Shown: positions 1-64,000, counted from the first letter of the stretch. The stretch: 64,000 bases of DNA from an uncultured Gemmatimonadales bacterium (GCA_963779755.1 CAVZZO010000001.1:1952001-2016000), one strand, 5' to 3'. A program made the numbers and translations. Notes: generated by a model not told the origin, from the letters alone.

Positions 1-960
1 TCCCTGTCGGTGGCGCTGCCCCTGGCCGTGGCGCTGGCGCCGGTGGTGGACGTTCCCGATGCCTATCCGGTGCCGGTGGACGTTCCGCCCGCCGGGCAGC
101 GCCCCTGGGCCCCGACCCTGGTGCGGAGCAGCCGGGGCACGCTGGATCTCTATTTCGGCAACTACGCGCCCGACTCCACCTCGGTGATCGGGGCGCGGGG
201 CGATCTGGCCCGCTACGTCTCCCAGGACGGGGGGGCCAGTTTCCAGTACGACGGAACCATGCTGGCCCGCGACAGCGTTCCCTGCAGCCCCAACGGCGAC
301 GGCATCGAGAACATCGCCATCGCGCCCCGCCCGGACGGCGTGGGCTATCGCATGTTCTACAGTTCCGGCGGTTTCACCTGCTACGGCTGGCAGGTCTTCT
401 CGGCCGTGTCGACCGACGAGCGCACCTGGACGCGCGAGCCCGGGGTGCGGCTGAGCAACGGCGGGCCGCTGCCGCCCGATCCGCCGGCGGGCCCCTACCG
501 GCCGACCGGCGAGGGCATGATCATCGACCAGCTGCCCTCGGGCGAGTGGCGGATGATCTCGGGCACGGTGGTCCCCGGCTCGGCCAGCGGCAAGTTCGCG
601 ATCACCGAATGGCGCTCCCCCGATCAACTGGCCTGGACCTACCTGCGGACCCTGCTGACCACCGACGACCTGGGCCCCGGGGCGGAGCGGTCGGTCTACA
701 GCCCGACCATCCGCGAGTTCGCGCCGGGCCTGTACCGGATGCTTTTCACCGGCGATAATCGTGACGTCCCGGGCGGCCTGAGCCGTATCTACTCCGCCGT
801 CAGCCTCGATATGGTACACTGGAAGGTGGAGGGGGTGCTTCTGCAGAGTTCCACCGCCAACCTCTACTACAGCAGCCTGGTGGACGACCTGCTGGTGCTG
901 ATCCGGCAGAACCCGGGCGTGCCGGTGTACTTGGCGATGGCCAGGGTGGAGATGCGATGA
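1..960 (+). CDS. Beta-propeller glycoside hydrolase-like protein with Asp-box-like repeats (probably 5'-truncated by the window edge)
   Basis: Frame is open from base 1. Repeated S-x-D-x-x-x-W/F motifs (SQDGGASF, STDERTW, SPDQLAW, SLDMVHW) and repeated YRMF/YRML strands, typical of propeller GH/BNR proteins. Confidence 0.55.
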   Translation, partial: SLSVALPLAVALAPVVDVPDAYPVPVDVPPAGQRPWAPTLVRSSRGTLDLYFGNYAPDSTSVIGARGDLARYVSQDGGASFQYDGTMLARDSVPCSPNGDGIENIAIAPRPDGVGYRMFYSSGGFTCYGWQVFSAVSTDERTWTREPGVRLSNGGPLPPDPPAGPYRPTGEGMIIDQLPSGEWRMISGTVVPGSASGKFAITEWRSPDQLAWTYLRTLLTTDDLGPGAERSVYSPTIREFAPGLYRMLFTGDNRDVPGGLSRIYSAVSLDMVHWKVEGVLLQSSTANLYYSSLVDDLLVLIRQNPGVPVYLAMARVEMR

Positions 961-1052
961 AAGAGAAACGGACCGAGGGCTGAGAAAAGTGCCGGGCCGG
1001 GATTAGGTTTGCAGCCGCAGATACCTGTTCACTTCCTGGTGGGAGCCGTGTC

Positions 1053-2177
1053 GTGACTTCGGGTGCAACTCCGGCCTCCGTGCCGTTTCTCGACCTTGTT
1101 TCGCAGCACCGGGCTCTGGAGGAGGAGCTGGTGGCCGCGTTTCGCGCCGCCGTGCGGTCGGCGGCCTTCGTGGGGGGGCCGGAAGTCGAAGGATTCGAGC
1201 GCGAGTTTGCCGCCTATACCGGCTGTCCCGCGGCCGTAGGCGTGAACAGCGGCACCGATGCGCTTCGATTCGCCCTCATGGCCATGGGGCTGCGCCAGGG
1301 CGACGAGGTCATTACCGCGCCCCATACATTCATTGCCACCACCGAAGCCATTACCCAGGCCGGTGGCCTCATCCGGTTCGCCGACATCAGCCGCGACAGC
1401 ATGACGCTGGATCCGGTCGCGCTCGCGTCTGCCGTAACCCCGCGGACGGTCGGCATCGTACCGGTGCACCTCTACGGACATCCGGCCGACATGCAGGCGA
1501 TCGCGGCGATCGCCGAACGGCATGGGCTGTGGATTGTCGAGGATGCCGCGCAGGCGCACGGGGCGCACTATCGGGGCCGGCCCGCCGGCTCGCTGGGCGC
1601 GCTGGCGGCATTCAGCTTCTACCCCGGCAAGAACCTGGGCTCGTGCGGGGAAGGGGGGGCGGTCACCGGCAGTGCACCGGAGCGGCTGGAGATCGTACGC
1701 CAGCTGCGGGAACACGGCCAGCGGGAGAAGTACTACCACGTGACGGAGGGGTACAACGGGCGCCTGCATGCCATCCAGGCGGCGGTGCTGCGGATCAAGC
1801 TGCCCCATCTGGAACACTGGATCGAAGGACGCCGCCGGGCGGCGGCGTGGTACCGCGAGGCCCTGGGCGACCTCCCGGAGGTGGAGCTGCCCGCCGAGGC
1901 GGGCGAGGTCCGGCACGTCTATCACCTCTATGTCATTCGCACCGACCACCGCGACGCGTTACAGGCCCACCTGCGGCAACAGGGGATCGGCACCGGGCTG
2001 CACTATCCCGTGCCCCTGCATCTGCAGGAGGCCTATGCCGGGATGGGGCTCGGCCCCGGAGCTTTTCCCGTGGCGGAGGACGCCGCCGCGCGCGGGCTGA
2101 GCCTGCCCATGTTCCCCGAGCTGACCCGATCACAGGTCGAGCGTGTCGCTACAGCCATCCGTGCCTTCTTCCGCTAA
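1053..2177 (+). CDS. DegT/DnrJ/EryC1/StrS family PLP-dependent sugar aminotransferase
   Basis: NSGTDAL, PVHLYGHPAD, EDAAQAHG and SFYPGKNLG (PLP lysine) motifs. Confidence 0.95.
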   Translation: MTSGATPASVPFLDLVSQHRALEEELVAAFRAAVRSAAFVGGPEVEGFEREFAAYTGCPAAVGVNSGTDALRFALMAMGLRQGDEVITAPHTFIATTEAITQAGGLIRFADISRDSMTLDPVALASAVTPRTVGIVPVHLYGHPADMQAIAAIAERHGLWIVEDAAQAHGAHYRGRPAGSLGALAAFSFYPGKNLGSCGEGGAVTGSAPERLEIVRQLREHGQREKYYHVTEGYNGRLHAIQAAVLRIKLPHLEHWIEGRRRAAAWYREALGDLPEVELPAEAGEVRHVYHLYVIRTDHRDALQAHLRQQGIGTGLHYPVPLHLQEAYAGMGLGPGAFPVAEDAAARGLSLPMFPELTRSQVERVATAIRAFFR

Positions 2178-2198
2178 CCCCAGGCCGGCAGGCCCGGC

Positions 2199-4328
2199 AT
2201 GAAGCAGGTGGTGCTGCGTTCCGGCCAGGCGCTGGTAGTCGATGTGCCGGCACCCGCCGTCGCGCCCGGCGGGGTGCTGGTCCGGGTCAGCCATTCGGTC
2301 ATCAGCTCCGGCACCGAGCGGGTCAACCTGCAATCCAGCGGCGAGTCGGTGCTGTCCCGGGCCCGTCGCCGCCCGGAACTGGCCGCGAGCCTGCTCCGCC
2401 AGGCCTGGCGCAATGGTCTTGGCCCCACGCTCGAGAAGGTCCGCCGGAAGCTGGACGCCGAGCGTCCGGCGGGGTACACCTGCGCCGGTACGGTCGTCGC
2501 TCCGGGGGCCGGCGTGACCGACCTCCCCGCCGGAACGGCAGTCGCCTGCGCGGGGGGCGGCTATGCCGTACATGCCGAGTACGTGTGGGTCCCGAGGAAT
2601 CTGGTGGCGCCCATTCCCGAAGGGGTCACCGCCGCGGCGGGTGCCTCGGTGGCGATCGGCGCCATCGCGCTGCAGGGCGTGAGGCAGGCGGCCATCGAGT
2701 TGGGCGATCGGGTGGTGGTGACCGGACTCGGGCTCATCGGGCTGCTGACCGTCCAGCTGGCGCGCGCCGCGGGTGGCGAAGTGCTGGCGGTGGACCCGCT
2801 CCCGGAGCGGCGCAAGCTGGCGCTGACCCTGGGTGCCGCGCACGCGGCCGGCCCCGGAGATGCCGCGGCACTGGTGGCCGGCTGGACCGCGGGCCTCGGC
2901 GCCGACCGGGTGTTGCTGACCGCGGCCACGCCGAGCGACGGGCCGCTGCGGCAGGCCATGGAGCTGGTGCGGCAGCGCGGTACCGTTGTGGTGGTCGGCG
3001 ACGTGGGGCTCGGCCTTACCCGTTCGCCCTTCTACGAAAAGGAAGTCGAGCTCCGGATCTCCTGTTCCTACGGCCCGGGGCGATACGATCCTTCCTACGA
3101 GGAGGGCGGCCTCGACTATCCCGCCGGTCTGGTTCGCTGGACCGAGAACCGGAACATGGCGGCTTACCTCGAGCTGTTGCGTGCGGGATCGGTGCGGTGG
3201 GAGCCCCTCGCGTCGCGGACGCTGCCGGTGGACCAGGCGGGGCAGGCCTATGCCGATCTCGAGTCCGGCGCGCCACCGCTGGCTATTACCCTGACCTATA
3301 CACCGGATGGTCCGCCCGACCATTCCGCCGGCGCGACGGTGGCGTCGCCCGCCCTGGTGCGCCGGAGCGGCGTGGTGCGTCTCGGCATCGTGGGGGCCGG
3401 CGAATTCGTCCGATCGATGCATCTGCCGCAGCTGCTGCGGCTCCCCAACCGGTTCTCCGTGGTAGCCGTGGCCAACCGCACGGGGCTCAGCGCACGCTCG
3501 GCGGCCCAGCAGGCGGGCGCTCCGTTCTGGACCACGGAGGTCCAGGCGCTGCTGGAACGGCCGGAGGTCGATGCGGTGCTGATCGCGACCCGGCACCACC
3601 TCCATGCGGAGCTGGCGATCGCCGCGCTCGAGGCGGGGAAGGCGGTATTCCTGGAAAAACCGCTCGCGGTCGAGCCGGAGGAGCTGGACCGGCTGCTGCC
3701 GGTGATCGCCGGCTCGGACCAGCCGTTCCTGGCGGGGTTCAACCGGCGTTTCTCGCCGGCCGCCGCCCTGCTGGCCGAGCGCATCGCGGCGCATGCTGCG
3801 CCGCCGGTGCTGCTGTACCGGGTGAATGCCGGCCCGCCGGGGAAAAACGACTGGACCCTCGGGCCGGAGGGCGGTGGCCGCGCGGTGGGCGAGGCGTGCC
3901 ATATGGTCGACCTGCTGGAGTTTCTGGGCGGACCGTTCGACCCCGCGATCGGTGTGGTTGCCGCGGGCTCATCCTGGCCCGATGCCGACTTCAGCGCGCA
4001 GTTCCGACATACCGGCGGGGCCGCAGCCACCCTGGTCTATACGGTGCGCGGCAACGCCGGGCTGCCGAAGGAACACCTGGAGGCGTTCCTGGGCGGGGAA
4101 GCCGTCGTCCTGGAGGATTTCCGGCATGTGGTCGGCTATGGGCGCGGGCGGCCATCGCGCCGGAGCACGGGGAAAGGCCACGCGGAGATCTGGGAGGCGT
4201 TCTACCGCGCCTGTACCACCGGCGACCGGCTGCCGATCCCGCTGGATTCGCTGGCGTCGGTGGCGCGGGCGACGTTCCGGATTCGCGCTCTGGCGCGCGG
4301 CGGTCAGGACTCCAGCAGCTCTTCGTAG
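2199..4328 (+). CDS. Bi-domain oxidoreductase (MDR/Zn-ADH-like plus Gfo/Idh/MocA)
   Basis: N-half has ISSGTE, GLGLIG, SYGPGRYD and RWTENRN. C-half has GIVGAG, EKPLA, GFNRRFSP and GEACH. Confidence 0.9.
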   Translation: MKQVVLRSGQALVVDVPAPAVAPGGVLVRVSHSVISSGTERVNLQSSGESVLSRARRRPELAASLLRQAWRNGLGPTLEKVRRKLDAERPAGYTCAGTVVAPGAGVTDLPAGTAVACAGGGYAVHAEYVWVPRNLVAPIPEGVTAAAGASVAIGAIALQGVRQAAIELGDRVVVTGLGLIGLLTVQLARAAGGEVLAVDPLPERRKLALTLGAAHAAGPGDAAALVAGWTAGLGADRVLLTAATPSDGPLRQAMELVRQRGTVVVVGDVGLGLTRSPFYEKEVELRISCSYGPGRYDPSYEEGGLDYPAGLVRWTENRNMAAYLELLRAGSVRWEPLASRTLPVDQAGQAYADLESGAPPLAITLTYTPDGPPDHSAGATVASPALVRRSGVVRLGIVGAGEFVRSMHLPQLLRLPNRFSVVAVANRTGLSARSAAQQAGAPFWTTEVQALLERPEVDAVLIATRHHLHAELAIAALEAGKAVFLEKPLAVEPEELDRLLPVIAGSDQPFLAGFNRRFSPAAALLAERIAAHAAPPVLLYRVNAGPPGKNDWTLGPEGGGRAVGEACHMVDLLEFLGGPFDPAIGVVAAGSSWPDADFSAQFRHTGGAAATLVYTVRGNAGLPKEHLEAFLGGEAVVLEDFRHVVGYGRGRPSRRSTGKGHAEIWEAFYRACTTGDRLPIPLDSLASVARATFRIRALARGGQDSSSSS

Positions 4329-5509
4329 ATGCTTCGCAGCACCTGCGCTTCGCTTTCCCAGCTCAGCCGCTCGCTCACGATCGCCCGTGCCCGTCGGGCC
4401 CGCTCCGCCCGTTCCGCCGGCGATGCGGCGCGGAACTCCCGCAGCACCTCCACCGCCGCGTCGACCGACCCGCCCGGAAAGTACCAGAGCGTGCCGGGCG
4501 GGAAGTACTCCTGGTAGGTCGGCAGCGCGGTCGCCACGACCGGCAAGCCGAGATGCACGTATTCCAGCAGCTTGGTGGAGAGCGAGTACCGGGTCATCCC
4601 GTTCTCCCGGGTCGGGACCAGCCCGGCATGATACCGGGGCAGCAGCACCCGCAGTTGTTCGTGTGGTGCGGAGCCCTTGAGCCGCACGAACGGTCCCAGG
4701 CCGGCGGCGGCAATACGCCGTTCCAGCGCTTCCTGCTGAGGCCCTTCTCCATAGAGATCGAGCTCGACCTCCAGGCCTCGCTGCCGAGCGGCGGCGACGA
4801 TGTCCACTGCAATATCCAGCCCGTAGAGCTCGGTCAGGGTCCCGTGGTAGACCAGCCGCAGGGGGCCCGGCTCGATGATGCCGCTGGTGACGCCGCCCGG
4901 TCCGAAGTCGGCCGGGTCGGTTACATTGTGTACCACCGCGATCCGCTCGCCGTTGCCGGCGGGGCGCTGGCGCAGCAGCCGGGCAACCGCTGCATTCACC
5001 GTGACGACCACCGTCGCCTGCCGGCGCGACCAGCGTTCGACCGCGGCGGCCAGGCGGCCGGCCAGGGCGCCCGCGGGCCCGGGGAACTTGGTGCGTGTGA
5101 ACTCGGGGAAGATTTCGTGCAGATCGAGAATCACCCGGGCCCCCCGCCGGCGCGCCGGCGCGGCGGCGGCCACCAGGAAGTCCGGCAGCGTGTGCACGTG
5201 GACGATGCGGGCCCGCCGCAGCCGGTCGTCATTCGCGATGAGCCGCCGCGCGCGCCTGAGGAAATCCAGATAATTCAGCAGATACGTGGCGAACCCGCCG
5301 CGGCGCCGCGGGGTCGGCAGCCTGATCACCGCCAGCGGGCCGTAACGCGAGATCGGCCGGGGATCCCGGCCGCCTGCCGCCACGATGAGCGCCACGCGGC
5401 GGCCGCCTTCGGCGGCCACCATGGCTTCACGCCGGGGACGGGGGTCCTCGGGGAAGGGCGTGTGGGCCACGTGAATGATGTCAAACGGCGGATGCTGGGA
5501 ACGGGGCAC
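4304..5509 (-). CDS. Glycosyltransferase family 4
   Basis: DPRPRREA, HVHTLPDFLV, DLHE, YHGTL and KLLEY..GLPVV motifs. Start placed at GTG 5509 (ORF track extends to 5584). Confidence 0.85.
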   Translation of the reverse strand: MPRSQHPPFDIIHVAHTPFPEDPRPRREAMVAAEGGRRVALIVAAGGRDPRPISRYGPLAVIRLPTPRRRGGFATYLLNYLDFLRRARRLIANDDRLRRARIVHVHTLPDFLVAAAAPARRRGARVILDLHEIFPEFTRTKFPGPAGALAGRLAAAVERWSRRQATVVVTVNAAVARLLRQRPAGNGERIAVVHNVTDPADFGPGGVTSGIIEPGPLRLVYHGTLTELYGLDIAVDIVAAARQRGLEVELDLYGEGPQQEALERRIAAAGLGPFVRLKGSAPHEQLRVLLPRYHAGLVPTRENGMTRYSLSTKLLEYVHLGLPVVATALPTYQEYFPPGTLWYFPGGSVDAAVEVLREFRAASPAERAERARRARAIVSERLSWESEAQVLRSIYEELLES

Positions 5510-5619
5510 GGGCCGCTCTGGGCTCGGGAGATGGTCGGCTCTGGACTCGGAGGAGAAAGGTGCTGCAACCGGAGGGGCTGGCAAGGGGTGAGGACCGGAT
5601 GAACCGGAGGGGGCGCTAG

Positions 5620-7503
5620 ATGTGCGGGGTCGCCGGACTGGTGGGCCATGCCCCGGACCGGGGACGGCCGCTGCTGGAGCGGCTCACGGCGGCGCTGGCG
5701 CACCGCGGCCCGGATGGCGCCGGCATCCGCTGCTTCGACGAGGGCGTGCTGCTGGGGCACCGACGGCTCAGCATCGTGGATCTCGCCACCGGCGACCAGC
5801 CGATGTCCAACGAGACGGGCGACGTCTGGATCACCTATAACGGCGAGATCTACAACCACCTGGAGCTGCGGCGCACCCTGGAGGCGGCGGGACATCGCTT
5901 CCACACCCGGGCGGACAGCGAAGTGCTGGTGCACGGCTGGGAGGAATGGGGCACCGAGCTCTTCCCCCGCCTCAACGGCATCTACGCCTTCTCGCTCTAC
6001 GATCAGCGCCGGGGCCCGGGGCAGGGCGTCTGGCTGGTGCGCGACCCGGTGGGCGTGAAACCGCTCTACCTGGGGCACAGCGGCGGGGGCTTCTGGTTTG
6101 CCAGTGAGCTGGCCGCTGCGCAATCCGCCGGCCTGGTGCCGGGCGCCCTGCGCGCCGGGGCGCTCGGCGAGTTCCTGGTGTACCGCTTCGTCCCTTCGCC
6201 CGGGACATTCTACGAGGGCGTCTGGAAGGTGCCCCCGCGCCATTTCTGCCGGCTCCCAGCGTCGCCGGGCGCCGAACCCGAATTCCAGTCGTTTGCGCCA
6301 CGCTTTGCGCCGGCGGCCCCGCCGCGGAGCCGGGACGAGTGGGAGGAAGCGATTCGCGACGGCCTCGACGGGGCGGTGAACCGGCAGCTGATGTCGGATG
6401 TCCCGGTCGGGTCGCTGCTGTCGGGCGGCGTGGATTCCACGGTGGTGACCGGCCTCATGCGGGATCATCTGCCCGATCCACCGCAGGCCTTCGCGGTCGG
6501 ATTCCCCGAGGCGGGAGCATTGGCCGAGTTGCCGGTGGCGCGCCGCGCTGCCGCGGCGCTCCGGGTGCCGCTGCGCGAGGTGGAACTGGACCGCACCGAG
6601 TATCTCGCGGCATGGCCAGCGCAGGCGGCAATGCTGGGTGAGCCGATCGCGAACACCGGGTTGCTGATGGTGGGGTTGTTGTGCCGGACGGTCCGGCAGA
6701 CACACAAGGTGGTGCTGAGCGGCCAGGGGGCGGACGAGCCGCTGGGCGGCTATGCCCGCCATGCGGCGGAGCGCTGGTACCGCTGGACCCGCCATGTCCC
6801 CGGCGTGCTGGCGCGGTTGCCTGAGCGGCTGGCCAGTTCCGACCGGGTGGCCCGCCTGGCGCGCGCCGCAGGGGAGGCCGACGAAGCGCGGCGCTATGCC
6901 GAAATCCTGGCGGTGTTCTCGCCCGAGGAGAGCGCCGCCCTGCGCGGCGCCGCCGACGCCGAACGCCTGGTCGCGCCGGTGCGGCGCTGGCTGCCGGCCC
7001 CGGGCGATTCCGACTCGCTCAACCGGCTGTTGCGGGTGGACGCCCGGCTCTCGCTGGCGGACGATCTGCTGACCGTTGCCGATCACATGGCCATGGCATC
7101 GTCGGTCGAGTTGCGGGTCCCGTTTCTCGACCTGCCGCTGCTCGGGCTGCTCGAGGCGATGCCCGGCCGGTACAAGGTCTCGGTCCTGGGCGAGCGCAAA
7201 TGGCTTTATCGCCGCGCGGTGCGTCCCCTGCTGCCCGCATCACTCCACGGCCCCCTGCTGGGCTGGCGTGAGCGAACCGGCCCCAAGCTGGGATTCAGCA
7301 CTCCGCTGGATGCCTGGTACCGGGGGTGGCTGCGCGCCCAGGCTGAAGACTACCTGGTGGGACCGCAGGCCCGGCTGCCGGGCTGGCTCCAGCCGGCGCG
7401 GGTGCGGGAGGTCGTGGCCGAGGCGCGCGATCGAGGCCGCCCGCGGCAGCGCCAGCTGCTGGCCCTGTACACCCTGGAAACCTGGTTACGGTCGCATACC
7501 TGA
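5620..7503 (+). CDS. asnB: Asparagine synthase-family glutamine amidotransferase (polysaccharide-cluster type)
   Basis: N-terminal MCG (Ntn cysteine), HRGPD, GHRRLSIVD, NGEIYN, LSGGVDS and SGQGADE motifs. Confidence 0.92.
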   Translation: MCGVAGLVGHAPDRGRPLLERLTAALAHRGPDGAGIRCFDEGVLLGHRRLSIVDLATGDQPMSNETGDVWITYNGEIYNHLELRRTLEAAGHRFHTRADSEVLVHGWEEWGTELFPRLNGIYAFSLYDQRRGPGQGVWLVRDPVGVKPLYLGHSGGGFWFASELAAAQSAGLVPGALRAGALGEFLVYRFVPSPGTFYEGVWKVPPRHFCRLPASPGAEPEFQSFAPRFAPAAPPRSRDEWEEAIRDGLDGAVNRQLMSDVPVGSLLSGGVDSTVVTGLMRDHLPDPPQAFAVGFPEAGALAELPVARRAAAALRVPLREVELDRTEYLAAWPAQAAMLGEPIANTGLLMVGLLCRTVRQTHKVVLSGQGADEPLGGYARHAAERWYRWTRHVPGVLARLPERLASSDRVARLARAAGEADEARRYAEILAVFSPEESAALRGAADAERLVAPVRRWLPAPGDSDSLNRLLRVDARLSLADDLLTVADHMAMASSVELRVPFLDLPLLGLLEAMPGRYKVSVLGERKWLYRRAVRPLLPASLHGPLLGWRERTGPKLGFSTPLDAWYRGWLRAQAEDYLVGPQARLPGWLQPARVREVVAEARDRGRPRQRQLLALYTLETWLRSHT

Positions 7504-8658
7504 GCGAACGGCACCGTAGGCCGCGAGCAGCGCGCGCGAGGCCTGCGCCCAGCCGAATGTTCCCTGCAGCGCCCGCATGGCCGCGCCGATATTGCGCCGG
7601 CGGGTCTCGTCGCGCAGCAGATCCAGGGCACCGGCCAGCGCCCCGGCCGAGGGCGGCTCCAGTACCAGGGCATCGGCCACGCCGCGCATGATCCGGCCCG
7701 GTTCTCCCAGCGGCGCTGTAATGAGCGGCAGGCCGTAGGCGATGGCCAGATGGAGCGTGTTGGACGCGGCGAAGCGGGTGTAGGGATGGGAAGGCTCCAG
7801 GACATAATACAGTGCGTCGGCGGCGGCGTAGAGCCCGGCGGGCTGGTCCTGCCAGCCGGTTACCCGCAGGTTGCCGCTGTTCTGTCCGGCGGCCTGGAGC
7901 CGGCGCTCCAGGGGGAGCTCTCCCCGTCCCGCCACGACGAACATCCAGCCGGGGCGCTCGGCGGCCGCCTCGATCAGCAGGTCGAGCCGCCGTTCGGCCG
8001 CGATTCCGCCCGCATACAGGAGCACCGGGGTATCGTCGGTGATCCCCAACTCTGCCCGGGCGCGGGCGCGGGCTTCCCGGCTCACGGTCACCGGATCGTA
8101 CCAGTTCCCCACCACGAACACCGGGGTCCGTCCCCGGACGGCATCCCAGTATGCCGCCACCCGCTGCTGGCTCACCGTGACCAGCGCGTCGACCGAATGG
8201 CGCACCAGCCACCGCTCCGTTCCCGCCAGGGCGGCCAGCAGCGGTCGCGGGTATCGCTCGGCTTCCATCACGTGGTAGATCTCGTGCGCATCGTAGATGA
8301 GCGGTGCCCGCAGCCGCCGGGCGAGGAAGGCGCCCAGCGGGAGCATCAGCAGGTCGTGGGCATGCACCACATCGGCCCTGGACTCGCGCGACCGGCGGCT
8401 GGCCTCGCGATAGAATCGCGCCAGCGTACCGAGCTGCCGGATGCCCCGCTGCCGCTCAGCCGGGGTGCGGATGCGTTCGATCAGGAGGCCGTCCCGGGTT
8501 TCGGTCTCCGGAGCGCGGGCCTCGCGATCCCAGCAGAGAATCCGGACCGCTGCGCCGGCGTCCCGCAGCGCGGCCGCTTCCCGCAGGACCCGCCAGTCGG
8601 GGGCGCAGGCATTGTCCAGCAGCATCAGCACCCGCCGCCCCGCGAGCGCCGCGCTCAT
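7486..8658 (-). CDS. Glycosyltransferase family 4
   Basis: MSAALAGRRVLMLLD..DWRVLREA, VHAHDL and YDAHE motifs. The ATG at 8658 overlaps the upstream stop (ATGA). Confidence 0.85.
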   Translation of the reverse strand: MSAALAGRRVLMLLDNACAPDWRVLREAAALRDAGAAVRILCWDREARAPETETRDGLLIERIRTPAERQRGIRQLGTLARFYREASRRSRESRADVVHAHDLLMLPLGAFLARRLRAPLIYDAHEIYHVMEAERYPRPLLAALAGTERWLVRHSVDALVTVSQQRVAAYWDAVRGRTPVFVVGNWYDPVTVSREARARARAELGITDDTPVLLYAGGIAAERRLDLLIEAAAERPGWMFVVAGRGELPLERRLQAAGQNSGNLRVTGWQDQPAGLYAAADALYYVLEPSHPYTRFAASNTLHLAIAYGLPLITAPLGEPGRIMRGVADALVLEPPSAGALAGALDLLRDETRRRNIGAAMRALQGTFGWAQASRALLAAYGAVRSGMRP

Positions 8659-10040
8659 GCGGGGGCGGGGAAGTCGGCCCGGAGCACCGCGGTGAGCAGC
8701 GTGGCCGCGATCAGCACGGTGCCGGCCGTCGAGAAATAGGGCTGCAGGCAGGCGGTCACCCCCATGATGGTAAGACCGCCGAGCGAGGTAGCGGCGATGC
8801 TTCGAGTCGCCTCGTCCCGTATGGCCGCCCCGGCGCGACGGAACCAGAGCAGCGTGAAGGGAAGCGCGGCGGCTACCCCGACGAGACCGTTGTTCACCAG
8901 AAACCAGAGCGGATCGTTGTGGATCGAGCTGGTGAACGAGGCGGCAAACTCGGCGACTTCGATGTTGAAGTATTCGAAGACGTTGGTGAAGCCCAGCCCG
9001 GTGCCGAGCAGGGGGTGGTCCAGCCAGGTGAGGAAAGCGTTGCGCCAGGAGAAGAGGCGCCAGAGCCCCGAGGTGGTGATGTTCTCCGGGTTGAATCGCT
9101 GCAGGATCAGTCCGCCCAGCGGGGTGGCGGTGATGAGGATGTAGAGGACTGGCGCGGCCACCAGCGCCATGGCGATGGCTGCCAGGATGGCGCGGCGGCC
9201 GCGCATGATGACGAGCTGGACGACCAGCCCCGCCGCCAGCGCTGCCCAGGCGGTGCGATAATTGGACACCAGGACGGCGCCGGCGTCGACAGCGGCCAGC
9301 AGCCACCAGCCGGCCGAGCGGGTGCGCGGGTCGAGGGCCCGCGACACCGCGATGAGCACGCCGATCCCGGCGGTGCTGGCCTCGATGAAAGAGAGATACC
9401 GGATGGTCGATCCGGCCAGCAGCTCCTCGGCGTATCCCGTCCCGGTGGCCACCCGTACGACGGCGATGATGGCCACCCCGATCCCCGACAGGGCCAGCGC
9501 GTTCATGGCCCGCTCGACGTGCCCCCGGTGCTGCAGGACGGCCGCGGTTACCAGGATGGTGAGTGAATACAGGCCCATGCGCCGGTAATCGCCCAGGGCG
9601 CTGCGCAGGTCGTTGCCGGCGAGGGCACCGTGCACGAACGAGAGCGTCAGCCAGGAGAATAGCAGGAGATACATCCTGCGCCCGGGCCAGCGATGATCCC
9701 AGCGCTCCGGCGCTATGAATGTGCCGATCACCGCCGCTCCCAGGAGTCCTGCCACCAGGATGTCCAGGTAGTAGACGCGGATACCAAAGTCCACGCCGCC
9801 CGTTCCCAGGGGCAGGCCGAAGACTGCGGAGAGCACCAGCACGCTCAGCAGCGCCGGCATCGGCTCGGCGCTGGCGAAGATCATCAGCGTGCCGCCCAGC
9901 GCCACCATCAGCGGCAGCGCGAAGAGCGGCTGCTGGCCCAGCAATGCCACGGTGCCGGAGACGGCCAGGGCTAGTCCGGCCGCCAGCCAGGTCCAGCTGG
10001 AGCGACGCATCAGCGGGCGTTCAGGAGCGGGTGCCGACAT
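8655..10040 (-). CDS. O-antigen ligase/polymerase (Wzy_C) family membrane protein
   Basis: Many TM segments plus SNYRTAW, WR..W, HPLLGTGLG and IHND motifs. Confidence 0.85.
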   Translation of the reverse strand: MSAPAPERPLMRRSSWTWLAAGLALAVSGTVALLGQQPLFALPLMVALGGTLMIFASAEPMPALLSVLVLSAVFGLPLGTGGVDFGIRVYYLDILVAGLLGAAVIGTFIAPERWDHRWPGRRMYLLLFSWLTLSFVHGALAGNDLRSALGDYRRMGLYSLTILVTAAVLQHRGHVERAMNALALSGIGVAIIAVVRVATGTGYAEELLAGSTIRYLSFIEASTAGIGVLIAVSRALDPRTRSAGWWLLAAVDAGAVLVSNYRTAWAALAAGLVVQLVIMRGRRAILAAIAMALVAAPVLYILITATPLGGLILQRFNPENITTSGLWRLFSWRNAFLTWLDHPLLGTGLGFTNVFEYFNIEVAEFAASFTSSIHNDPLWFLVNNGLVGVAAALPFTLLWFRRAGAAIRDEATRSIAATSLGGLTIMGVTACLQPYFSTAGTVLIAATLLTAVLRADFPAPA

Positions 10041-12051
10041 CGATAACGGTACGGATCGCGTGTACGGCCCTGCCGGGAACCAGCTCGCCGGACAGCCGCA
10101 GGTAAGAGGCGGGAGCGCGCCGCGAATAGCCCGCACTGTACCAGCCGTCGAGGGCTTCCCAGCGTGCCGTGATGCCGTGGAGCGACGCCTGGCCGGTGAG
10201 GATCGCCCCTTGGCTCGCGACCCGCCAGGTCTCCGCAGTTACTTCCTGCACCGCCACGCCGGGCGCGAGCGGCAGCGTGAGGCAGATCGGCAGCCGGCTG
10301 GCGTGGCCCCGGCAGGGCTGGAGCAGGTCGAGCACGATCCAGCGGCGCGTCCCCGGACGGTGCGCGATGCGCCGGATGTGGCGGAGGTGAAACGGCGCCC
10401 GCTGATAGCCGGTATGGCTGCCCCGGAAGACCCAGGTGCCGCCCTGCTGCCGCAGCGCGCGGTCCACCGGCCGGGCATCGGGGATGAGTCGGAAGGCGCT
10501 GGTATCAGAATAGCGGTTCTGTTCAGCGTGCCCCACCGCCACCGTGCTGTGCATCAGGGTGGAGCGGAAGTGCTGCCGCGCAGCTACGTCGCGGGTGTAG
10601 ACCCAGGTTCCGGGATCGGCGATGACCTCGCGGCCGTCGTGGAACAGCGTAAAGCTCAGCTTGTCGTTGTGGGCGTGCCCGCCGCGTCCGTTCTGGCCGT
10701 TCCAGCCGCACACCGCCACCAGTTCGGTCGCGCCGTCCGACAACCGGGCGATGCCCGCCGCGGGCAGGAACAGCGCCGCCCGGCCGGGCCTCCCCGTGGG
10801 GCCATTTCCCCGAACGGCGGGACCCCGCAGCCAGACGGTCTCGGGCGTGTCTTCCCGCGGCTCTCGCCCGGCGGCGGGCCCGAACAGCGGCACCAGATAG
10901 CTGAAATCCCGGGGATCCCTGGAATGGAGCACGTGCAGCCGCGCGTCGTCCGAGTCGCCGATCTGCGGCGCCTGCCCGCGGGCGGTGGTCAGCACGTCCG
11001 CCGCCTCCAGCATGCGCTCGAGCCGCTCCCGGAAGCGGCCGCGGGGCGCCTCGCGGTCGGCCAGCGCAGGATAGGCCAGCAGCTCCAGCGCCAGCCGATG
11101 GTAGCCGGCGGAAGATTCGAACGAGAATCCGTCGTCCAGCGTCTGCAGGACGATTTCCCGTTCCGCCTCCCGGCGACCCAGGGCGGCCCAGCGGGCGGCG
11201 GGAGGATAGACCGGGGCGAGGTGCCCGAGATAGGCCAGTCCGGCGAGATCGGCGAGATAATGATTGGAGCGAATCCCGTCGCGGTTCTCCAGGTTACGGA
11301 CGATGAACCGTCCGTGCTCCACCAGGCTGCGAAAGAGCGGCTCGGCGAGCGCATCCGCCGCCGGCGCATCGCGGATCATGTCCCACGTCGCGATCCAGTT
11401 CGCCGCCCGGATAGCGACGTCCATGGTGCTGACCCACTGGATGCCGTACCCCACCGGATTGTCCGCGATGAAGGAGCGGACCTGCCGGGCGATGGTATCC
11501 GGGTAGGCGGGGTTGTGGCGGAGCCGCCATGCCTGGGCCAGGGTCAGCAGATGCAGGCAGCGGCCCAGTTCCCAGGGCACTTTGGGATCGAGGCCCGGCT
11601 CCCGCCCGATGGCCAGCCCGGCGGACGGGACCGCAGGATCCCAGCCGCCCTGCGCGAACCAGTCCCGGTGCCAGTCAGGGGTCCCGCCCGGCCCGGCGAT
11701 CCGCACGTCGCGGCCGAACAGGCAGACCCGGCCGGCGCACAGGGCATCCGCCGTTGCCACGATCTGGCCGGCGTGGTCGGGGAAGATCCGTTCCAGCACC
11801 GCGGCCGTCCCGGGGCGGGCGCCGTACCAACCCAGGCCGGCGGCCCCTTCGCGCCACCGCTGGAGGGCACCGCGGCCCAGGCGCTCCCGCAGCGCGGCCC
11901 ACTCGCGCTCGTCCAGGCCGGCCCGCACTCGGCGCCGATGGCTGGCGCCCGAGCGCTGCTCCAGCTCGCGCCGCACCTTACCGCGCAGCAGTTCCAGGGT
12001 CATGCCGGGCCCCAGCAGGCGGGCCTCGCGCCATCCCCGGCGCCAGTCCAT
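10021..12051 (-). CDS. Heparinase II/III / alginate lyase-like protein
   Basis: DPKVPWELGR, MDVAIRAANW, SNHYLADL, ESSAGYH, GHAHND and DPGTWVY motifs. ATG 12051 overlaps the flippase stop. Confidence 0.85.
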   Translation of the reverse strand: MDWRRGWREARLLGPGMTLELLRGKVRRELEQRSGASHRRRVRAGLDEREWAALRERLGRGALQRWREGAAGLGWYGARPGTAAVLERIFPDHAGQIVATADALCAGRVCLFGRDVRIAGPGGTPDWHRDWFAQGGWDPAVPSAGLAIGREPGLDPKVPWELGRCLHLLTLAQAWRLRHNPAYPDTIARQVRSFIADNPVGYGIQWVSTMDVAIRAANWIATWDMIRDAPAADALAEPLFRSLVEHGRFIVRNLENRDGIRSNHYLADLAGLAYLGHLAPVYPPAARWAALGRREAEREIVLQTLDDGFSFESSAGYHRLALELLAYPALADREAPRGRFRERLERMLEAADVLTTARGQAPQIGDSDDARLHVLHSRDPRDFSYLVPLFGPAAGREPREDTPETVWLRGPAVRGNGPTGRPGRAALFLPAAGIARLSDGATELVAVCGWNGQNGRGGHAHNDKLSFTLFHDGREVIADPGTWVYTRDVAARQHFRSTLMHSTVAVGHAEQNRYSDTSAFRLIPDARPVDRALRQQGGTWVFRGSHTGYQRAPFHLRHIRRIAHRPGTRRWIVLDLLQPCRGHASRLPICLTLPLAPGVAVQEVTAETWRVASQGAILTGQASLHGITARWEALDGWYSAGYSRRAPASYLRLSGELVPGRAVHAIRTVIDVGTRS

Positions 12052-13376
12052 CAGGATTCCGCCCCGCCGGCCGGGGCGGCGTGCCGGACCAGATACCATC
12101 CGGTGCCCGCCACGCCCAGGGCCAGCAGCGTGAAGGAAATGAACGACGCGAGCCCCGCGCCTTCCAGCCCCATGCGGGGGAGCAGGAACAGCGTGGCGGT
12201 GATCTTGACGACCGCCGCGCCGACGGTGAGGGTGGCGATGACCCCGGTACGGCGCAGCAAGGCGTGCAGGTTGGCCAGCACCTGCACCGAGGCGTTGGCG
12301 GCGGCTCCCCATGCGATCCACCGGAGGGCCGGGGCGGCCGCGGCATACTGCGGGCCGGTCACCAGCCGGATCAGCGGGTCGGCCGCGAGGGTAAGCGCGG
12401 TGGCGGCCAGCAATACCAGCACCAGCGTGCCGCGATGAAACCGGGACACCAGCCGGGCGGCGGCGCCGATGCCCGAGCGCGCCTGGCGCTGGAACACCAT
12501 GGGGGGAAGGAGCGCGCCCAGCGGCACCACGATGAGCAGATTGGTGACGCCGCCCAGCCGGGCCGCCACGCCATACAACCCGGTGGATTCCAGGCCCAGG
12601 ATGCTGTTCACCAGATACCGGTCCACCAGGCCGAGTCCCCATCCGCTTACGTTGACCGCCACCAGCGGCAGGCCGTAGGCCAGCGCGGGGCGGAGGAACC
12701 GTTGCCAGTCCGCGGGCAGGCGGGGTCGGTCGCGCCGCACCAGCAGCCCCACCGTGGTTCCGCCCAGGGCGGCGCCCAGGCTGGCGAGTACGAAGCCGCG
12801 GATGCCCAGATGATGCACCACCAGGAGCAGCACCGCCAGCAGCGCGAGCAGCCCGCTCTGAACCGCCGCGAGCGAGGCGAAGCGTGCCGCATTGCCCGAA
12901 GCGCGCGCCGCCGCCTGCTGCAGGGCGAAGATGTTCTGGGCGACAAAATAGGCCAGGGCCAGCGCGACGATCTCGCCGCTGCGGCTGCCCAGGACAAAAT
13001 CCGAGAGGCCCGGCACCAGCCACATGGTGGCCATCAGCAGGGCGGCCGCACCCAGGCTGACCAGGCCGACCAGCGCGGTGATGGCGCCGATCATCCGTCG
13101 CCGGTCCGACTCGTCCCGGTAATCGTAATATTCGCGCACCAGCGCCGAGTTGAGCCCCAGCAGGGTGACGGCCGAAAAAAGGCTGTAGGCCGCCGTGATC
13201 AGGGTGAGCGAGCCGAACCCCGCCAGCGACAGCGTACGGGCATAGACCGGCAGCAGCACGAACCCCATGGCCGTGGGCCCGACGGCGCCGGCCCCATAGA
13301 GGCCGGCCCGCAGGAGATAGCGAGGCTGCAGCCAGGCCGGCCGGGGGCGGGGTGCAGAGGTGGTGGTATTATTCAC
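12051..13376 (-). CDS. Oligosaccharide flippase (Wzx, MOP family)
   Basis: About 12 hydrophobic segments, with LLPVYAR, VDRYLV...GLYGVA and GLEGAGLA motifs. Confidence 0.85.
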   Translation of the reverse strand: MNNTTTSAPRPRPAWLQPRYLLRAGLYGAGAVGPTAMGFVLLPVYARTLSLAGFGSLTLITAAYSLFSAVTLLGLNSALVREYYDYRDESDRRRMIGAITALVGLVSLGAAALLMATMWLVPGLSDFVLGSRSGEIVALALAYFVAQNIFALQQAAARASGNAARFASLAAVQSGLLALLAVLLLVVHHLGIRGFVLASLGAALGGTTVGLLVRRDRPRLPADWQRFLRPALAYGLPLVAVNVSGWGLGLVDRYLVNSILGLESTGLYGVAARLGGVTNLLIVVPLGALLPPMVFQRQARSGIGAAARLVSRFHRGTLVLVLLAATALTLAADPLIRLVTGPQYAAAAPALRWIAWGAAANASVQVLANLHALLRRTGVIATLTVGAAVVKITATLFLLPRMGLEGAGLASFISFTLLALGVAGTGWYLVRHAAPAGGAES

Positions 13377-13407
13377 CGCGGCTGTCCCTCATCCGTCCGC
13401 GAGCCAC

Positions 13408-14631
13408 ATGATGCCATCTGCCGGAGCCGTTGCCGAGCCATCCGTCTGCCTGGTGGGCGACCTCCCGCCGCCGCCGGGCGGGGTGGCCACCTACTGCCGC
13501 GCGCTGGCGGAGGAACTGGCGCATCGGGCGTGGGCGGTGCATCTGGTGGATACCTCGGGCGGCCGCGGCAAGTCGCTGCCCGCGGGCCTGCGGCGCTACG
13601 ATGCCATCACCCCGCTGGGCAGCCTGCTCTGGAGCATTCCCGGCGGCATCCCGGCGGGGCTGCACCCGGCAGCCTTTCGCGATCGGGTGCGCTTCCGCGC
13701 GCTGCGCGGCCGGCTGCGTGCGCTGTTGCGGCAGACCCCGTCTCAGCTGGTTCATGCCAACCACGCCGGGATCCGCAGCTGGGCGGCGCTCTGCGCATCG
13801 CGCTCGGCCGGCGTGCCGTTCGTCCTCACCATCCACGGGGCCGAGTTTTCGGCGGAGGCACTGGCACCGCTCCGTCCAGCCGCCGTGGCTCTGTGCCGGG
13901 CGGCCGATGCGATCATTGCCAACTCGGCGTTCACGGCCGGCGCCGCGCGCGCCTGCGGAGTCGACGCGCCGATCGAGATCATCCCCCTCGGCGTGGATAC
14001 CCGGCGCTTCCATCCCGGCCCGGTGCCCGAGCCCTTTCTGCAGCGCTACCGGATCGACCCCGCACGCCGGCGGATCCTCTTCGGCGGGTGGATCTCCCGC
14101 AACAAGGGGCCCGACGTGCTGCTGGCGGCGCTGCGCCTGCTGCCGCCGGCGGAGCGCGACGGGGTCGAGTGTCTCTTCGTCGGTCCGGATCGCGGATGGG
14201 GTGCGGAGCTGCGCTCGCAGATCGCCTCGTCCGGCCTGGACGGCGTGCGTCTGCTCGAGCCGGAGCGGCCGGAGGATTTCCCGCTGTTCTACCGGACGGC
14301 GGATGTCTTCGTTCTTCCTACCCGCGAGTACGAAGGGTTCGGCCTCGCGGCGCTGGAGGCGCTGGCCTCGGGTTGTGCCGTAGTGGCCTCGGATCTGGGT
14401 GGAATCCCCGAGGCGGTGGCGGGGAATACGGCCGCCCGGCTGGTGCCGCCCGGCGATGCCTCCGCTCTGGCCGGCGAGCTCCGGAGGCTGCTGGCCGACC
14501 GCGAGGCCCTCGCGGCATTGCGCGAGCGGGCGGCGGTTGAGGCGGCCGAACGCACCTGGGCGCGGGTGGCGGCGCATACCGAGGTGGTCTATCGGCGGCT
14601 GCTGGATGCTCCCTCCCGGCGCGCCCGATAG
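13408..14631 (+). CDS. Glycosyltransferase family 4
   Basis: PPPGGVA, TIHG, KGPD and EGFGLAALEALASG (EX7E) motifs. Start placed at ATG 13408/13411. Confidence 0.9.
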   Translation: MMPSAGAVAEPSVCLVGDLPPPPGGVATYCRALAEELAHRAWAVHLVDTSGGRGKSLPAGLRRYDAITPLGSLLWSIPGGIPAGLHPAAFRDRVRFRALRGRLRALLRQTPSQLVHANHAGIRSWAALCASRSAGVPFVLTIHGAEFSAEALAPLRPAAVALCRAADAIIANSAFTAGAARACGVDAPIEIIPLGVDTRRFHPGPVPEPFLQRYRIDPARRRILFGGWISRNKGPDVLLAALRLLPPAERDGVECLFVGPDRGWGAELRSQIASSGLDGVRLLEPERPEDFPLFYRTADVFVLPTREYEGFGLAALEALASGCAVVASDLGGIPEAVAGNTAARLVPPGDASALAGELRRLLADREALAALRERAAVEAAERTWARVAAHTEVVYRRLLDAPSRRAR

Positions 14632-14645
14632 CGCGCGCGGCGGCA

Positions 14646-15683
14646 TCAGGGCCGGGGCAGCCGGCCGAACAGCCGGGCCTGCGCCGAGGCGTGCAACCGG
14701 CGCAGCAGGGGTGAGGCGGTTCCGTCCAGCGGCTGGCTGATGGTCCGGAGCAGGGCCAGCGCCGTTCCAATGAAGGCGGACAGCACGGCCGTCAGGATGA
14801 CCGTGGCCCGACGCTTGGGCCAGCTGGGGCGCACCGGCAGGGAGGCGGGCTCCAGCACGGTGATGAGCGGTGTGCTGTTCACTTCTTCCAGCCGGGCATT
14901 GTCGAACTCGTGGCGCAGTCCGTCGGTGACCTCCTGCCGGCTGTCCACCCGGTGGGAGAGCCGCTGGTAGGTGAACGACAGCTCGGGGGAAGAGTAGACC
15001 TTGTTGCGCTTCAGGAACTCCTGCAGCGTGTCCTCCGCGGACCGGACCTCCTGTTCCGCCTCGGTCAATCGGGATTCCAGAAACTGCCGTTTGACGTGCG
15101 CCCGGGTTTGCCGGGTTTCGATGTTGTAGGTATTGACCGACTGCACCAGGGAATCGGTCAGCTCCTGCGCCAGAGCGGGGCAGGCGGCTTCGAGGACCAC
15201 CGTGACCACGCCGGTGTGCAGGTCCACGCCGGCGGACACCAGGTCGTTCAGCCGCTTGCGTCCCCGGAAGAGCGAGTCGGCGGGAGACCGGCCGCCGGCA
15301 TCCAGGAGTTCCAGGACCGTGGCGGCAGGCCGGCCGCAGGTCTCGCTGGGGCGGATGCGCAGCAGATGATCGAACACCGGCCGCGACTGGAGCAGCCGGA
15401 TATAGAAGGCCGGCGACTCGGCGCTGGCGCTCTTGAGGTTGAGCTGGCTGATGAGTCCCAGCACGGCCGAGGGCAGATTGATCCCCTCGCCCGCCTCGGG
15501 CACGAACGACGATTCCGACTGATAGCGCCGGGGTGTCAGCAGCACCACGATAACGGCGATGATCGTGGCGGCAATGGGAATGCCGAAGGCCAGCAGCGGC
15601 TGGCGCCGGGCGCCCTCCCAGGCGGCGGCAACCGTGCCGCTCAGGGAGGACAGCACGCCTTCGGGGCGGCGGTCGTCGGGCAT
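14646..15683 (-). CDS. Wzz/GumC-like polysaccharide chain-length determinant
   Basis: N-terminal TM followed by PRRYQS, a central coiled coil, and a Pro-rich segment (PASLPVRPSWPKR) before the C-terminal TM. Confidence 0.8.
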   Translation of the reverse strand: MPDDRRPEGVLSSLSGTVAAAWEGARRQPLLAFGIPIAATIIAVIVVLLTPRRYQSESSFVPEAGEGINLPSAVLGLISQLNLKSASAESPAFYIRLLQSRPVFDHLLRIRPSETCGRPAATVLELLDAGGRSPADSLFRGRKRLNDLVSAGVDLHTGVVTVVLEAACPALAQELTDSLVQSVNTYNIETRQTRAHVKRQFLESRLTEAEQEVRSAEDTLQEFLKRNKVYSSPELSFTYQRLSHRVDSRQEVTDGLRHEFDNARLEEVNSTPLITVLEPASLPVRPSWPKRRATVILTAVLSAFIGTALALLRTISQPLDGTASPLLRRLHASAQARLFGRLPRP

Positions 15684-15735
15684 TGCATCCGGGTGTTGTG
15701 GCAAGGTACAGGAAACTCGCTGCCAACGGCCCGGT

Positions 15736-16569
15736 TCACAAGCCTTCCCGCCGGAAGATTCCCAGGCGCATGTCGGCGCAGCGCGAGGCGTAGCGGGCGT
15801 GGAGGCGAGCCGCCGGCCCCTCACCGCGGCAGAGCAGGTAATCGTCGCTCCGCAACACCGGCGCTCCCGCCTGCGCCAGGGTTCGCTCCAGCCGGTCCCA
15901 CTCGATATGATCGTCGGGCCAGACGTGCAGGTCGCCGTCGGGCTGATAGCGCGGGTTGGTGAGACGGCGGAGCCGGAGCATCCAGCGCGCCGGCGACGCC
16001 AGACGCCGGAGCCGCCCGGCCGAGCCTCCCCGGGCCTGGAACTGGAGCCCGGTCAGCTCGCGCCGGTAGGCCTGCAGGTCAGGGCCGGGGGCCCAGTATG
16101 CCGGCCCCGCTTCGTGGTCGAGAAACAGCACCCCACCCGGCCGGAGTACCCGGACCATGTCGCGCGCGGCGGCAAGGTAGTCGGGAACGTGGTGCAGGAC
16201 CGAGTAGGCGCCCAGGAAGTCAAAGGCCTGGTCCGGCAGGCCGGCGAGATCGATACCGTTGAGAACGAAGCGCCGCTCCGCCGGCAGGCCCAGCCGGTCG
16301 CCGACCGCGGCGACCGAGCGTGGGGACACATCCGCCACCGTGACCTGGGCTCCCAGCGCCGCGAGCTGCTCGGCCAGGTTGCCGTCGCCGGTGCCGAAAT
16401 CGAGGCTGCGGGGCCGCTCGGAGCCGGTGGCGGCCAGCGCACCGGCCAGCGCCTTCCTCAGCCGGTGCTGCTCGACCTCGTTGTAGATCTCGGGATGGCG
16501 GGAGCGATAGGTGGCGACGCCCCGATCGTGCGCCGAGATGTTGTGCTGAATCCTGGCATCGCGGCGCAC
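15736..16569 (-). CDS. Class I SAM-dependent methyltransferase
   Basis: LDFGTGDG motif I, VADVS, FD...SVLHH and LRPGG motifs. Start approximate (GTG 16569). Confidence 0.85.
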   Translation of the reverse strand: MRRDARIQHNISAHDRGVATYRSRHPEIYNEVEQHRLRKALAGALAATGSERPRSLDFGTGDGNLAEQLAALGAQVTVADVSPRSVAAVGDRLGLPAERRFVLNGIDLAGLPDQAFDFLGAYSVLHHVPDYLAAARDMVRVLRPGGVLFLDHEAGPAYWAPGPDLQAYRRELTGLQFQARGGSAGRLRRLASPARWMLRLRRLTNPRYQPDGDLHVWPDDHIEWDRLERTLAQAGAPVLRSDDYLLCRGEGPAARLHARYASRCADMRLGIFRREGL

Positions 16570-16579
16570 GGGGACTCTG

Positions 16580-17080
16580 CTACTTCGCGGCCGTGCTGTC
16601 GCCGCCTGCCGCGGGCGGCGCGTTATCGCTGTTCCAGATGTCGGTAGCGGCATGCCACTCGCCGTTATCGCCCTTGACCCAGACCACCACATACTTGCCG
16701 TTGTCCTTCATCGGCTGCGGCCCGCCCGCGGAAAGTGTCCAGGTGCCCCGCTCGGCGGCCATGTCGCCGGAGCCGGCGACCTGGATGTCACCGGGAGTAA
16801 TCACCAGCTTCACATCGGGCAGCTGCCACAGGCCGGCCCAGAAGGCCCGGATACTGGCTGCGCCGCTCTGGCTCGGTTGGTTGGGCGGCATCAGGACGCC
16901 GTCGGCCGTGTAGAGCGCGGCGATCCCCGAGTCGTTCCGGGCGACGATCATCTGGTTCCAGCTCTGGTCCCGGTCGCGGATCGCCTGCTGGACGGCGGCG
17001 GTATCGACCGTCGGCCGGGGCTGCCCGCAGGCGGCGAGCAGCGCGAGCGCTGCTGCCCCGGCAAGGCGCGGGATACGCAT
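16580..17080 (-). CDS. NTF2-like (DUF4440/SnoaL-type) lipoprotein
   Basis: Lipobox LAAC, LYTADGVLMPPN and GKYVVVW...W...DIWN motifs. AGGAG SD upstream. Confidence 0.8.
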   Translation of the reverse strand: MRIPRLAGAAALALLAACGQPRPTVDTAAVQQAIRDRDQSWNQMIVARNDSGIAALYTADGVLMPPNQPSQSGAASIRAFWAGLWQLPDVKLVITPGDIQVAGSGDMAAERGTWTLSAGGPQPMKDNGKYVVVWVKGDNGEWHAATDIWNSDNAPPAAGGDSTAAK

Positions 17081-17137
17081 GGGATTGCTCCTGGGAAAGG
17101 GGTGAGGCGGAATAGTCGGCCCCATCCCGGCGGAGTG

Positions 17138-18814
17138 TCAAGCCGTGCCGTCGGGGCAGGCCGGCGCCGCCGCCCAGGCCTGCGCTGCGGCAAGAAAGGC
17201 GGCCAACGCTTCCCCGTCGCCGGCCTTCACGGCCTCGGTCAGCGCCCGCAGCACGTCCTGCAACGCCTGCAGGGCTGTCGCATCGGCCACCCGGTTGCTG
17301 CGCACCGCGCCGGCCCACAGCAGGGGGGAGCTCAGCGCCAGCCGCGTGGTGTCGCGGCCGCCCGGCCCCAGGGACGCCCGCGGCGTCCCCGCCTGCCGCA
17401 GGGCGAGCGCCAGGGCGGAAGCCAGCAACTGGGGCAGATGGCTGGTCCAGGCCATCTCCGCGTCGTGCTGCTCCGCCTTCATGCGCCGGCAGCGCGCCCC
17501 GAGGGCCAGCCACAGGCGCTCGGCCGAGGCAATACTGTGGGCGGCGCTCTGCGGGCCGGGGCAGATATAGACCGTCGCATTCTGAAAGAGTCCCAGCCGC
17601 GAGGCCTCCCAGCCCGAGCGGTGATCGCCGGCCAACGGGTGTGTCCCGACGAAATTGCCCAGGCCCAGCCGGGCGGCGGTCGCGACGATCTCCTGCTTGG
17701 TGCCCCCGACATCGACCACGGTATCGTAAATGCCGGTCCGGGAGGCATTGGCCTGGAGCCAGGCGGGGGCCGCCTCCGGCGGGATGGCGAGGATGAGCAT
17801 CTCGGCGCGGGCGTCCGGCTCGTCGCAGGTGATGATGCCCTCGGCCCGGGCCTGTTGCAGGGTCCCGGCATCGGCGTCTTCGCCCTGCACCCGGCAGCCG
17901 CGAGCCGCCAGCTCGCGGGCGATGGAACCTCCGATGAGGCCCAGCCCGACGATCCGCGCCGTCTCGAAAGGCCGCTCGGGCCGGCTGCCCCCGCTTCGGC
18001 CGAACCGGCCCAGCAGCCGGAGCGAGGTCGCCACGCGGTGCGCCCGCTCGACGGCCCGGTCCCAGGAGGCCTCATCGACGTTGGTATCCAGCTCGAGAAT
18101 GAAGCGGTAGGTCCAACGCTCCCGGGCCGGGCGCGCCTCCAGTCTGGCGAGATTGATCCCGGCATCGGCGAAGGGCAGCAGCAACGCCGCGAGTGCACCG
18201 GGGTGGTTGGCCGTCTCGGCCAGGAGTACGGCGCGGCCGGTGCTCGCGGAGCGAAGGGGAGCGGAGCCCGGTGGCCCGACCAGGTAGAAGCGGGTTTCGT
18301 TGTCGGAGCGGTCCTGGACCTCTTCCGCCAGCAGCGTGAGTCCATAGTGCCGGGCGGCTTTGCGGCCGGCCAGCGCCGCCAGCGTCCGGTCGCCCGATTC
18401 CGCGACGAGGCGCGCGGCGCCGGCCGTATCGGCTACGGCCTGTGCCAGGATGGCGGGGTGGCGCGCAAGAAACCGGGTACACTGACTCAGGGCGACGGGA
18501 TGCGAAAGGATACGGCGGAGGCCCGGCCATTCCGTACCGGGGAGCGCCGCGAGGCAAAGGGGGATGCGATGCGTGAACTCATCCAGAATGACCAGATCCC
18601 CGCCGGCAAGCAGATCGTAGACGTCGGCGATGCCGCCGGCGGTCGAGTTCTCCACCGGCAGGAGCCCGTACTCGGCTCCGCCGGAGAGCACCGTTCGCGC
18701 CACGGCGCCAAAGTCGGGGCAGGGCAGGGCCGTGGCCGAAGGCGCGGCGCCGAGAATCGCCTCCTCGCTGAACGCACCCGGTTCGCCCTGGTAGGCGATG
18801 CGTACCGCGCTCAC
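17138..18814 (-). CDS. pheA-tyrA: Fused prephenate dehydratase (PDT+ACT) - prephenate dehydrogenase
   Basis: AYQGEPGAFSE, PVENST, SHPVALSQC, NETRF and ACT PGAL..EARP, then GLGLIGGS, DVGGTK, HPLAG, HD...TSHLPQ and DTTRLA in one frame. GTG overlaps the upstream TGA. Confidence 0.9.
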   Translation of the reverse strand: MSAVRIAYQGEPGAFSEEAILGAAPSATALPCPDFGAVARTVLSGGAEYGLLPVENSTAGGIADVYDLLAGGDLVILDEFTHRIPLCLAALPGTEWPGLRRILSHPVALSQCTRFLARHPAILAQAVADTAGAARLVAESGDRTLAALAGRKAARHYGLTLLAEEVQDRSDNETRFYLVGPPGSAPLRSASTGRAVLLAETANHPGALAALLLPFADAGINLARLEARPARERWTYRFILELDTNVDEASWDRAVERAHRVATSLRLLGRFGRSGGSRPERPFETARIVGLGLIGGSIARELAARGCRVQGEDADAGTLQQARAEGIITCDEPDARAEMLILAIPPEAAPAWLQANASRTGIYDTVVDVGGTKQEIVATAARLGLGNFVGTHPLAGDHRSGWEASRLGLFQNATVYICPGPQSAAHSIASAERLWLALGARCRRMKAEQHDAEMAWTSHLPQLLASALALALRQAGTPRASLGPGGRDTTRLALSSPLLWAGAVRSNRVADATALQALQDVLRALTEAVKAGDGEALAAFLAAAQAWAAAPACPDGTA

Positions 18815-19110
18815 GCCTCTTCCACCTGGACCCCGCGGCACAGGCCGATCACCTGCCAGAGGAGCTGGCGCACCTCCTCCACCGGGAGGCCGGATTCCCG
18901 GGCAAAGACCGCCGCCCGCCGGACCACCGCCGCCTCCTGGGCCGGATCCACCAGGGGGAGCCGGGCGTTGCGCTTGATCTCCCCCGCCTCACGGGCCAGC
19001 GACATGCGTTCGGCGAGGAGCGTGAGCATCTGCCGGTCCAGTTCTTCGATCTCCACCCGCAGCTGCTCCAGGAGCTGCTGCGGCGCGGCACCGCTGCACC
19101 TGGTCGTCAT
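18811..19110 (-). CDS. Chorismate mutase (AroQ type)
   Basis: LRVEIEELDRQMLTLLAERM...GEIK...DPAQE pattern. Translationally coupled at both ends. Confidence 0.88.
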   Translation of the reverse strand: MTTRCSGAAPQQLLEQLRVEIEELDRQMLTLLAERMSLAREAGEIKRNARLPLVDPAQEAAVVRRAAVFARESGLPVEEVRQLLWQVIGLCRGVQVEEA

Positions 19111-20153
19111 GCGGCCTCCCCGGCCTCGCAGGCCGGCAGGGGATCCAGGGTGCGGCCGGCCGCCTCGGCGATGAGCCGGACCCGGCGCATGCACGCGGCG
19201 AACTCGACCAGCGACAGCGACTGGTCGCCGTCGCTCCGCGCCTGGCTGGGATCGGGATGGACTTCGATGAGGAGCCCGTCCGCCCCGGCGGCCACCGCGG
19301 CGCAGGCGAGCGGCGGGACCAACGCAGCCCGTCCGGCGGCGTGGCTGGGATCGACCAGCACCGGGAGGTGAGTTTCGCGCTTCAGGACGGGAACGGCGGC
19401 AATATCCAGCGTGTTGCGGGTGGACGTCTCGAAGGTGCGGATGCCCCGTTCGCAGAGGACCACGTCCGGGTTGCCCCGGGCCAGCACGTGCTCGGCGGCG
19501 TGCAGCAGCTCGGTGATCGTGGCACCCATGCCGCGCTTCAGGAGCACCGGCCGGCGGATACGGCCGGCCTCCGCCAGGAGAGTGTAGTTCTGCATGTTGC
19601 GCGCGCCGATCTGGATCATGTCGGCCACCTCGGCGACCTGCTCCATCCGGCGCGGGTCCATCACTTCGGTGACCACCGGCAAGCCGCTGGCCCGGCGCGC
19701 CTCGGCGAGGAGGGGGAGCGCGTCCTCGCCCAGGCCGGCGAAGGAATAGGGGGAGGTGCGGGGCTTGAAGGCCCCGCCGCGCAGCAGGGTGGCCCCCGCT
19801 GCCCGCACCGCGCGCGCCGACTGGAGCAGCATGTCGGCCCCTTCCACCGAGCAGGGGCCGGCAATCACCGCCACCTCGCGGCCGCCGATGCGGGCCGGCC
19901 CCACCCGGACGACGGTGGGCTCGCCGGTGCCGAGCGCCGCCAGCGGACAGGACACCGGGAGGGGCAGGGCGGCCTCCACCAGCGGATGCGCTCGGAGCAG
20001 ATCCGGATCGACCGGGCCGGTTTCGGGGATGCAGCGGAGCAGGGCGCCGTGCTCGCCGCGGGAGCATCGGGTGCGGGCGCCGCGGGATTCGATTAACTCA
20101 CGCAGCTGATCGAGCTGCTGCTCGGTGGCGCCGCGACGAACCAGAATGAGCAT
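19107..20153 (-). CDS. aroF: 3-deoxy-7-phosphoheptulonate (DAHP) synthase, type I-beta with N-terminal regulatory domain
   Basis: IAGPCSVE, RGGAFKPRTSPY, QIGARNMQN, LCERGIR and VDPSH motifs. GGAGG SD before ATG 20153. Confidence 0.95.
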   Translation of the reverse strand: MLILVRRGATEQQLDQLRELIESRGARTRCSRGEHGALLRCIPETGPVDPDLLRAHPLVEAALPLPVSCPLAALGTGEPTVVRVGPARIGGREVAVIAGPCSVEGADMLLQSARAVRAAGATLLRGGAFKPRTSPYSFAGLGEDALPLLAEARRASGLPVVTEVMDPRRMEQVAEVADMIQIGARNMQNYTLLAEAGRIRRPVLLKRGMGATITELLHAAEHVLARGNPDVVLCERGIRTFETSTRNTLDIAAVPVLKRETHLPVLVDPSHAAGRAALVPPLACAAVAAGADGLLIEVHPDPSQARSDGDQSLSLVEFAACMRRVRLIAEAAGRTLDPLPACEAGEAA

Positions 20154-20173
20154 ACCGTACCTCCGGGGGGGAC

Positions 20174-20205
20174 AAAAAAAGCGGCCCGTGAATTTCACGG
20201 GCCGC
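20174..20205 (-). terminator. Intrinsic terminator (attenuator) upstream of aroF
   Basis: Minus strand GCGGCCCGTG-AAATT-CACGGGCCGC perfect 10-bp stem followed by T7. Confidence 0.9.
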
Positions 20206-20227
20206 CGTCTTCGGAAACGCAGGGTCG

Positions 20228-20311
20228 CTAGACTCGCAAACGCCCGGTTCCGCGGCCCGTGGTTGGGGTCGCGTAGCTGAAATAGAAAGCGAAGCGGGAG
20301 CGTGTGGTCAC
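20228..20311 (-). CDS. Phe/Tyr-rich attenuator leader peptide (27 aa: MTTRSRFAFYFSYATPTTGRGTGRLRV)
   Basis: GTG..TAG ORF with an FAFYFSY cluster. It contains CACGGGCCGC (20252-20261), which is complementary to the 5' arm of the terminator. Confidence 0.85.
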   Translation of the reverse strand: MTTRSRFAFYFSYATPTTGRGTGRLRV

Positions 20312-20317
20312 GTGCTA

Positions 20318-20346
20318 TTGATACCATCCGGGCCGGCGGGCGTCAA
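20318..20346 (-). promoter_or_regulatory. Putative sigma70 promoter of the aro leader
   Basis: TTGACG-17 nt-TATCAA with TG extension, 6 nt upstream of the leader GTG. Confidence 0.5.
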
Positions 20347-20439
20347 GTATTTTCCCCTTTCCCCCTTCCCGTTTCCCTGTTCTCTGCGTGCCGGTCCCTT
20401 TCGCGAACGGCGGCACCGGCGCAGATTGCACCGGTGTTC

Positions 20440-20513
<74 letters not shown>

Positions 20514-20516
20514 TTG

Positions 20517-20560
20517 AGGACGGCAGGACGGCAAGACGGGAGGACGGCAGGACGGCAAGG
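20517..20560. repeat. Short imperfect 8-nt tandem repeat (AGGACGGC-like, about 5 units)
   Basis: gaggacggcaggacggcaagacgggaggacggcaggacggcaagg directly after the tRNA. Confidence 0.75.
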
Positions 20561-20604
20561 AATATCCTCGACCCTCTTAGTCCCCTCGACACCTCGACCC
20601 ACCC

Positions 20605-23229
20605 ATGCCAGACGAGCGCACCCGCCTGAAGGATGCCCTTGCCGACCGCTATGCCCTCGATCGGGAAATCGGGAGCGGGGGCATGGCCACGGTCTACCTC
20701 GCCCAGGACCTGCGCCACGACCGTCAGGTGGCGGTCAAGGTCCTCCGGCCCGACCTGGCCGCCACGCTGGGGAGCGACCGGTTCTTCCGCGAAATCCAGG
20801 TGGCCGCGCGGCTGCAGCACCCGCACATTCTGCCGCTGCTCGATTCCGGCGAGGCGGGCGGCTTCTACTACTACGTCATGCCCTATGTGCAGGGCGAGTC
20901 GTTGCGCGAGCGGCTGGCCAGGCATGGCGAGTTGCCGGTGCACGAGACGGTGAAGCTGCTCTCCGAAGTCGTGGATGCCCTGGCCGAGGCCCATGCCAAC
21001 GGCGTAGTGCACCGCGACATCAAGCCGGACAACGTGATGCTCTCGGGCCGTCACGCGCTGGTGATGGACTTCGGCGTGGCCAAGGCGGTGAGCGAGGCGA
21101 CCGGGCGGCAGAAGCTGACCACGGCCGGTATCGCGCTGGGGACGCCCTCATACATGGCGCCGGAGCAGGCGGCGGCCGATCCGCAGCTGGATCACCGGGT
21201 GGACATCTACGCGGTGGGGGTGCTGGGCTACGAGATGCTCACCGGCAGCCCGCCGTTTGGGGGAAAGAGCCCGCAGGAGATCCTGGCGGCGCAGGTGACC
21301 CAGGCGCCGGAGCCGATTTCGAAACATCGCCCAGCCGTGTCGGCGGCGCTGGAGTCGGTACTGATGAAGTGCCTGGAGAAGCGGGCGGCCGACCGGTGGC
21401 AGACGGCGGAGGAGCTGCTGGGGCAGCTGGAGGTGCTGGCCACGCCAAGCCTGGGGATGACGCCGACCCAGACCCGGCCGGTGGCGGCGGTCGCGGTCGG
21501 CGGCCGCGGGTTCCCGCTCTGGGCCGCCTGGGTGCTGGGCGGGGCGCTGGTGGCGGCGGGTGCTCTGGCATTGACGCTGCGGCAGCGAGCGCCCGCCGTG
21601 CTGGACCTGGGAAATCGCACCCCGCTGGCGGTCTCGCCGGACATCGAGCAGTGGCCCGACCTCAGCCCTGATGGAAAGCTGGTCGCCTACACCGTGGCGG
21701 ACACGGCCGGAGTTCACCTCACGGTGCGGCAGGTGGGTGGCGGGGTTCCCATCGCCATTACCGAAGGCACTCAGGCCTGGGTCGGCGCCATATCGCCCGA
21801 TGGCAGCCGCCTCCTGCATTCCGGCCCGAACGGTCTGTACGTCATGCCGCTCCTCGGTGGCCCCGCCCGGCCCGTAGCGGACATCAGCCCGATGGGCGCG
21901 GCGTGGTCTCCCGACGGACGGCGTGTCGTCCTTGCCTCCCGGGATACCCTGTTCGAGCAGAGCCTGGACGGCACCGGCCGGAAGCCGCTGGCGGCCGGCG
22001 TAGATCTGCATTCGCCCGCCTGGTCGCCCGACGGCAGGTGGATCGCCTACGTCGAGGGAAATTCGAGGTTCTACGGCCAGGGCAACAACGCGCCCAGCCG
22101 GATCCTGGTACTACCCGCCGCGGGGGGCACGCCGGTCGCCGTGACGGACTCGGCCTCGTTCAACACCAGCCCGGTCTGGATCCCCGGCCGGCGCGCCCTG
22201 CTGTTCATTTCCGACCGCGAGGGCGGCCGCGATATTTATCAGCTGGAGCTGACCTCCAGCGGGGCCGCGGCCGCTCCCCCGGTCCGCATCACGACCGGCC
22301 TCAACCCCGGCCGGATCAGCCTTTCGGCCGACGGGAAACGCCTGGCCTGGTCCACCGGAGTCCAGACGTCCAACATCTGGGAGATCCCCATCTCCGGTCG
22401 CGATTCGGTTCCGTTCTCCCGGGGCCGCCAGGTCACCACCGGCTCGCAGGATGTCGAGCAGGCAGACGTGTCGCCCGATGGCCGATGGCTGTACTACGAC
22501 TCGAACCTCGGCGGCCACTCCAGTATCTGGCGCCAGCCGCTGGCGGGAGGAACCCCGGAGCGCCTCACCAGCGACTCCGCCGACGATTTCGCCCCCGCCG
22601 TCTCGCCCGACGGACGCTGGGTCGCCTTCCACTCCACGCGCAACGGCAGTAGTAACCGGGACGTGTTCGTGATCCCGGCGGCGGGAGGGCCTGCCGTGCA
22701 GGTCTCCACCAGTGCCGGAGACGACCGGGTCCCTCATTGGAGTCCGGACGGCAGGATGCTGGCCTGGTCCGATAACGACAGGCCCGACAGCAATATCCTG
22801 GTAGCGCACCGGCAGGCCGGCGGGTCCTGGTCGGCGCCGCGGCGGCTTGCCGCGCGGGGATTTCAGGCAGGACAGTGGCGGCCCACGGGTGGGATCACGC
22901 TCGGGTCATCCGCTGGAATCTCGCTGCTGGACCCCGCGAGTGGGGCGACGACCCTTCTGGTGGACTCGACCGGGGCCCCGGGGGGGGGTGCGTACACCGC
23001 CTGGTCCGGGGACGGCAAGACGCTGTATTTCGCCGTACGGGATTCGGCGGGCCCGGTCGTCCGCCTTCGGGCAATCACGCGGCCGGGGGGCCGGCCGAGG
23101 ACGGTGGCGTACACCGATAATCCCCGGGCCCAGTTCTTTCGCTTCGGCCTGGCGGCGCATGCGGGATATCTCTACCTGCCACTGGTGGATGCAAACTGGG
23201 ATGTGTGGGTGGCGGATGTGGAGCGCTAG
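20605..23229 (+). CDS. Membrane Hanks-type Ser/Thr kinase with C-terminal TolB/PD40 beta-propeller repeats
   Basis: GSGGMATV, VAVK, HRDIKPDN, DFG and GTPSYMAPE motifs, TM segment FPLWAAWVLGGALVAAGALAL, and many SPDG repeats. Confidence 0.95.
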   Translation: MPDERTRLKDALADRYALDREIGSGGMATVYLAQDLRHDRQVAVKVLRPDLAATLGSDRFFREIQVAARLQHPHILPLLDSGEAGGFYYYVMPYVQGESLRERLARHGELPVHETVKLLSEVVDALAEAHANGVVHRDIKPDNVMLSGRHALVMDFGVAKAVSEATGRQKLTTAGIALGTPSYMAPEQAAADPQLDHRVDIYAVGVLGYEMLTGSPPFGGKSPQEILAAQVTQAPEPISKHRPAVSAALESVLMKCLEKRAADRWQTAEELLGQLEVLATPSLGMTPTQTRPVAAVAVGGRGFPLWAAWVLGGALVAAGALALTLRQRAPAVLDLGNRTPLAVSPDIEQWPDLSPDGKLVAYTVADTAGVHLTVRQVGGGVPIAITEGTQAWVGAISPDGSRLLHSGPNGLYVMPLLGGPARPVADISPMGAAWSPDGRRVVLASRDTLFEQSLDGTGRKPLAAGVDLHSPAWSPDGRWIAYVEGNSRFYGQGNNAPSRILVLPAAGGTPVAVTDSASFNTSPVWIPGRRALLFISDREGGRDIYQLELTSSGAAAAPPVRITTGLNPGRISLSADGKRLAWSTGVQTSNIWEIPISGRDSVPFSRGRQVTTGSQDVEQADVSPDGRWLYYDSNLGGHSSIWRQPLAGGTPERLTSDSADDFAPAVSPDGRWVAFHSTRNGSSNRDVFVIPAAGGPAVQVSTSAGDDRVPHWSPDGRMLAWSDNDRPDSNILVAHRQAGGSWSAPRRLAARGFQAGQWRPTGGITLGSSAGISLLDPASGATTLLVDSTGAPGGGAYTAWSGDGKTLYFAVRDSAGPVVRLRAITRPGGRPRTVAYTDNPRAQFFRFGLAAHAGYLYLPLVDANWDVWVADVER

Positions 23230-23277
23230 GAATCAGGGACCAGGAACCGGGGATCAGGGGCATTCCCCTCATCACCG

Positions 23278-24789
23278 ATGATCCGGCTTACCCTTCGCGG
23301 GGACCCCGCGCAATCGCGCGACTACACGCAGGCGCTGATCCGGGTGGGCCGCGGCTCCGGCTGCGATTGGGTGGTCCAGGGCGATCAGGCGGAGAGCGTC
23401 TCCCAGTTTCACGCCCAGATCTCCCTGCGCGACGGGTCCTGGCTGCTGCAGGATACCGGCAGCACCAACGGCACGCTGGTGAACGGGCAGCGGATCCAGC
23501 GGCGCGTGCTGCAGCCGGGCGATGTGATCAGGCTCGGCGCGGGCGGGCCCGAGCTCCTCGTCGAGATCGATTTCGACGCCATTCCCCGCGGTGCACCCGC
23601 CGTCATGAGTACCGCTCCACGTCCCGCCCTGCCCGATGATCCATCCAGCGACCTCCCGCCGGGCGATCCGGTGCCGGCGGGACGGCCCAGCACCGCCCTG
23701 GCGGTGGAACGGGCGGTATTGGATATCGAAGCGGCGCGCAGCGAATCCGGTGGCCGACGGCGCAGCACCCGTTCGCTCCTGCGCGAGGCGCTCCACGAGG
23801 TCTCCGCCACGGTGCAGGCGAGGACCCGGCGCCGCTGGGTGCGGGTGGTGCTCGGTGTGGCCGGCGTCGGGCTGCTCGGGCTCATGACCCTGGGCGTGAT
23901 CGTCGTCCGCCAGCAGCGGCAGCTCGCCGCTCTGCTGGCCCGGAAAGCGGCCATCGACCGGCAGATCGAACAGGTGCAGGAGGCCATGCAGAATGAAGAT
24001 GATCCCGGCCGCCTGGCGCAGCAGGAACAGCTGCTCGATGCGCTGACCGGCAACGCCGAGGCCACGCTCGTGGCCGTAGGACAGCGCGACAAGGCCCGGG
24101 CCGCCCAGCTGGCGCAGGGCAGCGACGAGCTGGACCGGGAGATCCGCCGCATTCTCTCCCAGTTCGACGCCACGACCTACGCGGTGCCCCCCATCTTCCG
24201 GGAACGGCTGCAGTATCACATCGACCAACTGGTTCACTCGGGAACCCTGGGCCAGGTGTACCGGCGCAAACAGAAATACTGGCCGATCATCAGGAAGGAA
24301 TTCGGCGCCCTGGAGTTGCCGGAGGACATGGCCTACATCGCCTGGGCCGAGTCGGAGTTCGATCCCGAGGCGCTGAGCGGCGCGGGCGCGCGGGGGATGT
24401 GGCAGATGACGGTCGCGACCGCCGAGCGCTACGGGCTCATGGTGAACGACTCGGTGGACCAGCGGCTCGATGTCCGCCTGCAGACCCACGCCGCGGCCCG
24501 CTATCTGGCCGACCTGCTGAGCGAGTTCGGCGAGGATGCCTTCATGCTGGCGCTGGCCAGCTACAACCGGGGCGAGGCCGGCGTGCGCCGGGCGCTGCAC
24601 GACGTGGCCGCCGATCCCGGCGGCTTCCGCCGGGACAAGCGGAACTTCTGGCATCTCTACCGGCTGAAGAAGCTGCCGCCGGAGACGCGGGAATACGTGC
24701 CCAGGGTGCTGGCCGCGGCCGTGATCGGGAGCAACCCCGAGCGGTACGGGCTCGCACCGGCCTCCTCGTCACCTCAGGCTTCCCATTAG
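23278..24789 (+). CDS. FHA domain - TM - coiled coil - SLT (MltD-like) lytic transglycosylase fusion
   Basis: FHA: VGRG, VSQFHA, STNGTLVNG. TM after RRR. SLT: AES (catalytic Glu), GARGMWQM, ASYNRG and ETREYVPRV. Confidence 0.88.
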   Translation: MIRLTLRGDPAQSRDYTQALIRVGRGSGCDWVVQGDQAESVSQFHAQISLRDGSWLLQDTGSTNGTLVNGQRIQRRVLQPGDVIRLGAGGPELLVEIDFDAIPRGAPAVMSTAPRPALPDDPSSDLPPGDPVPAGRPSTALAVERAVLDIEAARSESGGRRRSTRSLLREALHEVSATVQARTRRRWVRVVLGVAGVGLLGLMTLGVIVVRQQRQLAALLARKAAIDRQIEQVQEAMQNEDDPGRLAQQEQLLDALTGNAEATLVAVGQRDKARAAQLAQGSDELDREIRRILSQFDATTYAVPPIFRERLQYHIDQLVHSGTLGQVYRRKQKYWPIIRKEFGALELPEDMAYIAWAESEFDPEALSGAGARGMWQMTVATAERYGLMVNDSVDQRLDVRLQTHAAARYLADLLSEFGEDAFMLALASYNRGEAGVRRALHDVAADPGGFRRDKRNFWHLYRLKKLPPETREYVPRVLAAAVIGSNPERYGLAPASSSPQASH

Positions 24790-24792
24790 GAA

Positions 24793-24962
24793 CCGCAGAT
24801 TACGCAGATTACGCAGATTGACTCTATGAAATCAGCGGATCAACCCCGGCCTCTCTTCACCCCCGCACTTCTCGACCGGATTGGATGCTGGATCTGGGCA
24901 CCGCTGCCAAGATGGTTGCGGGTCGCTCCAGATTACATCTGCGTAATCTGCGTAATCTGCGG
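24793..24962. repeat. Perfect 26-bp inverted repeat built from 9-nt units, with a 118-nt spacer
   Basis: ccgcagattacgcagattacgcagat (24793-24818) and atctgcgtaatctgcgtaatctgcgg (24937-24962). Confidence 0.92.
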
Positions 24963-27537
24963 CTTCTTCCTCCCCAGCCTCGCCGTTGCTCAGAAGCCGG
25001 GGGCTCTGCCGTACCAGGATCCGCGATTGCCGATCGCCGAGCGGGCCCAGGATCTCCTGGGCCGCATGACGCTGGAGGAGAAGTTCTGGCAGCTGTTCAT
25101 GATCCCCGGCGATCTGGACGATCCGGCAAACGACTACCGCCACGGGGTTTTCGGCCTACAGGTGTCGGTGGTGGATTCGACCGGAAGCGCAGGCGAGATC
25201 GCCCGGGCCCACGCGTGCCGCATCAACGCCATCCAGCGCTACTTTGTCGAGCGCACCCGGCTGGGGATCCCGATCATTCCCTTCGATGAGGCAGTTCACG
25301 GGCTGATCCGGCCCGGCGCCACCATGTTTCCCCAGGCCATCGCCCTGGCCGCGGCCTGGGATTCCGCGCTGGTGGGAGACGTGGCCCAGGCGATCGCCCG
25401 GGAGACCGGGAGCCGGGGCATCCGGCAGGTGCTCTCGCCGGTGCTGAACATCGCCAGCGATGTGCGATGGGGCAGGGTGGAGGAGACCTACGGCGAGGAC
25501 CCGGTGCTTGCTTCGCGCATGGGCGAGGCGTTCGTGCGCGCCTTTGAGGCGCTGGGCGTGGCGGCCACCCCCAAGCACTTCGTGGCCAACGTGGGCGAGG
25601 GCGGCCGGGACAGCTATCCGATCGACTACGACCGTCGGGCGCTGGAGGAGCGGTTCTTCCCTCCCTTCCGGAGTGCGCTTGCAGAAGCGGGCGCGCATTC
25701 CGTCATGGCGGCCTACAACTCGGTGGGCGGGATCCCGGCCTCGCAGAACCGCTGGCTGCTGACCCATGTCCTGCGGGGGGAATGGCACTTCGGCGGTGTC
25801 GTCATCTCCGATCAGGCCGCGACCGCCGGCCCGACCGTGTTGCAGCACACCGAAGCCAGCACCGCCACTGCGGCGCAACACGCGCTCGAGGCCGGGCTGG
25901 ACGTGATCTTCCAGTCGGCGTATCCGCAATATCGCCCCTATCTCGCGGCCTTCCAGCGGGGCCTGGTCCCCCGGCCCGTGCTCGACACCGCGGTGGCGCG
26001 GGTGCTGCGGCTCAAGTTCGAGCTGGGTCTCTTCGAGCATCCCTACGCCGATCCGGACAGCGCGGCCCGGTGGAACGGCAATGCCAGGCATGCGGAGCTG
26101 GCGCGGCAGGCCGCCCGCGAGTCGATCGTGCTGCTCCGGAACCGGAAGGGTACGCTGCCACTGTCCCGGTCGATCGGCTCGGTCGCGGTGATCGGCTCCG
26201 ATGCCGTGGAAGCGCGGCTGGGAGATTACAGCGGTGCCGGAGCTCGGCCGGTGTCCATCCTCGACGGCATCCGCCAGGAGCTCGGCTCCTCGGCACCGGT
26301 GCGGTACACCCCCGGCCCGGGCCGGGCCGATACGGAGTATGTGACCATTCCGGCGGCGTTGCGGGGCGAATACTTCGCCAACCCGCGGCTGGAAGGGGAG
26401 CCGCGGGTGGTCCGGAGTGATACGCGGGTGGATTTCCACTGGACCATCAGTCCGCCGGCGCCAGGCATCCCACAAGACTGGTACTCGGTGCGCTGGACGG
26501 GGCAGGTGACCATCTCCCCCGGCGGGGTCCGGCGAATCGGCGTCGAAGGGAACGACGGCTATCGTCTCTACCTGGACGATTCGCTGGTCATCGACAACTG
26601 GCGGAAACGGTCCTACGGTGTGCGCCTCGCCCCCGTGGCGGTGGTTCCCGGCAGCAGCCACAGGCTGCGCCTGGAGTACTTCGAGACCAGGAGCAACGGC
26701 CGGATCCGGCTGGTCTGGGACGCCGGGGCCGCTCCCATCTGGCCGGCCGCGCTCAAGGCCGCCGTCGCGCTGGCGCGGACGAGCGACGTCGCCATCGTGG
26801 TCGCGGGCATCGAGGAGGGCGAGTTTCACGATCGCGCCTTGCTCGCGCTCCCCGGCCGCCAGGAGGACCTGATCCGGCAGCTGGCGGCGACGGGCACGCC
26901 GGTGGTGGTGGTCCTGATCGGCGGCAGTGCCGTCACCATGCCCTGGCTGGAGGAGGTGGACGCGGTGGTTGACGCGTGGTACCCCGGCGAGCAGGGCGGC
27001 CCGGCGGTGGCCGATGTGCTGTTTGGCGGCTACAATCCGGCCGGGCGGTTACCGATCACGTTCCCCGTCGCCGAGGGGCAGCTGCCGCTGTACTACAACC
27101 ACGAACCGGCCGGCCGGGGCGACGATTATGGCGACCTCACCGGGCTGCCGCTCTTTCCGTTCGGCTTCGGGCTGAGCTATACCACCTTCGAGTATTCGTC
27201 GCTCGGCATCTCGCCCGAGTCCATGGACGCCGCCGGCACGGCGGTGATCCGCTGCCGCGTGCGCAATACCGGAACTCGCGGGGGCGACGAGGTGGTGCAG
27301 CTATACATCCACCAAGTGCTGGGATCGGTGGCCCGTCCGGTGATCCAGCTCCAGGGCTTCCAGCGCATCCACCTGGAGCCGGGCGAGGAGCGCGAGGTCC
27401 GGTTCCGGCTTTCGACCGAGCAGTTGAGGACATTCCAGCGGGGTGGGGACTGGGTAGTAGAGTCCGGGGCATACCAGGTGATGGTCGGAGCTTCCTCCCG
27501 GGACCTCCGGTTGCGGGGGGTGCTGCTGATCCGCTGA
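24826..27537 (+). CDS. GH3 beta-glucosidase/xylosidase with PA14 insert and Fn3-like C-terminus, probably secreted
   Basis: MTLEEK, RLGIP, DEAVHG, WGRVEETYGEDP, KHF, VISD (nucleophile) and PFGFGLSYTTF motifs. Start uncertain (ATG 24826 or TTG 24916). Confidence 0.93.
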   Translation: MKSADQPRPLFTPALLDRIGCWIWAPLPRWLRVAPDYICVICVICGFFLPSLAVAQKPGALPYQDPRLPIAERAQDLLGRMTLEEKFWQLFMIPGDLDDPANDYRHGVFGLQVSVVDSTGSAGEIARAHACRINAIQRYFVERTRLGIPIIPFDEAVHGLIRPGATMFPQAIALAAAWDSALVGDVAQAIARETGSRGIRQVLSPVLNIASDVRWGRVEETYGEDPVLASRMGEAFVRAFEALGVAATPKHFVANVGEGGRDSYPIDYDRRALEERFFPPFRSALAEAGAHSVMAAYNSVGGIPASQNRWLLTHVLRGEWHFGGVVISDQAATAGPTVLQHTEASTATAAQHALEAGLDVIFQSAYPQYRPYLAAFQRGLVPRPVLDTAVARVLRLKFELGLFEHPYADPDSAARWNGNARHAELARQAARESIVLLRNRKGTLPLSRSIGSVAVIGSDAVEARLGDYSGAGARPVSILDGIRQELGSSAPVRYTPGPGRADTEYVTIPAALRGEYFANPRLEGEPRVVRSDTRVDFHWTISPPAPGIPQDWYSVRWTGQVTISPGGVRRIGVEGNDGYRLYLDDSLVIDNWRKRSYGVRLAPVAVVPGSSHRLRLEYFETRSNGRIRLVWDAGAAPIWPAALKAAVALARTSDVAIVVAGIEEGEFHDRALLALPGRQEDLIRQLAATGTPVVVVLIGGSAVTMPWLEEVDAVVDAWYPGEQGGPAVADVLFGGYNPAGRLPITFPVAEGQLPLYYNHEPAGRGDDYGDLTGLPLFPFGFGLSYTTFEYSSLGISPESMDAAGTAVIRCRVRNTGTRGGDEVVQLYIHQVLGSVARPVIQLQGFQRIHLEPGEEREVRFRLSTEQLRTFQRGGDWVVESGAYQVMVGASSRDLRLRGVLLIR

Positions 27538-27570
27538 ACACCTGGCCTGAGGGCCGGTCTGCGCCGCGCG

Positions 27571-27717
27571 GACGGCCCGGCCATCCCTCCGCGCGCTGGT
27601 GGTGCGCGCTCCTTTCTGGAGATCCCGATCCACTTCACCGCGCCCCAACGCGCGCTCCGGGATGGTCCAGCCCGTCGGCGCGGCTGGGGGAAGGCAGCAG
27701 CAGAAGGGGCCTCCCGC
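27571..27717. repeat. 147-bp structured direct repeat, copy 1
   Basis: Differs from copy 2 at 5 positions. Internally palindromic (ccatccc...gggatgg). Confidence 0.9.
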
Positions 27718-27806
27718 CGGGGCCGCTGGGTCCCGCAGGGCGCGTCGGAGCGCCCGCAGGTGGATTGGGGATGGCGGAAAAGCGAAGGGATCCGTGAGGG
27801 CGCGGC

Positions 27807-27953
27807 GACGGCCCGGCCATCCCTCCGCACGCTGGTGGTGCGCGCTCCTTTCTGGAGATCCCAATCCACTTCACCGCGCCCCAACGCGCGCTCCGGGATG
27901 GTCCAGGCCGTCGGCGCGGCTGGAGGAAGGCAGCAGCAGAACGGGCCTCCCGC
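27807..27953. repeat. 147-bp structured direct repeat, copy 2
   Basis: Matches 27571-27717, separated by an 89-nt spacer. Confidence 0.9.
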
Positions 27954-27984
27954 GCGGGGCCGCCGGGCAGGAGGCCCGTGTTTC

Positions 27985-30471
27985 TCAGCGGTGAGGTCTC
28001 TCCGACGCGGCCACCAGGGCGACCGGTTGAGGAACACGCTTCGCGGGGAGCGGCTCCTTCTTCCTGCCGGTCTGCGGACTCCCCGCCAGGTGTCTCGCCA
28101 CTCCCAGCAGCGCGTCGGGGCTCAGCGACATGCTGTCGATGCCCAGCCCGACCAGGAACTCCGCGAACTCCGGATAGTCGCTCGGCGCCTGGCCGCAGAT
28201 CCCCACCGGGCGCCGCTTGCGATGGGCCGCCTCGATCACCATGGCGATCATTCGCTTCACCCCGGGGTCGCGCTCGTCGAAGAGCGGAGCCAGCAGGTCG
28301 GAGTCGCGATCGATGCCCAGGGTCAGCTGGGTGAGATCGTTGGACCCGATGGAGAATCCGTCGAAGAGGTCGGAGAACTCCGCGGCAAGGACGACGTTGT
28401 TCGGGATCTCGCACATTACATAGACCTCGAGCCCGTCTTCCCCCTGGCGCAGCCCGTGGCCGGCCATTTCCTCCAGAACCCGGCGTGCCTCTCCCAGCGT
28501 GCGGCAGAAGGGGATCATCACCTTGAGGTTGGTGAGCCCCATGGTCTCCCGTACCCGGCGTATGGCGGCGCACTCCAGGGCGAAGCCGTCGCGATACCGC
28601 TCATGATAGTATCGGGAGGCGCCCCGGAACCCGATCATCGGGTTGGCGTCCACCCGCTCGAAGGCGCGGCCGCCCAGCAGCCCGGCGTATTCGTTGGTCT
28701 TGAAATCCGAGAAGCGGACGATCACCGGCCGGGGATGGAAAGCTGCCGCGATCTGCCCCACACCCGACGCCAGCCGTTCCACGAAGAACTCCGCGGGCGT
28801 ACCGTATCCCCGGGCGCGAGCCTCGATCGTCTGCCGGTCCGCCGCATCGGCCATCCGCTCCGGATGGGCGACGGCCATGGGGTGGATGCCGATCCACCCC
28901 GAAATCACGAACTCGATCCGGAGCAGACCGACCCCGGCGGCGGGCAGCTGAGCCAGGCTGAAGGCCTGGTCGGGGTTCGCCAGGTTGAGCATGAGCGGGA
29001 CCGGCGACGGCGGCAGGGTTGCGGGGTCGATGTCCTCCCGGGCAAAGGCCACCTCGCCTTCATAGACCCGGCCCTCGTCGCCTTCGGCGCAGGAGACGGT
29101 GACCACGCTGCCCGCGGCCAGGCGCCCGGTGGCATCGCCGGTGCCGACCACGCAGGGGATGCCCAGCTCGCGCGAGACGATCGCCGCGTGGCAGGTGCGG
29201 CCCCCCTCGTCGGTGACCACCGCGGCGACCCGTTGCAGCACCGGCTCCCAGTCCGGGTTGGTCATCCGGGTGACCAGCACCTCGCCGGCCTGCACCTCGG
29301 CCAGTTGCGATGAGCCGCTGATCAGCCGGACCGGGCCGCTGGCGACGCGCTCCCCCACGCTCTTGCCGGTGACCAGCACCCGGCCTTCGCCGCTCCGCCG
29401 GTAGAGCGTGATCCGGGTGCCCCGCCGTTCCGCGTGGACCGTCTCCGGCCGAGCCTGCACCACGAAGAGCTCGCCGCTGCGGCCGTCGCGGGCCCACTCG
29501 ATGTCCATCGGCGTGTCCCGGCCCGCCAGGCGGGTGTAGTGCTCCTCGATGGCGAGGGCCCAGCGCGCCAGCGTCAGCAGGTCCCCCTCCTCCAGCACGA
29601 AGCGGGAGCGATCGCTCTCCGGGACCGCCACCTCGGTGACCGGCCGGCCGCCGTCCTCGGCATACACCAGCTTGACGTCCTTGCCGCCCAGCTCCCGCCG
29701 CAGGATGGAACGGAAACCGGCGCGCAGCATGGGCTTGTGGATCCAGAATTCGTCCGGTACCACCCGCCCCTGGACCAGAGTCTCGGCGATGCCCCAGGCC
29801 CCGGTGATGAGGATGACGTCGCGGAACCCGCTCTCGGTATCGAGGGTGAAGATCACCCCGGCGGAGCCCAGGTCGCTCCGGACCATCTTCTGCACCCCCA
29901 CCGACAGGCTCACGCTCCGGTGGGCGAAGCCCTTCTCGGTCCGGTACGCGATGGCCCGGTCGGTATAGAGCGAGGCGAAGCAGGCACGGATCGCTCCGTC
30001 CAGCGCCTCCAGGCCGCGGATGTTGAGATAGGTCTCGTGCTGTCCCGCGAACGACGCGCCCGGCAGGTCTTCAGCGGTGGCGCTGGAGCGCACGGCGACG
30101 TCCGTCTCTGCCTCGCCGAAGCGCTGCGACAACTCCGAATACGCCGCCGCGATGAGCGGCCGCAGCTCCTCCGGCAGCGGTGCTTCGCGGACTCGCTTCC
30201 GGATGGCCTCGCCGGCGCGGGACAGGGCGTTGACGTCCCGCACGTCCACGCCCGCCAGGGTGGATTCGATCCAGTCGGTGAGGCCGGCCCGGTCCAGGTG
30301 CAGCCGATAGGCCTCCGCGGTGAGGACGAACCCGTCAGGAACCCGCACGCCCTTCTTGCCCAACGTCTGAAGCATCTCGCCCAGCGAGGCGTTCTTCCCC
30401 CCGACCTGGCCGATATCGGCCAGGGTGACGCCGTCGAGCGGCCGCAGATAGACCCGATGAGAGCTGTTCAT
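27985..30471 (-). CDS. ppsA: Phosphoenolpyruvate synthase
   Basis: VGGKNASLGE, VRSSATAEDL, FAGQHET, GGRTCHAAIVSRE (phospho-His), NPMIGFRG, SIGSNDLTQ and GICGQ motifs. Confidence 0.96.
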   Translation of the reverse strand: MNSSHRVYLRPLDGVTLADIGQVGGKNASLGEMLQTLGKKGVRVPDGFVLTAEAYRLHLDRAGLTDWIESTLAGVDVRDVNALSRAGEAIRKRVREAPLPEELRPLIAAAYSELSQRFGEAETDVAVRSSATAEDLPGASFAGQHETYLNIRGLEALDGAIRACFASLYTDRAIAYRTEKGFAHRSVSLSVGVQKMVRSDLGSAGVIFTLDTESGFRDVILITGAWGIAETLVQGRVVPDEFWIHKPMLRAGFRSILRRELGGKDVKLVYAEDGGRPVTEVAVPESDRSRFVLEEGDLLTLARWALAIEEHYTRLAGRDTPMDIEWARDGRSGELFVVQARPETVHAERRGTRITLYRRSGEGRVLVTGKSVGERVASGPVRLISGSSQLAEVQAGEVLVTRMTNPDWEPVLQRVAAVVTDEGGRTCHAAIVSRELGIPCVVGTGDATGRLAAGSVVTVSCAEGDEGRVYEGEVAFAREDIDPATLPPSPVPLMLNLANPDQAFSLAQLPAAGVGLLRIEFVISGWIGIHPMAVAHPERMADAADRQTIEARARGYGTPAEFFVERLASGVGQIAAAFHPRPVIVRFSDFKTNEYAGLLGGRAFERVDANPMIGFRGASRYYHERYRDGFALECAAIRRVRETMGLTNLKVMIPFCRTLGEARRVLEEMAGHGLRQGEDGLEVYVMCEIPNNVVLAAEFSDLFDGFSIGSNDLTQLTLGIDRDSDLLAPLFDERDPGVKRMIAMVIEAAHRKRRPVGICGQAPSDYPEFAEFLVGLGIDSMSLSPDALLGVARHLAGSPQTGRKKEPLPAKRVPQPVALVAASERPHR

Positions 30472-30672
30472 CTCTCATTCCTAGCGGTCCGCTTCTGAAG
30501 GAAGCGGGAAACGGGAGTGAAGCGGGCGCGGGCACGCCGTGGCCGATCGTGGCGCGGTTCTCCTGAAGCGACTTCTGAAGAGCGTTTCAAGACTCCTTCA
30601 CCTGCGCTTCGGTGGGGCCCGGACAGATTGTCGGGAACCAGCGGTTCTGCCGCGCATCCTGGAGCGCTCACG

Positions 30673-31527
30673 GTGCCACACTCCGCAGGAGCATCCCACC
30701 GATCCGAGTGCCACGCGGGAATCCTGGTCGCCATTGGGGGCTCGGAATCGAAGGATGGCGTGCCGGAGATCCTGGGGCGTTTCGTGTACGCGGCGGGCGG
30801 GCGGCACGCCGATATCCTCCTCATTCCGATTGCGTCGTCCCTGCAGAGCACGGCGGAGCGTTACCGTGCGACTTTCCGGCATCTGGGAGCGGCGTCGGTG
30901 CAGGTGTTGCATCCCAAGACGTCGGGTGCCGCCAACGATCCCGAGGCCGTGGCGATGGTGGGCCAGGCATCGGCGATCTTCTTCACCGGGGGAGACCAGT
31001 ACCGCCTGGCCCAGCGCCTTGCCGGTACCGCGCTGGAGCGGGCGATTCGAGAGGCGCATGCCCGCGGCACCACTGTCGGAGGGACCTCGGCCGGCGCCTC
31101 CTTCCTCTCACGACGGATGATCGCGTACGGCAAGAGCGGCTCCACTCCGCGGCACGATCTGGTCAACCTGGCCGATGGGCTGGGCCTGACCTCCCGCTTC
31201 ATCATTGATCAGCACTTCCAGGAGCGAAACCGCATGGGCCGTCTGCTGACGGCGCTCGCACTGTGTCCCGGCGCCATGGGGCTGGGGCTGGATGAGGGGA
31301 CGGCCGCGGTGCTTGACGGCGACTCGCTGGAGGTCGTCGGCGACGGTGCCATCACGGTCCTCGACGGCCGCCGTATGGACGCCCGCGTGCCGCATCACTG
31401 GGACCGGCACGACCCGATCTGCCTGACCAACGTGCGGATGCACATCCTGGTGCACGGCGCGCGGTTCGATGTCCGCCGCCGCCGCGCCACCCCACCGTCA
31501 GCTACCGAGAAGGAACCCCGGCAATGA
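30673..31527 (+). CDS. cphB: Cyanophycinase (peptidase S51)
   Basis: AIGG, FTGGDQ, GTSAG (Ser), DQHF (His), RMGRL and GLDE (Glu) motifs. Coupled to cphA by ATGA. Start placed at GTG 30673 after GGAG (ORF track starts at 30517). Confidence 0.9.
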   Translation: MPHSAGASHRSECHAGILVAIGGSESKDGVPEILGRFVYAAGGRHADILLIPIASSLQSTAERYRATFRHLGAASVQVLHPKTSGAANDPEAVAMVGQASAIFFTGGDQYRLAQRLAGTALERAIREAHARGTTVGGTSAGASFLSRRMIAYGKSGSTPRHDLVNLADGLGLTSRFIIDQHFQERNRMGRLLTALALCPGAMGLGLDEGTAAVLDGDSLEVVGDGAITVLDGRRMDARVPHHWDRHDPICLTNVRMHILVHGARFDVRRRRATPPSATEKEPRQ

Positions 31528-34235
31528 ACATCGAGGGCATTTCTGTCTACCAGGGCCCGAGCGTCTGGGCGTATTTTCCGGTCATTCGTGTCCGGCTGGA
31601 CCTGGGGCTGCTGGAGTCGTGGCCCAGCGGCCGACTCGGCACGGCGTTCCAGCAGGGACTCCTCAGGGCCTTGCCCGGGCTGCGCGAGCACGGCTGTTCC
31701 TACGGCGTTTCCGGCGGATTCGTGCGGCGCCTGACCGAGGGCGATGGCACCTGGCTGGGGCACGTGATGGAACATTCGGCCCTCGAGCTGCAGAATCTCG
31801 GCGGGTTCCCCGTCAGCTTCGGCCGCGCCCGCGGCGTCCCCGGCCGGCCCGGGGTGTACGACGTGGTCTACCAGTTTCGCGAGCGGGAGGTCGGCCTCGC
31901 GGCCGGCCGGCTCGCGCTGACGCTGCTGTACTCGCTCCTGCCGGAAACCCTGCGCGAGGGCTTTACCCCGCCGCTTCCTGATTACGCCGCGGAGCGTGAA
32001 GGCTTCCTGGAACTGGCGCGGCGCAAGACGCTGGGGCCCAGCACGGCTGCTCTGGCCCAGGCCGCACAGCAGCGGCGCATCCCCTGGGAGCGGCTGGACG
32101 GCGACCACCTGATCCAGCTGGGAACCGGGGTGTACCAGTGCCGGGTGCAGGGGTCCATCACCAGCCGTACCTCGCAAATAGGGGTGGAGATCGCACAGGA
32201 CAAGGCGCTGACCAACCGGGTGCTGGACGCTCTGGGGATTCCGGTGCCGGCCCAGGTGCGGGTCGATGACGAGGACGAAGCCGTGGCGGCGGCGGCTCGG
32301 CTGGGATGGCCCGTTGTGGTGAAACCGGTGGATGGCAATCACGGCCGGGGGGTCGAACCGGGGGTCAGTACCGCGGCCGAGGTGCGGACGGCGTATCATG
32401 CTGCGTCGCAGGAGGGGGGTGGGGTGCTGGTGGAGGAGCACCTCGAGGGGCGGGATTATCGGCTGCTGGTAGTGAACGGGTCGGTCGTGGCTGCCGCCCA
32501 ACGGGTGCCGGCCCAGGTGGTGGGCGACGGGATAAGCGCGATCGAGGCGCTGGTGGAACGGGTCAACGCCGACCCGCGGCGGGGGGAGGGACATGCGAAT
32601 GTGCTGACCCGCATCGAGCTGGATGAAGAAGCGGACCGGATGCTGGCGCGGGCCGGGCACCGCCGGGACAGCGTCCCCGCCCGTGGAGAGGTGGTTCCAT
32701 TGCGGGCTACGGCCAACCTTTCCCGGGGCGGCACCTCGGTGGACGTCACCGACCGCGTTCACCCCGACAATCGTCTGCTCGCCGTGCGCGCCGCCCTGGC
32801 GGTGGGCCTGGACGTGGCGGGCGTGGACTTCCTCTGCCCCGACATCACCCGTTCCTACCTGGAGGTGGGTGGCGGCGTGTGCGAGCTGAACGCCGCTCCC
32901 GGCCTGCGCATGCATGTGGCGCCGGCAGCAGGTACGCCCCGCGACGTCGCCGGCCCGATCATGGATTATCTGTATCCGCCCGGCTCTGCCACCACCATTC
33001 CCATCGCCGCGATCACCGGAACCAACGGCAAGACCACCACGGCCCGGATGGTGGCGCACCTGGCCGCTGCCGCCCACCGGCGCGTGGGGCTTGCCACGAC
33101 CGACGGAGTGTACGTCGGCGGGCGGCGGATCGCCCGCGGCGACATGACGGGCCCGGCATCGGCGCGCATGCTGCTGCGGGACGCCACGGTGGACTGCGCC
33201 GTGCTGGAGACCGCACGGGGCGGCATTCTGCGCGAGGGGCTGGGCTTCCGGCATTGCAGCGTAGGCGCGGTGCTCAACGTGACCGCGGACCATCTGGGAC
33301 TCGGCGGCATCGACACGGTCGAAGGCCTGGCCGACGTCAAACGGATCGTGGTCGAGGTCGCCGGCAACCTCGCCGTCCTCAACGCCGACGATCCGCTGTG
33401 TCTCGTGATGGCGGAATCCACCGAGGCGCGTATCTGTCTGGTCAGCCTGGACCCGATGAACCCGGCCATCGTGCGGCATCTCCAGAGTGGCGGGCTGGCC
33501 GTCGTGCTGGAGGATGGCAATGATCCGTCGCTGGTGGTCTGCGAAGGGGCCCGGCGCACCCCCCTGCTGCCGGCGCGCCGCATCCCCGCCACCCTGGACG
33601 GCAAGATCCGCTTCAACATCCAGAATGCAGCTTTCGCGGCGGCTATCGGCCTGGGATTGGGATTGGACGTTGGGACGATCCGGGGCGGGCTGGCTACCTT
33701 CGAGGCCAGTATCACCCATACACCGGGACGGGTGAACCTGTATGACAAACATCCGTTCCGGGTGCTGGTGGACTACGGGCACAACCCGGCGGCGGTACGC
33801 GCCATGTGCGAGGTGGCCGGGAAGCTGGCTGGCACGGGGCGGACGATCTGTGTGCTGGCGGTGCCGGGCGACCGGCGGGACGAAGATATCCGGGAGGTGG
33901 CCCGGGTGGCCGCGGGCTGGTGCGACTACTACATCTGCCGTCGCGACGACCAGCTACGCGGCCGGCGACCGGACGAGGTGCCGCTTCTCCTGTGCGAAGG
34001 GCTTCGTTCCGCCGGGGTGCCGGCCGAGCGAATCAGCGTGGTGCCGTCCGAAGCGGACGCCACGCTGACGGCGCTCGGCACGGCCCGCCCGGGCGATCTG
34101 CTGCTCCTCTTCGCCGATAACCTGGAGCGGACCTGGCAGCAGGTGGTGACCTTCCAGCCGGAGGTGCAGCCGGTGGTGTCGCGGGGTCGGTTCAGCACGC
34201 CGGCGGTCGCCCGGCGGGAGCAGGCGCTCGCGTGA
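31524..34235 (+). CDS. cphA: Cyanophycin synthetase CphA1
   Basis: N-domain HGCS...GHVMEH, LGPST, ATP-grasp KPVDGNHGRG and NAAPGLRMH, Mur-ligase GTNGKTT, ETARGG and DYGHN motifs. Confidence 0.95.
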   Translation: MNIEGISVYQGPSVWAYFPVIRVRLDLGLLESWPSGRLGTAFQQGLLRALPGLREHGCSYGVSGGFVRRLTEGDGTWLGHVMEHSALELQNLGGFPVSFGRARGVPGRPGVYDVVYQFREREVGLAAGRLALTLLYSLLPETLREGFTPPLPDYAAEREGFLELARRKTLGPSTAALAQAAQQRRIPWERLDGDHLIQLGTGVYQCRVQGSITSRTSQIGVEIAQDKALTNRVLDALGIPVPAQVRVDDEDEAVAAAARLGWPVVVKPVDGNHGRGVEPGVSTAAEVRTAYHAASQEGGGVLVEEHLEGRDYRLLVVNGSVVAAAQRVPAQVVGDGISAIEALVERVNADPRRGEGHANVLTRIELDEEADRMLARAGHRRDSVPARGEVVPLRATANLSRGGTSVDVTDRVHPDNRLLAVRAALAVGLDVAGVDFLCPDITRSYLEVGGGVCELNAAPGLRMHVAPAAGTPRDVAGPIMDYLYPPGSATTIPIAAITGTNGKTTTARMVAHLAAAAHRRVGLATTDGVYVGGRRIARGDMTGPASARMLLRDATVDCAVLETARGGILREGLGFRHCSVGAVLNVTADHLGLGGIDTVEGLADVKRIVVEVAGNLAVLNADDPLCLVMAESTEARICLVSLDPMNPAIVRHLQSGGLAVVLEDGNDPSLVVCEGARRTPLLPARRIPATLDGKIRFNIQNAAFAAAIGLGLGLDVGTIRGGLATFEASITHTPGRVNLYDKHPFRVLVDYGHNPAAVRAMCEVAGKLAGTGRTICVLAVPGDRRDEDIREVARVAAGWCDYYICRRDDQLRGRRPDEVPLLLCEGLRSAGVPAERISVVPSEADATLTALGTARPGDLLLLFADNLERTWQQVVTFQPEVQPVVSRGRFSTPAVARREQALA

Positions 34236-34373
34236 TTGAACTGGCGCTCTTCGAGGAAGACGCCGTCCTGGCCCGGATGGCGTTCCGCACCGCCTCCGCT
34301 ACCTTGGCGGAAAGGAGATGTTCAAACTGCTTGAACGGGAGCCTCGCATTTTACGACTCACGGGCGGTATGGC

Positions 34374-34826
34374 ATGACCCCGGACACACCACCGGAATCC
34401 CCGCTCTCGCTCACCGAGGCCCAGCGCCGGCGCCTGGCGGTGTTTCTCGAAATCGTGGACCGGGGGATCGCCGAGGTAGTCGGCGCCTCCCCGCCGCCGA
34501 GCCCGCCGGGAATCCTGGGGCATGAGGCCGACGATTTGCCCCAGGGATTCTCCGAGGCGATCGCAGCCGATGCGCACGCGGTGCGCGCCGAGCTTCGGCT
34601 GCTGGTCGAGAGCCTGGGCCTGGCGCGGACCGAACGTTCCCGCCGCAAGCGGATCCGGGCCCTGCTGGTGTCCATGATCGTCAACCTGGAGGACGCCGGC
34701 TCCCGCGGCCTGCGAGGCTACGGCCCGATGGATGAACGCATCGGCCAGGCCATCGACCCGGCACTCGACGCCATTCGCTCCCGGCTGGTCCGGATCGCCC
34801 GGCTGCTGGACGAACCATCGGGATGA
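34374..34826 (+). CDS. Hypothetical alpha-helical protein with LRGYG motif
   Basis: Normal high-GC codon pattern and amphipathic helices. No family recognised with certainty. Confidence 0.65.
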   Translation: MTPDTPPESPLSLTEAQRRRLAVFLEIVDRGIAEVVGASPPPSPPGILGHEADDLPQGFSEAIAADAHAVRAELRLLVESLGLARTERSRRKRIRALLVSMIVNLEDAGSRGLRGYGPMDERIGQAIDPALDAIRSRLVRIARLLDEPSG

Positions 34827-34995
34827 CGCCTGGGAGGGAGCCCCGGCCCGGGGGCGGCCGCCACCGGGGGTCAGCGGTAGCGGCTGCTCTCGCCGCTGTC
34901 CGCCGTGAGACGGAACTTCCGGCGGGTTCGCCGGTATCAGGCAGGAGCAGCACCAGCCAGGTGCGTCGCCGGCACCTGATGAAAGGCGGGACGAG

Positions 34996-35643
34996 ATGCA
35001 TGGAGGAATCGGGCTGACGCTCGGTGTGATGGCCGGGATGGTCTTGTGGGCCGGCCGGGCTGTGGCGCAGGCCGACAGTACGCGCCGGCCGGTATCACCG
35101 GTCGACAGCGTAGACCTGCACCGGTACATGGGCCGCTGGTACGAGGTGGCGCGCCTGCCCAACGGCTTTCAGAAGCAGTGCGTGGGGGAGACCACGGCCG
35201 ATTACGACCTGCTGGCGGACGGGCAGATCCGGGTGGTCAACCAGTGCCGCCAGGCCGACGGCACCCTGAAACGCGCCGAGGGCCGGGCACGGCGGGCCCA
35301 CCGCAAGGCGCCACTCTCGGAGCTCAAGGTCCGGTTCGCGCCGAAGTTCCTTTCTTTCCTCGGCGTGGTCTGGGGCGACTACTGGATTCTCGACCTGACC
35401 GACGACTACTCCGCCGCGCTGGTGGGCGAGCCGAGCCGCCGGTATCTCTGGGTGCTTTCACGCACGCCGGTGCTGGCCGATTCGACTTACCAGCGGATGG
35501 TCGCCACCGCCCGGCGTCAGGGATTCGACACGACGCAGCTCATGTTGTCGCCGGCGCAAGCGGAGGCCGGGGAGCCCCCCTCCTCTGCTCCGCCCGCTCA
35601 CGGCGGAAGTCCGGCTCCTGGTCGGGACGGCGGGAAGCCCTGA
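34996..35643 (+). CDS. blc: Lipocalin (Blc-like), secreted
   Basis: VDLHRYMGRWYEVAR, GDYWILDL and YLWVLSRTP motifs. Signal peptide ending AVA-Q. Confidence 0.9.
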   Translation: MHGGIGLTLGVMAGMVLWAGRAVAQADSTRRPVSPVDSVDLHRYMGRWYEVARLPNGFQKQCVGETTADYDLLADGQIRVVNQCRQADGTLKRAEGRARRAHRKAPLSELKVRFAPKFLSFLGVVWGDYWILDLTDDYSAALVGEPSRRYLWVLSRTPVLADSTYQRMVATARRQGFDTTQLMLSPAQAEAGEPPSSAPPAHGGSPAPGRDGGKP

Positions 35644-38600
35644 TTACGGCATGGCGGGCCGCACGCTGACCTCGTGCCGCTCGCCGTCGTCCACCAGGAG
35701 GATGGCCGGCCCGTTCACCGGCCGGCCGTCCATCATCAGTTCCACCGCTCCCCGGGCGGCGCCGTCCGGATTGTGCACCACGATGACGTAGCGGCTCCGT
35801 CCGTGCCGGTACTCGATGGTGTATTCACGCCATCCTGCGGGGGCCCTGGGCTCCAGGAACAGCATCTCGCCGCGTTTGTGGAATCCCAGGATTCCTTCCA
35901 GGCCGGCGCGGTACATCCAGCTCGCCGATCCGGTGTACCAGGTCCACCCGCCGCGCCCGAGGTGGCCCTCGGCCGTGTACACATCGGCCGCCACCACATA
36001 CGGCTCCACCTTGTAGATCTCCACCTCCTCCGGCGTGCGCGCGTGCGTGAGCGGATTGAGCATCTGGTACAGTTCGAACGCCCGGTCCGCGTCGCCGCGC
36101 AGGGCCGTTGCGAGCACGGCCCATATGGCGGCATGGGTGTACTGGGCGCCGTTCTCGCGGATGCCGGGCAGGTAGCCCTTGATGTAGCCGGGATCCTGCG
36201 GCATCGTGTCGAACGGCGGGGTGAGGAGCATGATGAGCCGCGCATCCTCCCGCACCAGGCGGTGTTCCAGCGAGCCCAGCGCCTGGGCCTGCCGGTCCGG
36301 GTGCCCGGCGTGTGACAGCACGCTCCAGCTCTGCGCGATGGAGTCGATCTGGCACTCCTCGTTCCCGGCGGAGCCGAGCGGCGTGCCGTCGTCGAAATAG
36401 GCGCGGCGATACCAGGCGCCGTCCCATCCATGCGCCTCGACCGCGGCGGTGTAGGCTTCGGCGTGTCGCCGGCAGTCGGCCGCGACGGCCGCATCCCCAC
36501 GGGCTTCGGCATGCTGCGCGAAGCTCCGCAGGGTCGCAATCAGGAACCAGGCCAGCCAGACGCTCTCCCCCCGGCCCGCCACGCCGACGCGATTCATCCC
36601 GTCGTTCCAGTCGCCCGCCCCGATCAGCGGCAGCCCGTGCGTCCCGGCGGTGCAGGCGTGCGCGAGAGCCCGGCGGCAGTGCTCGTATACGCTCGCCTCC
36701 TCGTCGGCGGTGCGGGGCACGTCGTACACTTCCTGCTCGTCCGGCTCGAGCGCGCGCATGACGAGGAAGGGGACCGGTACGTCCAGTACCGACGCGTCCC
36801 CGGTCGTCCGGATGTAGTGATCGACCACATACGGCAGCCAGACGAGATCGTCGGAGAACCGGGTGCGTATCCCGCGCCCGGCCGGCGGATGCCACCAATG
36901 CTGCACGTCCCCTTCCAGAAACTGGCGGCCGGCGGCCCGGACGATGTGCTCGCGCGCCAGGGCCGGGTCGGCGTAGACGAACGCCATCACGTCCTGCAGC
37001 TGATCACGGAAGCCGTAGGCCCCGCCGCTTTGATAGAGCGCCGAGCGTCCCCACATGCGGCAGGAGAGCGCCTGGTACAGCGTCCACCGGTTGAGCATGG
37101 CGTCGAAAGTGGGCTCCGGTGTCCGGACGGTGATCGCCGAGAGCCGCTCGGCCCAGGCGGCGATGCTGCCGGCGAGGGCGGCCTGTGCCCGGGCCACGTC
37201 GCGATACTCCGCCACCGCCTGCCGGGCCGCGGTCTCGTCGCCGGCGGCGCCCAGCAGGATGGCGATCTCGCGCGTCTCTCCCGGCGCCAGCGACAGCTCG
37301 CACTGCAGCGCGGCGCAGGGATCGATGCCGGCGCCGGTGATGGCGTTCAGCCTGCCGCCGGCACGAAGCGCCGCCGGGTCGGCGACGGTGCCGTTCCTGC
37401 CGAGGAAGTCCAGCCGGCTCGCGGTGTGCGCCGCCAGCGGCTCGGTGATGGCATGGAAGGCCACCCAGTCGGCGAACTGCGGGTCGAAGGTATTCTGCGC
37501 CAGGATGGCGCTCTGCGCAGGGTCCGGCATGGTGCGCACCTGGTGCTGCGTGTGTTCGCGCAGCACACCCAGCGTCCATTCCACGTAGGTCGTGATGGTG
37601 AGCCGCCGGGGACGGGTGTCGTGATTGGTCACCCGCAGGATCGACAGCTTCACTGCCGCGTCGTCCGCCATGCCCAGCATGAGCGTGGTGGTGATGCCTC
37701 CGCCGTGTTCGTGCTCGAACGAGGTGGTGCCCGCGCTGTGGCGGACGAGGTAGGGCAGCGCCTGTCGTACCGGCCCCGGTGTGGCGCTCCACAGCTCCCC
37801 GGTCTCGTCGTCCTGCAGGTAGACGGCTTCGGTCACCTGATCGCTGACCGGATCGTTGTGCCAGGGCGTGAGCCGGTAGAGCTGGCTGTTGGCGGCCCAG
37901 GTGAATCCGCCGCCCCGCTCGGTCACCACGAACCCGCCGTGAGGATTGGCGATGACGTTCGCCCAGGGGGCCGGGGGGAGACGGCCGTCCTGGACCTGGA
38001 TCTCGTAATCCCCCTCGGCGGTGAGGCCGCCGAAGCCGTTGGCCGGCGGCGGGGGCGGCGCGCCGCCCCGGCGTCCGGTGCCGGAGGACCAGCTGGAGAA
38101 CAGCGGCGCGGTGAGCGGCCCGAGCAGACGCGCCCCGATTCGCCGCATCACATTCGCCACCCGCAGGTCGCTCCGCTCCGGGGCGCGCGTGCCGGAGGGC
38201 GGGGATTCGTCTTCGTCGGCCGGCAGCTCGTCCGGCGGCGTGGCGGCCGCCACGGCACGCCCCAGCGCCCGCCCGTCGCAGGAGATGTGCACCCGGGCGG
38301 TGGCGCGCAACATCTGGAGCGCGTCGGCAGCCAGCTGATCGCGCCGGCGCACGAAGACGCCTCCGGGGCGGTCGAACGAGCCGGAATCGCTCACGGCGTA
38401 GACCGCCGCGGTAATCCGGTCGGTCAGGTCCTGGTGATAGGTGGATGCGGCCATGTTGAGGACGACCAGATCCACCGTCATGCCGCGGCGCCGCCAGTAG
38501 CGGTGCGCCGCGAGCAGCTGGCGCAGGGTGGAGAGCCCGTCGGCCGACTCGATGGTGGCGAGCAGAATAGGCCAGTCACCGGAAAGGCCGGCGGTCCACA

Positions 38601-41600
38601 GCAGCGGCTGGGAGCCGCGGTTGCGGCGCAACTCCGACTGCGGCGGACGCAGGCCCGGGTTGCCGTAGAACAGGTCTCCGGCAAGTTCCTGGAACACGGC
38701 GGCATCGGCCGGTGTGAGCCCGAGCTCCCGCAGTTCGACCTGATTCGAGGTCCAGGCCAGATCCAGGGCGCGCTGGGCTGCGTGGGGATCATGGTAACGG
38801 TCCGCCAGCTCGAAGGCCCGCTCGGGGCTGGTGGCGACCAGCGTGGTAAAGGCCACGGACGCCGACTGCCCCGGCGCGAGCCGGACCCGGGTGCGCAGCG
38901 CGAAGACGGGATCCAGGACCGCCCCGGTGGTCCCCGAGAGCGGCCCCTCGCCCTCCAGGGCGGCCGGGTCCCGGGGCGTGCGGCCCCGGCCGAGGAAGCG
39001 GGCCCGGTCGGTTTCGCAGGTCACCGGCCCGACCCGTTCCTTGCCGCTATCCATCACATGGACGCACCAGAGCTGCCGCTCCTCTGCCGACCGCGGCCGG
39101 CGGGTGGCGGTGATCGCGCTACACCACTCGTGCCATTCCGTCTCGACGAACAGATTGCTGAAGGCCGGATGGGCACGGTCCGCAGTCGGCGGAGCGAGGA
39201 CGATCTCCCCGTAGCTGGTGAGCTCGACCTCGCGGTCATCGTCGGCGTGGTTGGTCAGGATCACCCGCCGGACTTCGGCCGAGTCCTCCGGGACCGCGAC
39301 GACCTCGGTCCGGGTCTCGATGGCATCGTCCAGGCGGTGGAAGGTCACGCGATCGGTGGCCAGATGGGCGTGATACCAGTCGGCCGCCGCGGCCACGGGC
39401 TGGTGCGCCGCCGACCAGACCCGCCCGGTCGACACATCCTTGAGGTAACAGAACTGCCCGGTGGCGTCGCAGGACCCGTCGGCCCGCCAGCGGGTCACGG
39501 CGAGGCCCTCGTAGCGGGAGTACCCGCCGCCGCAGTGGCTCAGCATCACGGTGTAGGGCAGGTAGCCCAGCAGCGCGACATGCGGCTCGGGCGTATCGGG
39601 CGTCTCGAACTGGCGCACCACAGGCTCCTCTCCTTCCCCCTCATGCCGCATTGGGTCGGGCCGGCCGCCGTCGCGCTCCTGCAGCACCAGCCGGCGCGGG
39701 ATGCGTTCGTGCAGCAACAGTTCCGCCGAGCGCACCAGCGGATCCGCGTGAAAGCGGCGCTGCCAGACCCGCGAGGCCAGCAGGTTCGTGAGCGCGACCA
39801 GCCCCATCCCGATATGATGGGCCATGTAGGTATCAACCAGGGCATAGCGCCGGTCCGGATCGGGGCGGGTATAGTCCAGCGCGTCCCGGAACCCGTACGG
39901 ACCGAGGGCCCCCTTGCTTTCCAGCAACTGGAGGTTCGCCAGGGCGGCCTGCGGGTCGATCAGGGTGGCGAGGATGCTGGCATAGGGCGCGACCACCAGT
40001 TCCCGTCCCAGGCCGCGCTTGAGGGCGAGGTCGGGCACCCCGAAGGCCCGGTACTGGTACGTATGGTGCCGGTCGCGCACGTTGTAGGCGCTCTCGCTCA
40101 CGCCCCAGGGGACACCGCGCGACGCGCCGTAGGCCATCTGCCGGGCCACCACCCCCCGGTACGTCTGCGCCAGCAGGGTGAACGGGAACGACTGCATGAC
40201 GAGCAGGGGCATCAGGTATTCGAACATGCTCCCGCTCCACGATACCAGCGCCGGGGTTCCCGCGGCGTAGGTCATCGTGCGGCCCAGGCGGAACCAGTGT
40301 TCCACCGGTACATCGTTCTTGGCCACGGCCAGGAAGCTGGCCAGGCGCGCCTCCGAGGCAAGGAGATCGTACGACGATGCGTCCAGGGCGTGCGTGTCCT
40401 GGTGGAAGCCGGTCGCGAAGAGCTTGTGCTTGCCCTCGAACAGGAAGCGGAAATCGGTCTCCAGGGCGTAGGCGTAGGCCCGCTCGGCCAGGGCTTCGAG
40501 CCGGGCCGCCAGGTCTGCCGCGGCCGGCGAGCGCACCGCCAGTTTGCGCAGGGTAGCCGGGGAATCCGTCCCGAGGCCGTCGGTCAGGGCGGGCTGCCCG
40601 GCGATGCGCTGCAGGCTCCACTCGATCCATTCCGACGCCTGGTCGCGTTCGGCCCCGGGGAGCCCCGCGCGGGCGATCGCGTCCTGCGCCTGCGCCAGGG
40701 GGCCGGCCACGCCGGCGAGGGCCGCCGCCGAAACGGGCCCCCGGGCCGAGGCGGCCAGCGCGTCGCGCGCTGCGCGGAGATGCTCGTCGGCGCCGTTCGC
40801 CGATGCGGGAGAAGGCAGCCGGTCGCCGGCCAGGTCCAGCGCGGCCTCCAGCGCGAGCCAGGGCGCGCGGGTGAGCACCGGCTGATCCATCAGCGCGAGG
40901 CATGCCTGGCGCAGGGCGACCAGGTGGCCGGCGAGATTGCCGCTGTCCACGGTGGACACGTAGGCCGGCTCCAGCACGCTCAGGTCCCGCAGGTCGTACC
41001 AGTTGTAGAAGTGCCCCCGGAAGCGGCGCATCCGCTCCAGGGAACGGAACGCCAGCTCCAGGCGCCGGACCATCTCGCCCAGAGTCAGGAAGCCCAGGTC
41101 GGCGGCGCTGACGGTCGCCAGCAATTGCAGGCCGATGTTGGTGGGCGAAGTGCGCAGCGCCACGACCGGGTCGGGGCTCTCCTGGAAGTTGTCCGGAGCG
41201 AGCCAGTTGCTCCCGGCGTTGACGAAGCGGTCGAAAAAGCGCCAGTGCAGCAGGGCATAGCGCAGCGCCCGGCTCTGCAGACCCTGGCCCAGGCGGCGGC
41301 GCCGGGTGACGGCCGGCGCGCTCAGCACCTGCGCCACCGCCGGGGCGATCATCCATGCCAGCATCAGCGGCAGCACGGCGACCGCGACCTCCCAGGCCGG
41401 TGTGCCCGTGCCCGCGGGCCGGGCGCTCAGGCGCCACAGGAACCCCAGCAGCACCAGGCCCGCCACCGCCACCGCCGGTCCCATCGCCCGCCAGGCGGCG
41501 GCGCCCGAGTCCGGCAGGCCCTGCTCGATATGGGACGCCGTCTGCCATTCGAGCAGATGGCGCCGGGTGACGAACATCCGCCAGAGGGTCCGGACGATCG

Positions 41601-44244
41601 CGTCCGTGGACACCCAGGCCTGATGGGGAAGGAAGATGATCGCGAGCGCCAGTTGCCGGGCCGCGGTTTCGGTATCGCGCCCTACCGCCGCGTAGTAGGC
41701 GCGCCACGACTTGTCGAGCGATGGGCGGAGCAGCGCGAGCGAGAGGGAAACGATCCAGGGGGCGGCCACGGCCCCCAGGCCCAGCAGTGTCCAGCGCAGC
41801 GGCGAGCCCGGCAGGAAGAGCCAGCCCGCAACCAGAAAGGCGAACTGCGCCAATTCCACCGTGCTGCGCCGCAGGTTGTCCAGGATCTTCCAGCGGGAGA
41901 GGAAGGAGAGCCGGTTGGGTTCCGGGCCGTTCGGCCCCGGCACCCGGGCAGTGAGCCACGGCAGCAGTTGCCAGTCTCCCCGGATCCACCGGTGCTTGCG
42001 GCGGCTGAACGTCAGATACCGGCGGGGATAGTCGTCATACACGACCACATCGGTGGCCAGGCCGGCGCGGGCGTAGCTGCCCTCGATCAGATCGTGGGAG
42101 AGCAGCGCGTTCTCCGGGAAGCGACCCTGCGTGGCCCGGTGGAACGCCTCGAGATCGTAGATCCCCTTGCCGGTGAAGCTGCCCTCGCCGTAGAGGTCCT
42201 GGTACACGTCGGAAACGGCGGTGGTGTAGGGATCGACGCCGGGATGCCCCGAGTGAATGTCGGCGAAGCGCGACCGATGCGCGCTCGGCAGGGAGACCCC
42301 GACGCGCGGCTGCAGGATCCCGTAGCCGCGCACCACGCGCCCCTGCGCCGGGTCGTACCACGCGCGATTGAGCGGGTGGGCCAGGGTCCCCACCAGAAGC
42401 GGCGCGGCATCCGGCGGGAGGACGGTGTCGGAATCGAGGGTGACGACATATCGCACCTGCCGCAGCGGATCCGGGTCGCCCACCACCAGGGTGAACCCGC
42501 CGGCCTCCCCGGTCATGATGAAGCGGTTGAACTCGGTGAGCTTGCCCCGCTTGCGCTCCCATCCCATCCAGACACCCTCACCGGGATTCCAGCGCCGGGG
42601 CCGGTGGAAGAGATAGAAAGCATCCTGCCCATCCACCGCGTAGCGCGCGTTGAGGGCCCGCACCCCGTCGGCCGCCGCGGCGATGATCTCCGCGTCGCCG
42701 GCCCGGGTCTCCTCCGGAGCGTCGGTCAGGTCGCTCAGGATGGCGAAATGGAGATGCGCCTCCCGGTTGGCCAGGAACTGCACTTCCAGATTCTCCAGTG
42801 CCTCGTGCACCGCACCCGGACTCTCGAAGAGAGTGGGGATGACCACCACCGTCCGGAACTCGGGCGGCACGCCGTGCTCATGAAGATCGAGCTTGGGCAG
42901 CGTCCGGGGCGGCAGGAATACCGTGATCAGCTGGTTCACCACCGTCAGGGCGATGTCGGCGGCGGGCAGAAGCCCGAGGAGCACGACGGCGAGCCACTCG
43001 GAGCGGGCGGCCGGGCCCCCCAGCCACAGCAGGAGGGCGAGCGCCGCCGCCGTTGCCGACAGCACACTGCCCCCGAAAACCATATTGGGATGCCGCCGGG
43101 CCCACCGGTCCGCTGCCTCCGCCGCCGGAGGGCGGTACCCCAGGTCCCGCTCCAGCCGGGCCACGCCGACGTCGATCAGGTAGTAACCGACATGCGTGCG
43201 CCGCGGGTCGCCTCCGTCCCCTTCCGCCGCCCCGCGCGCGTAGTCGATGGCCCGGCGCGCCACCGCCTCCTGCGGCAGGCCCGTCCGCTTGGCGATACGC
43301 TCCACCACATGCCGGTACCGGTCGCGGGTGGCGAACGTCATGCGCCCATAGTCACCCGAGGGGTCGGCGCGCAGGATCGCCTCCATGCGGCTCTGCCCCT
43401 CCACGAAGGCGCCCCATTCCATGCGGGCGATGGCACGCAGGCTGGTGATGCTGTTGGCCATTCCGACCTGGGTCAGGGCCAGGCGCTGGGTCGCGCGGGC
43501 GGCGGCCTCCTCTGCGCTCAGGGCCTCGTCCGCGATCCACTGCTCGAGCCGCTGGACGGCCGGGAGCGCACCGCCCTCAACCCGAAGCTGCTGCAGGAAA
43601 CGGGAGACGAAGGTGGGGGTGAGGGTCGGGGCGTGGGAGGCGAAGCGGTACAGGGCCGCGTCCAGGGTTGCCGCGTCCGCGGCGGCCCCCGCGATGGCGG
43701 CTGCCTCGGCGTCGGCCGCCGCCAGCTCGTCCAGCCGTTGCACCGTGCGGAGGGCCATGCGACGGACATTCTCGATCAGTCCCAGCCGCAGCATGGCGGG
43801 GATCGCCCAGAGCTCGCCGACCGACAGGGGGGCAACCTGCTGAAACGCCGTCACGAACCCGTTCAGGTTTTCGAGATCGATCCGGCCCTCGCTGTGCGAG
43901 ATCAGCGTAATCGCCAGCTCGTAGATCCGGGGGTAGCCCGCCAGCGGGCCGGTGGCCAGCTCGGGCAACTCCCGGTAATAGCTGCGGGGCAGACTCTCGT
44001 GCACCTCGCCGATATGCTCCAGGACAATGTGGTAGTTGTCCAGCAGCCATTCCCCGGCGGGCCCGACATCCCGGCCCCGGTCGGCGGCGGCGGCCAGCCG
44101 TGCCTGGGCATCCCGGAGGATGCGGCGGGTGGCTTTGAGGCGCTCCAGGAGCGGGACCAGTCGCCGGGCGCGCGCGGGCGGCGCCAACCGCTGGCCACGG
44201 GCGATGACCTGGGCCCGCTCGGCCAGGTGTTCGGCGCCGAGCAT
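35644..44244 (-). CDS. ndvB: Cyclic beta-1,2-glucan synthase-like multidomain protein (NdvB/Cgs; GT, cyclising domain, GH94)
   Basis: EWLLDNY, WMGWERKRGKL, LLSHDLIEG, RWIRGDWQ, TSPTNIG, YDLLASEARL, WSGSMFEYLMP, YQSGGAYGFRDQLQD, GDWNDGMN and RENGAQYTH motifs. Confidence 0.92.
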   Translation of the reverse strand: MLGAEHLAERAQVIARGQRLAPPARARRLVPLLERLKATRRILRDAQARLAAAADRGRDVGPAGEWLLDNYHIVLEHIGEVHESLPRSYYRELPELATGPLAGYPRIYELAITLISHSEGRIDLENLNGFVTAFQQVAPLSVGELWAIPAMLRLGLIENVRRMALRTVQRLDELAAADAEAAAIAGAAADAATLDAALYRFASHAPTLTPTFVSRFLQQLRVEGGALPAVQRLEQWIADEALSAEEAAARATQRLALTQVGMANSITSLRAIARMEWGAFVEGQSRMEAILRADPSGDYGRMTFATRDRYRHVVERIAKRTGLPQEAVARRAIDYARGAAEGDGGDPRRTHVGYYLIDVGVARLERDLGYRPPAAEAADRWARRHPNMVFGGSVLSATAAALALLLWLGGPAARSEWLAVVLLGLLPAADIALTVVNQLITVFLPPRTLPKLDLHEHGVPPEFRTVVVIPTLFESPGAVHEALENLEVQFLANREAHLHFAILSDLTDAPEETRAGDAEIIAAAADGVRALNARYAVDGQDAFYLFHRPRRWNPGEGVWMGWERKRGKLTEFNRFIMTGEAGGFTLVVGDPDPLRQVRYVVTLDSDTVLPPDAAPLLVGTLAHPLNRAWYDPAQGRVVRGYGILQPRVGVSLPSAHRSRFADIHSGHPGVDPYTTAVSDVYQDLYGEGSFTGKGIYDLEAFHRATQGRFPENALLSHDLIEGSYARAGLATDVVVYDDYPRRYLTFSRRKHRWIRGDWQLLPWLTARVPGPNGPEPNRLSFLSRWKILDNLRRSTVELAQFAFLVAGWLFLPGSPLRWTLLGLGAVAAPWIVSLSLALLRPSLDKSWRAYYAAVGRDTETAARQLALAIIFLPHQAWVSTDAIVRTLWRMFVTRRHLLEWQTASHIEQGLPDSGAAAWRAMGPAVAVAGLVLLGFLWRLSARPAGTGTPAWEVAVAVLPLMLAWMIAPAVAQVLSAPAVTRRRRLGQGLQSRALRYALLHWRFFDRFVNAGSNWLAPDNFQESPDPVVALRTSPTNIGLQLLATVSAADLGFLTLGEMVRRLELAFRSLERMRRFRGHFYNWYDLRDLSVLEPAYVSTVDSGNLAGHLVALRQACLALMDQPVLTRAPWLALEAALDLAGDRLPSPASANGADEHLRAARDALAASARGPVSAAALAGVAGPLAQAQDAIARAGLPGAERDQASEWIEWSLQRIAGQPALTDGLGTDSPATLRKLAVRSPAAADLAARLEALAERAYAYALETDFRFLFEGKHKLFATGFHQDTHALDASSYDLLASEARLASFLAVAKNDVPVEHWFRLGRTMTYAAGTPALVSWSGSMFEYLMPLLVMQSFPFTLLAQTYRGVVARQMAYGASRGVPWGVSESAYNVRDRHHTYQYRAFGVPDLALKRGLGRELVVAPYASILATLIDPQAALANLQLLESKGALGPYGFRDALDYTRPDPDRRYALVDTYMAHHIGMGLVALTNLLASRVWQRRFHADPLVRSAELLLHERIPRRLVLQERDGGRPDPMRHEGEGEEPVVRQFETPDTPEPHVALLGYLPYTVMLSHCGGGYSRYEGLAVTRWRADGSCDATGQFCYLKDVSTGRVWSAAHQPVAAAADWYHAHLATDRVTFHRLDDAIETRTEVVAVPEDSAEVRRVILTNHADDDREVELTSYGEIVLAPPTADRAHPAFSNLFVETEWHEWCSAITATRRPRSAEERQLWCVHVMDSGKERVGPVTCETDRARFLGRGRTPRDPAALEGEGPLSGTTGAVLDPVFALRTRVRLAPGQSASVAFTTLVATSPERAFELADRYHDPHAAQRALDLAWTSNQVELRELGLTPADAAVFQELAGDLFYGNPGLRPPQSELRRNRGSQPLLWTAGLSGDWPILLATIESADGLSTLRQLLAAHRYWRRRGMTVDLVVLNMAASTYHQDLTDRITAAVYAVSDSGSFDRPGGVFVRRRDQLAADALQMLRATARVHISCDGRALGRAVAAATPPDELPADEDESPPSGTRAPERSDLRVANVMRRIGARLLGPLTAPLFSSWSSGTGRRGGAPPPPPANGFGGLTAEGDYEIQVQDGRLPPAPWANVIANPHGGFVVTERGGGFTWAANSQLYRLTPWHNDPVSDQVTEAVYLQDDETGELWSATPGPVRQALPYLVRHSAGTTSFEHEHGGGITTTLMLGMADDAAVKLSILRVTNHDTRPRRLTITTYVEWTLGVLREHTQHQVRTMPDPAQSAILAQNTFDPQFADWVAFHAITEPLAAHTASRLDFLGRNGTVADPAALRAGGRLNAITGAGIDPCAALQCELSLAPGETREIAILLGAAGDETAARQAVAEYRDVARAQAALAGSIAAWAERLSAITVRTPEPTFDAMLNRWTLYQALSCRMWGRSALYQSGGAYGFRDQLQDVMAFVYADPALAREHIVRAAGRQFLEGDVQHWWHPPAGRGIRTRFSDDLVWLPYVVDHYIRTTGDASVLDVPVPFLVMRALEPDEQEVYDVPRTADEEASVYEHCRRALAHACTAGTHGLPLIGAGDWNDGMNRVGVAGRGESVWLAWFLIATLRSFAQHAEARGDAAVAADCRRHAEAYTAAVEAHGWDGAWYRRAYFDDGTPLGSAGNEECQIDSIAQSWSVLSHAGHPDRQAQALGSLEHRLVREDARLIMLLTPPFDTMPQDPGYIKGYLPGIRENGAQYTHAAIWAVLATALRGDADRAFELYQMLNPLTHARTPEEVEIYKVEPYVVAADVYTAEGHLGRGGWTWYTGSASWMYRAGLEGILGFHKRGEMLFLEPRAPAGWREYTIEYRHGRSRYVIVVHNPDGAARGAVELMMDGRPVNGPAILLVDDGERHEVSVRPAMP

Positions 44245-44507
44245 CTCGCCGGCAATGGGGCCGGCGATCAGATCCTGGCGGGCGTCGGGCCGGCGGGAGA
44301 GAAGGCGAGAGAGGAAAGCGGGCGCCTTGAAGGGAGCGTTCGTCGGGGACCTCGAGTGAGGGACGCGTGGATCAGGCCGCGGTTGAAACGTAACCCCCGG
44401 CGGAAGAACGCAACGCCGGCCCCGCCGTCACCGGCGTGCGAGGCGACCCCGGCCCGGACGGCGAGGGCCGCGTGAACATCGCTTCAGGAATCCCTCAGGA
44501 TAGATCC

Positions 44508-44523
44508 ATCAAGAACAGTTGAT
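44508..44523. promoter_or_regulatory. ATCAA-N6-TTGAT palindrome, candidate ArsR/SmtB-family operator
   Basis: atcaagaacagttgat lies just upstream of the permease start. Confidence 0.5.
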
Positions 44524-44534
44524 CTTTCCTCCCT

Positions 44535-45602
44535 ATGGCCAGTTCGCCGCTTCCCATTCATCACCCGGTTGCCCCTCCGGCCGCTTCCCTGCGAAATCCG
44601 TGGTGGGGGGCCGCCGGGGCAATCCTCTGGCTGGCGTTGTACAGCCAGGCGGCCGCGGTATCTCACTGGGTTACCTATGGTCTCCTGGATCTCGCCGAGG
44701 GCGGCCGGGTGGGGGCGTCCGTCGGCTTCTTCCTCTACGAGGTTCCCAAGGTCCTGCTGCTGCTGGTCGCCGTGGTGTTCGCAGTGGGGGTGCTCCGCAG
44801 CTTCGTCACCCCCGAACGCACCCGGCAGATCCTCGCCGGTACCCGGGAAAGCGCCGGAAACGTCCTTGCCGCCGGTCTCGGCGTGGTCACCCCCTTCTGT
44901 TCCTGCTCGGCTGTGCCGCTTTTCCTCGGATTCGTGAAGAGTGGGGTGCCGCTGGGAGTCACCTTCTCGTTTCTCATCGCCGCTCCCATGGTGAACGAGG
45001 TGGCGCTGGTCCTGCTGGCGGGGCTCTTCGGCCCGCGGGTCGCGCTGCTGTACGTAGGCACCGGGCTGAGCCTTGCGATCATCGCCGGCTGGATTATCGG
45101 AAGGCTGCACCTGGAGGGCTGGATCGAGCCATGGGTGACGGCCATGCCGGCCGTTCAGGCCGGGGGCGGCGTTGCCGGCCCCCGGCGCTGGAGCGAGCGG
45201 GTGCAGGCCGGCCGGGAGGCGGTGAGAGAAATCGTGGGGAAGGTGTGGCCCTGGGTGGTGGCGGGCATCGCCGTCGGCGCGGTGATTCACGGATACGTCC
45301 CTACCGGTGCGATGACCAGCCTGCTGGGAGCGGAGCGGTGGTGGTCGGTCCCCGCGGCCGTGCTGCTTGGCGTGCCGATGTATTCCAATGCCGCCGGGAT
45401 CATCCCGATCGTGCAGGCGCTGATGGAGAAGGGCGCCCCGCTCGGGTCGGTGCTCGCCTTCATGATGTCGGTGATCGCCCTGTCGTTCCCCGAGATGCTG
45501 ATTCTGCGCAAGGTGCTGCAGCCGCGGTTGATCGCTCTCTTCATCGGGATCGTGACCGTGGGGATCATTGCGGTGGGCTATCTGTTCAACGCGATCTTCT
45601 GA
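44535..45602 (+). CDS. ArsP-like (DUF318) permease
   Basis: TPFCSCSAVP, SFLIAAPMVNE, GVPMYSNAAG and ALSFPE motifs. Start approximate. Confidence 0.88.
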   Translation: MASSPLPIHHPVAPPAASLRNPWWGAAGAILWLALYSQAAAVSHWVTYGLLDLAEGGRVGASVGFFLYEVPKVLLLLVAVVFAVGVLRSFVTPERTRQILAGTRESAGNVLAAGLGVVTPFCSCSAVPLFLGFVKSGVPLGVTFSFLIAAPMVNEVALVLLAGLFGPRVALLYVGTGLSLAIIAGWIIGRLHLEGWIEPWVTAMPAVQAGGGVAGPRRWSERVQAGREAVREIVGKVWPWVVAGIAVGAVIHGYVPTGAMTSLLGAERWWSVPAAVLLGVPMYSNAAGIIPIVQALMEKGAPLGSVLAFMMSVIALSFPEMLILRKVLQPRLIALFIGIVTVGIIAVGYLFNAIF

Positions 45603-45612
45603 GGGAGGAAGC

Positions 45613-45894
45613 ATGCGAGTGGAGATTCTGGGTACCGGATGCGCCCGTTGTCACCAGCTCACGCGTAACGTGCAGACCGCGCTAGAGCGGCTCGGCGCCG
45701 AGGCCGACGTGCGCCAGGTGGAGGACCCGCAACAGATTCTGGCCTACGGGGTGATGAGCACGCCGGCGCTGGTGGTCGATGGAGCGGTACGCCTGGCCGG
45801 GCGGGTACCGGGGCCGGAAGAACTGCAGCAGTACCTGGCCGGTCCGCCGGCCCCGGCCGATCTCGCCGTCACCCCGGCCCGGGAAGAGCGGTAG
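45613..45894 (+). CDS. Small thioredoxin-like redox-active disulfide protein (MTH895-type)
   Basis: GGAGG SD, ILGTGCARC (CxxC) and YGVMSTPALVVDG. Confidence 0.88.
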   Translation: MRVEILGTGCARCHQLTRNVQTALERLGAEADVRQVEDPQQILAYGVMSTPALVVDGAVRLAGRVPGPEELQQYLAGPPAPADLAVTPAREER

Positions 45895-46963
45895 GCTCCG
45901 AAAGAAAGCGGCGGACCTGGCGTACGATCTTCTCCGCGTCGTCGGCGACGCCGCAGAGCAGCCCGGATGCCCGGCTGTTCTGCCACTCACGTCCGACATA
46001 GAACAGTCCGGGAACCGGGGATAGGCCGCGATGCTCCAGGAAGCTTCCGTGGGCACCGGTCGCTCCGGGGATGCTCATCCAGGACGGATCATCCCGATAG
46101 CCGATAGCCCAGACCACGGCGTCGAAGGCGGCCGCGCGGCCGCCTGCGAAGCGCAGCGTGGCGCCGTCGGCATCGATCGTGCGCGGCACCAGGCGCACTC
46201 CCCTGCGCCGGAGCGATCCGGGCCGCAGGTGCGCGCCGGGGAAGGGATCCAGGGCGCGGCTGACGCGGCCGGGGACGGTGGCCTTGTCCGCACGCAGAGC
46301 GCCGAGGTGGTCCGCCCACCACAGGTTGTCTCGGCCCAGAATGCGCTGGGGCAGAATTACCGAGCGCCGGCCCGTGGAGAGCCACGTCTCGTGCGTGGAT
46401 GCCAGCTCCCGGGCGACATTCCGGCCGGTGGGACCGCCGCCGACTACCAGGACGCGTCCGGGGGGGACCTGCTCCGGCCGCCGATAACTGGCCGCATCGA
46501 ACCGGGGCAGTCCGGGTGCGAGGTTCGCGGCAAAGGAGGGGGTGACGGGTCGTTCGAAGCCGCCGGTCGCGACGATCACCGCAGTGGCTTCGAGGCTGCG
46601 TCCCTGGGCGGTGCGCGCCGAGAAACGGCCGCCCTGTCGCTCGAGCGCTATCACCGCATCGCCGAGGGCAAGGGGGAGCTCGAAGGTGCGGGCGTAGCGG
46701 CCCAGGTAGTCCGCAATCTCGTGGCCGGCGGGATACCCCTCCGGGTCGCCGGAGAGAGGCAGGCCTGGAAGCGCGCTGTAGGACCGGGGCGAGAAGAGGG
46801 TGAGAGAATCGTACCGCCGGCGCCAGGAATCGCCGGAATACGCGTGCCGTTCCTGGATGTGAAAGGAGAGGCCGTTCGATGCGAGGGCCCGTCCTGCGGC
46901 CAGGCCGGCCTGGCCCGCACCGATCACCAGGACGTCCAGCCCGGTTCTGGAGGACTCCTTCAC
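45869..46963 (-). CDS. Flavin-containing monooxygenase-like FAD/NAD(P)H oxidoreductase (ArsO/CzcO-like)
   Basis: VIGAGQAG, W..RYDSL.LFSP, ATGGF, VVGGG and WAIGY motifs. Start placed at GTG 46963. Confidence 0.85.
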   Translation of the reverse strand: MKESSRTGLDVLVIGAGQAGLAAGRALASNGLSFHIQERHAYSGDSWRRRYDSLTLFSPRSYSALPGLPLSGDPEGYPAGHEIADYLGRYARTFELPLALGDAVIALERQGGRFSARTAQGRSLEATAVIVATGGFERPVTPSFAANLAPGLPRFDAASYRRPEQVPPGRVLVVGGGPTGRNVARELASTHETWLSTGRRSVILPQRILGRDNLWWADHLGALRADKATVPGRVSRALDPFPGAHLRPGSLRRRGVRLVPRTIDADGATLRFAGGRAAAFDAVVWAIGYRDDPSWMSIPGATGAHGSFLEHRGLSPVPGLFYVGREWQNSRASGLLCGVADDAEKIVRQVRRFLSEPTALPGPG

Positions 46964-47039
46964 CAGCGCACTGCCTCCCCCGATTACGGTTGCGTCGGGG
47001 CGGCGCCGGCCGCCCGCCTCTCGCCGGTAAGCTAGTCGC

Positions 47040-48332
47040 TCACCCGAGTGCCGCGCGCCGGCGTTCCAGCTCGCCGGCCAGGAGGGCGCGCGTCTCTTCC
47101 GGCACGCCGGTGGCACGCGCCTGCCGCTCCCAGCCGGCCACCGCGGCAATCGCCTGGTCGATGACCTTCCCGGCCCCCTTCACGGCGAACTGGTGTCCCA
47201 CCGACAGCAGGTCGGTGCGGGTGATGCCCTCGCGCTTGTCGGCCACCCGCATCTGGTGCCGGCTGGTGAAGCCGTGGCCGCGGGCGAAGGTGATGTCGTA
47301 GGCCGGCGCCAGCCGCCAGCTCCCCTCCGGGGTCATCTGGAAGGACAGGTTCTTCACGTGGTCGTCCTGGTTGACCGCGACGACGTTGAACACCATGCGA
47401 CGGTAGCCCTGCTCCACCGCGGCGGGCGGCAGACCCAGTCGCAGGACGGTGCGCAGGTATTCCTCGTAACTGCTCGCACCCGCGTCGTTATAGTCGAGGT
47501 GGAGCAGACCGCCCAGCGTGTGCTGATGCAGCCGGGTACCGTCCGGGTCCAGGTCGAACCGGCGGATGAGCAGGTGGGCGTAACCGCCGGCCCCTTCCAG
47601 CACTTCGACATGCGCCATGTCCACCCCGGCCTCCCCGGCCATGCGGGCGTAGGCCGCTTCGATCCGGTTGTAGGGGGCCGGTTGTTCCAGATGATCCCGC
47701 CGCAGCGCGTCGCCCACGCCGTCGAACTTGATGATGTACGGCTCATCCCCGGCCTGCGGTGTGGCATAGCCCGAGCGGATCCGGCCTGATGGGCGGTTGT
47801 ACAGGACCAGGGCCTTGGGCCGCATGCCGCCGGCCGAGGAGCCGATGCGGTAGATCTCCGGCACCGCCACGTCGGGTTTCCCTTCGATCACCTTGCGGGC
47901 GTCGCGCACCAGGGCGGCCACCTCCAGCGACTCCTGTTCGGCGGGGCGGCCCGGCAGCTGCACCTCGGGATGGTAGGTGAGGGCGCCGATGGCCCGCCGG
48001 CCGACGTAGAGCAGGCGCTGCACCGGGGACATGGCGCGCTCGGTCTGCCCGCGGGCGGTGTAGAAGGCCCGGATCACCAGGTTGCCGAAGGAATCGGGCA
48101 GGGAATCGGCGAAGACGCCGGGCAGGCCGTTGAAGGCCTCCTTGCGGCGCAGCTCGTCAAAGGAAACCGCCTGCGCGAGTGACAGCGGGAGGTGCAGGGG
48201 GGAGATCTCCAGCCCGCTGCGGCGGAAGGCGGGATCGTACTCGAAGACGATGCGACCGTCGTCCATTTCGGCGACCGCGCCAACCGTGCGGTCCCAGAGC
48301 CGGACTTCCGCCAGGCAGCGTACCTCAGGCAT
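47040..48332 (-). CDS. hipA: HipA-family kinase toxin
   Basis: DSLPDSFGN, GSSAGGMRPK, RRFD, NQDDHVKNLSF and LAPAYD motifs. Confidence 0.92.
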   Translation of the reverse strand: MPEVRCLAEVRLWDRTVGAVAEMDDGRIVFEYDPAFRRSGLEISPLHLPLSLAQAVSFDELRRKEAFNGLPGVFADSLPDSFGNLVIRAFYTARGQTERAMSPVQRLLYVGRRAIGALTYHPEVQLPGRPAEQESLEVAALVRDARKVIEGKPDVAVPEIYRIGSSAGGMRPKALVLYNRPSGRIRSGYATPQAGDEPYIIKFDGVGDALRRDHLEQPAPYNRIEAAYARMAGEAGVDMAHVEVLEGAGGYAHLLIRRFDLDPDGTRLHQHTLGGLLHLDYNDAGASSYEEYLRTVLRLGLPPAAVEQGYRRMVFNVVAVNQDDHVKNLSFQMTPEGSWRLAPAYDITFARGHGFTSRHQMRVADKREGITRTDLLSVGHQFAVKGAGKVIDQAIAAVAGWERQARATGVPEETRALLAGELERRRAALG

Positions 48333-48627
48333 CGGGACGCCCCTTTCCGGCCTTCTTTGCCTGGCGCAGAAGGGCGATGGGGCTCACCTCCGGTGCCGGG
48401 ATGAACGCATCCAGCGCACCCAGACGGCCGTAGACCCGGAGCATGCGGATGATGGTGAGCAGGGTGGGGTTCTGGCCCTGTTCCGCTCGCGCCACCGTCT
48501 GGCGCGTGAGCCCGGCCTGCCGGGCAACCTCCTGCTGCTGGCGCGATCCCCGGAGTGCCCGCAGCCGGCGGCCAATATTCTGGAGGATCTCCGGGTCGGC
48601 CATTTCGGTGAATGATGTATTTGGCAT
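48325..48627 (-). CDS. XRE-family HTH protein, HipB-like antitoxin
   Basis: IGRRLRALR..QQEVARQAGLTRQTVARAEQG HTH. Overlaps hipA by 8 bp. Confidence 0.85.
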   Translation of the reverse strand: MPNTSFTEMADPEILQNIGRRLRALRGSRQQQEVARQAGLTRQTVARAEQGQNPTLLTIIRMLRVYGRLGALDAFIPAPEVSPIALLRQAKKAGKGRPDA

Positions 48628-48999
48628 ATCCCGCGTTCCGGGCCGGGGAAGTTCGATACAAAGCACAGAAGGAATGTACTCGGAAGCCATCTGGAAGACA
48701 AGTCATCTGTGGATGATATATCAAACTTATATGGCTATTACTAGCACATAAGTTATATATATTTTGCTCATCGACGCGCATGGAGCGGGACTCGGAACCT
48801 GGTCTCCTCTGCCGCACCGGCTCCCGCCACTGGCTGCTGCCGGACGGGGCGCCGGGGACCACGCCGGTGGCCGCCGGAATCCATCGCTGCTTCGGTGACG
48901 TGCTGGTGGTCACTTCATCTCCGGCATTCCGGCGAAACCATGCAGTGCCGGAGCGTCCGCTCCGGCGAGCGGGGGGAGGCACCACAACCGGGAGCGCGC

Positions 49000-49323
49000 A
49001 TGGCCGGGGAGGGCAGGCAGGAGCTGAATCGCCAATTGGGCCAGCTGGAGGATCAGATGCCGGACCGGCTTGCCCGCTTCATCGAATGGTTGCGGCATCC
49101 CTCCTCCCGCTGGGTGCGGATTCCCCTTGCCATCATCTGCATCGGCGCCGGCTTCCTGGGCTTCCTTCCCATCCTCGGCTTCTGGATGTTGCCCCTGGGG
49201 GTGCTGCTGCTGGCGCAGGATATCCCCTTTCTGCGGAAGCCGACCGCCCGGGCCCTGGAGCGGGTGGAAGACACCTGGGGCGAGCTCAAGCAGAAATGGC
49301 GGGAGCGGAAACGCGGCCATTGA
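49000..49323 (+). CDS. Small hypothetical membrane protein
   Basis: GGAG SD. Hairpin TM segment RIPLAIICIGAGFLGFLPILGFWMLPLGVLLLAQDIP. Confidence 0.75.
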   Translation: MAGEGRQELNRQLGQLEDQMPDRLARFIEWLRHPSSRWVRIPLAIICIGAGFLGFLPILGFWMLPLGVLLLAQDIPFLRKPTARALERVEDTWGELKQKWRERKRGH

Positions 49324-49377
49324 GGCGCGCGTGGAGAAAGGCAGGGCTCACCCGACCGATTGCGAAGGAGTCGATCA

Positions 49378-51057
49378 ATGGGAAACGATCCCCATCAGCC
49401 TCATATCGACGATCTCTGGTACAAGAACGCCATTATCTACTGCCTCGATGTCGAAAAATACATCGACGCAAATGGCGATGGCATTGGAGACTTTGCCGGC
49501 CTGACCCGGCGGCTGGATTACCTCGCCGGCCTGGGCGTCACCTGCCTGTGGCTGCAGCCGTTCTATCCCTCTCCCAATCGCGACAACGGCTACGACGTCT
49601 CCGATTATTACGGGGTGCACCCCAAACACGGCACCCTGGGGGAGTTCGTGGAGTTCATGAACCACGCACAGCAGATCGGCCTGCGGGTGATCGTCGACCT
49701 GGTCGTCAATCATACCTCCGAACGGCATCCCTGGTTTCGCGCCGCGCGGAAGGACCCCGCTTCGTACTACCGGGACTGGTACGTATGGTCGACGACGCGG
49801 CCGGCCGACTGGAACAAGGGGGTGGTGTTTCCGGGCGTGCAGAAAGCGACCTGGAGCCGTGATCCCGTGGCCGGCGAGTATTACTTCCACCGGTTCTATG
49901 ACTTTCAACCGGACCTCAACACCGGCAATCCTGCGGTGCAGCAGGAAATCATGCGCATCATGGGGTTCTGGCTGCAGCTTGGCGTGTCCGGATTCCGGAT
50001 GGACGCCGTGCCGTTTCTGATCGAAGCCAAAGGGGCGGGTGTCGCCCCGCGCAAGCATTACGACATGCTCCACCTGCTGCGCGACTTCCTCCAGTGGCGC
50101 CGGCGGGACGCCATCCTGCTCGCGGAGGCCAATGTGCCTCCCGCCGAGAGCATGCACTACTTCGGCGACAGCGGCGACGACCTGCAGATGATGCTGAACT
50201 TTCCGGTCAACCAGCGGCTGTTCTATGCCCTCGCCACCGGGGATATCCGACCCCTGGTGCGAGCGCTGGAGGCCACCTACCAGCGGCCGCCGGCGGCACA
50301 ATGGGTGAATTTTCTTCGCAGCCATGACGAGCTGGATCTCGGCCGCCTGACGGACCGGCAGCGCGAGCGCGTGTTTGAGGCCTTCGCGCCGGCCAAAGAG
50401 ATGCGATTGTACCAGCGCGGGATCCGGCGCCGGCTGGCGCCGATGCTCGACAACGACCGCAGCAAGCTGGAGCTGGCCTTCAGTCTGCTGTTCACGTTGC
50501 CCGGCACCCCGATGCTGCAGTTCGGCGATGAAATCGGCCTGGGTGACGACCTCTCCCTTCCGGAACGGGAGTGCGCCCGGACGCCGATGCAGTGGTCCAG
50601 CGCGGAGCACGGCGGCTTCACCACCGGCAAGCCCGTAGCACCGGTCATCGCGGACCCGATCTACGGATATCAGCGCGTCAGTGTCGAAGCCCAGCGTCGC
50701 GACCCGCATTCGCTGCTGAACTGGATGGAACGAAAGATCCGGATGCGCAAGGAATGCCCGGAGATCAGCTGGGGCGACTGGAAGATCCTGAAGACCGATC
50801 AACCCGGGGTGCTGGTGATGCGGTATCAGTGGGATGACCGCACCCTGGTGACGCTGCACAACTTGACGGCCAAGCCGCGGGCGGTCGTGCTCGATCGGTC
50901 GGCCGTGGGCGCCGACACCGGCAGCGGCACGCTCGTCGATCTGCTCGCCACCAACGACAGCCACGCCGACGAGAGCGGCCGCTACGCCATCCAGCTTCAG
51001 CCGCATGACTATCGCTGGCTGCGCGCCGGCGGCATCGAGCTCAGCGTCCGGCCATGA
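49378..51057 (+). CDS. GH13 trehalose synthase (TreS)-like alpha-glucosidase
   Basis: WYKNAIIY, DGIGDF, DLVVNHTS, FRMDAVP (Asp), AEAN (Glu), SHDELDL (Asp) and GIRRRLAPML motifs. AAGGAG SD. Confidence 0.88.
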   Translation: MGNDPHQPHIDDLWYKNAIIYCLDVEKYIDANGDGIGDFAGLTRRLDYLAGLGVTCLWLQPFYPSPNRDNGYDVSDYYGVHPKHGTLGEFVEFMNHAQQIGLRVIVDLVVNHTSERHPWFRAARKDPASYYRDWYVWSTTRPADWNKGVVFPGVQKATWSRDPVAGEYYFHRFYDFQPDLNTGNPAVQQEIMRIMGFWLQLGVSGFRMDAVPFLIEAKGAGVAPRKHYDMLHLLRDFLQWRRRDAILLAEANVPPAESMHYFGDSGDDLQMMLNFPVNQRLFYALATGDIRPLVRALEATYQRPPAAQWVNFLRSHDELDLGRLTDRQRERVFEAFAPAKEMRLYQRGIRRRLAPMLDNDRSKLELAFSLLFTLPGTPMLQFGDEIGLGDDLSLPERECARTPMQWSSAEHGGFTTGKPVAPVIADPIYGYQRVSVEAQRRDPHSLLNWMERKIRMRKECPEISWGDWKILKTDQPGVLVMRYQWDDRTLVTLHNLTAKPRAVVLDRSAVGADTGSGTLVDLLATNDSHADESGRYAIQLQPHDYRWLRAGGIELSVRP

Positions 51058-51075
51058 GGCCCCGCGCGGCGCCCC

Positions 51076-55154
<4,079 letters not shown>

Positions 55155-55298
55155 CACTGTAAAGCCCTCATGCGAAGAGAACCGCGGGGCAGGTCCGCCG
55201 CGCCCCAACGTGCGCCGGGAAGTATACCCGCAGGGGGTCTACGACGCGCGGATCACCCCGGGTCATCGACGCAATCAGGTCCACGGATCACACAGGCG

Positions 55299-55326
55299 CT
55301 GAAAGCGGGACACCTCTCCGACCGGG
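55299..55326. repeat. 28-bp direct repeat, copy downstream of kdpE
   Basis: ctgaaagcgggacacctctccgaccggg, 26/28 identical to 63576-63603. Confidence 0.85.
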
Positions 55327-55353
55327 AACACAGAAAATGGCCGCGGAACCGCT

Positions 55354-56052
55354 TCACTCCGTCCGCAGCCGGTATCCGACGCCGGATTCCGTCGTCAGCA
55401 GCCGGGGGCGTGCCGGGTCCCGCTCCAGCTTGTGCCGCAGCTGGGCCATGTACACCCGGAGATACTGGGTGTGCTCGATGTAGCCCTGGCCCCAGACTTC
55501 CTTGAGCAGCTGCCGGTGGGTGACCACCTTGCCTGCATGGCGGATGAGGGTGGCCAGCAGCTTGTACTCCGTCGGCGTGAGGTGCACCTCCCGGCCGCCG
55601 AACCGCACCTCGCGCCGGCCGAGGTCCACTGTCAGGTCTCCGGCCACGAAGACCGGGTCGGGTGAGCCCCCTGGAGGCAGGGCCGCGTGCCGCAGGGCGA
55701 CGCGGATCCGGGCCAGCAGCTCCGGGACGCCGAACGGCTTGGTCAGGTAATCGTCGGCGCCGATATCCAGCGCCGCCACCTTGTCCTGCTCTCTGCCGCG
55801 TGCCGAAATGACGATGATGGGCGTGGTGGTCCACTCCCGCACCTGCCGGGTGAGCTCCAGCCCGTCCATGTCGGGCAGCCCCAGGTCCAGCAGGATGACC
55901 TCGGGGTTGCGGCCGGCCACCTGGGCCAGGCCATCCCGTCCGGTGGTGGCTTCGACCAGTTGATAGTCCAGATTCCCCAGTGCGGCGCGCAGGAACCGCC
56001 GCATCGGCGGCTCGTCCTCGATCAGAAGAATGACGGGTGGCGATCCGGACAT
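55354..56052 (-). CDS. kdpE: Response regulator KdpE
   Basis: EDE, LDLGLPD, GADDYLTKPF and YLRVYMAQLRHKLE motifs. Follows kdpD. Confidence 0.95.
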   Translation of the reverse strand: MSGSPPVILLIEDEPPMRRFLRAALGNLDYQLVEATTGRDGLAQVAGRNPEVILLDLGLPDMDGLELTRQVREWTTTPIIVISARGREQDKVAALDIGADDYLTKPFGVPELLARIRVALRHAALPPGGSPDPVFVAGDLTVDLGRREVRFGGREVHLTPTEYKLLATLIRHAGKVVTHRQLLKEVWGQGYIEHTQYLRVYMAQLRHKLERDPARPRLLTTESGVGYRLRTE

Positions 56053-56059
56053 GGCGGTC

Positions 56060-58744
56060 TCAGACCTCGGCCGCTTCGACCGGGGTATCCAGCGGGGGCG
56101 CACCGGCCAACGGGATGGCGAAGCGGAACAGCCCGCCTCCTCCCGGGCGCGGCTCCGCCCAGATCCGCCCACCATGCGCCCGGAGGATACCGCGACAGAT
56201 GGTGAGGCCGAGTCCGGTGCCGGCCGCGGCCCCGGGAGTCGAGGCCCGATGGAACTTGTCGAACACTGTCTCTTCTTCGTCCGGCGGAATCCCCGGTCCG
56301 CGGTCGGCCACGCTCACCACGATGTCCCCGCCTTCCTTGCGGGCGGTGATTTCGATGGGGGTACCCTCGGGGGTGTAGCGGGCGGCATTCTCCAGCAGAT
56401 TGATAAAGACCTGCTCCATCAGCAGGCCGTCGACCGGTACCAGGAGCATGTCGGGCAGGTGGACCTCGACCGGATGCTGCTGCAGCTGGTCGCCCAGCCG
56501 CAGCAGCGCGACCCCGATGACCTCCTCCAGCGGCAGCCATTCCTTGTGCACTCCCAGCGTGCCGGTCTCGAGCCGCATCATGTTCAGCAGGTTACCCACC
56601 AGGCGTGTCATGCGCTGCGATTCCTGCAGAATGGTCTCGGCCAGCTCCCGGCGGGCCGGCACGCCGGTGACGGCCGGATCCTGCAACAGGCTGCTGGCCG
56701 CGCCTTCGATGCTTCCGAGCGGCGTCCGCAGGTCATGGGAGAGCGAGCTGAGCAATGAGCTGCGGAGACGCTCGGCTTCGATTTCCATCTGGGCGTTGCG
56801 GTTGCGCTCCGCCAGCCGGGCCCGCTCCAGCGCAATCGCCGCCTGGCCGGCGAAGGTCTCCAGCAGGCGCCGCTGGACCGGATCGCGAAGGCGGGACGGA
56901 TCCGCGGCCCAGACACCCGCGATGCCGACGGCCCGGCCGGACACGGTGAGCGGCAGATAGAGGCCCGACGCCGCGGGAAGCGTATCGGTGCTGGCGCCGG
57001 CGGGCAGCCGGTGCTCATAGGCCCAGCGGGCCACGCTGCGTTCCTTCCAGCTCGCCAGCGGCCCCTCGCCGGGCCAGATGAGATCGCCGCCGGGGCCCGG
57101 CAGGACAATGGCGACCGTGCTGTCGAGCGTTTCCTCCATGTGGCGGCTGGCGATTCCGGCCAGGGCCTTTTCATCCGCGGTGGCGGCCAACTCGCGGCTC
57201 ATGGCATAGAGCGTCGCCGTCCGGCGCTCGCGTTCCCGGGCCGTCTCGGCCTGTCGGCGGATGCGGGCGGTGAGCCGGCTCATCACCAGCGCCACGACCA
57301 GCATCATCAGAAAACTGAGGAAATACTGGCTGTCGGAGACATCCAGGGTCCCGTAGGGCCGGACGAAGAGGAAATCGAACGCCGCGATGGTCAGGACCGA
57401 GGCGAGGACCGCGGCGGGCTGGGAGAACCTGGTGCCGACGATCACGACTTCCAGCAGGAAGAGCATCGCGACGTCGATGATCTTGAGATGCGTTCGCAGC
57501 GGCAGGAGGAGAATGGTCGTGAGCGCCACGATCCCGGCGGCCCGCACGTATTCCCGGAGCGGTGTCGCCTGCCGTGCCGGGACGAGCCGGCTCGGCAGGG
57601 CCGGGGATCCCTCGCCGGTCACCACGTACACGTCGATGGTGCCGCTCTGCCGTACCAGGGCCGTCAGCAGCCCACCCCGCAACCGCGTCCAGAGGGTGGG
57701 GCGCGCCGGTTTGCCCACGACGATCTTGGTAATGTTGTGCTGCCGTGCGTAGGACAGCACCTCATCGGCGATGCGTTCGCCCTGGACCGTGGCCGCTTCC
57801 GCGCCGAGCGACTCTGCCAGACGGAGGTGCTGGGCGACCATTTCCCGGTCGGCCGGGGACAGCCGCTCGTGCGCGGGCGATTCGACGTAGAGCGCCACCC
57901 AGGGCGCGTGCAGGCTGGCGGCCATGCTGTGGGCCGCGCGCAGAACCCTGGCGGCCACCGGGGCGGGCCCGACGCAGACCAGGAGTCGCTCGGTAGTGGG
58001 CCAGACCTCGCGGATTCCCTCCAGTCGCATGTAGCCGCGCATCTGCGCATCTACCCGCTCGGCGGTACGCCGGAGCGCCAGCTCGCGCAAGGCAATGAGA
58101 TTGCCCCGCCGGAAGAAGCGATCTACCGCCCGGGCCGCCTGCTCCGGCAAATAGACCTTGCCTTCACGCAGACGTTGCAGCAGGACATCGGGCGACACGT
58201 CCACCAGCTCGATCTCGTCGGCCCGTTCCAGCACGGCGTCCGGCACGGTCTCCCGCACGGTGACGCCGGTGATCTGGGCGACCACGTCGTTCAGGCTCTC
58301 CAGATGCTGAACGTTCATCGTGGTGTAAACGTCGATTCCGGCGCCCAGGAGCTCTTCGATGTCACCCCAGCGCTTGGTGTGGCGCGAGCCCGGGGCGTTG
58401 CTATGGGCCAGCTCGTCCACCAGCAGCAGAGCGGGCCGGCGGGCCAGGGCGGCATCGAGGTCGAACTCGAGCAGCGTCGTGCCGCGGTAGGAGAGCGCGT
58501 GACGGGGAAGGATGTCCAGACCGGCGAGCAAACGCGCGGTTTCTTCCCGGCCGTGGGTCTCGGCCAGGCCGACCAGAACGTCCACGCCGTCGGCCCGCCT
58601 GGCGCGAGCGGCCTCCAGCATGGTGTACGTCTTGCCCACGCCGGGACAGGCCCCCAGGAAGATCTTCAGCCGCCCCTGGGCGGCCCGGGTCTCCTGCGCC
58701 TGGACTTCGGCCAGCAGCAGGTCGGGATTTCCGCGCCGGTCCAT
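56060..58744 (-). CDS. kdpD: Sensor histidine kinase KdpD
   Basis: GACPGVGKTYTML, VDELAH, USP domain, 4 TMs, GAF, SHDLRTPL and GTGLGL. Confidence 0.96.
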   Translation of the reverse strand: MDRRGNPDLLLAEVQAQETRAAQGRLKIFLGACPGVGKTYTMLEAARARRADGVDVLVGLAETHGREETARLLAGLDILPRHALSYRGTTLLEFDLDAALARRPALLLVDELAHSNAPGSRHTKRWGDIEELLGAGIDVYTTMNVQHLESLNDVVAQITGVTVRETVPDAVLERADEIELVDVSPDVLLQRLREGKVYLPEQAARAVDRFFRRGNLIALRELALRRTAERVDAQMRGYMRLEGIREVWPTTERLLVCVGPAPVAARVLRAAHSMAASLHAPWVALYVESPAHERLSPADREMVAQHLRLAESLGAEAATVQGERIADEVLSYARQHNITKIVVGKPARPTLWTRLRGGLLTALVRQSGTIDVYVVTGEGSPALPSRLVPARQATPLREYVRAAGIVALTTILLLPLRTHLKIIDVAMLFLLEVVIVGTRFSQPAAVLASVLTIAAFDFLFVRPYGTLDVSDSQYFLSFLMMLVVALVMSRLTARIRRQAETARERERRTATLYAMSRELAATADEKALAGIASRHMEETLDSTVAIVLPGPGGDLIWPGEGPLASWKERSVARWAYEHRLPAGASTDTLPAASGLYLPLTVSGRAVGIAGVWAADPSRLRDPVQRRLLETFAGQAAIALERARLAERNRNAQMEIEAERLRSSLLSSLSHDLRTPLGSIEGAASSLLQDPAVTGVPARRELAETILQESQRMTRLVGNLLNMMRLETGTLGVHKEWLPLEEVIGVALLRLGDQLQQHPVEVHLPDMLLVPVDGLLMEQVFINLLENAARYTPEGTPIEITARKEGGDIVVSVADRGPGIPPDEEETVFDKFHRASTPGAAAGTGLGLTICRGILRAHGGRIWAEPRPGGGGLFRFAIPLAGAPPLDTPVEAAEV

Positions 58745-58753
58745 GGAACAAAG

Positions 58754-59376
58754 CTAGGGGATTCGGGGGCCGGCGGTGAGGGACCGCCCCTTCCGGGCAT
58801 TTCGGCGCAGGCTGTCCAGCCCCAGATTCAAGCTCAGCACATTCACCCTCGGCTCCCCCAGAATACCGAATTGCCGCCCGGTGATGTGACGGCCGATCAG
58901 TGCCCGCAGCGTGTCCGCGGCGAGTCCGGTAGCCCGGACGATGCGCGGAACCTGATAATCGGCGGCGGCTGGAGTGATGTCGGGATCCAACCCGCTGGCG
59001 GATGCCGTAAGCAGGTCCACCGGAATGGCATCGCCGGTCGCGCCGTCTCCCCGTCGGAGGGCGGCGGCGTCCTGCTGCATCCGGTTCCGCAAGACCGGAC
59101 TGGAGGGGCCCAGGTTGGAGCCGCTGGACGCGGCCGCATTATAGGCAAAGCCAGGCGTGGCCGAAGGACGGCTCCAGAAGTGCCCCGGCTGGCTGAACGC
59201 CTGCCCGATGAGCCGGGAGCCGAGCACCCTGCCGTCCCGGGTAATCAGATCGCCCGAAGCCTGCACCGGGAAGACTACTCCCCCTACCAGGCTGATGAGG
59301 GCGGGATAAACGCCGCCGGTGAGGAGCGTCAGGACCAGAAAGGCCAGCAGGGCGGGGCGGAGCTGCGCACGAAACA

Positions 59377-59377
<1 letters not shown>
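58754..59377 (-). CDS. kdpC: K+-transporting ATPase subunit C
   Basis: GSRLIGQ, SRPSA, SGSNLGP, SASGLDPDI and EPRVNVL motifs. Confidence 0.95.
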
Positions 59378-61445
<2,068 letters not shown>

Positions 61446-61449
<4 letters not shown>

Positions 61450-63188
61450 GGTCCCCGGAGCAGCAGGTGCTCCACGATGGGCCCCAGTGCGAGAGCGGGC
61501 AGGAAGGTGAGCGCCCCGATCAGGATCACCGTGCCGAGCAGGAGACCGACGAACAGCGGGCTGGCGGTGGACAAGGTTCCCGCGCCTTCAGGCACGCGCT
61601 TCTTCCGGGCGAGCGAGCCGGCGATGGCGAGGACCGGCACCATGAGCCAGAACCGCGCCAGGACCATGGCGATGGCCAGCGCCACGGCGTAGAACGGGAG
61701 ACCGGCGTTGAGGCCGGCGAAGGCGCTGCCGTTGTTGTTGCCGGCCGAGGAGAAGGCATAGAGGATTTCGCTGAACCCGTGCGGGCCGGCGTTGAACGCC
61801 CCCCCGCGGCCGGCCGGCAGCGACACGGCCGCGGCGGTGCCCAGCAGCACACAGATGGCGGGGATCAGCACCACCAGCATGGCCATCTTCACTTCGTAGG
61901 CCTCGATCTTCTTTCCCAGGAACTCGGGTGTGCGGCCCACCATGAGCCCGGCGATGAACACCGCCAGGATGCCGAAGATCAGCATCCCGTACAGGCCCGA
62001 GCCGACGCCGCCGAAGATCACCTCCCCCAGTTGCATCAGCCAGAGCGGCGCCAGGCCGCCCAGCGGGGTAAAGGAGTCGTGCATCGCATTCACCGATCCG
62101 TTGGATGCCGCGGTGGTGGCGGTGGCCCAGAGCGCGGAGTTGGCGATGCCGAAGCGGACCTCCTTGCCTTCCATGTTGCCGCCGGCTTGGAGGTCGGTCG
62201 CCCGCAGATCGGCGCCGGCGGCCGATTCCATTGCGGTACCGTGCTGCTCGGCGGCGATGGTGCCGGCGGCCAGAGGGACGAAGACGATGGTCATCGCCGC
62301 GAGGATGGCCCAGCCCTGGCGCGTATCTCCCACCATCCGGCCGTAGGTATGGCAGAGGGCAGCGGGAATGAGCAGAATCGCGAGCATCTCCAGCAGGTTG
62401 GAGAGCGGCGTGGGGTTCTCGAACGGATGCGCCGAGTTCACGCCGAAGACACCGCCGCCGTTGGTGCCCAGTTGCTTGATGGCGACCTGAGATGCCGCCG
62501 GCGCGCGGGCGATCACCTGGTGAGTCACCGTGCTGTCGCCCGCCCGCTGCGGTTCAACCAGCTCGGCCGTGGCCGGGCCCCGGAAGGTCTGCACCACTCC
62601 CTGGGAGACGAGGGCCAGGGCCAGCATGGTGGAGAGCGGGAGCAGGATGTACACGGTGCCGCGCACCAGGTCCACCCAGAAGTTGCCGATGGTTGCGGCG
62701 TTGCGCCGGGTGAACCCGCGGATGAGCGCTACCAGCACCGCCATGCCGGTGGCGGCGGACACGAAGTTCTGCACCGTGAGGCCGGCCATTTGGGTGAGAT
62801 AACTCAGCGTGGTCTCGCCGCTGTACGCCTGCCAGTTGGTGTTGGTGACGAAGCTGATCGCGGTATTGAAGGCGATGGTGGGGGCGACGCCGCCCAGGTG
62901 CGCGGGATTGAGCGGCAGGAATTGCTGCCCCCGTTGCAGCAGGTAGAGGCCGGCGAATCCGACGGCGCTGAACACCAGGACCGCGGCGGCGTAGCCTGTC
63001 CACGCCATCTCTGCGTCCGGAGCGATGCCCAGCATCCGCAACAGTGCGCGCTCCAGCCAGCCCAGGAGGCGGGTGGCCCAGAAGCCGTCGCCCTGATATA
63101 CGCGGGCCATGTAGTGGCCCAGCGGCCAGGCCAGCAGCAGCACCAGGCCGACGTAGCCGGCCAGCTGAAGCCAGTCGCGGCCGGTCAT
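61446..63188 (-). CDS. kdpA: K+-transporting ATPase subunit A
   Basis: [23 protein letters not shown] and NNNGSAF motifs. Confidence 0.97.
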
Positions 63189-63277
63189 TCGAAGGACTCT
63201 GGCTTCAACAGCGCCAGGAGGAGATAGACCAGCAGGCCCAGCGCGATGAGCCCGCTGATCCAGTCAGCGGCGGTCAC
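63185..63277 (-). CDS. kdpF: KdpF small subunit (30 aa)
   Basis: GTG start, sequence ...[16 protein letters not shown]. Stop overlaps the kdpA ATG. Confidence 0.9.
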   Translation of the reverse strand: MTAADWISGLIALGLLVYLLLALLKPESFE

Positions 63278-63357
63278 AGGCGCTCGCAGAGACGGATCAA
63301 GCTGGCGGTGCCGAAATACAGGCCGGCAGCAAGGAGGAGGAGCTGCAGATCGGTCAT
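63274..63357 (-). CDS. 27-aa hydrophobic peptide upstream of kdpF (MTDLQLLLLAAGLYFGTASLIRLCERL)
   Basis: ATG..TGA ORF encoding one TM helix. Its stop overlaps the kdpF GTG (GTGA). Confidence 0.7.
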   Translation of the reverse strand: MTDLQLLLLAAGLYFGTASLIRLCERL

Positions 63358-63411
63358 GGGGGAATAGTGGCGGCCCCGGGATCAGGGGGATGTCAGAGAC
63401 ACCGGCTGCCA

Positions 63412-63429
63412 CATCAAGAAGGCGTAAAG
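63412..63429 (-). promoter_or_regulatory. Candidate KdpE-binding tandem repeat
   Basis: Minus strand CTTTACG-CCTT-CTTGATG with an 11-bp period, upstream of the kdp operon. Confidence 0.5.
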
Positions 63430-63575
63430 GGAAGGTCAGCGGCCCTGAGCTGGGAGCGAAGATCAGTTTTCGAGGTGCCGCGAGGCCTTCGCGGGCCCTC
63501 AGCTTATCAGTTCAGCTTCGCGTGGGTGAGGCCGCTGTGCGCGCCGATCCGGGGTGATGTACCTGCTGAACGGCC

Positions 63576-63603
63576 CTGAAAGCGAAACACCTCTCCGACC
63601 GGG
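63576..63603. repeat. 28-bp direct repeat, copy between tRNA-Val and the kdp leader
   Basis: ctgaaagcgaaacacctctccgaccggg. Confidence 0.85.
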
Positions 63604-63632
63604 TGGTCGAAGAGGCGCAGGAACGTAGGCGA

Positions 63633-63706
63633 TGGGCGATGAGGGACTTGAACCCCCGACCTCGCGCATGTGAGGCGCGCGCTCTAACCAGCTGAGCTAA
63701 TCGCCC
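63633..63706 (-). tRNA. tRNA-Val(CAC)
   Basis: GGGCGAT...ATCGCCCA acceptor stem, anticodon arm CGCGC-CTCACAT-GCGCG and GGTTCAAGTCC T-arm. Confidence 0.93.
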
Positions 63707-63746
63707 TGGGGGAGCCTTGATTTGGGCTGGGGAGTCTAGACAAGCA

Positions 63747-63824
63747 GGTCGAGGGGGTCAAGAGGGTCGAGACGGCTGAGCGCAGCTGACCTCGACCGCC
63801 TCGACTCTCTTGACCCCCTCGACC
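63747..63824. repeat. 25-bp inverted repeat made of (g)gtcgag-like units; possible REP-like element or terminator
   Basis: ggtcgagggggtcaagagggtcgag and ctcgactctcttgaccccctcgacc, with 1 mismatch. Confidence 0.8.
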
Positions 63825-63829
63825 ACCCC

Positions 63830-64000
63830 CTAGATCAATCCCCCCCGCCTGAGCTTCCCGATCTGATCGTACCGCTCCTCGTGCATCGCCAGGACCTCGT
63901 CGGGAAATACGGTGGCGACGCCGGCCTTGCTCACCTCCACCCCCGCGGCGTAGTTGGCCAGGACGGCGCCTTCCAGCACCGAGGAGCCCGCGGCCAGCGC
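63830..64000 (-). CDS. C-terminus of a PfkB-family RfaE/HldE heptose-7-phosphate kinase-like protein (partial)
   Basis: ALAAGSSVLEGAVLANYAAGVEVSKAGVATV...GGLI* matches the LANxAAG..V.K.G.A pattern. Confidence 0.75.
   Translation of the reverse strand, partial: ALAAGSSVLEGAVLANYAAGVEVSKAGVATVFPDEVLAMHEERYDQIGKLRRGGLI

Follow-up and report, generated by a model that had tools for sequence, protein, structure and literature searches.

PASTA kinases (PknB-CwlM, StkP, PrkC) combine extracytoplasmic sensing of the cell wall with threonine phosphorylation that regulates wall-remodeling enzymes, and their known targets are either phosphorylated directly or reached via soluble adaptors. In the PknB module, a receptor kinase with an extracytoplasmic sensor phosphorylates juxtamembrane threonines, and an FHA domain reads this mark and controls a cell-wall enzyme. 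This PknB-FhaA-MviN (MurJ) module of Mycobacterium tuberculosis was reportedly described by Gee and colleagues in 2012.

The locus that we analyzed lies in a 64,000-nt stretch of DNA from an uncultured Gemmatimonadales bacterium (GCA_963779755.1 CAVZZO010000001.1:1952001-2016000; the whole stretch is called the window below) and comprises a predicted receptor kinase (gene 1) followed by a predicted lytic transglycosylase with an N-terminal FHA domain and a C-terminal SLT domain (gene 2, FHA-SLT). Like the PknB-FhaA-MviN module, it brings together a receptor Ser/Thr kinase, juxtamembrane threonines, an FHA domain, and a wall enzyme, and the FHA domain of FhaA is the best structural match to the N-terminus of gene 2. 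However, FhaA is soluble and governs synthesis via the lipid II flippase, while in gene 2 the FHA domain and a degradative enzyme would be parts of one chain that crosses the membrane; a PD40 propeller takes the place of PASTA domains as the sensor, and the organism is diderm. The same holds for PASTA-kinase systems more broadly, which share the extracytoplasmic-sensor kinase, the wall-remodeling enzyme, and, by prediction, threonine phosphorylation with this locus but differ from it in that gene 1 lacks PASTA domains and the FHA reader is fused to the enzyme itself.

On the enzyme side, the closest relative is MltD, a family 1D lytic transglycosylase that in Escherichia coli and Pseudomonas aeruginosa carries LysM repeats and is anchored in the outer membrane as a lipoprotein. 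The SLT domain of gene 2 is similar to MltD in sequence and fold with a conserved catalytic Glu-Ser motif, but the protein has neither a lipobox nor LysM repeats and instead carries a predicted inner-membrane anchor behind a presumably cytoplasmic FHA domain. A further parallel is the threonine-phosphorylation pathway of type VI secretion systems (T6SS), in which the kinase PpkA, the FHA reader Fha1 (TagH), and the PP2C phosphatase PppA control the assembly of an envelope machine and in which the lytic transglycosylase MltE, recruited by TssM, must open the wall (PMC13584744). The known systems of this type divide reading and wall cutting between two proteins, with MltE being a housekeeping lipoprotein, whereas gene 2 would join both functions in one polypeptide.

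Results

Genes 1 and 2 are both encoded on the plus strand (20605..23229 and 23278..24789) and are separated by a purine-rich spacer of 48 bp (23230..23277) in which a consensus scan found no terminator-like hairpin; this co-orientation and spacing agree with what an earlier note on this DNA had described. Gene 3 (24826..27537, plus strand), encoding a secreted BglX-like glycosidase with GH3, PA14, and Fn3-like domains by Pfam and profile search, starts 36 bp 3' of gene 2, and beyond this set of three co-oriented genes the nearest terminator-like hairpin lies at 27590..27609 (plus strand; consensus scan only). Intergenic gaps of 48 and 36 bp on a single strand, and no terminator-like site before 27590 in the scan, make the layout operon-like: gene 2 is probably co-transcribed with the upstream PD40-propeller kinase gene, and gene 3 may be part of the same transcript. 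No homologue of gene 3 was found as a neighbor of FHA-SLT genes at 80 related loci, and the same result, 0 of 80, was obtained for DAHP synthase and the other window genes used as queries. Directly 5' of gene 1, a tRNA-Met (CAT) gene (20440..20513, plus strand; ARAGORN and sequence) separates the kinase/FHA-SLT/GH3 block from the divergently oriented aromatic-amino-acid genes on its other side.

Gene 1 (874 aa, P0001; GC3 0.86) matches the Pfam Pkinase profile (PF00069) over aa 16-271 (20650..21417; E 5.1e-50, 170.7 bits vs a cut-off of 31.7) with a complete set of catalytic motifs, i.e., VAVK (K45), HRDIKPDN at 136-143 (HRD 136-138), DFG at 155-157, and APE at 185-187. By these features, it is a Hanks-type Ser/Thr protein kinase. 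The activation loop carries KLTTAG at aa 170-175, and a Thr-rich juxtamembrane segment found by motif search, TPSLGMTPTQT (aa 280-290; 21442..21474), whose first Thr has a Leu at +3, would be a candidate FHA ligand. A hydropathy scan places a single TM helix at aa 307-325 (21523..21579), followed by a predicted periplasmic PD40/TolB-like beta-propeller (aa about 340-874; 21622..23226; Pfam PD40 E 1.7e-38). The description of gene 1 in the earlier note as an RD kinase with one TM helix and an external TolB-like propeller is thus borne out by Pfam and the hydropathy scan. Two more specific assignments were rejected: the product is not a TolB, which has an N-terminal domain besides its propeller and belongs to the Tol-Pal system, given that only PD40 propeller repeats match, that these share a chain with a kinase, and that the NCBIfam TolB model TIGR02800 scores 136 bits vs a cut-off of 343. 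Nor is it a PASTA-type wall-sensing kinase (PknB/Stk1), because NF033483 reaches 306 bits vs a cut-off of 450 through the kinase domain only; no PASTA family was matched in gene 1 by Pfam.

Gene 2 (503 aa, P0002), whose start is supported by an N-terminal MIR conserved in homologs, begins with a predicted cytoplasmic FHA domain (aa 1-100; 23278..23577; pLDDT above 90). Pfam PF00498 matches aa 21-87 (E 3.3e-20, 72.7 bits vs a cut-off of 20.7), and the residues with which FHA domains contact phosphothreonine (Gly-Arg, Ser-x-x-His, Asn-Gly) are present as G24 R25, SQFH at 42-45 (S42, H45), and N64 G65. Judged by profile and contact residues, the N-terminus is an FHA domain, and phosphothreonine binding is predicted. 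Foldseek returned the FHA domain of M. tuberculosis FhaA (3oun; TM-score 0.92 on target) as best match and also matched GarA. The following linker (23584..23844) is disordered at aa 103-136 and helical at 138-156 in the model and contains a conserved Gly-rich motif that includes Thr164 and a Leu at +3 before leading into an RRRW membrane border (184-187). The single TM helix (aa 190-208; 23845..23901) falls within a continuous model helix (162-239), and a helical stalk (aa 209-294; 23902..24159) with helices to 239, at 243-281, and at 284-294 connects to an MltD-type SLT domain (aa about 300-490; 24175..24747), both of them presumably periplasmic.

This SLT domain matches Pfam PF01464 (aa 351-442; E 1e-22, 80.3 bits vs a cut-off of 21.3) and P. 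aeruginosa MltD both in a PDB profile search (8rhe, E 1.2e-23) and in Foldseek, where 8rhf, 8rhe, and 8rhi are the best hits (E about 1e-8; 8rhf 1.1e-8) with 30% identity over ~200 columns. The predicted catalytic Glu358, part of an AWAES motif, is encoded at 24349-24351, and no LysM family was found in gene 2 by Pfam at E <= 0.01. We therefore rejected gene 2 as a classic MltD, since LysM repeats and a lipoprotein signal are missing and the MltD equivalog model reaches 88 bits vs a cut-off of 508. The AlphaFold2 model (mean pLDDT 78.8) shows a confident SLT domain alongside the FHA sandwich, so that Pfam, AlphaFold2, and Foldseek agree with the architecture originally proposed (FHA, TM, coiled coil, and MltD-like SLT without LysM), and all motifs quoted for both genes were located.

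The earlier note had also placed the two domains of gene 2 on opposite sides of the inner membrane based on a positive-inside pattern. A lone TM segment between FHA and SLT in both the hydropathy scan and the model, together with the absence of an N-terminal signal sequence from a protein whose FHA domain starts at residue 1, fits a layout with FHA inside and SLT outside. The charge bias itself is weak for gene 2 (5 vs 4 K/R residues), so the positive-inside rule can hardly tell the two orientations apart.

Gene 2 belongs to a family of conserved proteins of ~505 aa in records labeled Gemmatimonadota, Myxococcota, Pseudomonadota, and Holophagaceae. Among 120 relatives, the key residues are retained nearly throughout (G24 in 120, R25 in 118, S42 in 118, H45 in 120, N64 in 116, and E358 in 120). 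The spread of the gene is patchy, with FHA-SLT present in 12 of the 201 genomes sampled from the phylum, which fall into 5 of 98 genera, and in 8 of 61 genomes of an Anaeromyxobacter-like family; in a Pseudomonadota-labeled clade, nearly all neighboring ORF clusters are unique to one locus or shared with only one or two others.

The kinase linkage across FHA-SLT homologs that the proposal of the earlier note calls for is largely absent. Among 83 stretches including the window, a kinase is the direct neighbor in four (4.8%; the window, L022, L065, and L074), with a fifth (L030) having one two genes away. The 1.076 Mb of FHA-SLT stretches contain 13 kinase domains, or about one for every 73 kb once the gene itself is left out, compared with one per 62 kb for the whole 4.23 Mb genome, so kinases are not enriched around FHA-SLT. 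On a tree of 79 FHA-SLT proteins, adjacency requires 3 changes, clusters no more than shuffled labels, and is compatible with a single origin in 0 of 200 bootstrap trees. Four genomes of the same family (G005, G007, G012, and G015) encode two to five kinase domains each that are 69-74% identical to that of gene 1, all on contigs other than that of the FHA-SLT gene. The kinase of L022, which is divergent and 158 bp from FHA-SLT, has a catalytic domain 72% identical to that of gene 1, compared with 61% at most for any paralog in this genome, though its C-terminal part differs and PD40 is found there as a separate ORF of only 27-30% identity. The pairing of a gene 1-type kinase with FHA-SLT is therefore neither conserved nor general, and we rejected a conserved kinase/FHA-SLT pair as a system.

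These data bear directly on the possibility that the adjacency in the window is due to chance or a recent juxtaposition in a kinase-rich genome. FHA-SLT would then be a free-standing, horizontally mobile accessory gene whose FHA domain reads phosphothreonine elsewhere, on another of the kinases or on a kinase substrate, while gene 1 has unrelated targets. We regard this as a realistic possibility, if not the leading one. The genome has 68 Pkinase matches, gene 1 among them, confirming the caveat raised initially that this kinase type is often highly paralogous, and we estimate that ~3-4% of genes would have a kinase neighbor by chance, close to the observed frequency. The background kinase density near FHA-SLT, its highly variable gene context and patchy distribution, the start of the block directly after a tRNA gene, and the location of the relatives' closest kinases elsewhere in the genome all point the same way. 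Against it stand the co-orientation of the two genes across a short gap without a terminator-like site, the kinase of L022 from the same subfamily as gene 1, and the fact that kinase adjacency arose at least 3 times in the family, with one lineage fixing a fusion that makes the FHA domain dispensable.

This fusion is among several recurring ties to phospho-signaling. At L065, from a Myxococcota lineage, 6 bp separate the end of a co-oriented Pkinase+TPR gene from the FHA-SLT gene downstream of it, and at L074 the ortholog of this kinase continues in frame into linker, TM, and SLT with the FHA domain deleted; of the eight carrier genomes in the Anaeromyxobacter-like family, only those with these two loci have the upstream kinase. 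Three clusters of fused proteins in the protein database (1231-1278 aa; Pkinase+TPR+SLT without FHA) include one identical to the L074 product and two that are 77-78% identical to it. A hydropathy scan predicts 3 TM segments in the fusion, which would keep the kinase inside and the SLT domain outside. In addition, a PP2C phosphatase gene lies 24 bp downstream of FHA-SLT in the same orientation at L045 and abuts it divergently at L115, where a Pkinase+TPR gene is found 4.2 kb away; the window itself contains no PP2C gene, and this PP2C type is common across the phylum with or without FHA-SLT. Linkage to kinases and PP2C is thus recurrent yet sporadic. Taken together, the sequence data support a general tie of the FHA-SLT family to Hanks-kinase signaling. 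This part of the circuit first proposed for the locus has held up, while the claim of gene 1 as the specific partner is not supported beyond the adjacency of the two genes.

An alternative that we consider unlikely is that FHA-SLT serves as a dedicated wall opener for an export machine that carries polysaccharide across the envelope and is encoded alongside exopolysaccharide or capsule genes, with its FHA domain tied to cytoplasmic regulators of that machine instead of gene 1. Upstream of FHA-SLT, Gemmatimonadota-labeled loci recurrently encode GT4 glycosyltransferases (13 loci), Wza-like Poly_export/SLBB proteins (7), Polysacc_synt_2 (6), and UDP-GlcNAc 2-epimerase (6). The window has its own Wzy/flippase/GT4/Wzz-like cluster at about 1-15.8 kb, 7.4 kb 5' of gene 2, and a homolog of the Wzz-like gene lies 8.3 kb upstream of FHA-SLT in G005. 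However, the genomes that contribute these Gemmatimonadota-labeled loci are related and occupy one part of the tree, so that the counts cannot be treated as independent, and a non-systematic check found no polysaccharide genes among the annotated conserved neighbor clusters of Myxococcota, Holophagaceae, and Pseudomonadota-labeled loci. In the window, five unrelated genes plus a tRNA gene lie between the cluster and gene 2, and export machines of this sort are known to work with tyrosine kinases, whose output FHA domains do not recognize.

T6SS could likewise be set aside for this locus. No TssC or TssF was found in the genome itself (97% complete), so this branch of FHA-SLT is independent of T6SS; of 10 further carrier genomes that were searched, 6 yielded no TssC, and where it is present it lies on a different contig from FHA-SLT. 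Gene 2 was also rejected as a T6SS TagH/Fha1 (TIGR03354 56.6 bits vs a cut-off of 120.25).

Finally, it is very improbable that the FHA domain is a phosphorylation-independent module that anchors or oligomerizes the enzyme like the structural cytoplasmic FHA-like domains of T3SS YscD/PrgH: gene 2 does match Yop-YscD_cpl in Pfam above cut-off (E 9.5e-12) with the same predicted N-in bitopic layout, and kinase-SLT fusions do without FHA, but 116-120 of 120 relatives retain the Arg, Ser, His, and Asn residues for phosphothreonine binding, the best fold matches (FhaA and GarA) are genuine phosphothreonine readers, and PP2C and kinase genes recur beside FHA-SLT.

Discussion

The explanation that we favor, tentatively and at somewhat less than an even chance for the whole, is an FHA-read inner-membrane transglycosylase with the kinase of gene 1 as its writer. 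Gene 2 would be a bitopic MltD-type lytic transglycosylase that keeps its FHA domain in the cytoplasm, where it would read phosphothreonine written by Hanks-type kinases, an arrangement that would allow periplasmic peptidoglycan cleavage to be positioned, clustered, or activated from the cytoplasmic side. Gene 1 would be the most likely writer and also the docking site via its activation-loop or juxtamembrane threonines. Together, the two proteins could form an outside-in-outside loop in which the kinase responds to a periplasmic cue and the resulting phosphothreonine recruits the FHA domain for a local cut of the wall. Gene 1 as the partner of gene 2 is plausible though unproven, with the adjacency of the genes pointing to it; from this arrangement we infer that the FHA domain would bind the gene 1 product, that this would alter the activity or position of the enzyme, and that the propeller would sense a cue. 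Beyond this locus, FHA-SLT proteins constitute a real and widespread family of lytic transglycosylases, as yet undescribed and apparently unstudied, that by their conserved domains and residues would be read out through phosphorylation.

A transmembrane enzyme with a putative phosphothreonine reader beside a receptor kinase

The window has a G+C content of ca. 70%, and its clear genes were picked out by codon-position G+C. The first gene of interest (20605-23229, + strand) encodes a receptor kinase of 874 aa with a Pkinase domain (16-271) and PD40 beta-propeller repeats in its C-terminal half as assigned by Pfam, a single hydrophobic segment (307-325), and the motifs HRDIKPDN (136-143), DFG (155-157), KLTTAG (170-175), and TPSLGMTPTQT (280-290). 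After a spacer of 48 bp (23230-23277), it is followed on the same strand by a gene for a protein of 503 aa (gene 2; 23278-24789) with an N-terminal FHA domain (21-87) and a C-terminal lytic transglycosylase (SLT) domain (351-442). This FHA-SLT protein carries G24 R25, S42, H45, and N64 G65, a border of RRRW (184-187), one hydrophobic segment (190-208), and AWAES with E358. All motifs that an earlier note had quoted from the two genes are present, and its reading of gene 2 as devoid of a recognizable LysM agrees with a Pfam profile search, which found no LysM family in the protein at E <= 0.01.

A third gene (24826-27537) starts 36 bp after gene 2 and encodes a secreted GH3 glycosidase with PA14 and Fn3-like domains and an N-terminal hydrophobic leader. 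By a consensus scan, neither intergenic gap of this three-gene series contains a terminator-like hairpin; the nearest such hairpin downstream of the series is at 27590-27609. No Shine-Dalgarno-like GGAGG lies close to the ATG of gene 2. The purine-rich spacers at 20514-20604 and 23230-23277 contain repeated GGACGGCA-like and GGAxCAGG-like units; the former follows a tRNA-Met gene (20440-20513) that separates the kinase from a divergently transcribed DAHP synthase gene. Of 25 genomes searched at E <= 1e-100, 13 others match this DAHP synthase, with identities of just 48-65%. The GH3 gene was dismissed as a partner of FHA-SLT genes because a homolog was found near none of the 80 loci that we compared (0/80).

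An AlphaFold2 model of the FHA-SLT protein, built from an alignment of 25 sequences (mean pLDDT 78.8), shows an FHA sandwich at 1-100 (pLDDT > 90), a low-confidence stretch (103-136) leading into a helix (138-156), a very long helix that includes the transmembrane segment (162-239) with more helices up to 294, and a confident catalytic domain at ca. 300-490. The top Foldseek matches in the PDB are structures of Pseudomonas aeruginosa MltD (8rhf, 8rhi, and 8rhe; E ~1e-8, 30% identity over ca. 200 columns), followed by the phosphothreonine readers FhaA (3oun; TM-score of 0.92 on the target), GarA, and OdhI, and a profile search of PDB sequences concurs (8rhe, E 1.2e-23). The protein passes none of the NCBIfam equivalog models (88 vs 508 bits for MltD and 56.6 vs 120.25 for TagH). 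Since the FHA domain is at the very start of the protein and there is one transmembrane helix, the simplest topology puts FHA on the inner side and SLT on the outer side of the membrane. With a weak charge bias (5 vs 4 K/R residues), this assignment rests on domain logic. Gene 2 encodes a probably bitopic enzyme in which the phosphothreonine-reading pocket at one end and the MltD-type catalytic site at the other are both intact.

FHA-SLT proteins form a large family of accessory enzymes

In a clustered protein collection, 765 of 8000 scored candidates matched gene 2 (E <= 1e-3). Of these, 120 were listed (query included); they are 493-551 aa long, all have both domains, and they share 44-56% identity with gene 2 across 94-100% of its length. 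The key residues are almost invariant among them (G24 and H45 as well as the catalytic E358 in all 120, R25 and S42 in 118 each, and N64 in 116). In a collection of species-representative genomes, 433 of the 447 pattern-matched stretches encode a relative. According to record titles, which we used as given and which can be wrong for MAGs, the 80 loci kept comprise 41 from Gemmatimonadota, 21 from Myxococcota or "Deltaproteobacteria", 15 from Pseudomonadota (mostly Rubrivivax/Burkholderiales MAGs), and three from Holophagaceae. The family is thus large and, by record label, present in several phyla.

Within the phylum of the source genome, its distribution is patchy: 12 of the 201 sampled genomes (E <= 1e-60) and five of the 98 genera carry it, and all 12 carriers belong to one family (11/95 besides the source genome). 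Among the 24 genomes of this family that were searched first, a tally that includes the unpublished G014, four encode a full-length or nearly full-length ortholog (G005, G007, G012, and G015) and one (G020) has a distant FHA-SLT protein of ca. 30-35% identity, while the remaining genomes match the SLT part only. In the family that holds the genome of L074, a locus with a kinase fusion, 8/61 genomes carry FHA-SLT. FHA-SLT is an accessory gene and not a core wall enzyme.

Kinases adjoin FHA-SLT genes about as often as roughly estimated for a kinase-rich genome

The source genome is rich in kinases, with 68 Pkinase matches in 4.23 Mb, many of them in tandem arrays, and FHA matches occur in five open frames. 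About 25 of the 68 Hanks kinase genes lie in a single tandem array of ca. 120 kb on its contig C1 (G000:C1:417000-540000), mostly on the same strand. A census of activation loops among the 68 paralogs by regular expression was discarded because its pattern was too strict, yielding eight matches and missing the kinase of the window itself.

Kinase linkage was assessed by a tblastn census with the kinase domain of gene 1 over 83 stretches, i.e., the 80 loci, two stretches from relatives, and positions 10001-36000 of the window. This query, which might miss more divergent kinases, found 13 kinase domains of >= 60 bits in 12 of the 83 stretches (1.076 Mb in total, 0.95 Mb outside the FHA-SLT genes), i.e., ca. 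one per 73 kb near FHA-SLT vs one per 62 kb across the source genome. Kinase and PP2C phosphatase counts were taken from tblastn on DNA and are hence unaffected by the picking of open reading frames for the neighbor census, which chose an antisense frame instead of FHA-SLT at 13 loci and none at L025, leaving gene ranks sound for 66/80 loci. A kinase is the direct neighbor in four stretches: it is co-oriented at a distance of 48 bp in the window, divergent at 158 bp in L022, co-oriented at 6 bp in L065, and fused in L074. At L030, an Lnt gene separates kinase and FHA-SLT. By a rough estimate, 3-4% of genes would be expected to adjoin a kinase in a kinase-rich genome, and 4.8% were observed.

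When the four kinase-adjacent cases are mapped onto a carefully built maximum-likelihood tree of 79 proteins, three changes are needed to explain them. A single origin of the adjacency is compatible with none of 200 bootstrap trees, and its label clusters no more than shuffled labels do. This tree omits four partial sequences (L018, L050, L075, and L114), and a quick tree gave the same counts. L065 has L074 as its sister (99/89 support), the protein of the window is on a long unresolved branch, and L022 groups with L043 in the full quick tree. The four close relatives with orthologs (G005, G007, G012, and G015) each encode two to five kinase domains that are 69-74% identical to that of gene 1, all of them off the FHA-SLT contig, and the source genome itself has no paralog above 61% identity. 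The neighboring kinase at L022 is 72% identical in its catalytic domain, with PD40 repeats in a separate frame that is only 27-30% identical to the propeller of gene 1. The stretches examined from further carriers, namely genomes G144 and G204 of the phylum and six loci of the Anaeromyxobacter-like family, contain no kinase.

Given direct adjacency in 4/83 stretches, a density no higher than background, three changes on the tree, and gene 1-like kinases located elsewhere in the relatives, a linkage of kinases to FHA-SLT homologs, which the earlier note had made a test of its pairing, is largely refuted. The specific two-gene switch in the window is unproven. We still find it quite conceivable that the PD40 kinase and gene 2 are paired as a signaling unit. 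Alternatively, and as a more tentative reading, gene 1 could have come to lie next to gene 2 by chance while another kinase writes the mark for its FHA domain. Gene order by itself is insufficient to name the partner kinase.

Kinase fusions and phosphatase neighbors

Several observations nonetheless speak for a tie of the family to Ser/Thr phospho-signaling. At L065, the gene of an 869-aa protein with Pkinase and TPR stops 6 bp short of the FHA-SLT start. An orthologous kinase (70-73% identical) at L074 (5370-9065, + strand) is joined in frame to the linker, transmembrane segment, stalk, and SLT domain of FHA-SLT in a single frame of 1231 aa, so that of the FHA-SLT enzyme only the FHA domain is gone. 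In the protein collection, fusions of this kind, which have Pkinase, TPR, and SLT but no FHA, make up three clusters (1231-1278 aa; P0127, P0128, and P0129), one identical to the product of L074 and two 77-78% identical to it. They derive from Anaeromyxobacter-like MAGs and metagenomes of both ENA and JGI, so that a single assembly error does not account for the fusion. Three transmembrane segments are predicted in it (308-326, 337-355, and 924-942), the first two forming a hairpin, which would leave SLT outside and the kinase and TPR parts in the cytoplasm. At least once in nature, a covalently attached kinase has taken the place of the FHA domain. That this domain is dispensable after such attachment would be expected if FHA served to hold the enzyme at a phosphorylated kinase, and the fusions argue for this tethering role. 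Position 164 in the linker is Thr/Ser in 120/120 relatives, with I/L/V at +3 in 120/120. Thr164 as an internal FHA ligand is kept merely as an idea, since this residue sits at a predicted helix start, is retained in the FHA-less fusions, and may be a simple helix cap.

At L045, a gene for a soluble PP2C phosphatase starts 24 bp after FHA-SLT. At L115 (G020:C4:238000-257500), a divergent PP2C gene adjoins the distant FHA-SLT gene of G020, with a hybrid histidine kinase (PAS/GAF) and a Pkinase + TPR gene, whose kinase domain is 69% identical, within 4.2 kb; the genes of this cluster lie at 8960-10441 (-), 10891-11799 (+), 6139-8949 (+), and 2171-4966 (-). FHA-SLT is placed between PP2C and the hybrid histidine kinase there, which may represent a fuller signaling cluster. 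Because the source genome has only three PP2C_2 matches, adjacency in 2/83 stretches exceeds a rough expectation of 0.1-0.3, though this count is small and post hoc. The window contains no PP2C gene. Phylogenetic profiles gave no specific co-occurrence and the link was rejected on this count: the PP2C type of L045 and L115 is present in 115/201 genomes of the phylum (with the unpublished G145 counted in) vs 12/201 for FHA-SLT, and it lies away from FHA-SLT in other carrier genomes. The FHA-SLT family repeatedly gains kinase or PP2C neighbors. At two Holophagaceae loci, a large histidine kinase gene is located directly upstream of FHA-SLT and co-oriented with it (L077:4804-7809 and L078:5699-7804, both +), with HisKA and HATPase_c domains as scanned in L077.

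Other genomic context

FHA-SLT neighborhoods are otherwise variable. A link to polysaccharide genes would fit the Gemmatimonadota-labeled loci, at which FHA-SLT is often downstream of genes for GT4 (13 loci), Wza-like (7), Polysacc_synt_2 (6), or epimerase (6) proteins, and a Wzy/flippase/GT4/Wzz-like cluster is also present in the window (up to 15.8 kb). However, these loci come from related genomes, and we therefore rate the link as a minor rival. A gene for a coiled-coil protein of ca. 317 aa (range about 300-360 aa) follows FHA-SLT at 22 Gemmatimonadota-labeled loci, e.g., L003:9600-10493 (+) and L033:9540-10628 (+), and its product matches no real Pfam family. It was rejected as a fixed partner because the 22 loci are related and the copy of the source genome is found among unrelated genes on the other large contig (G000:C3:1309061-1309972, +). 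A role in type VI secretion was rejected for this FHA-SLT branch because TssC and TssF have no match in the source genome (97% complete) and TssC, found in 4/10 other carrier genomes tested, is always on a different contig; one branch of the family thus works without any T6SS.

Elsewhere in the window, a protein of 2866 aa (35644-44244, -) that combines a Glycoamylase domain with the supersandwich and catalytic domains of GH94 looks like a giant enzyme of the cyclic beta-1,2-glucan synthase type. Taken with the secreted GH3/PA14 glycosidase, it hints that this region serves the metabolism of periplasmic glucans. A cyanophycin synthetase-like gene (31524-34235, +) combines a Cyanophycin_syn N-terminal domain with ATP-grasp and Mur ligase domains. 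The gene of a HipA-like kinase (47040-48332, -; Couple_hipA + HipA_C), possibly part of a toxin-antitoxin module, lies where the G+C content is lower (0.636 at 48001-50000). An ordinary Kdp potassium-uptake cluster (55354-63188, -) comprises a KdpE-like response regulator (Response_reg + Trans_reg_C), the KdpD sensor kinase, a KdpB-like E1-E2 P-type ATPase, and KdpA.

Discussion

The proposed logic of FHA-SLT is similar to that of three known systems: the mycobacterial PknB-FhaA-MviN module, the control of hydrolases by PASTA kinases, and the PpkA-Fha1-PppA switch of the T6SS with recruitment of MltE (PMC13584744). Gene 2 departs from them in that a single transmembrane protein contains both the reader and the wall cutter. 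Full-text literature searches found no published description of an FHA-SLT protein, and none is mentioned in the accessible portions of PMC12419801, PMC13584744, and bioRxiv 10.64898/2026.10.19.760177.

In the mechanism that we propose, a Hanks kinase would phosphorylate itself or a partner, and binding of this phosphothreonine mark by the FHA domain would recruit, cluster, or activate the periplasmic SLT enzyme via the long transmembrane-stalk helix. The first candidate writer in the source genome would be the co-oriented PD40 kinase, with its propeller as periplasmic input. In a broader reading that we regard as doubtful, FHA-TM-SLT would be a self-contained transmembrane phospho-switch into which varied receptor kinases can be plugged, i.e., PD40-type here, TPR-type in Myxococcota, and PpkA-type beside T6SS. 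Here, the periplasmic TolB-like propeller would sense the state of the envelope, the kinase would mark itself in the cytoplasm, and FHA would bring or activate the peptidoglycan cutter at the same spot in the periplasm, resulting in a signal-directed local opening of the wall without a secretion machine.

Lytic transglycosylases are dangerous enzymes, and to our knowledge the control of their localization and timing in diderm bacteria is mostly unknown. An enzyme of this kind with a phosphothreonine-reading cytoplasmic end would connect Ser/Thr kinase signaling directly, within one protein, to wall cleavage across the inner membrane.
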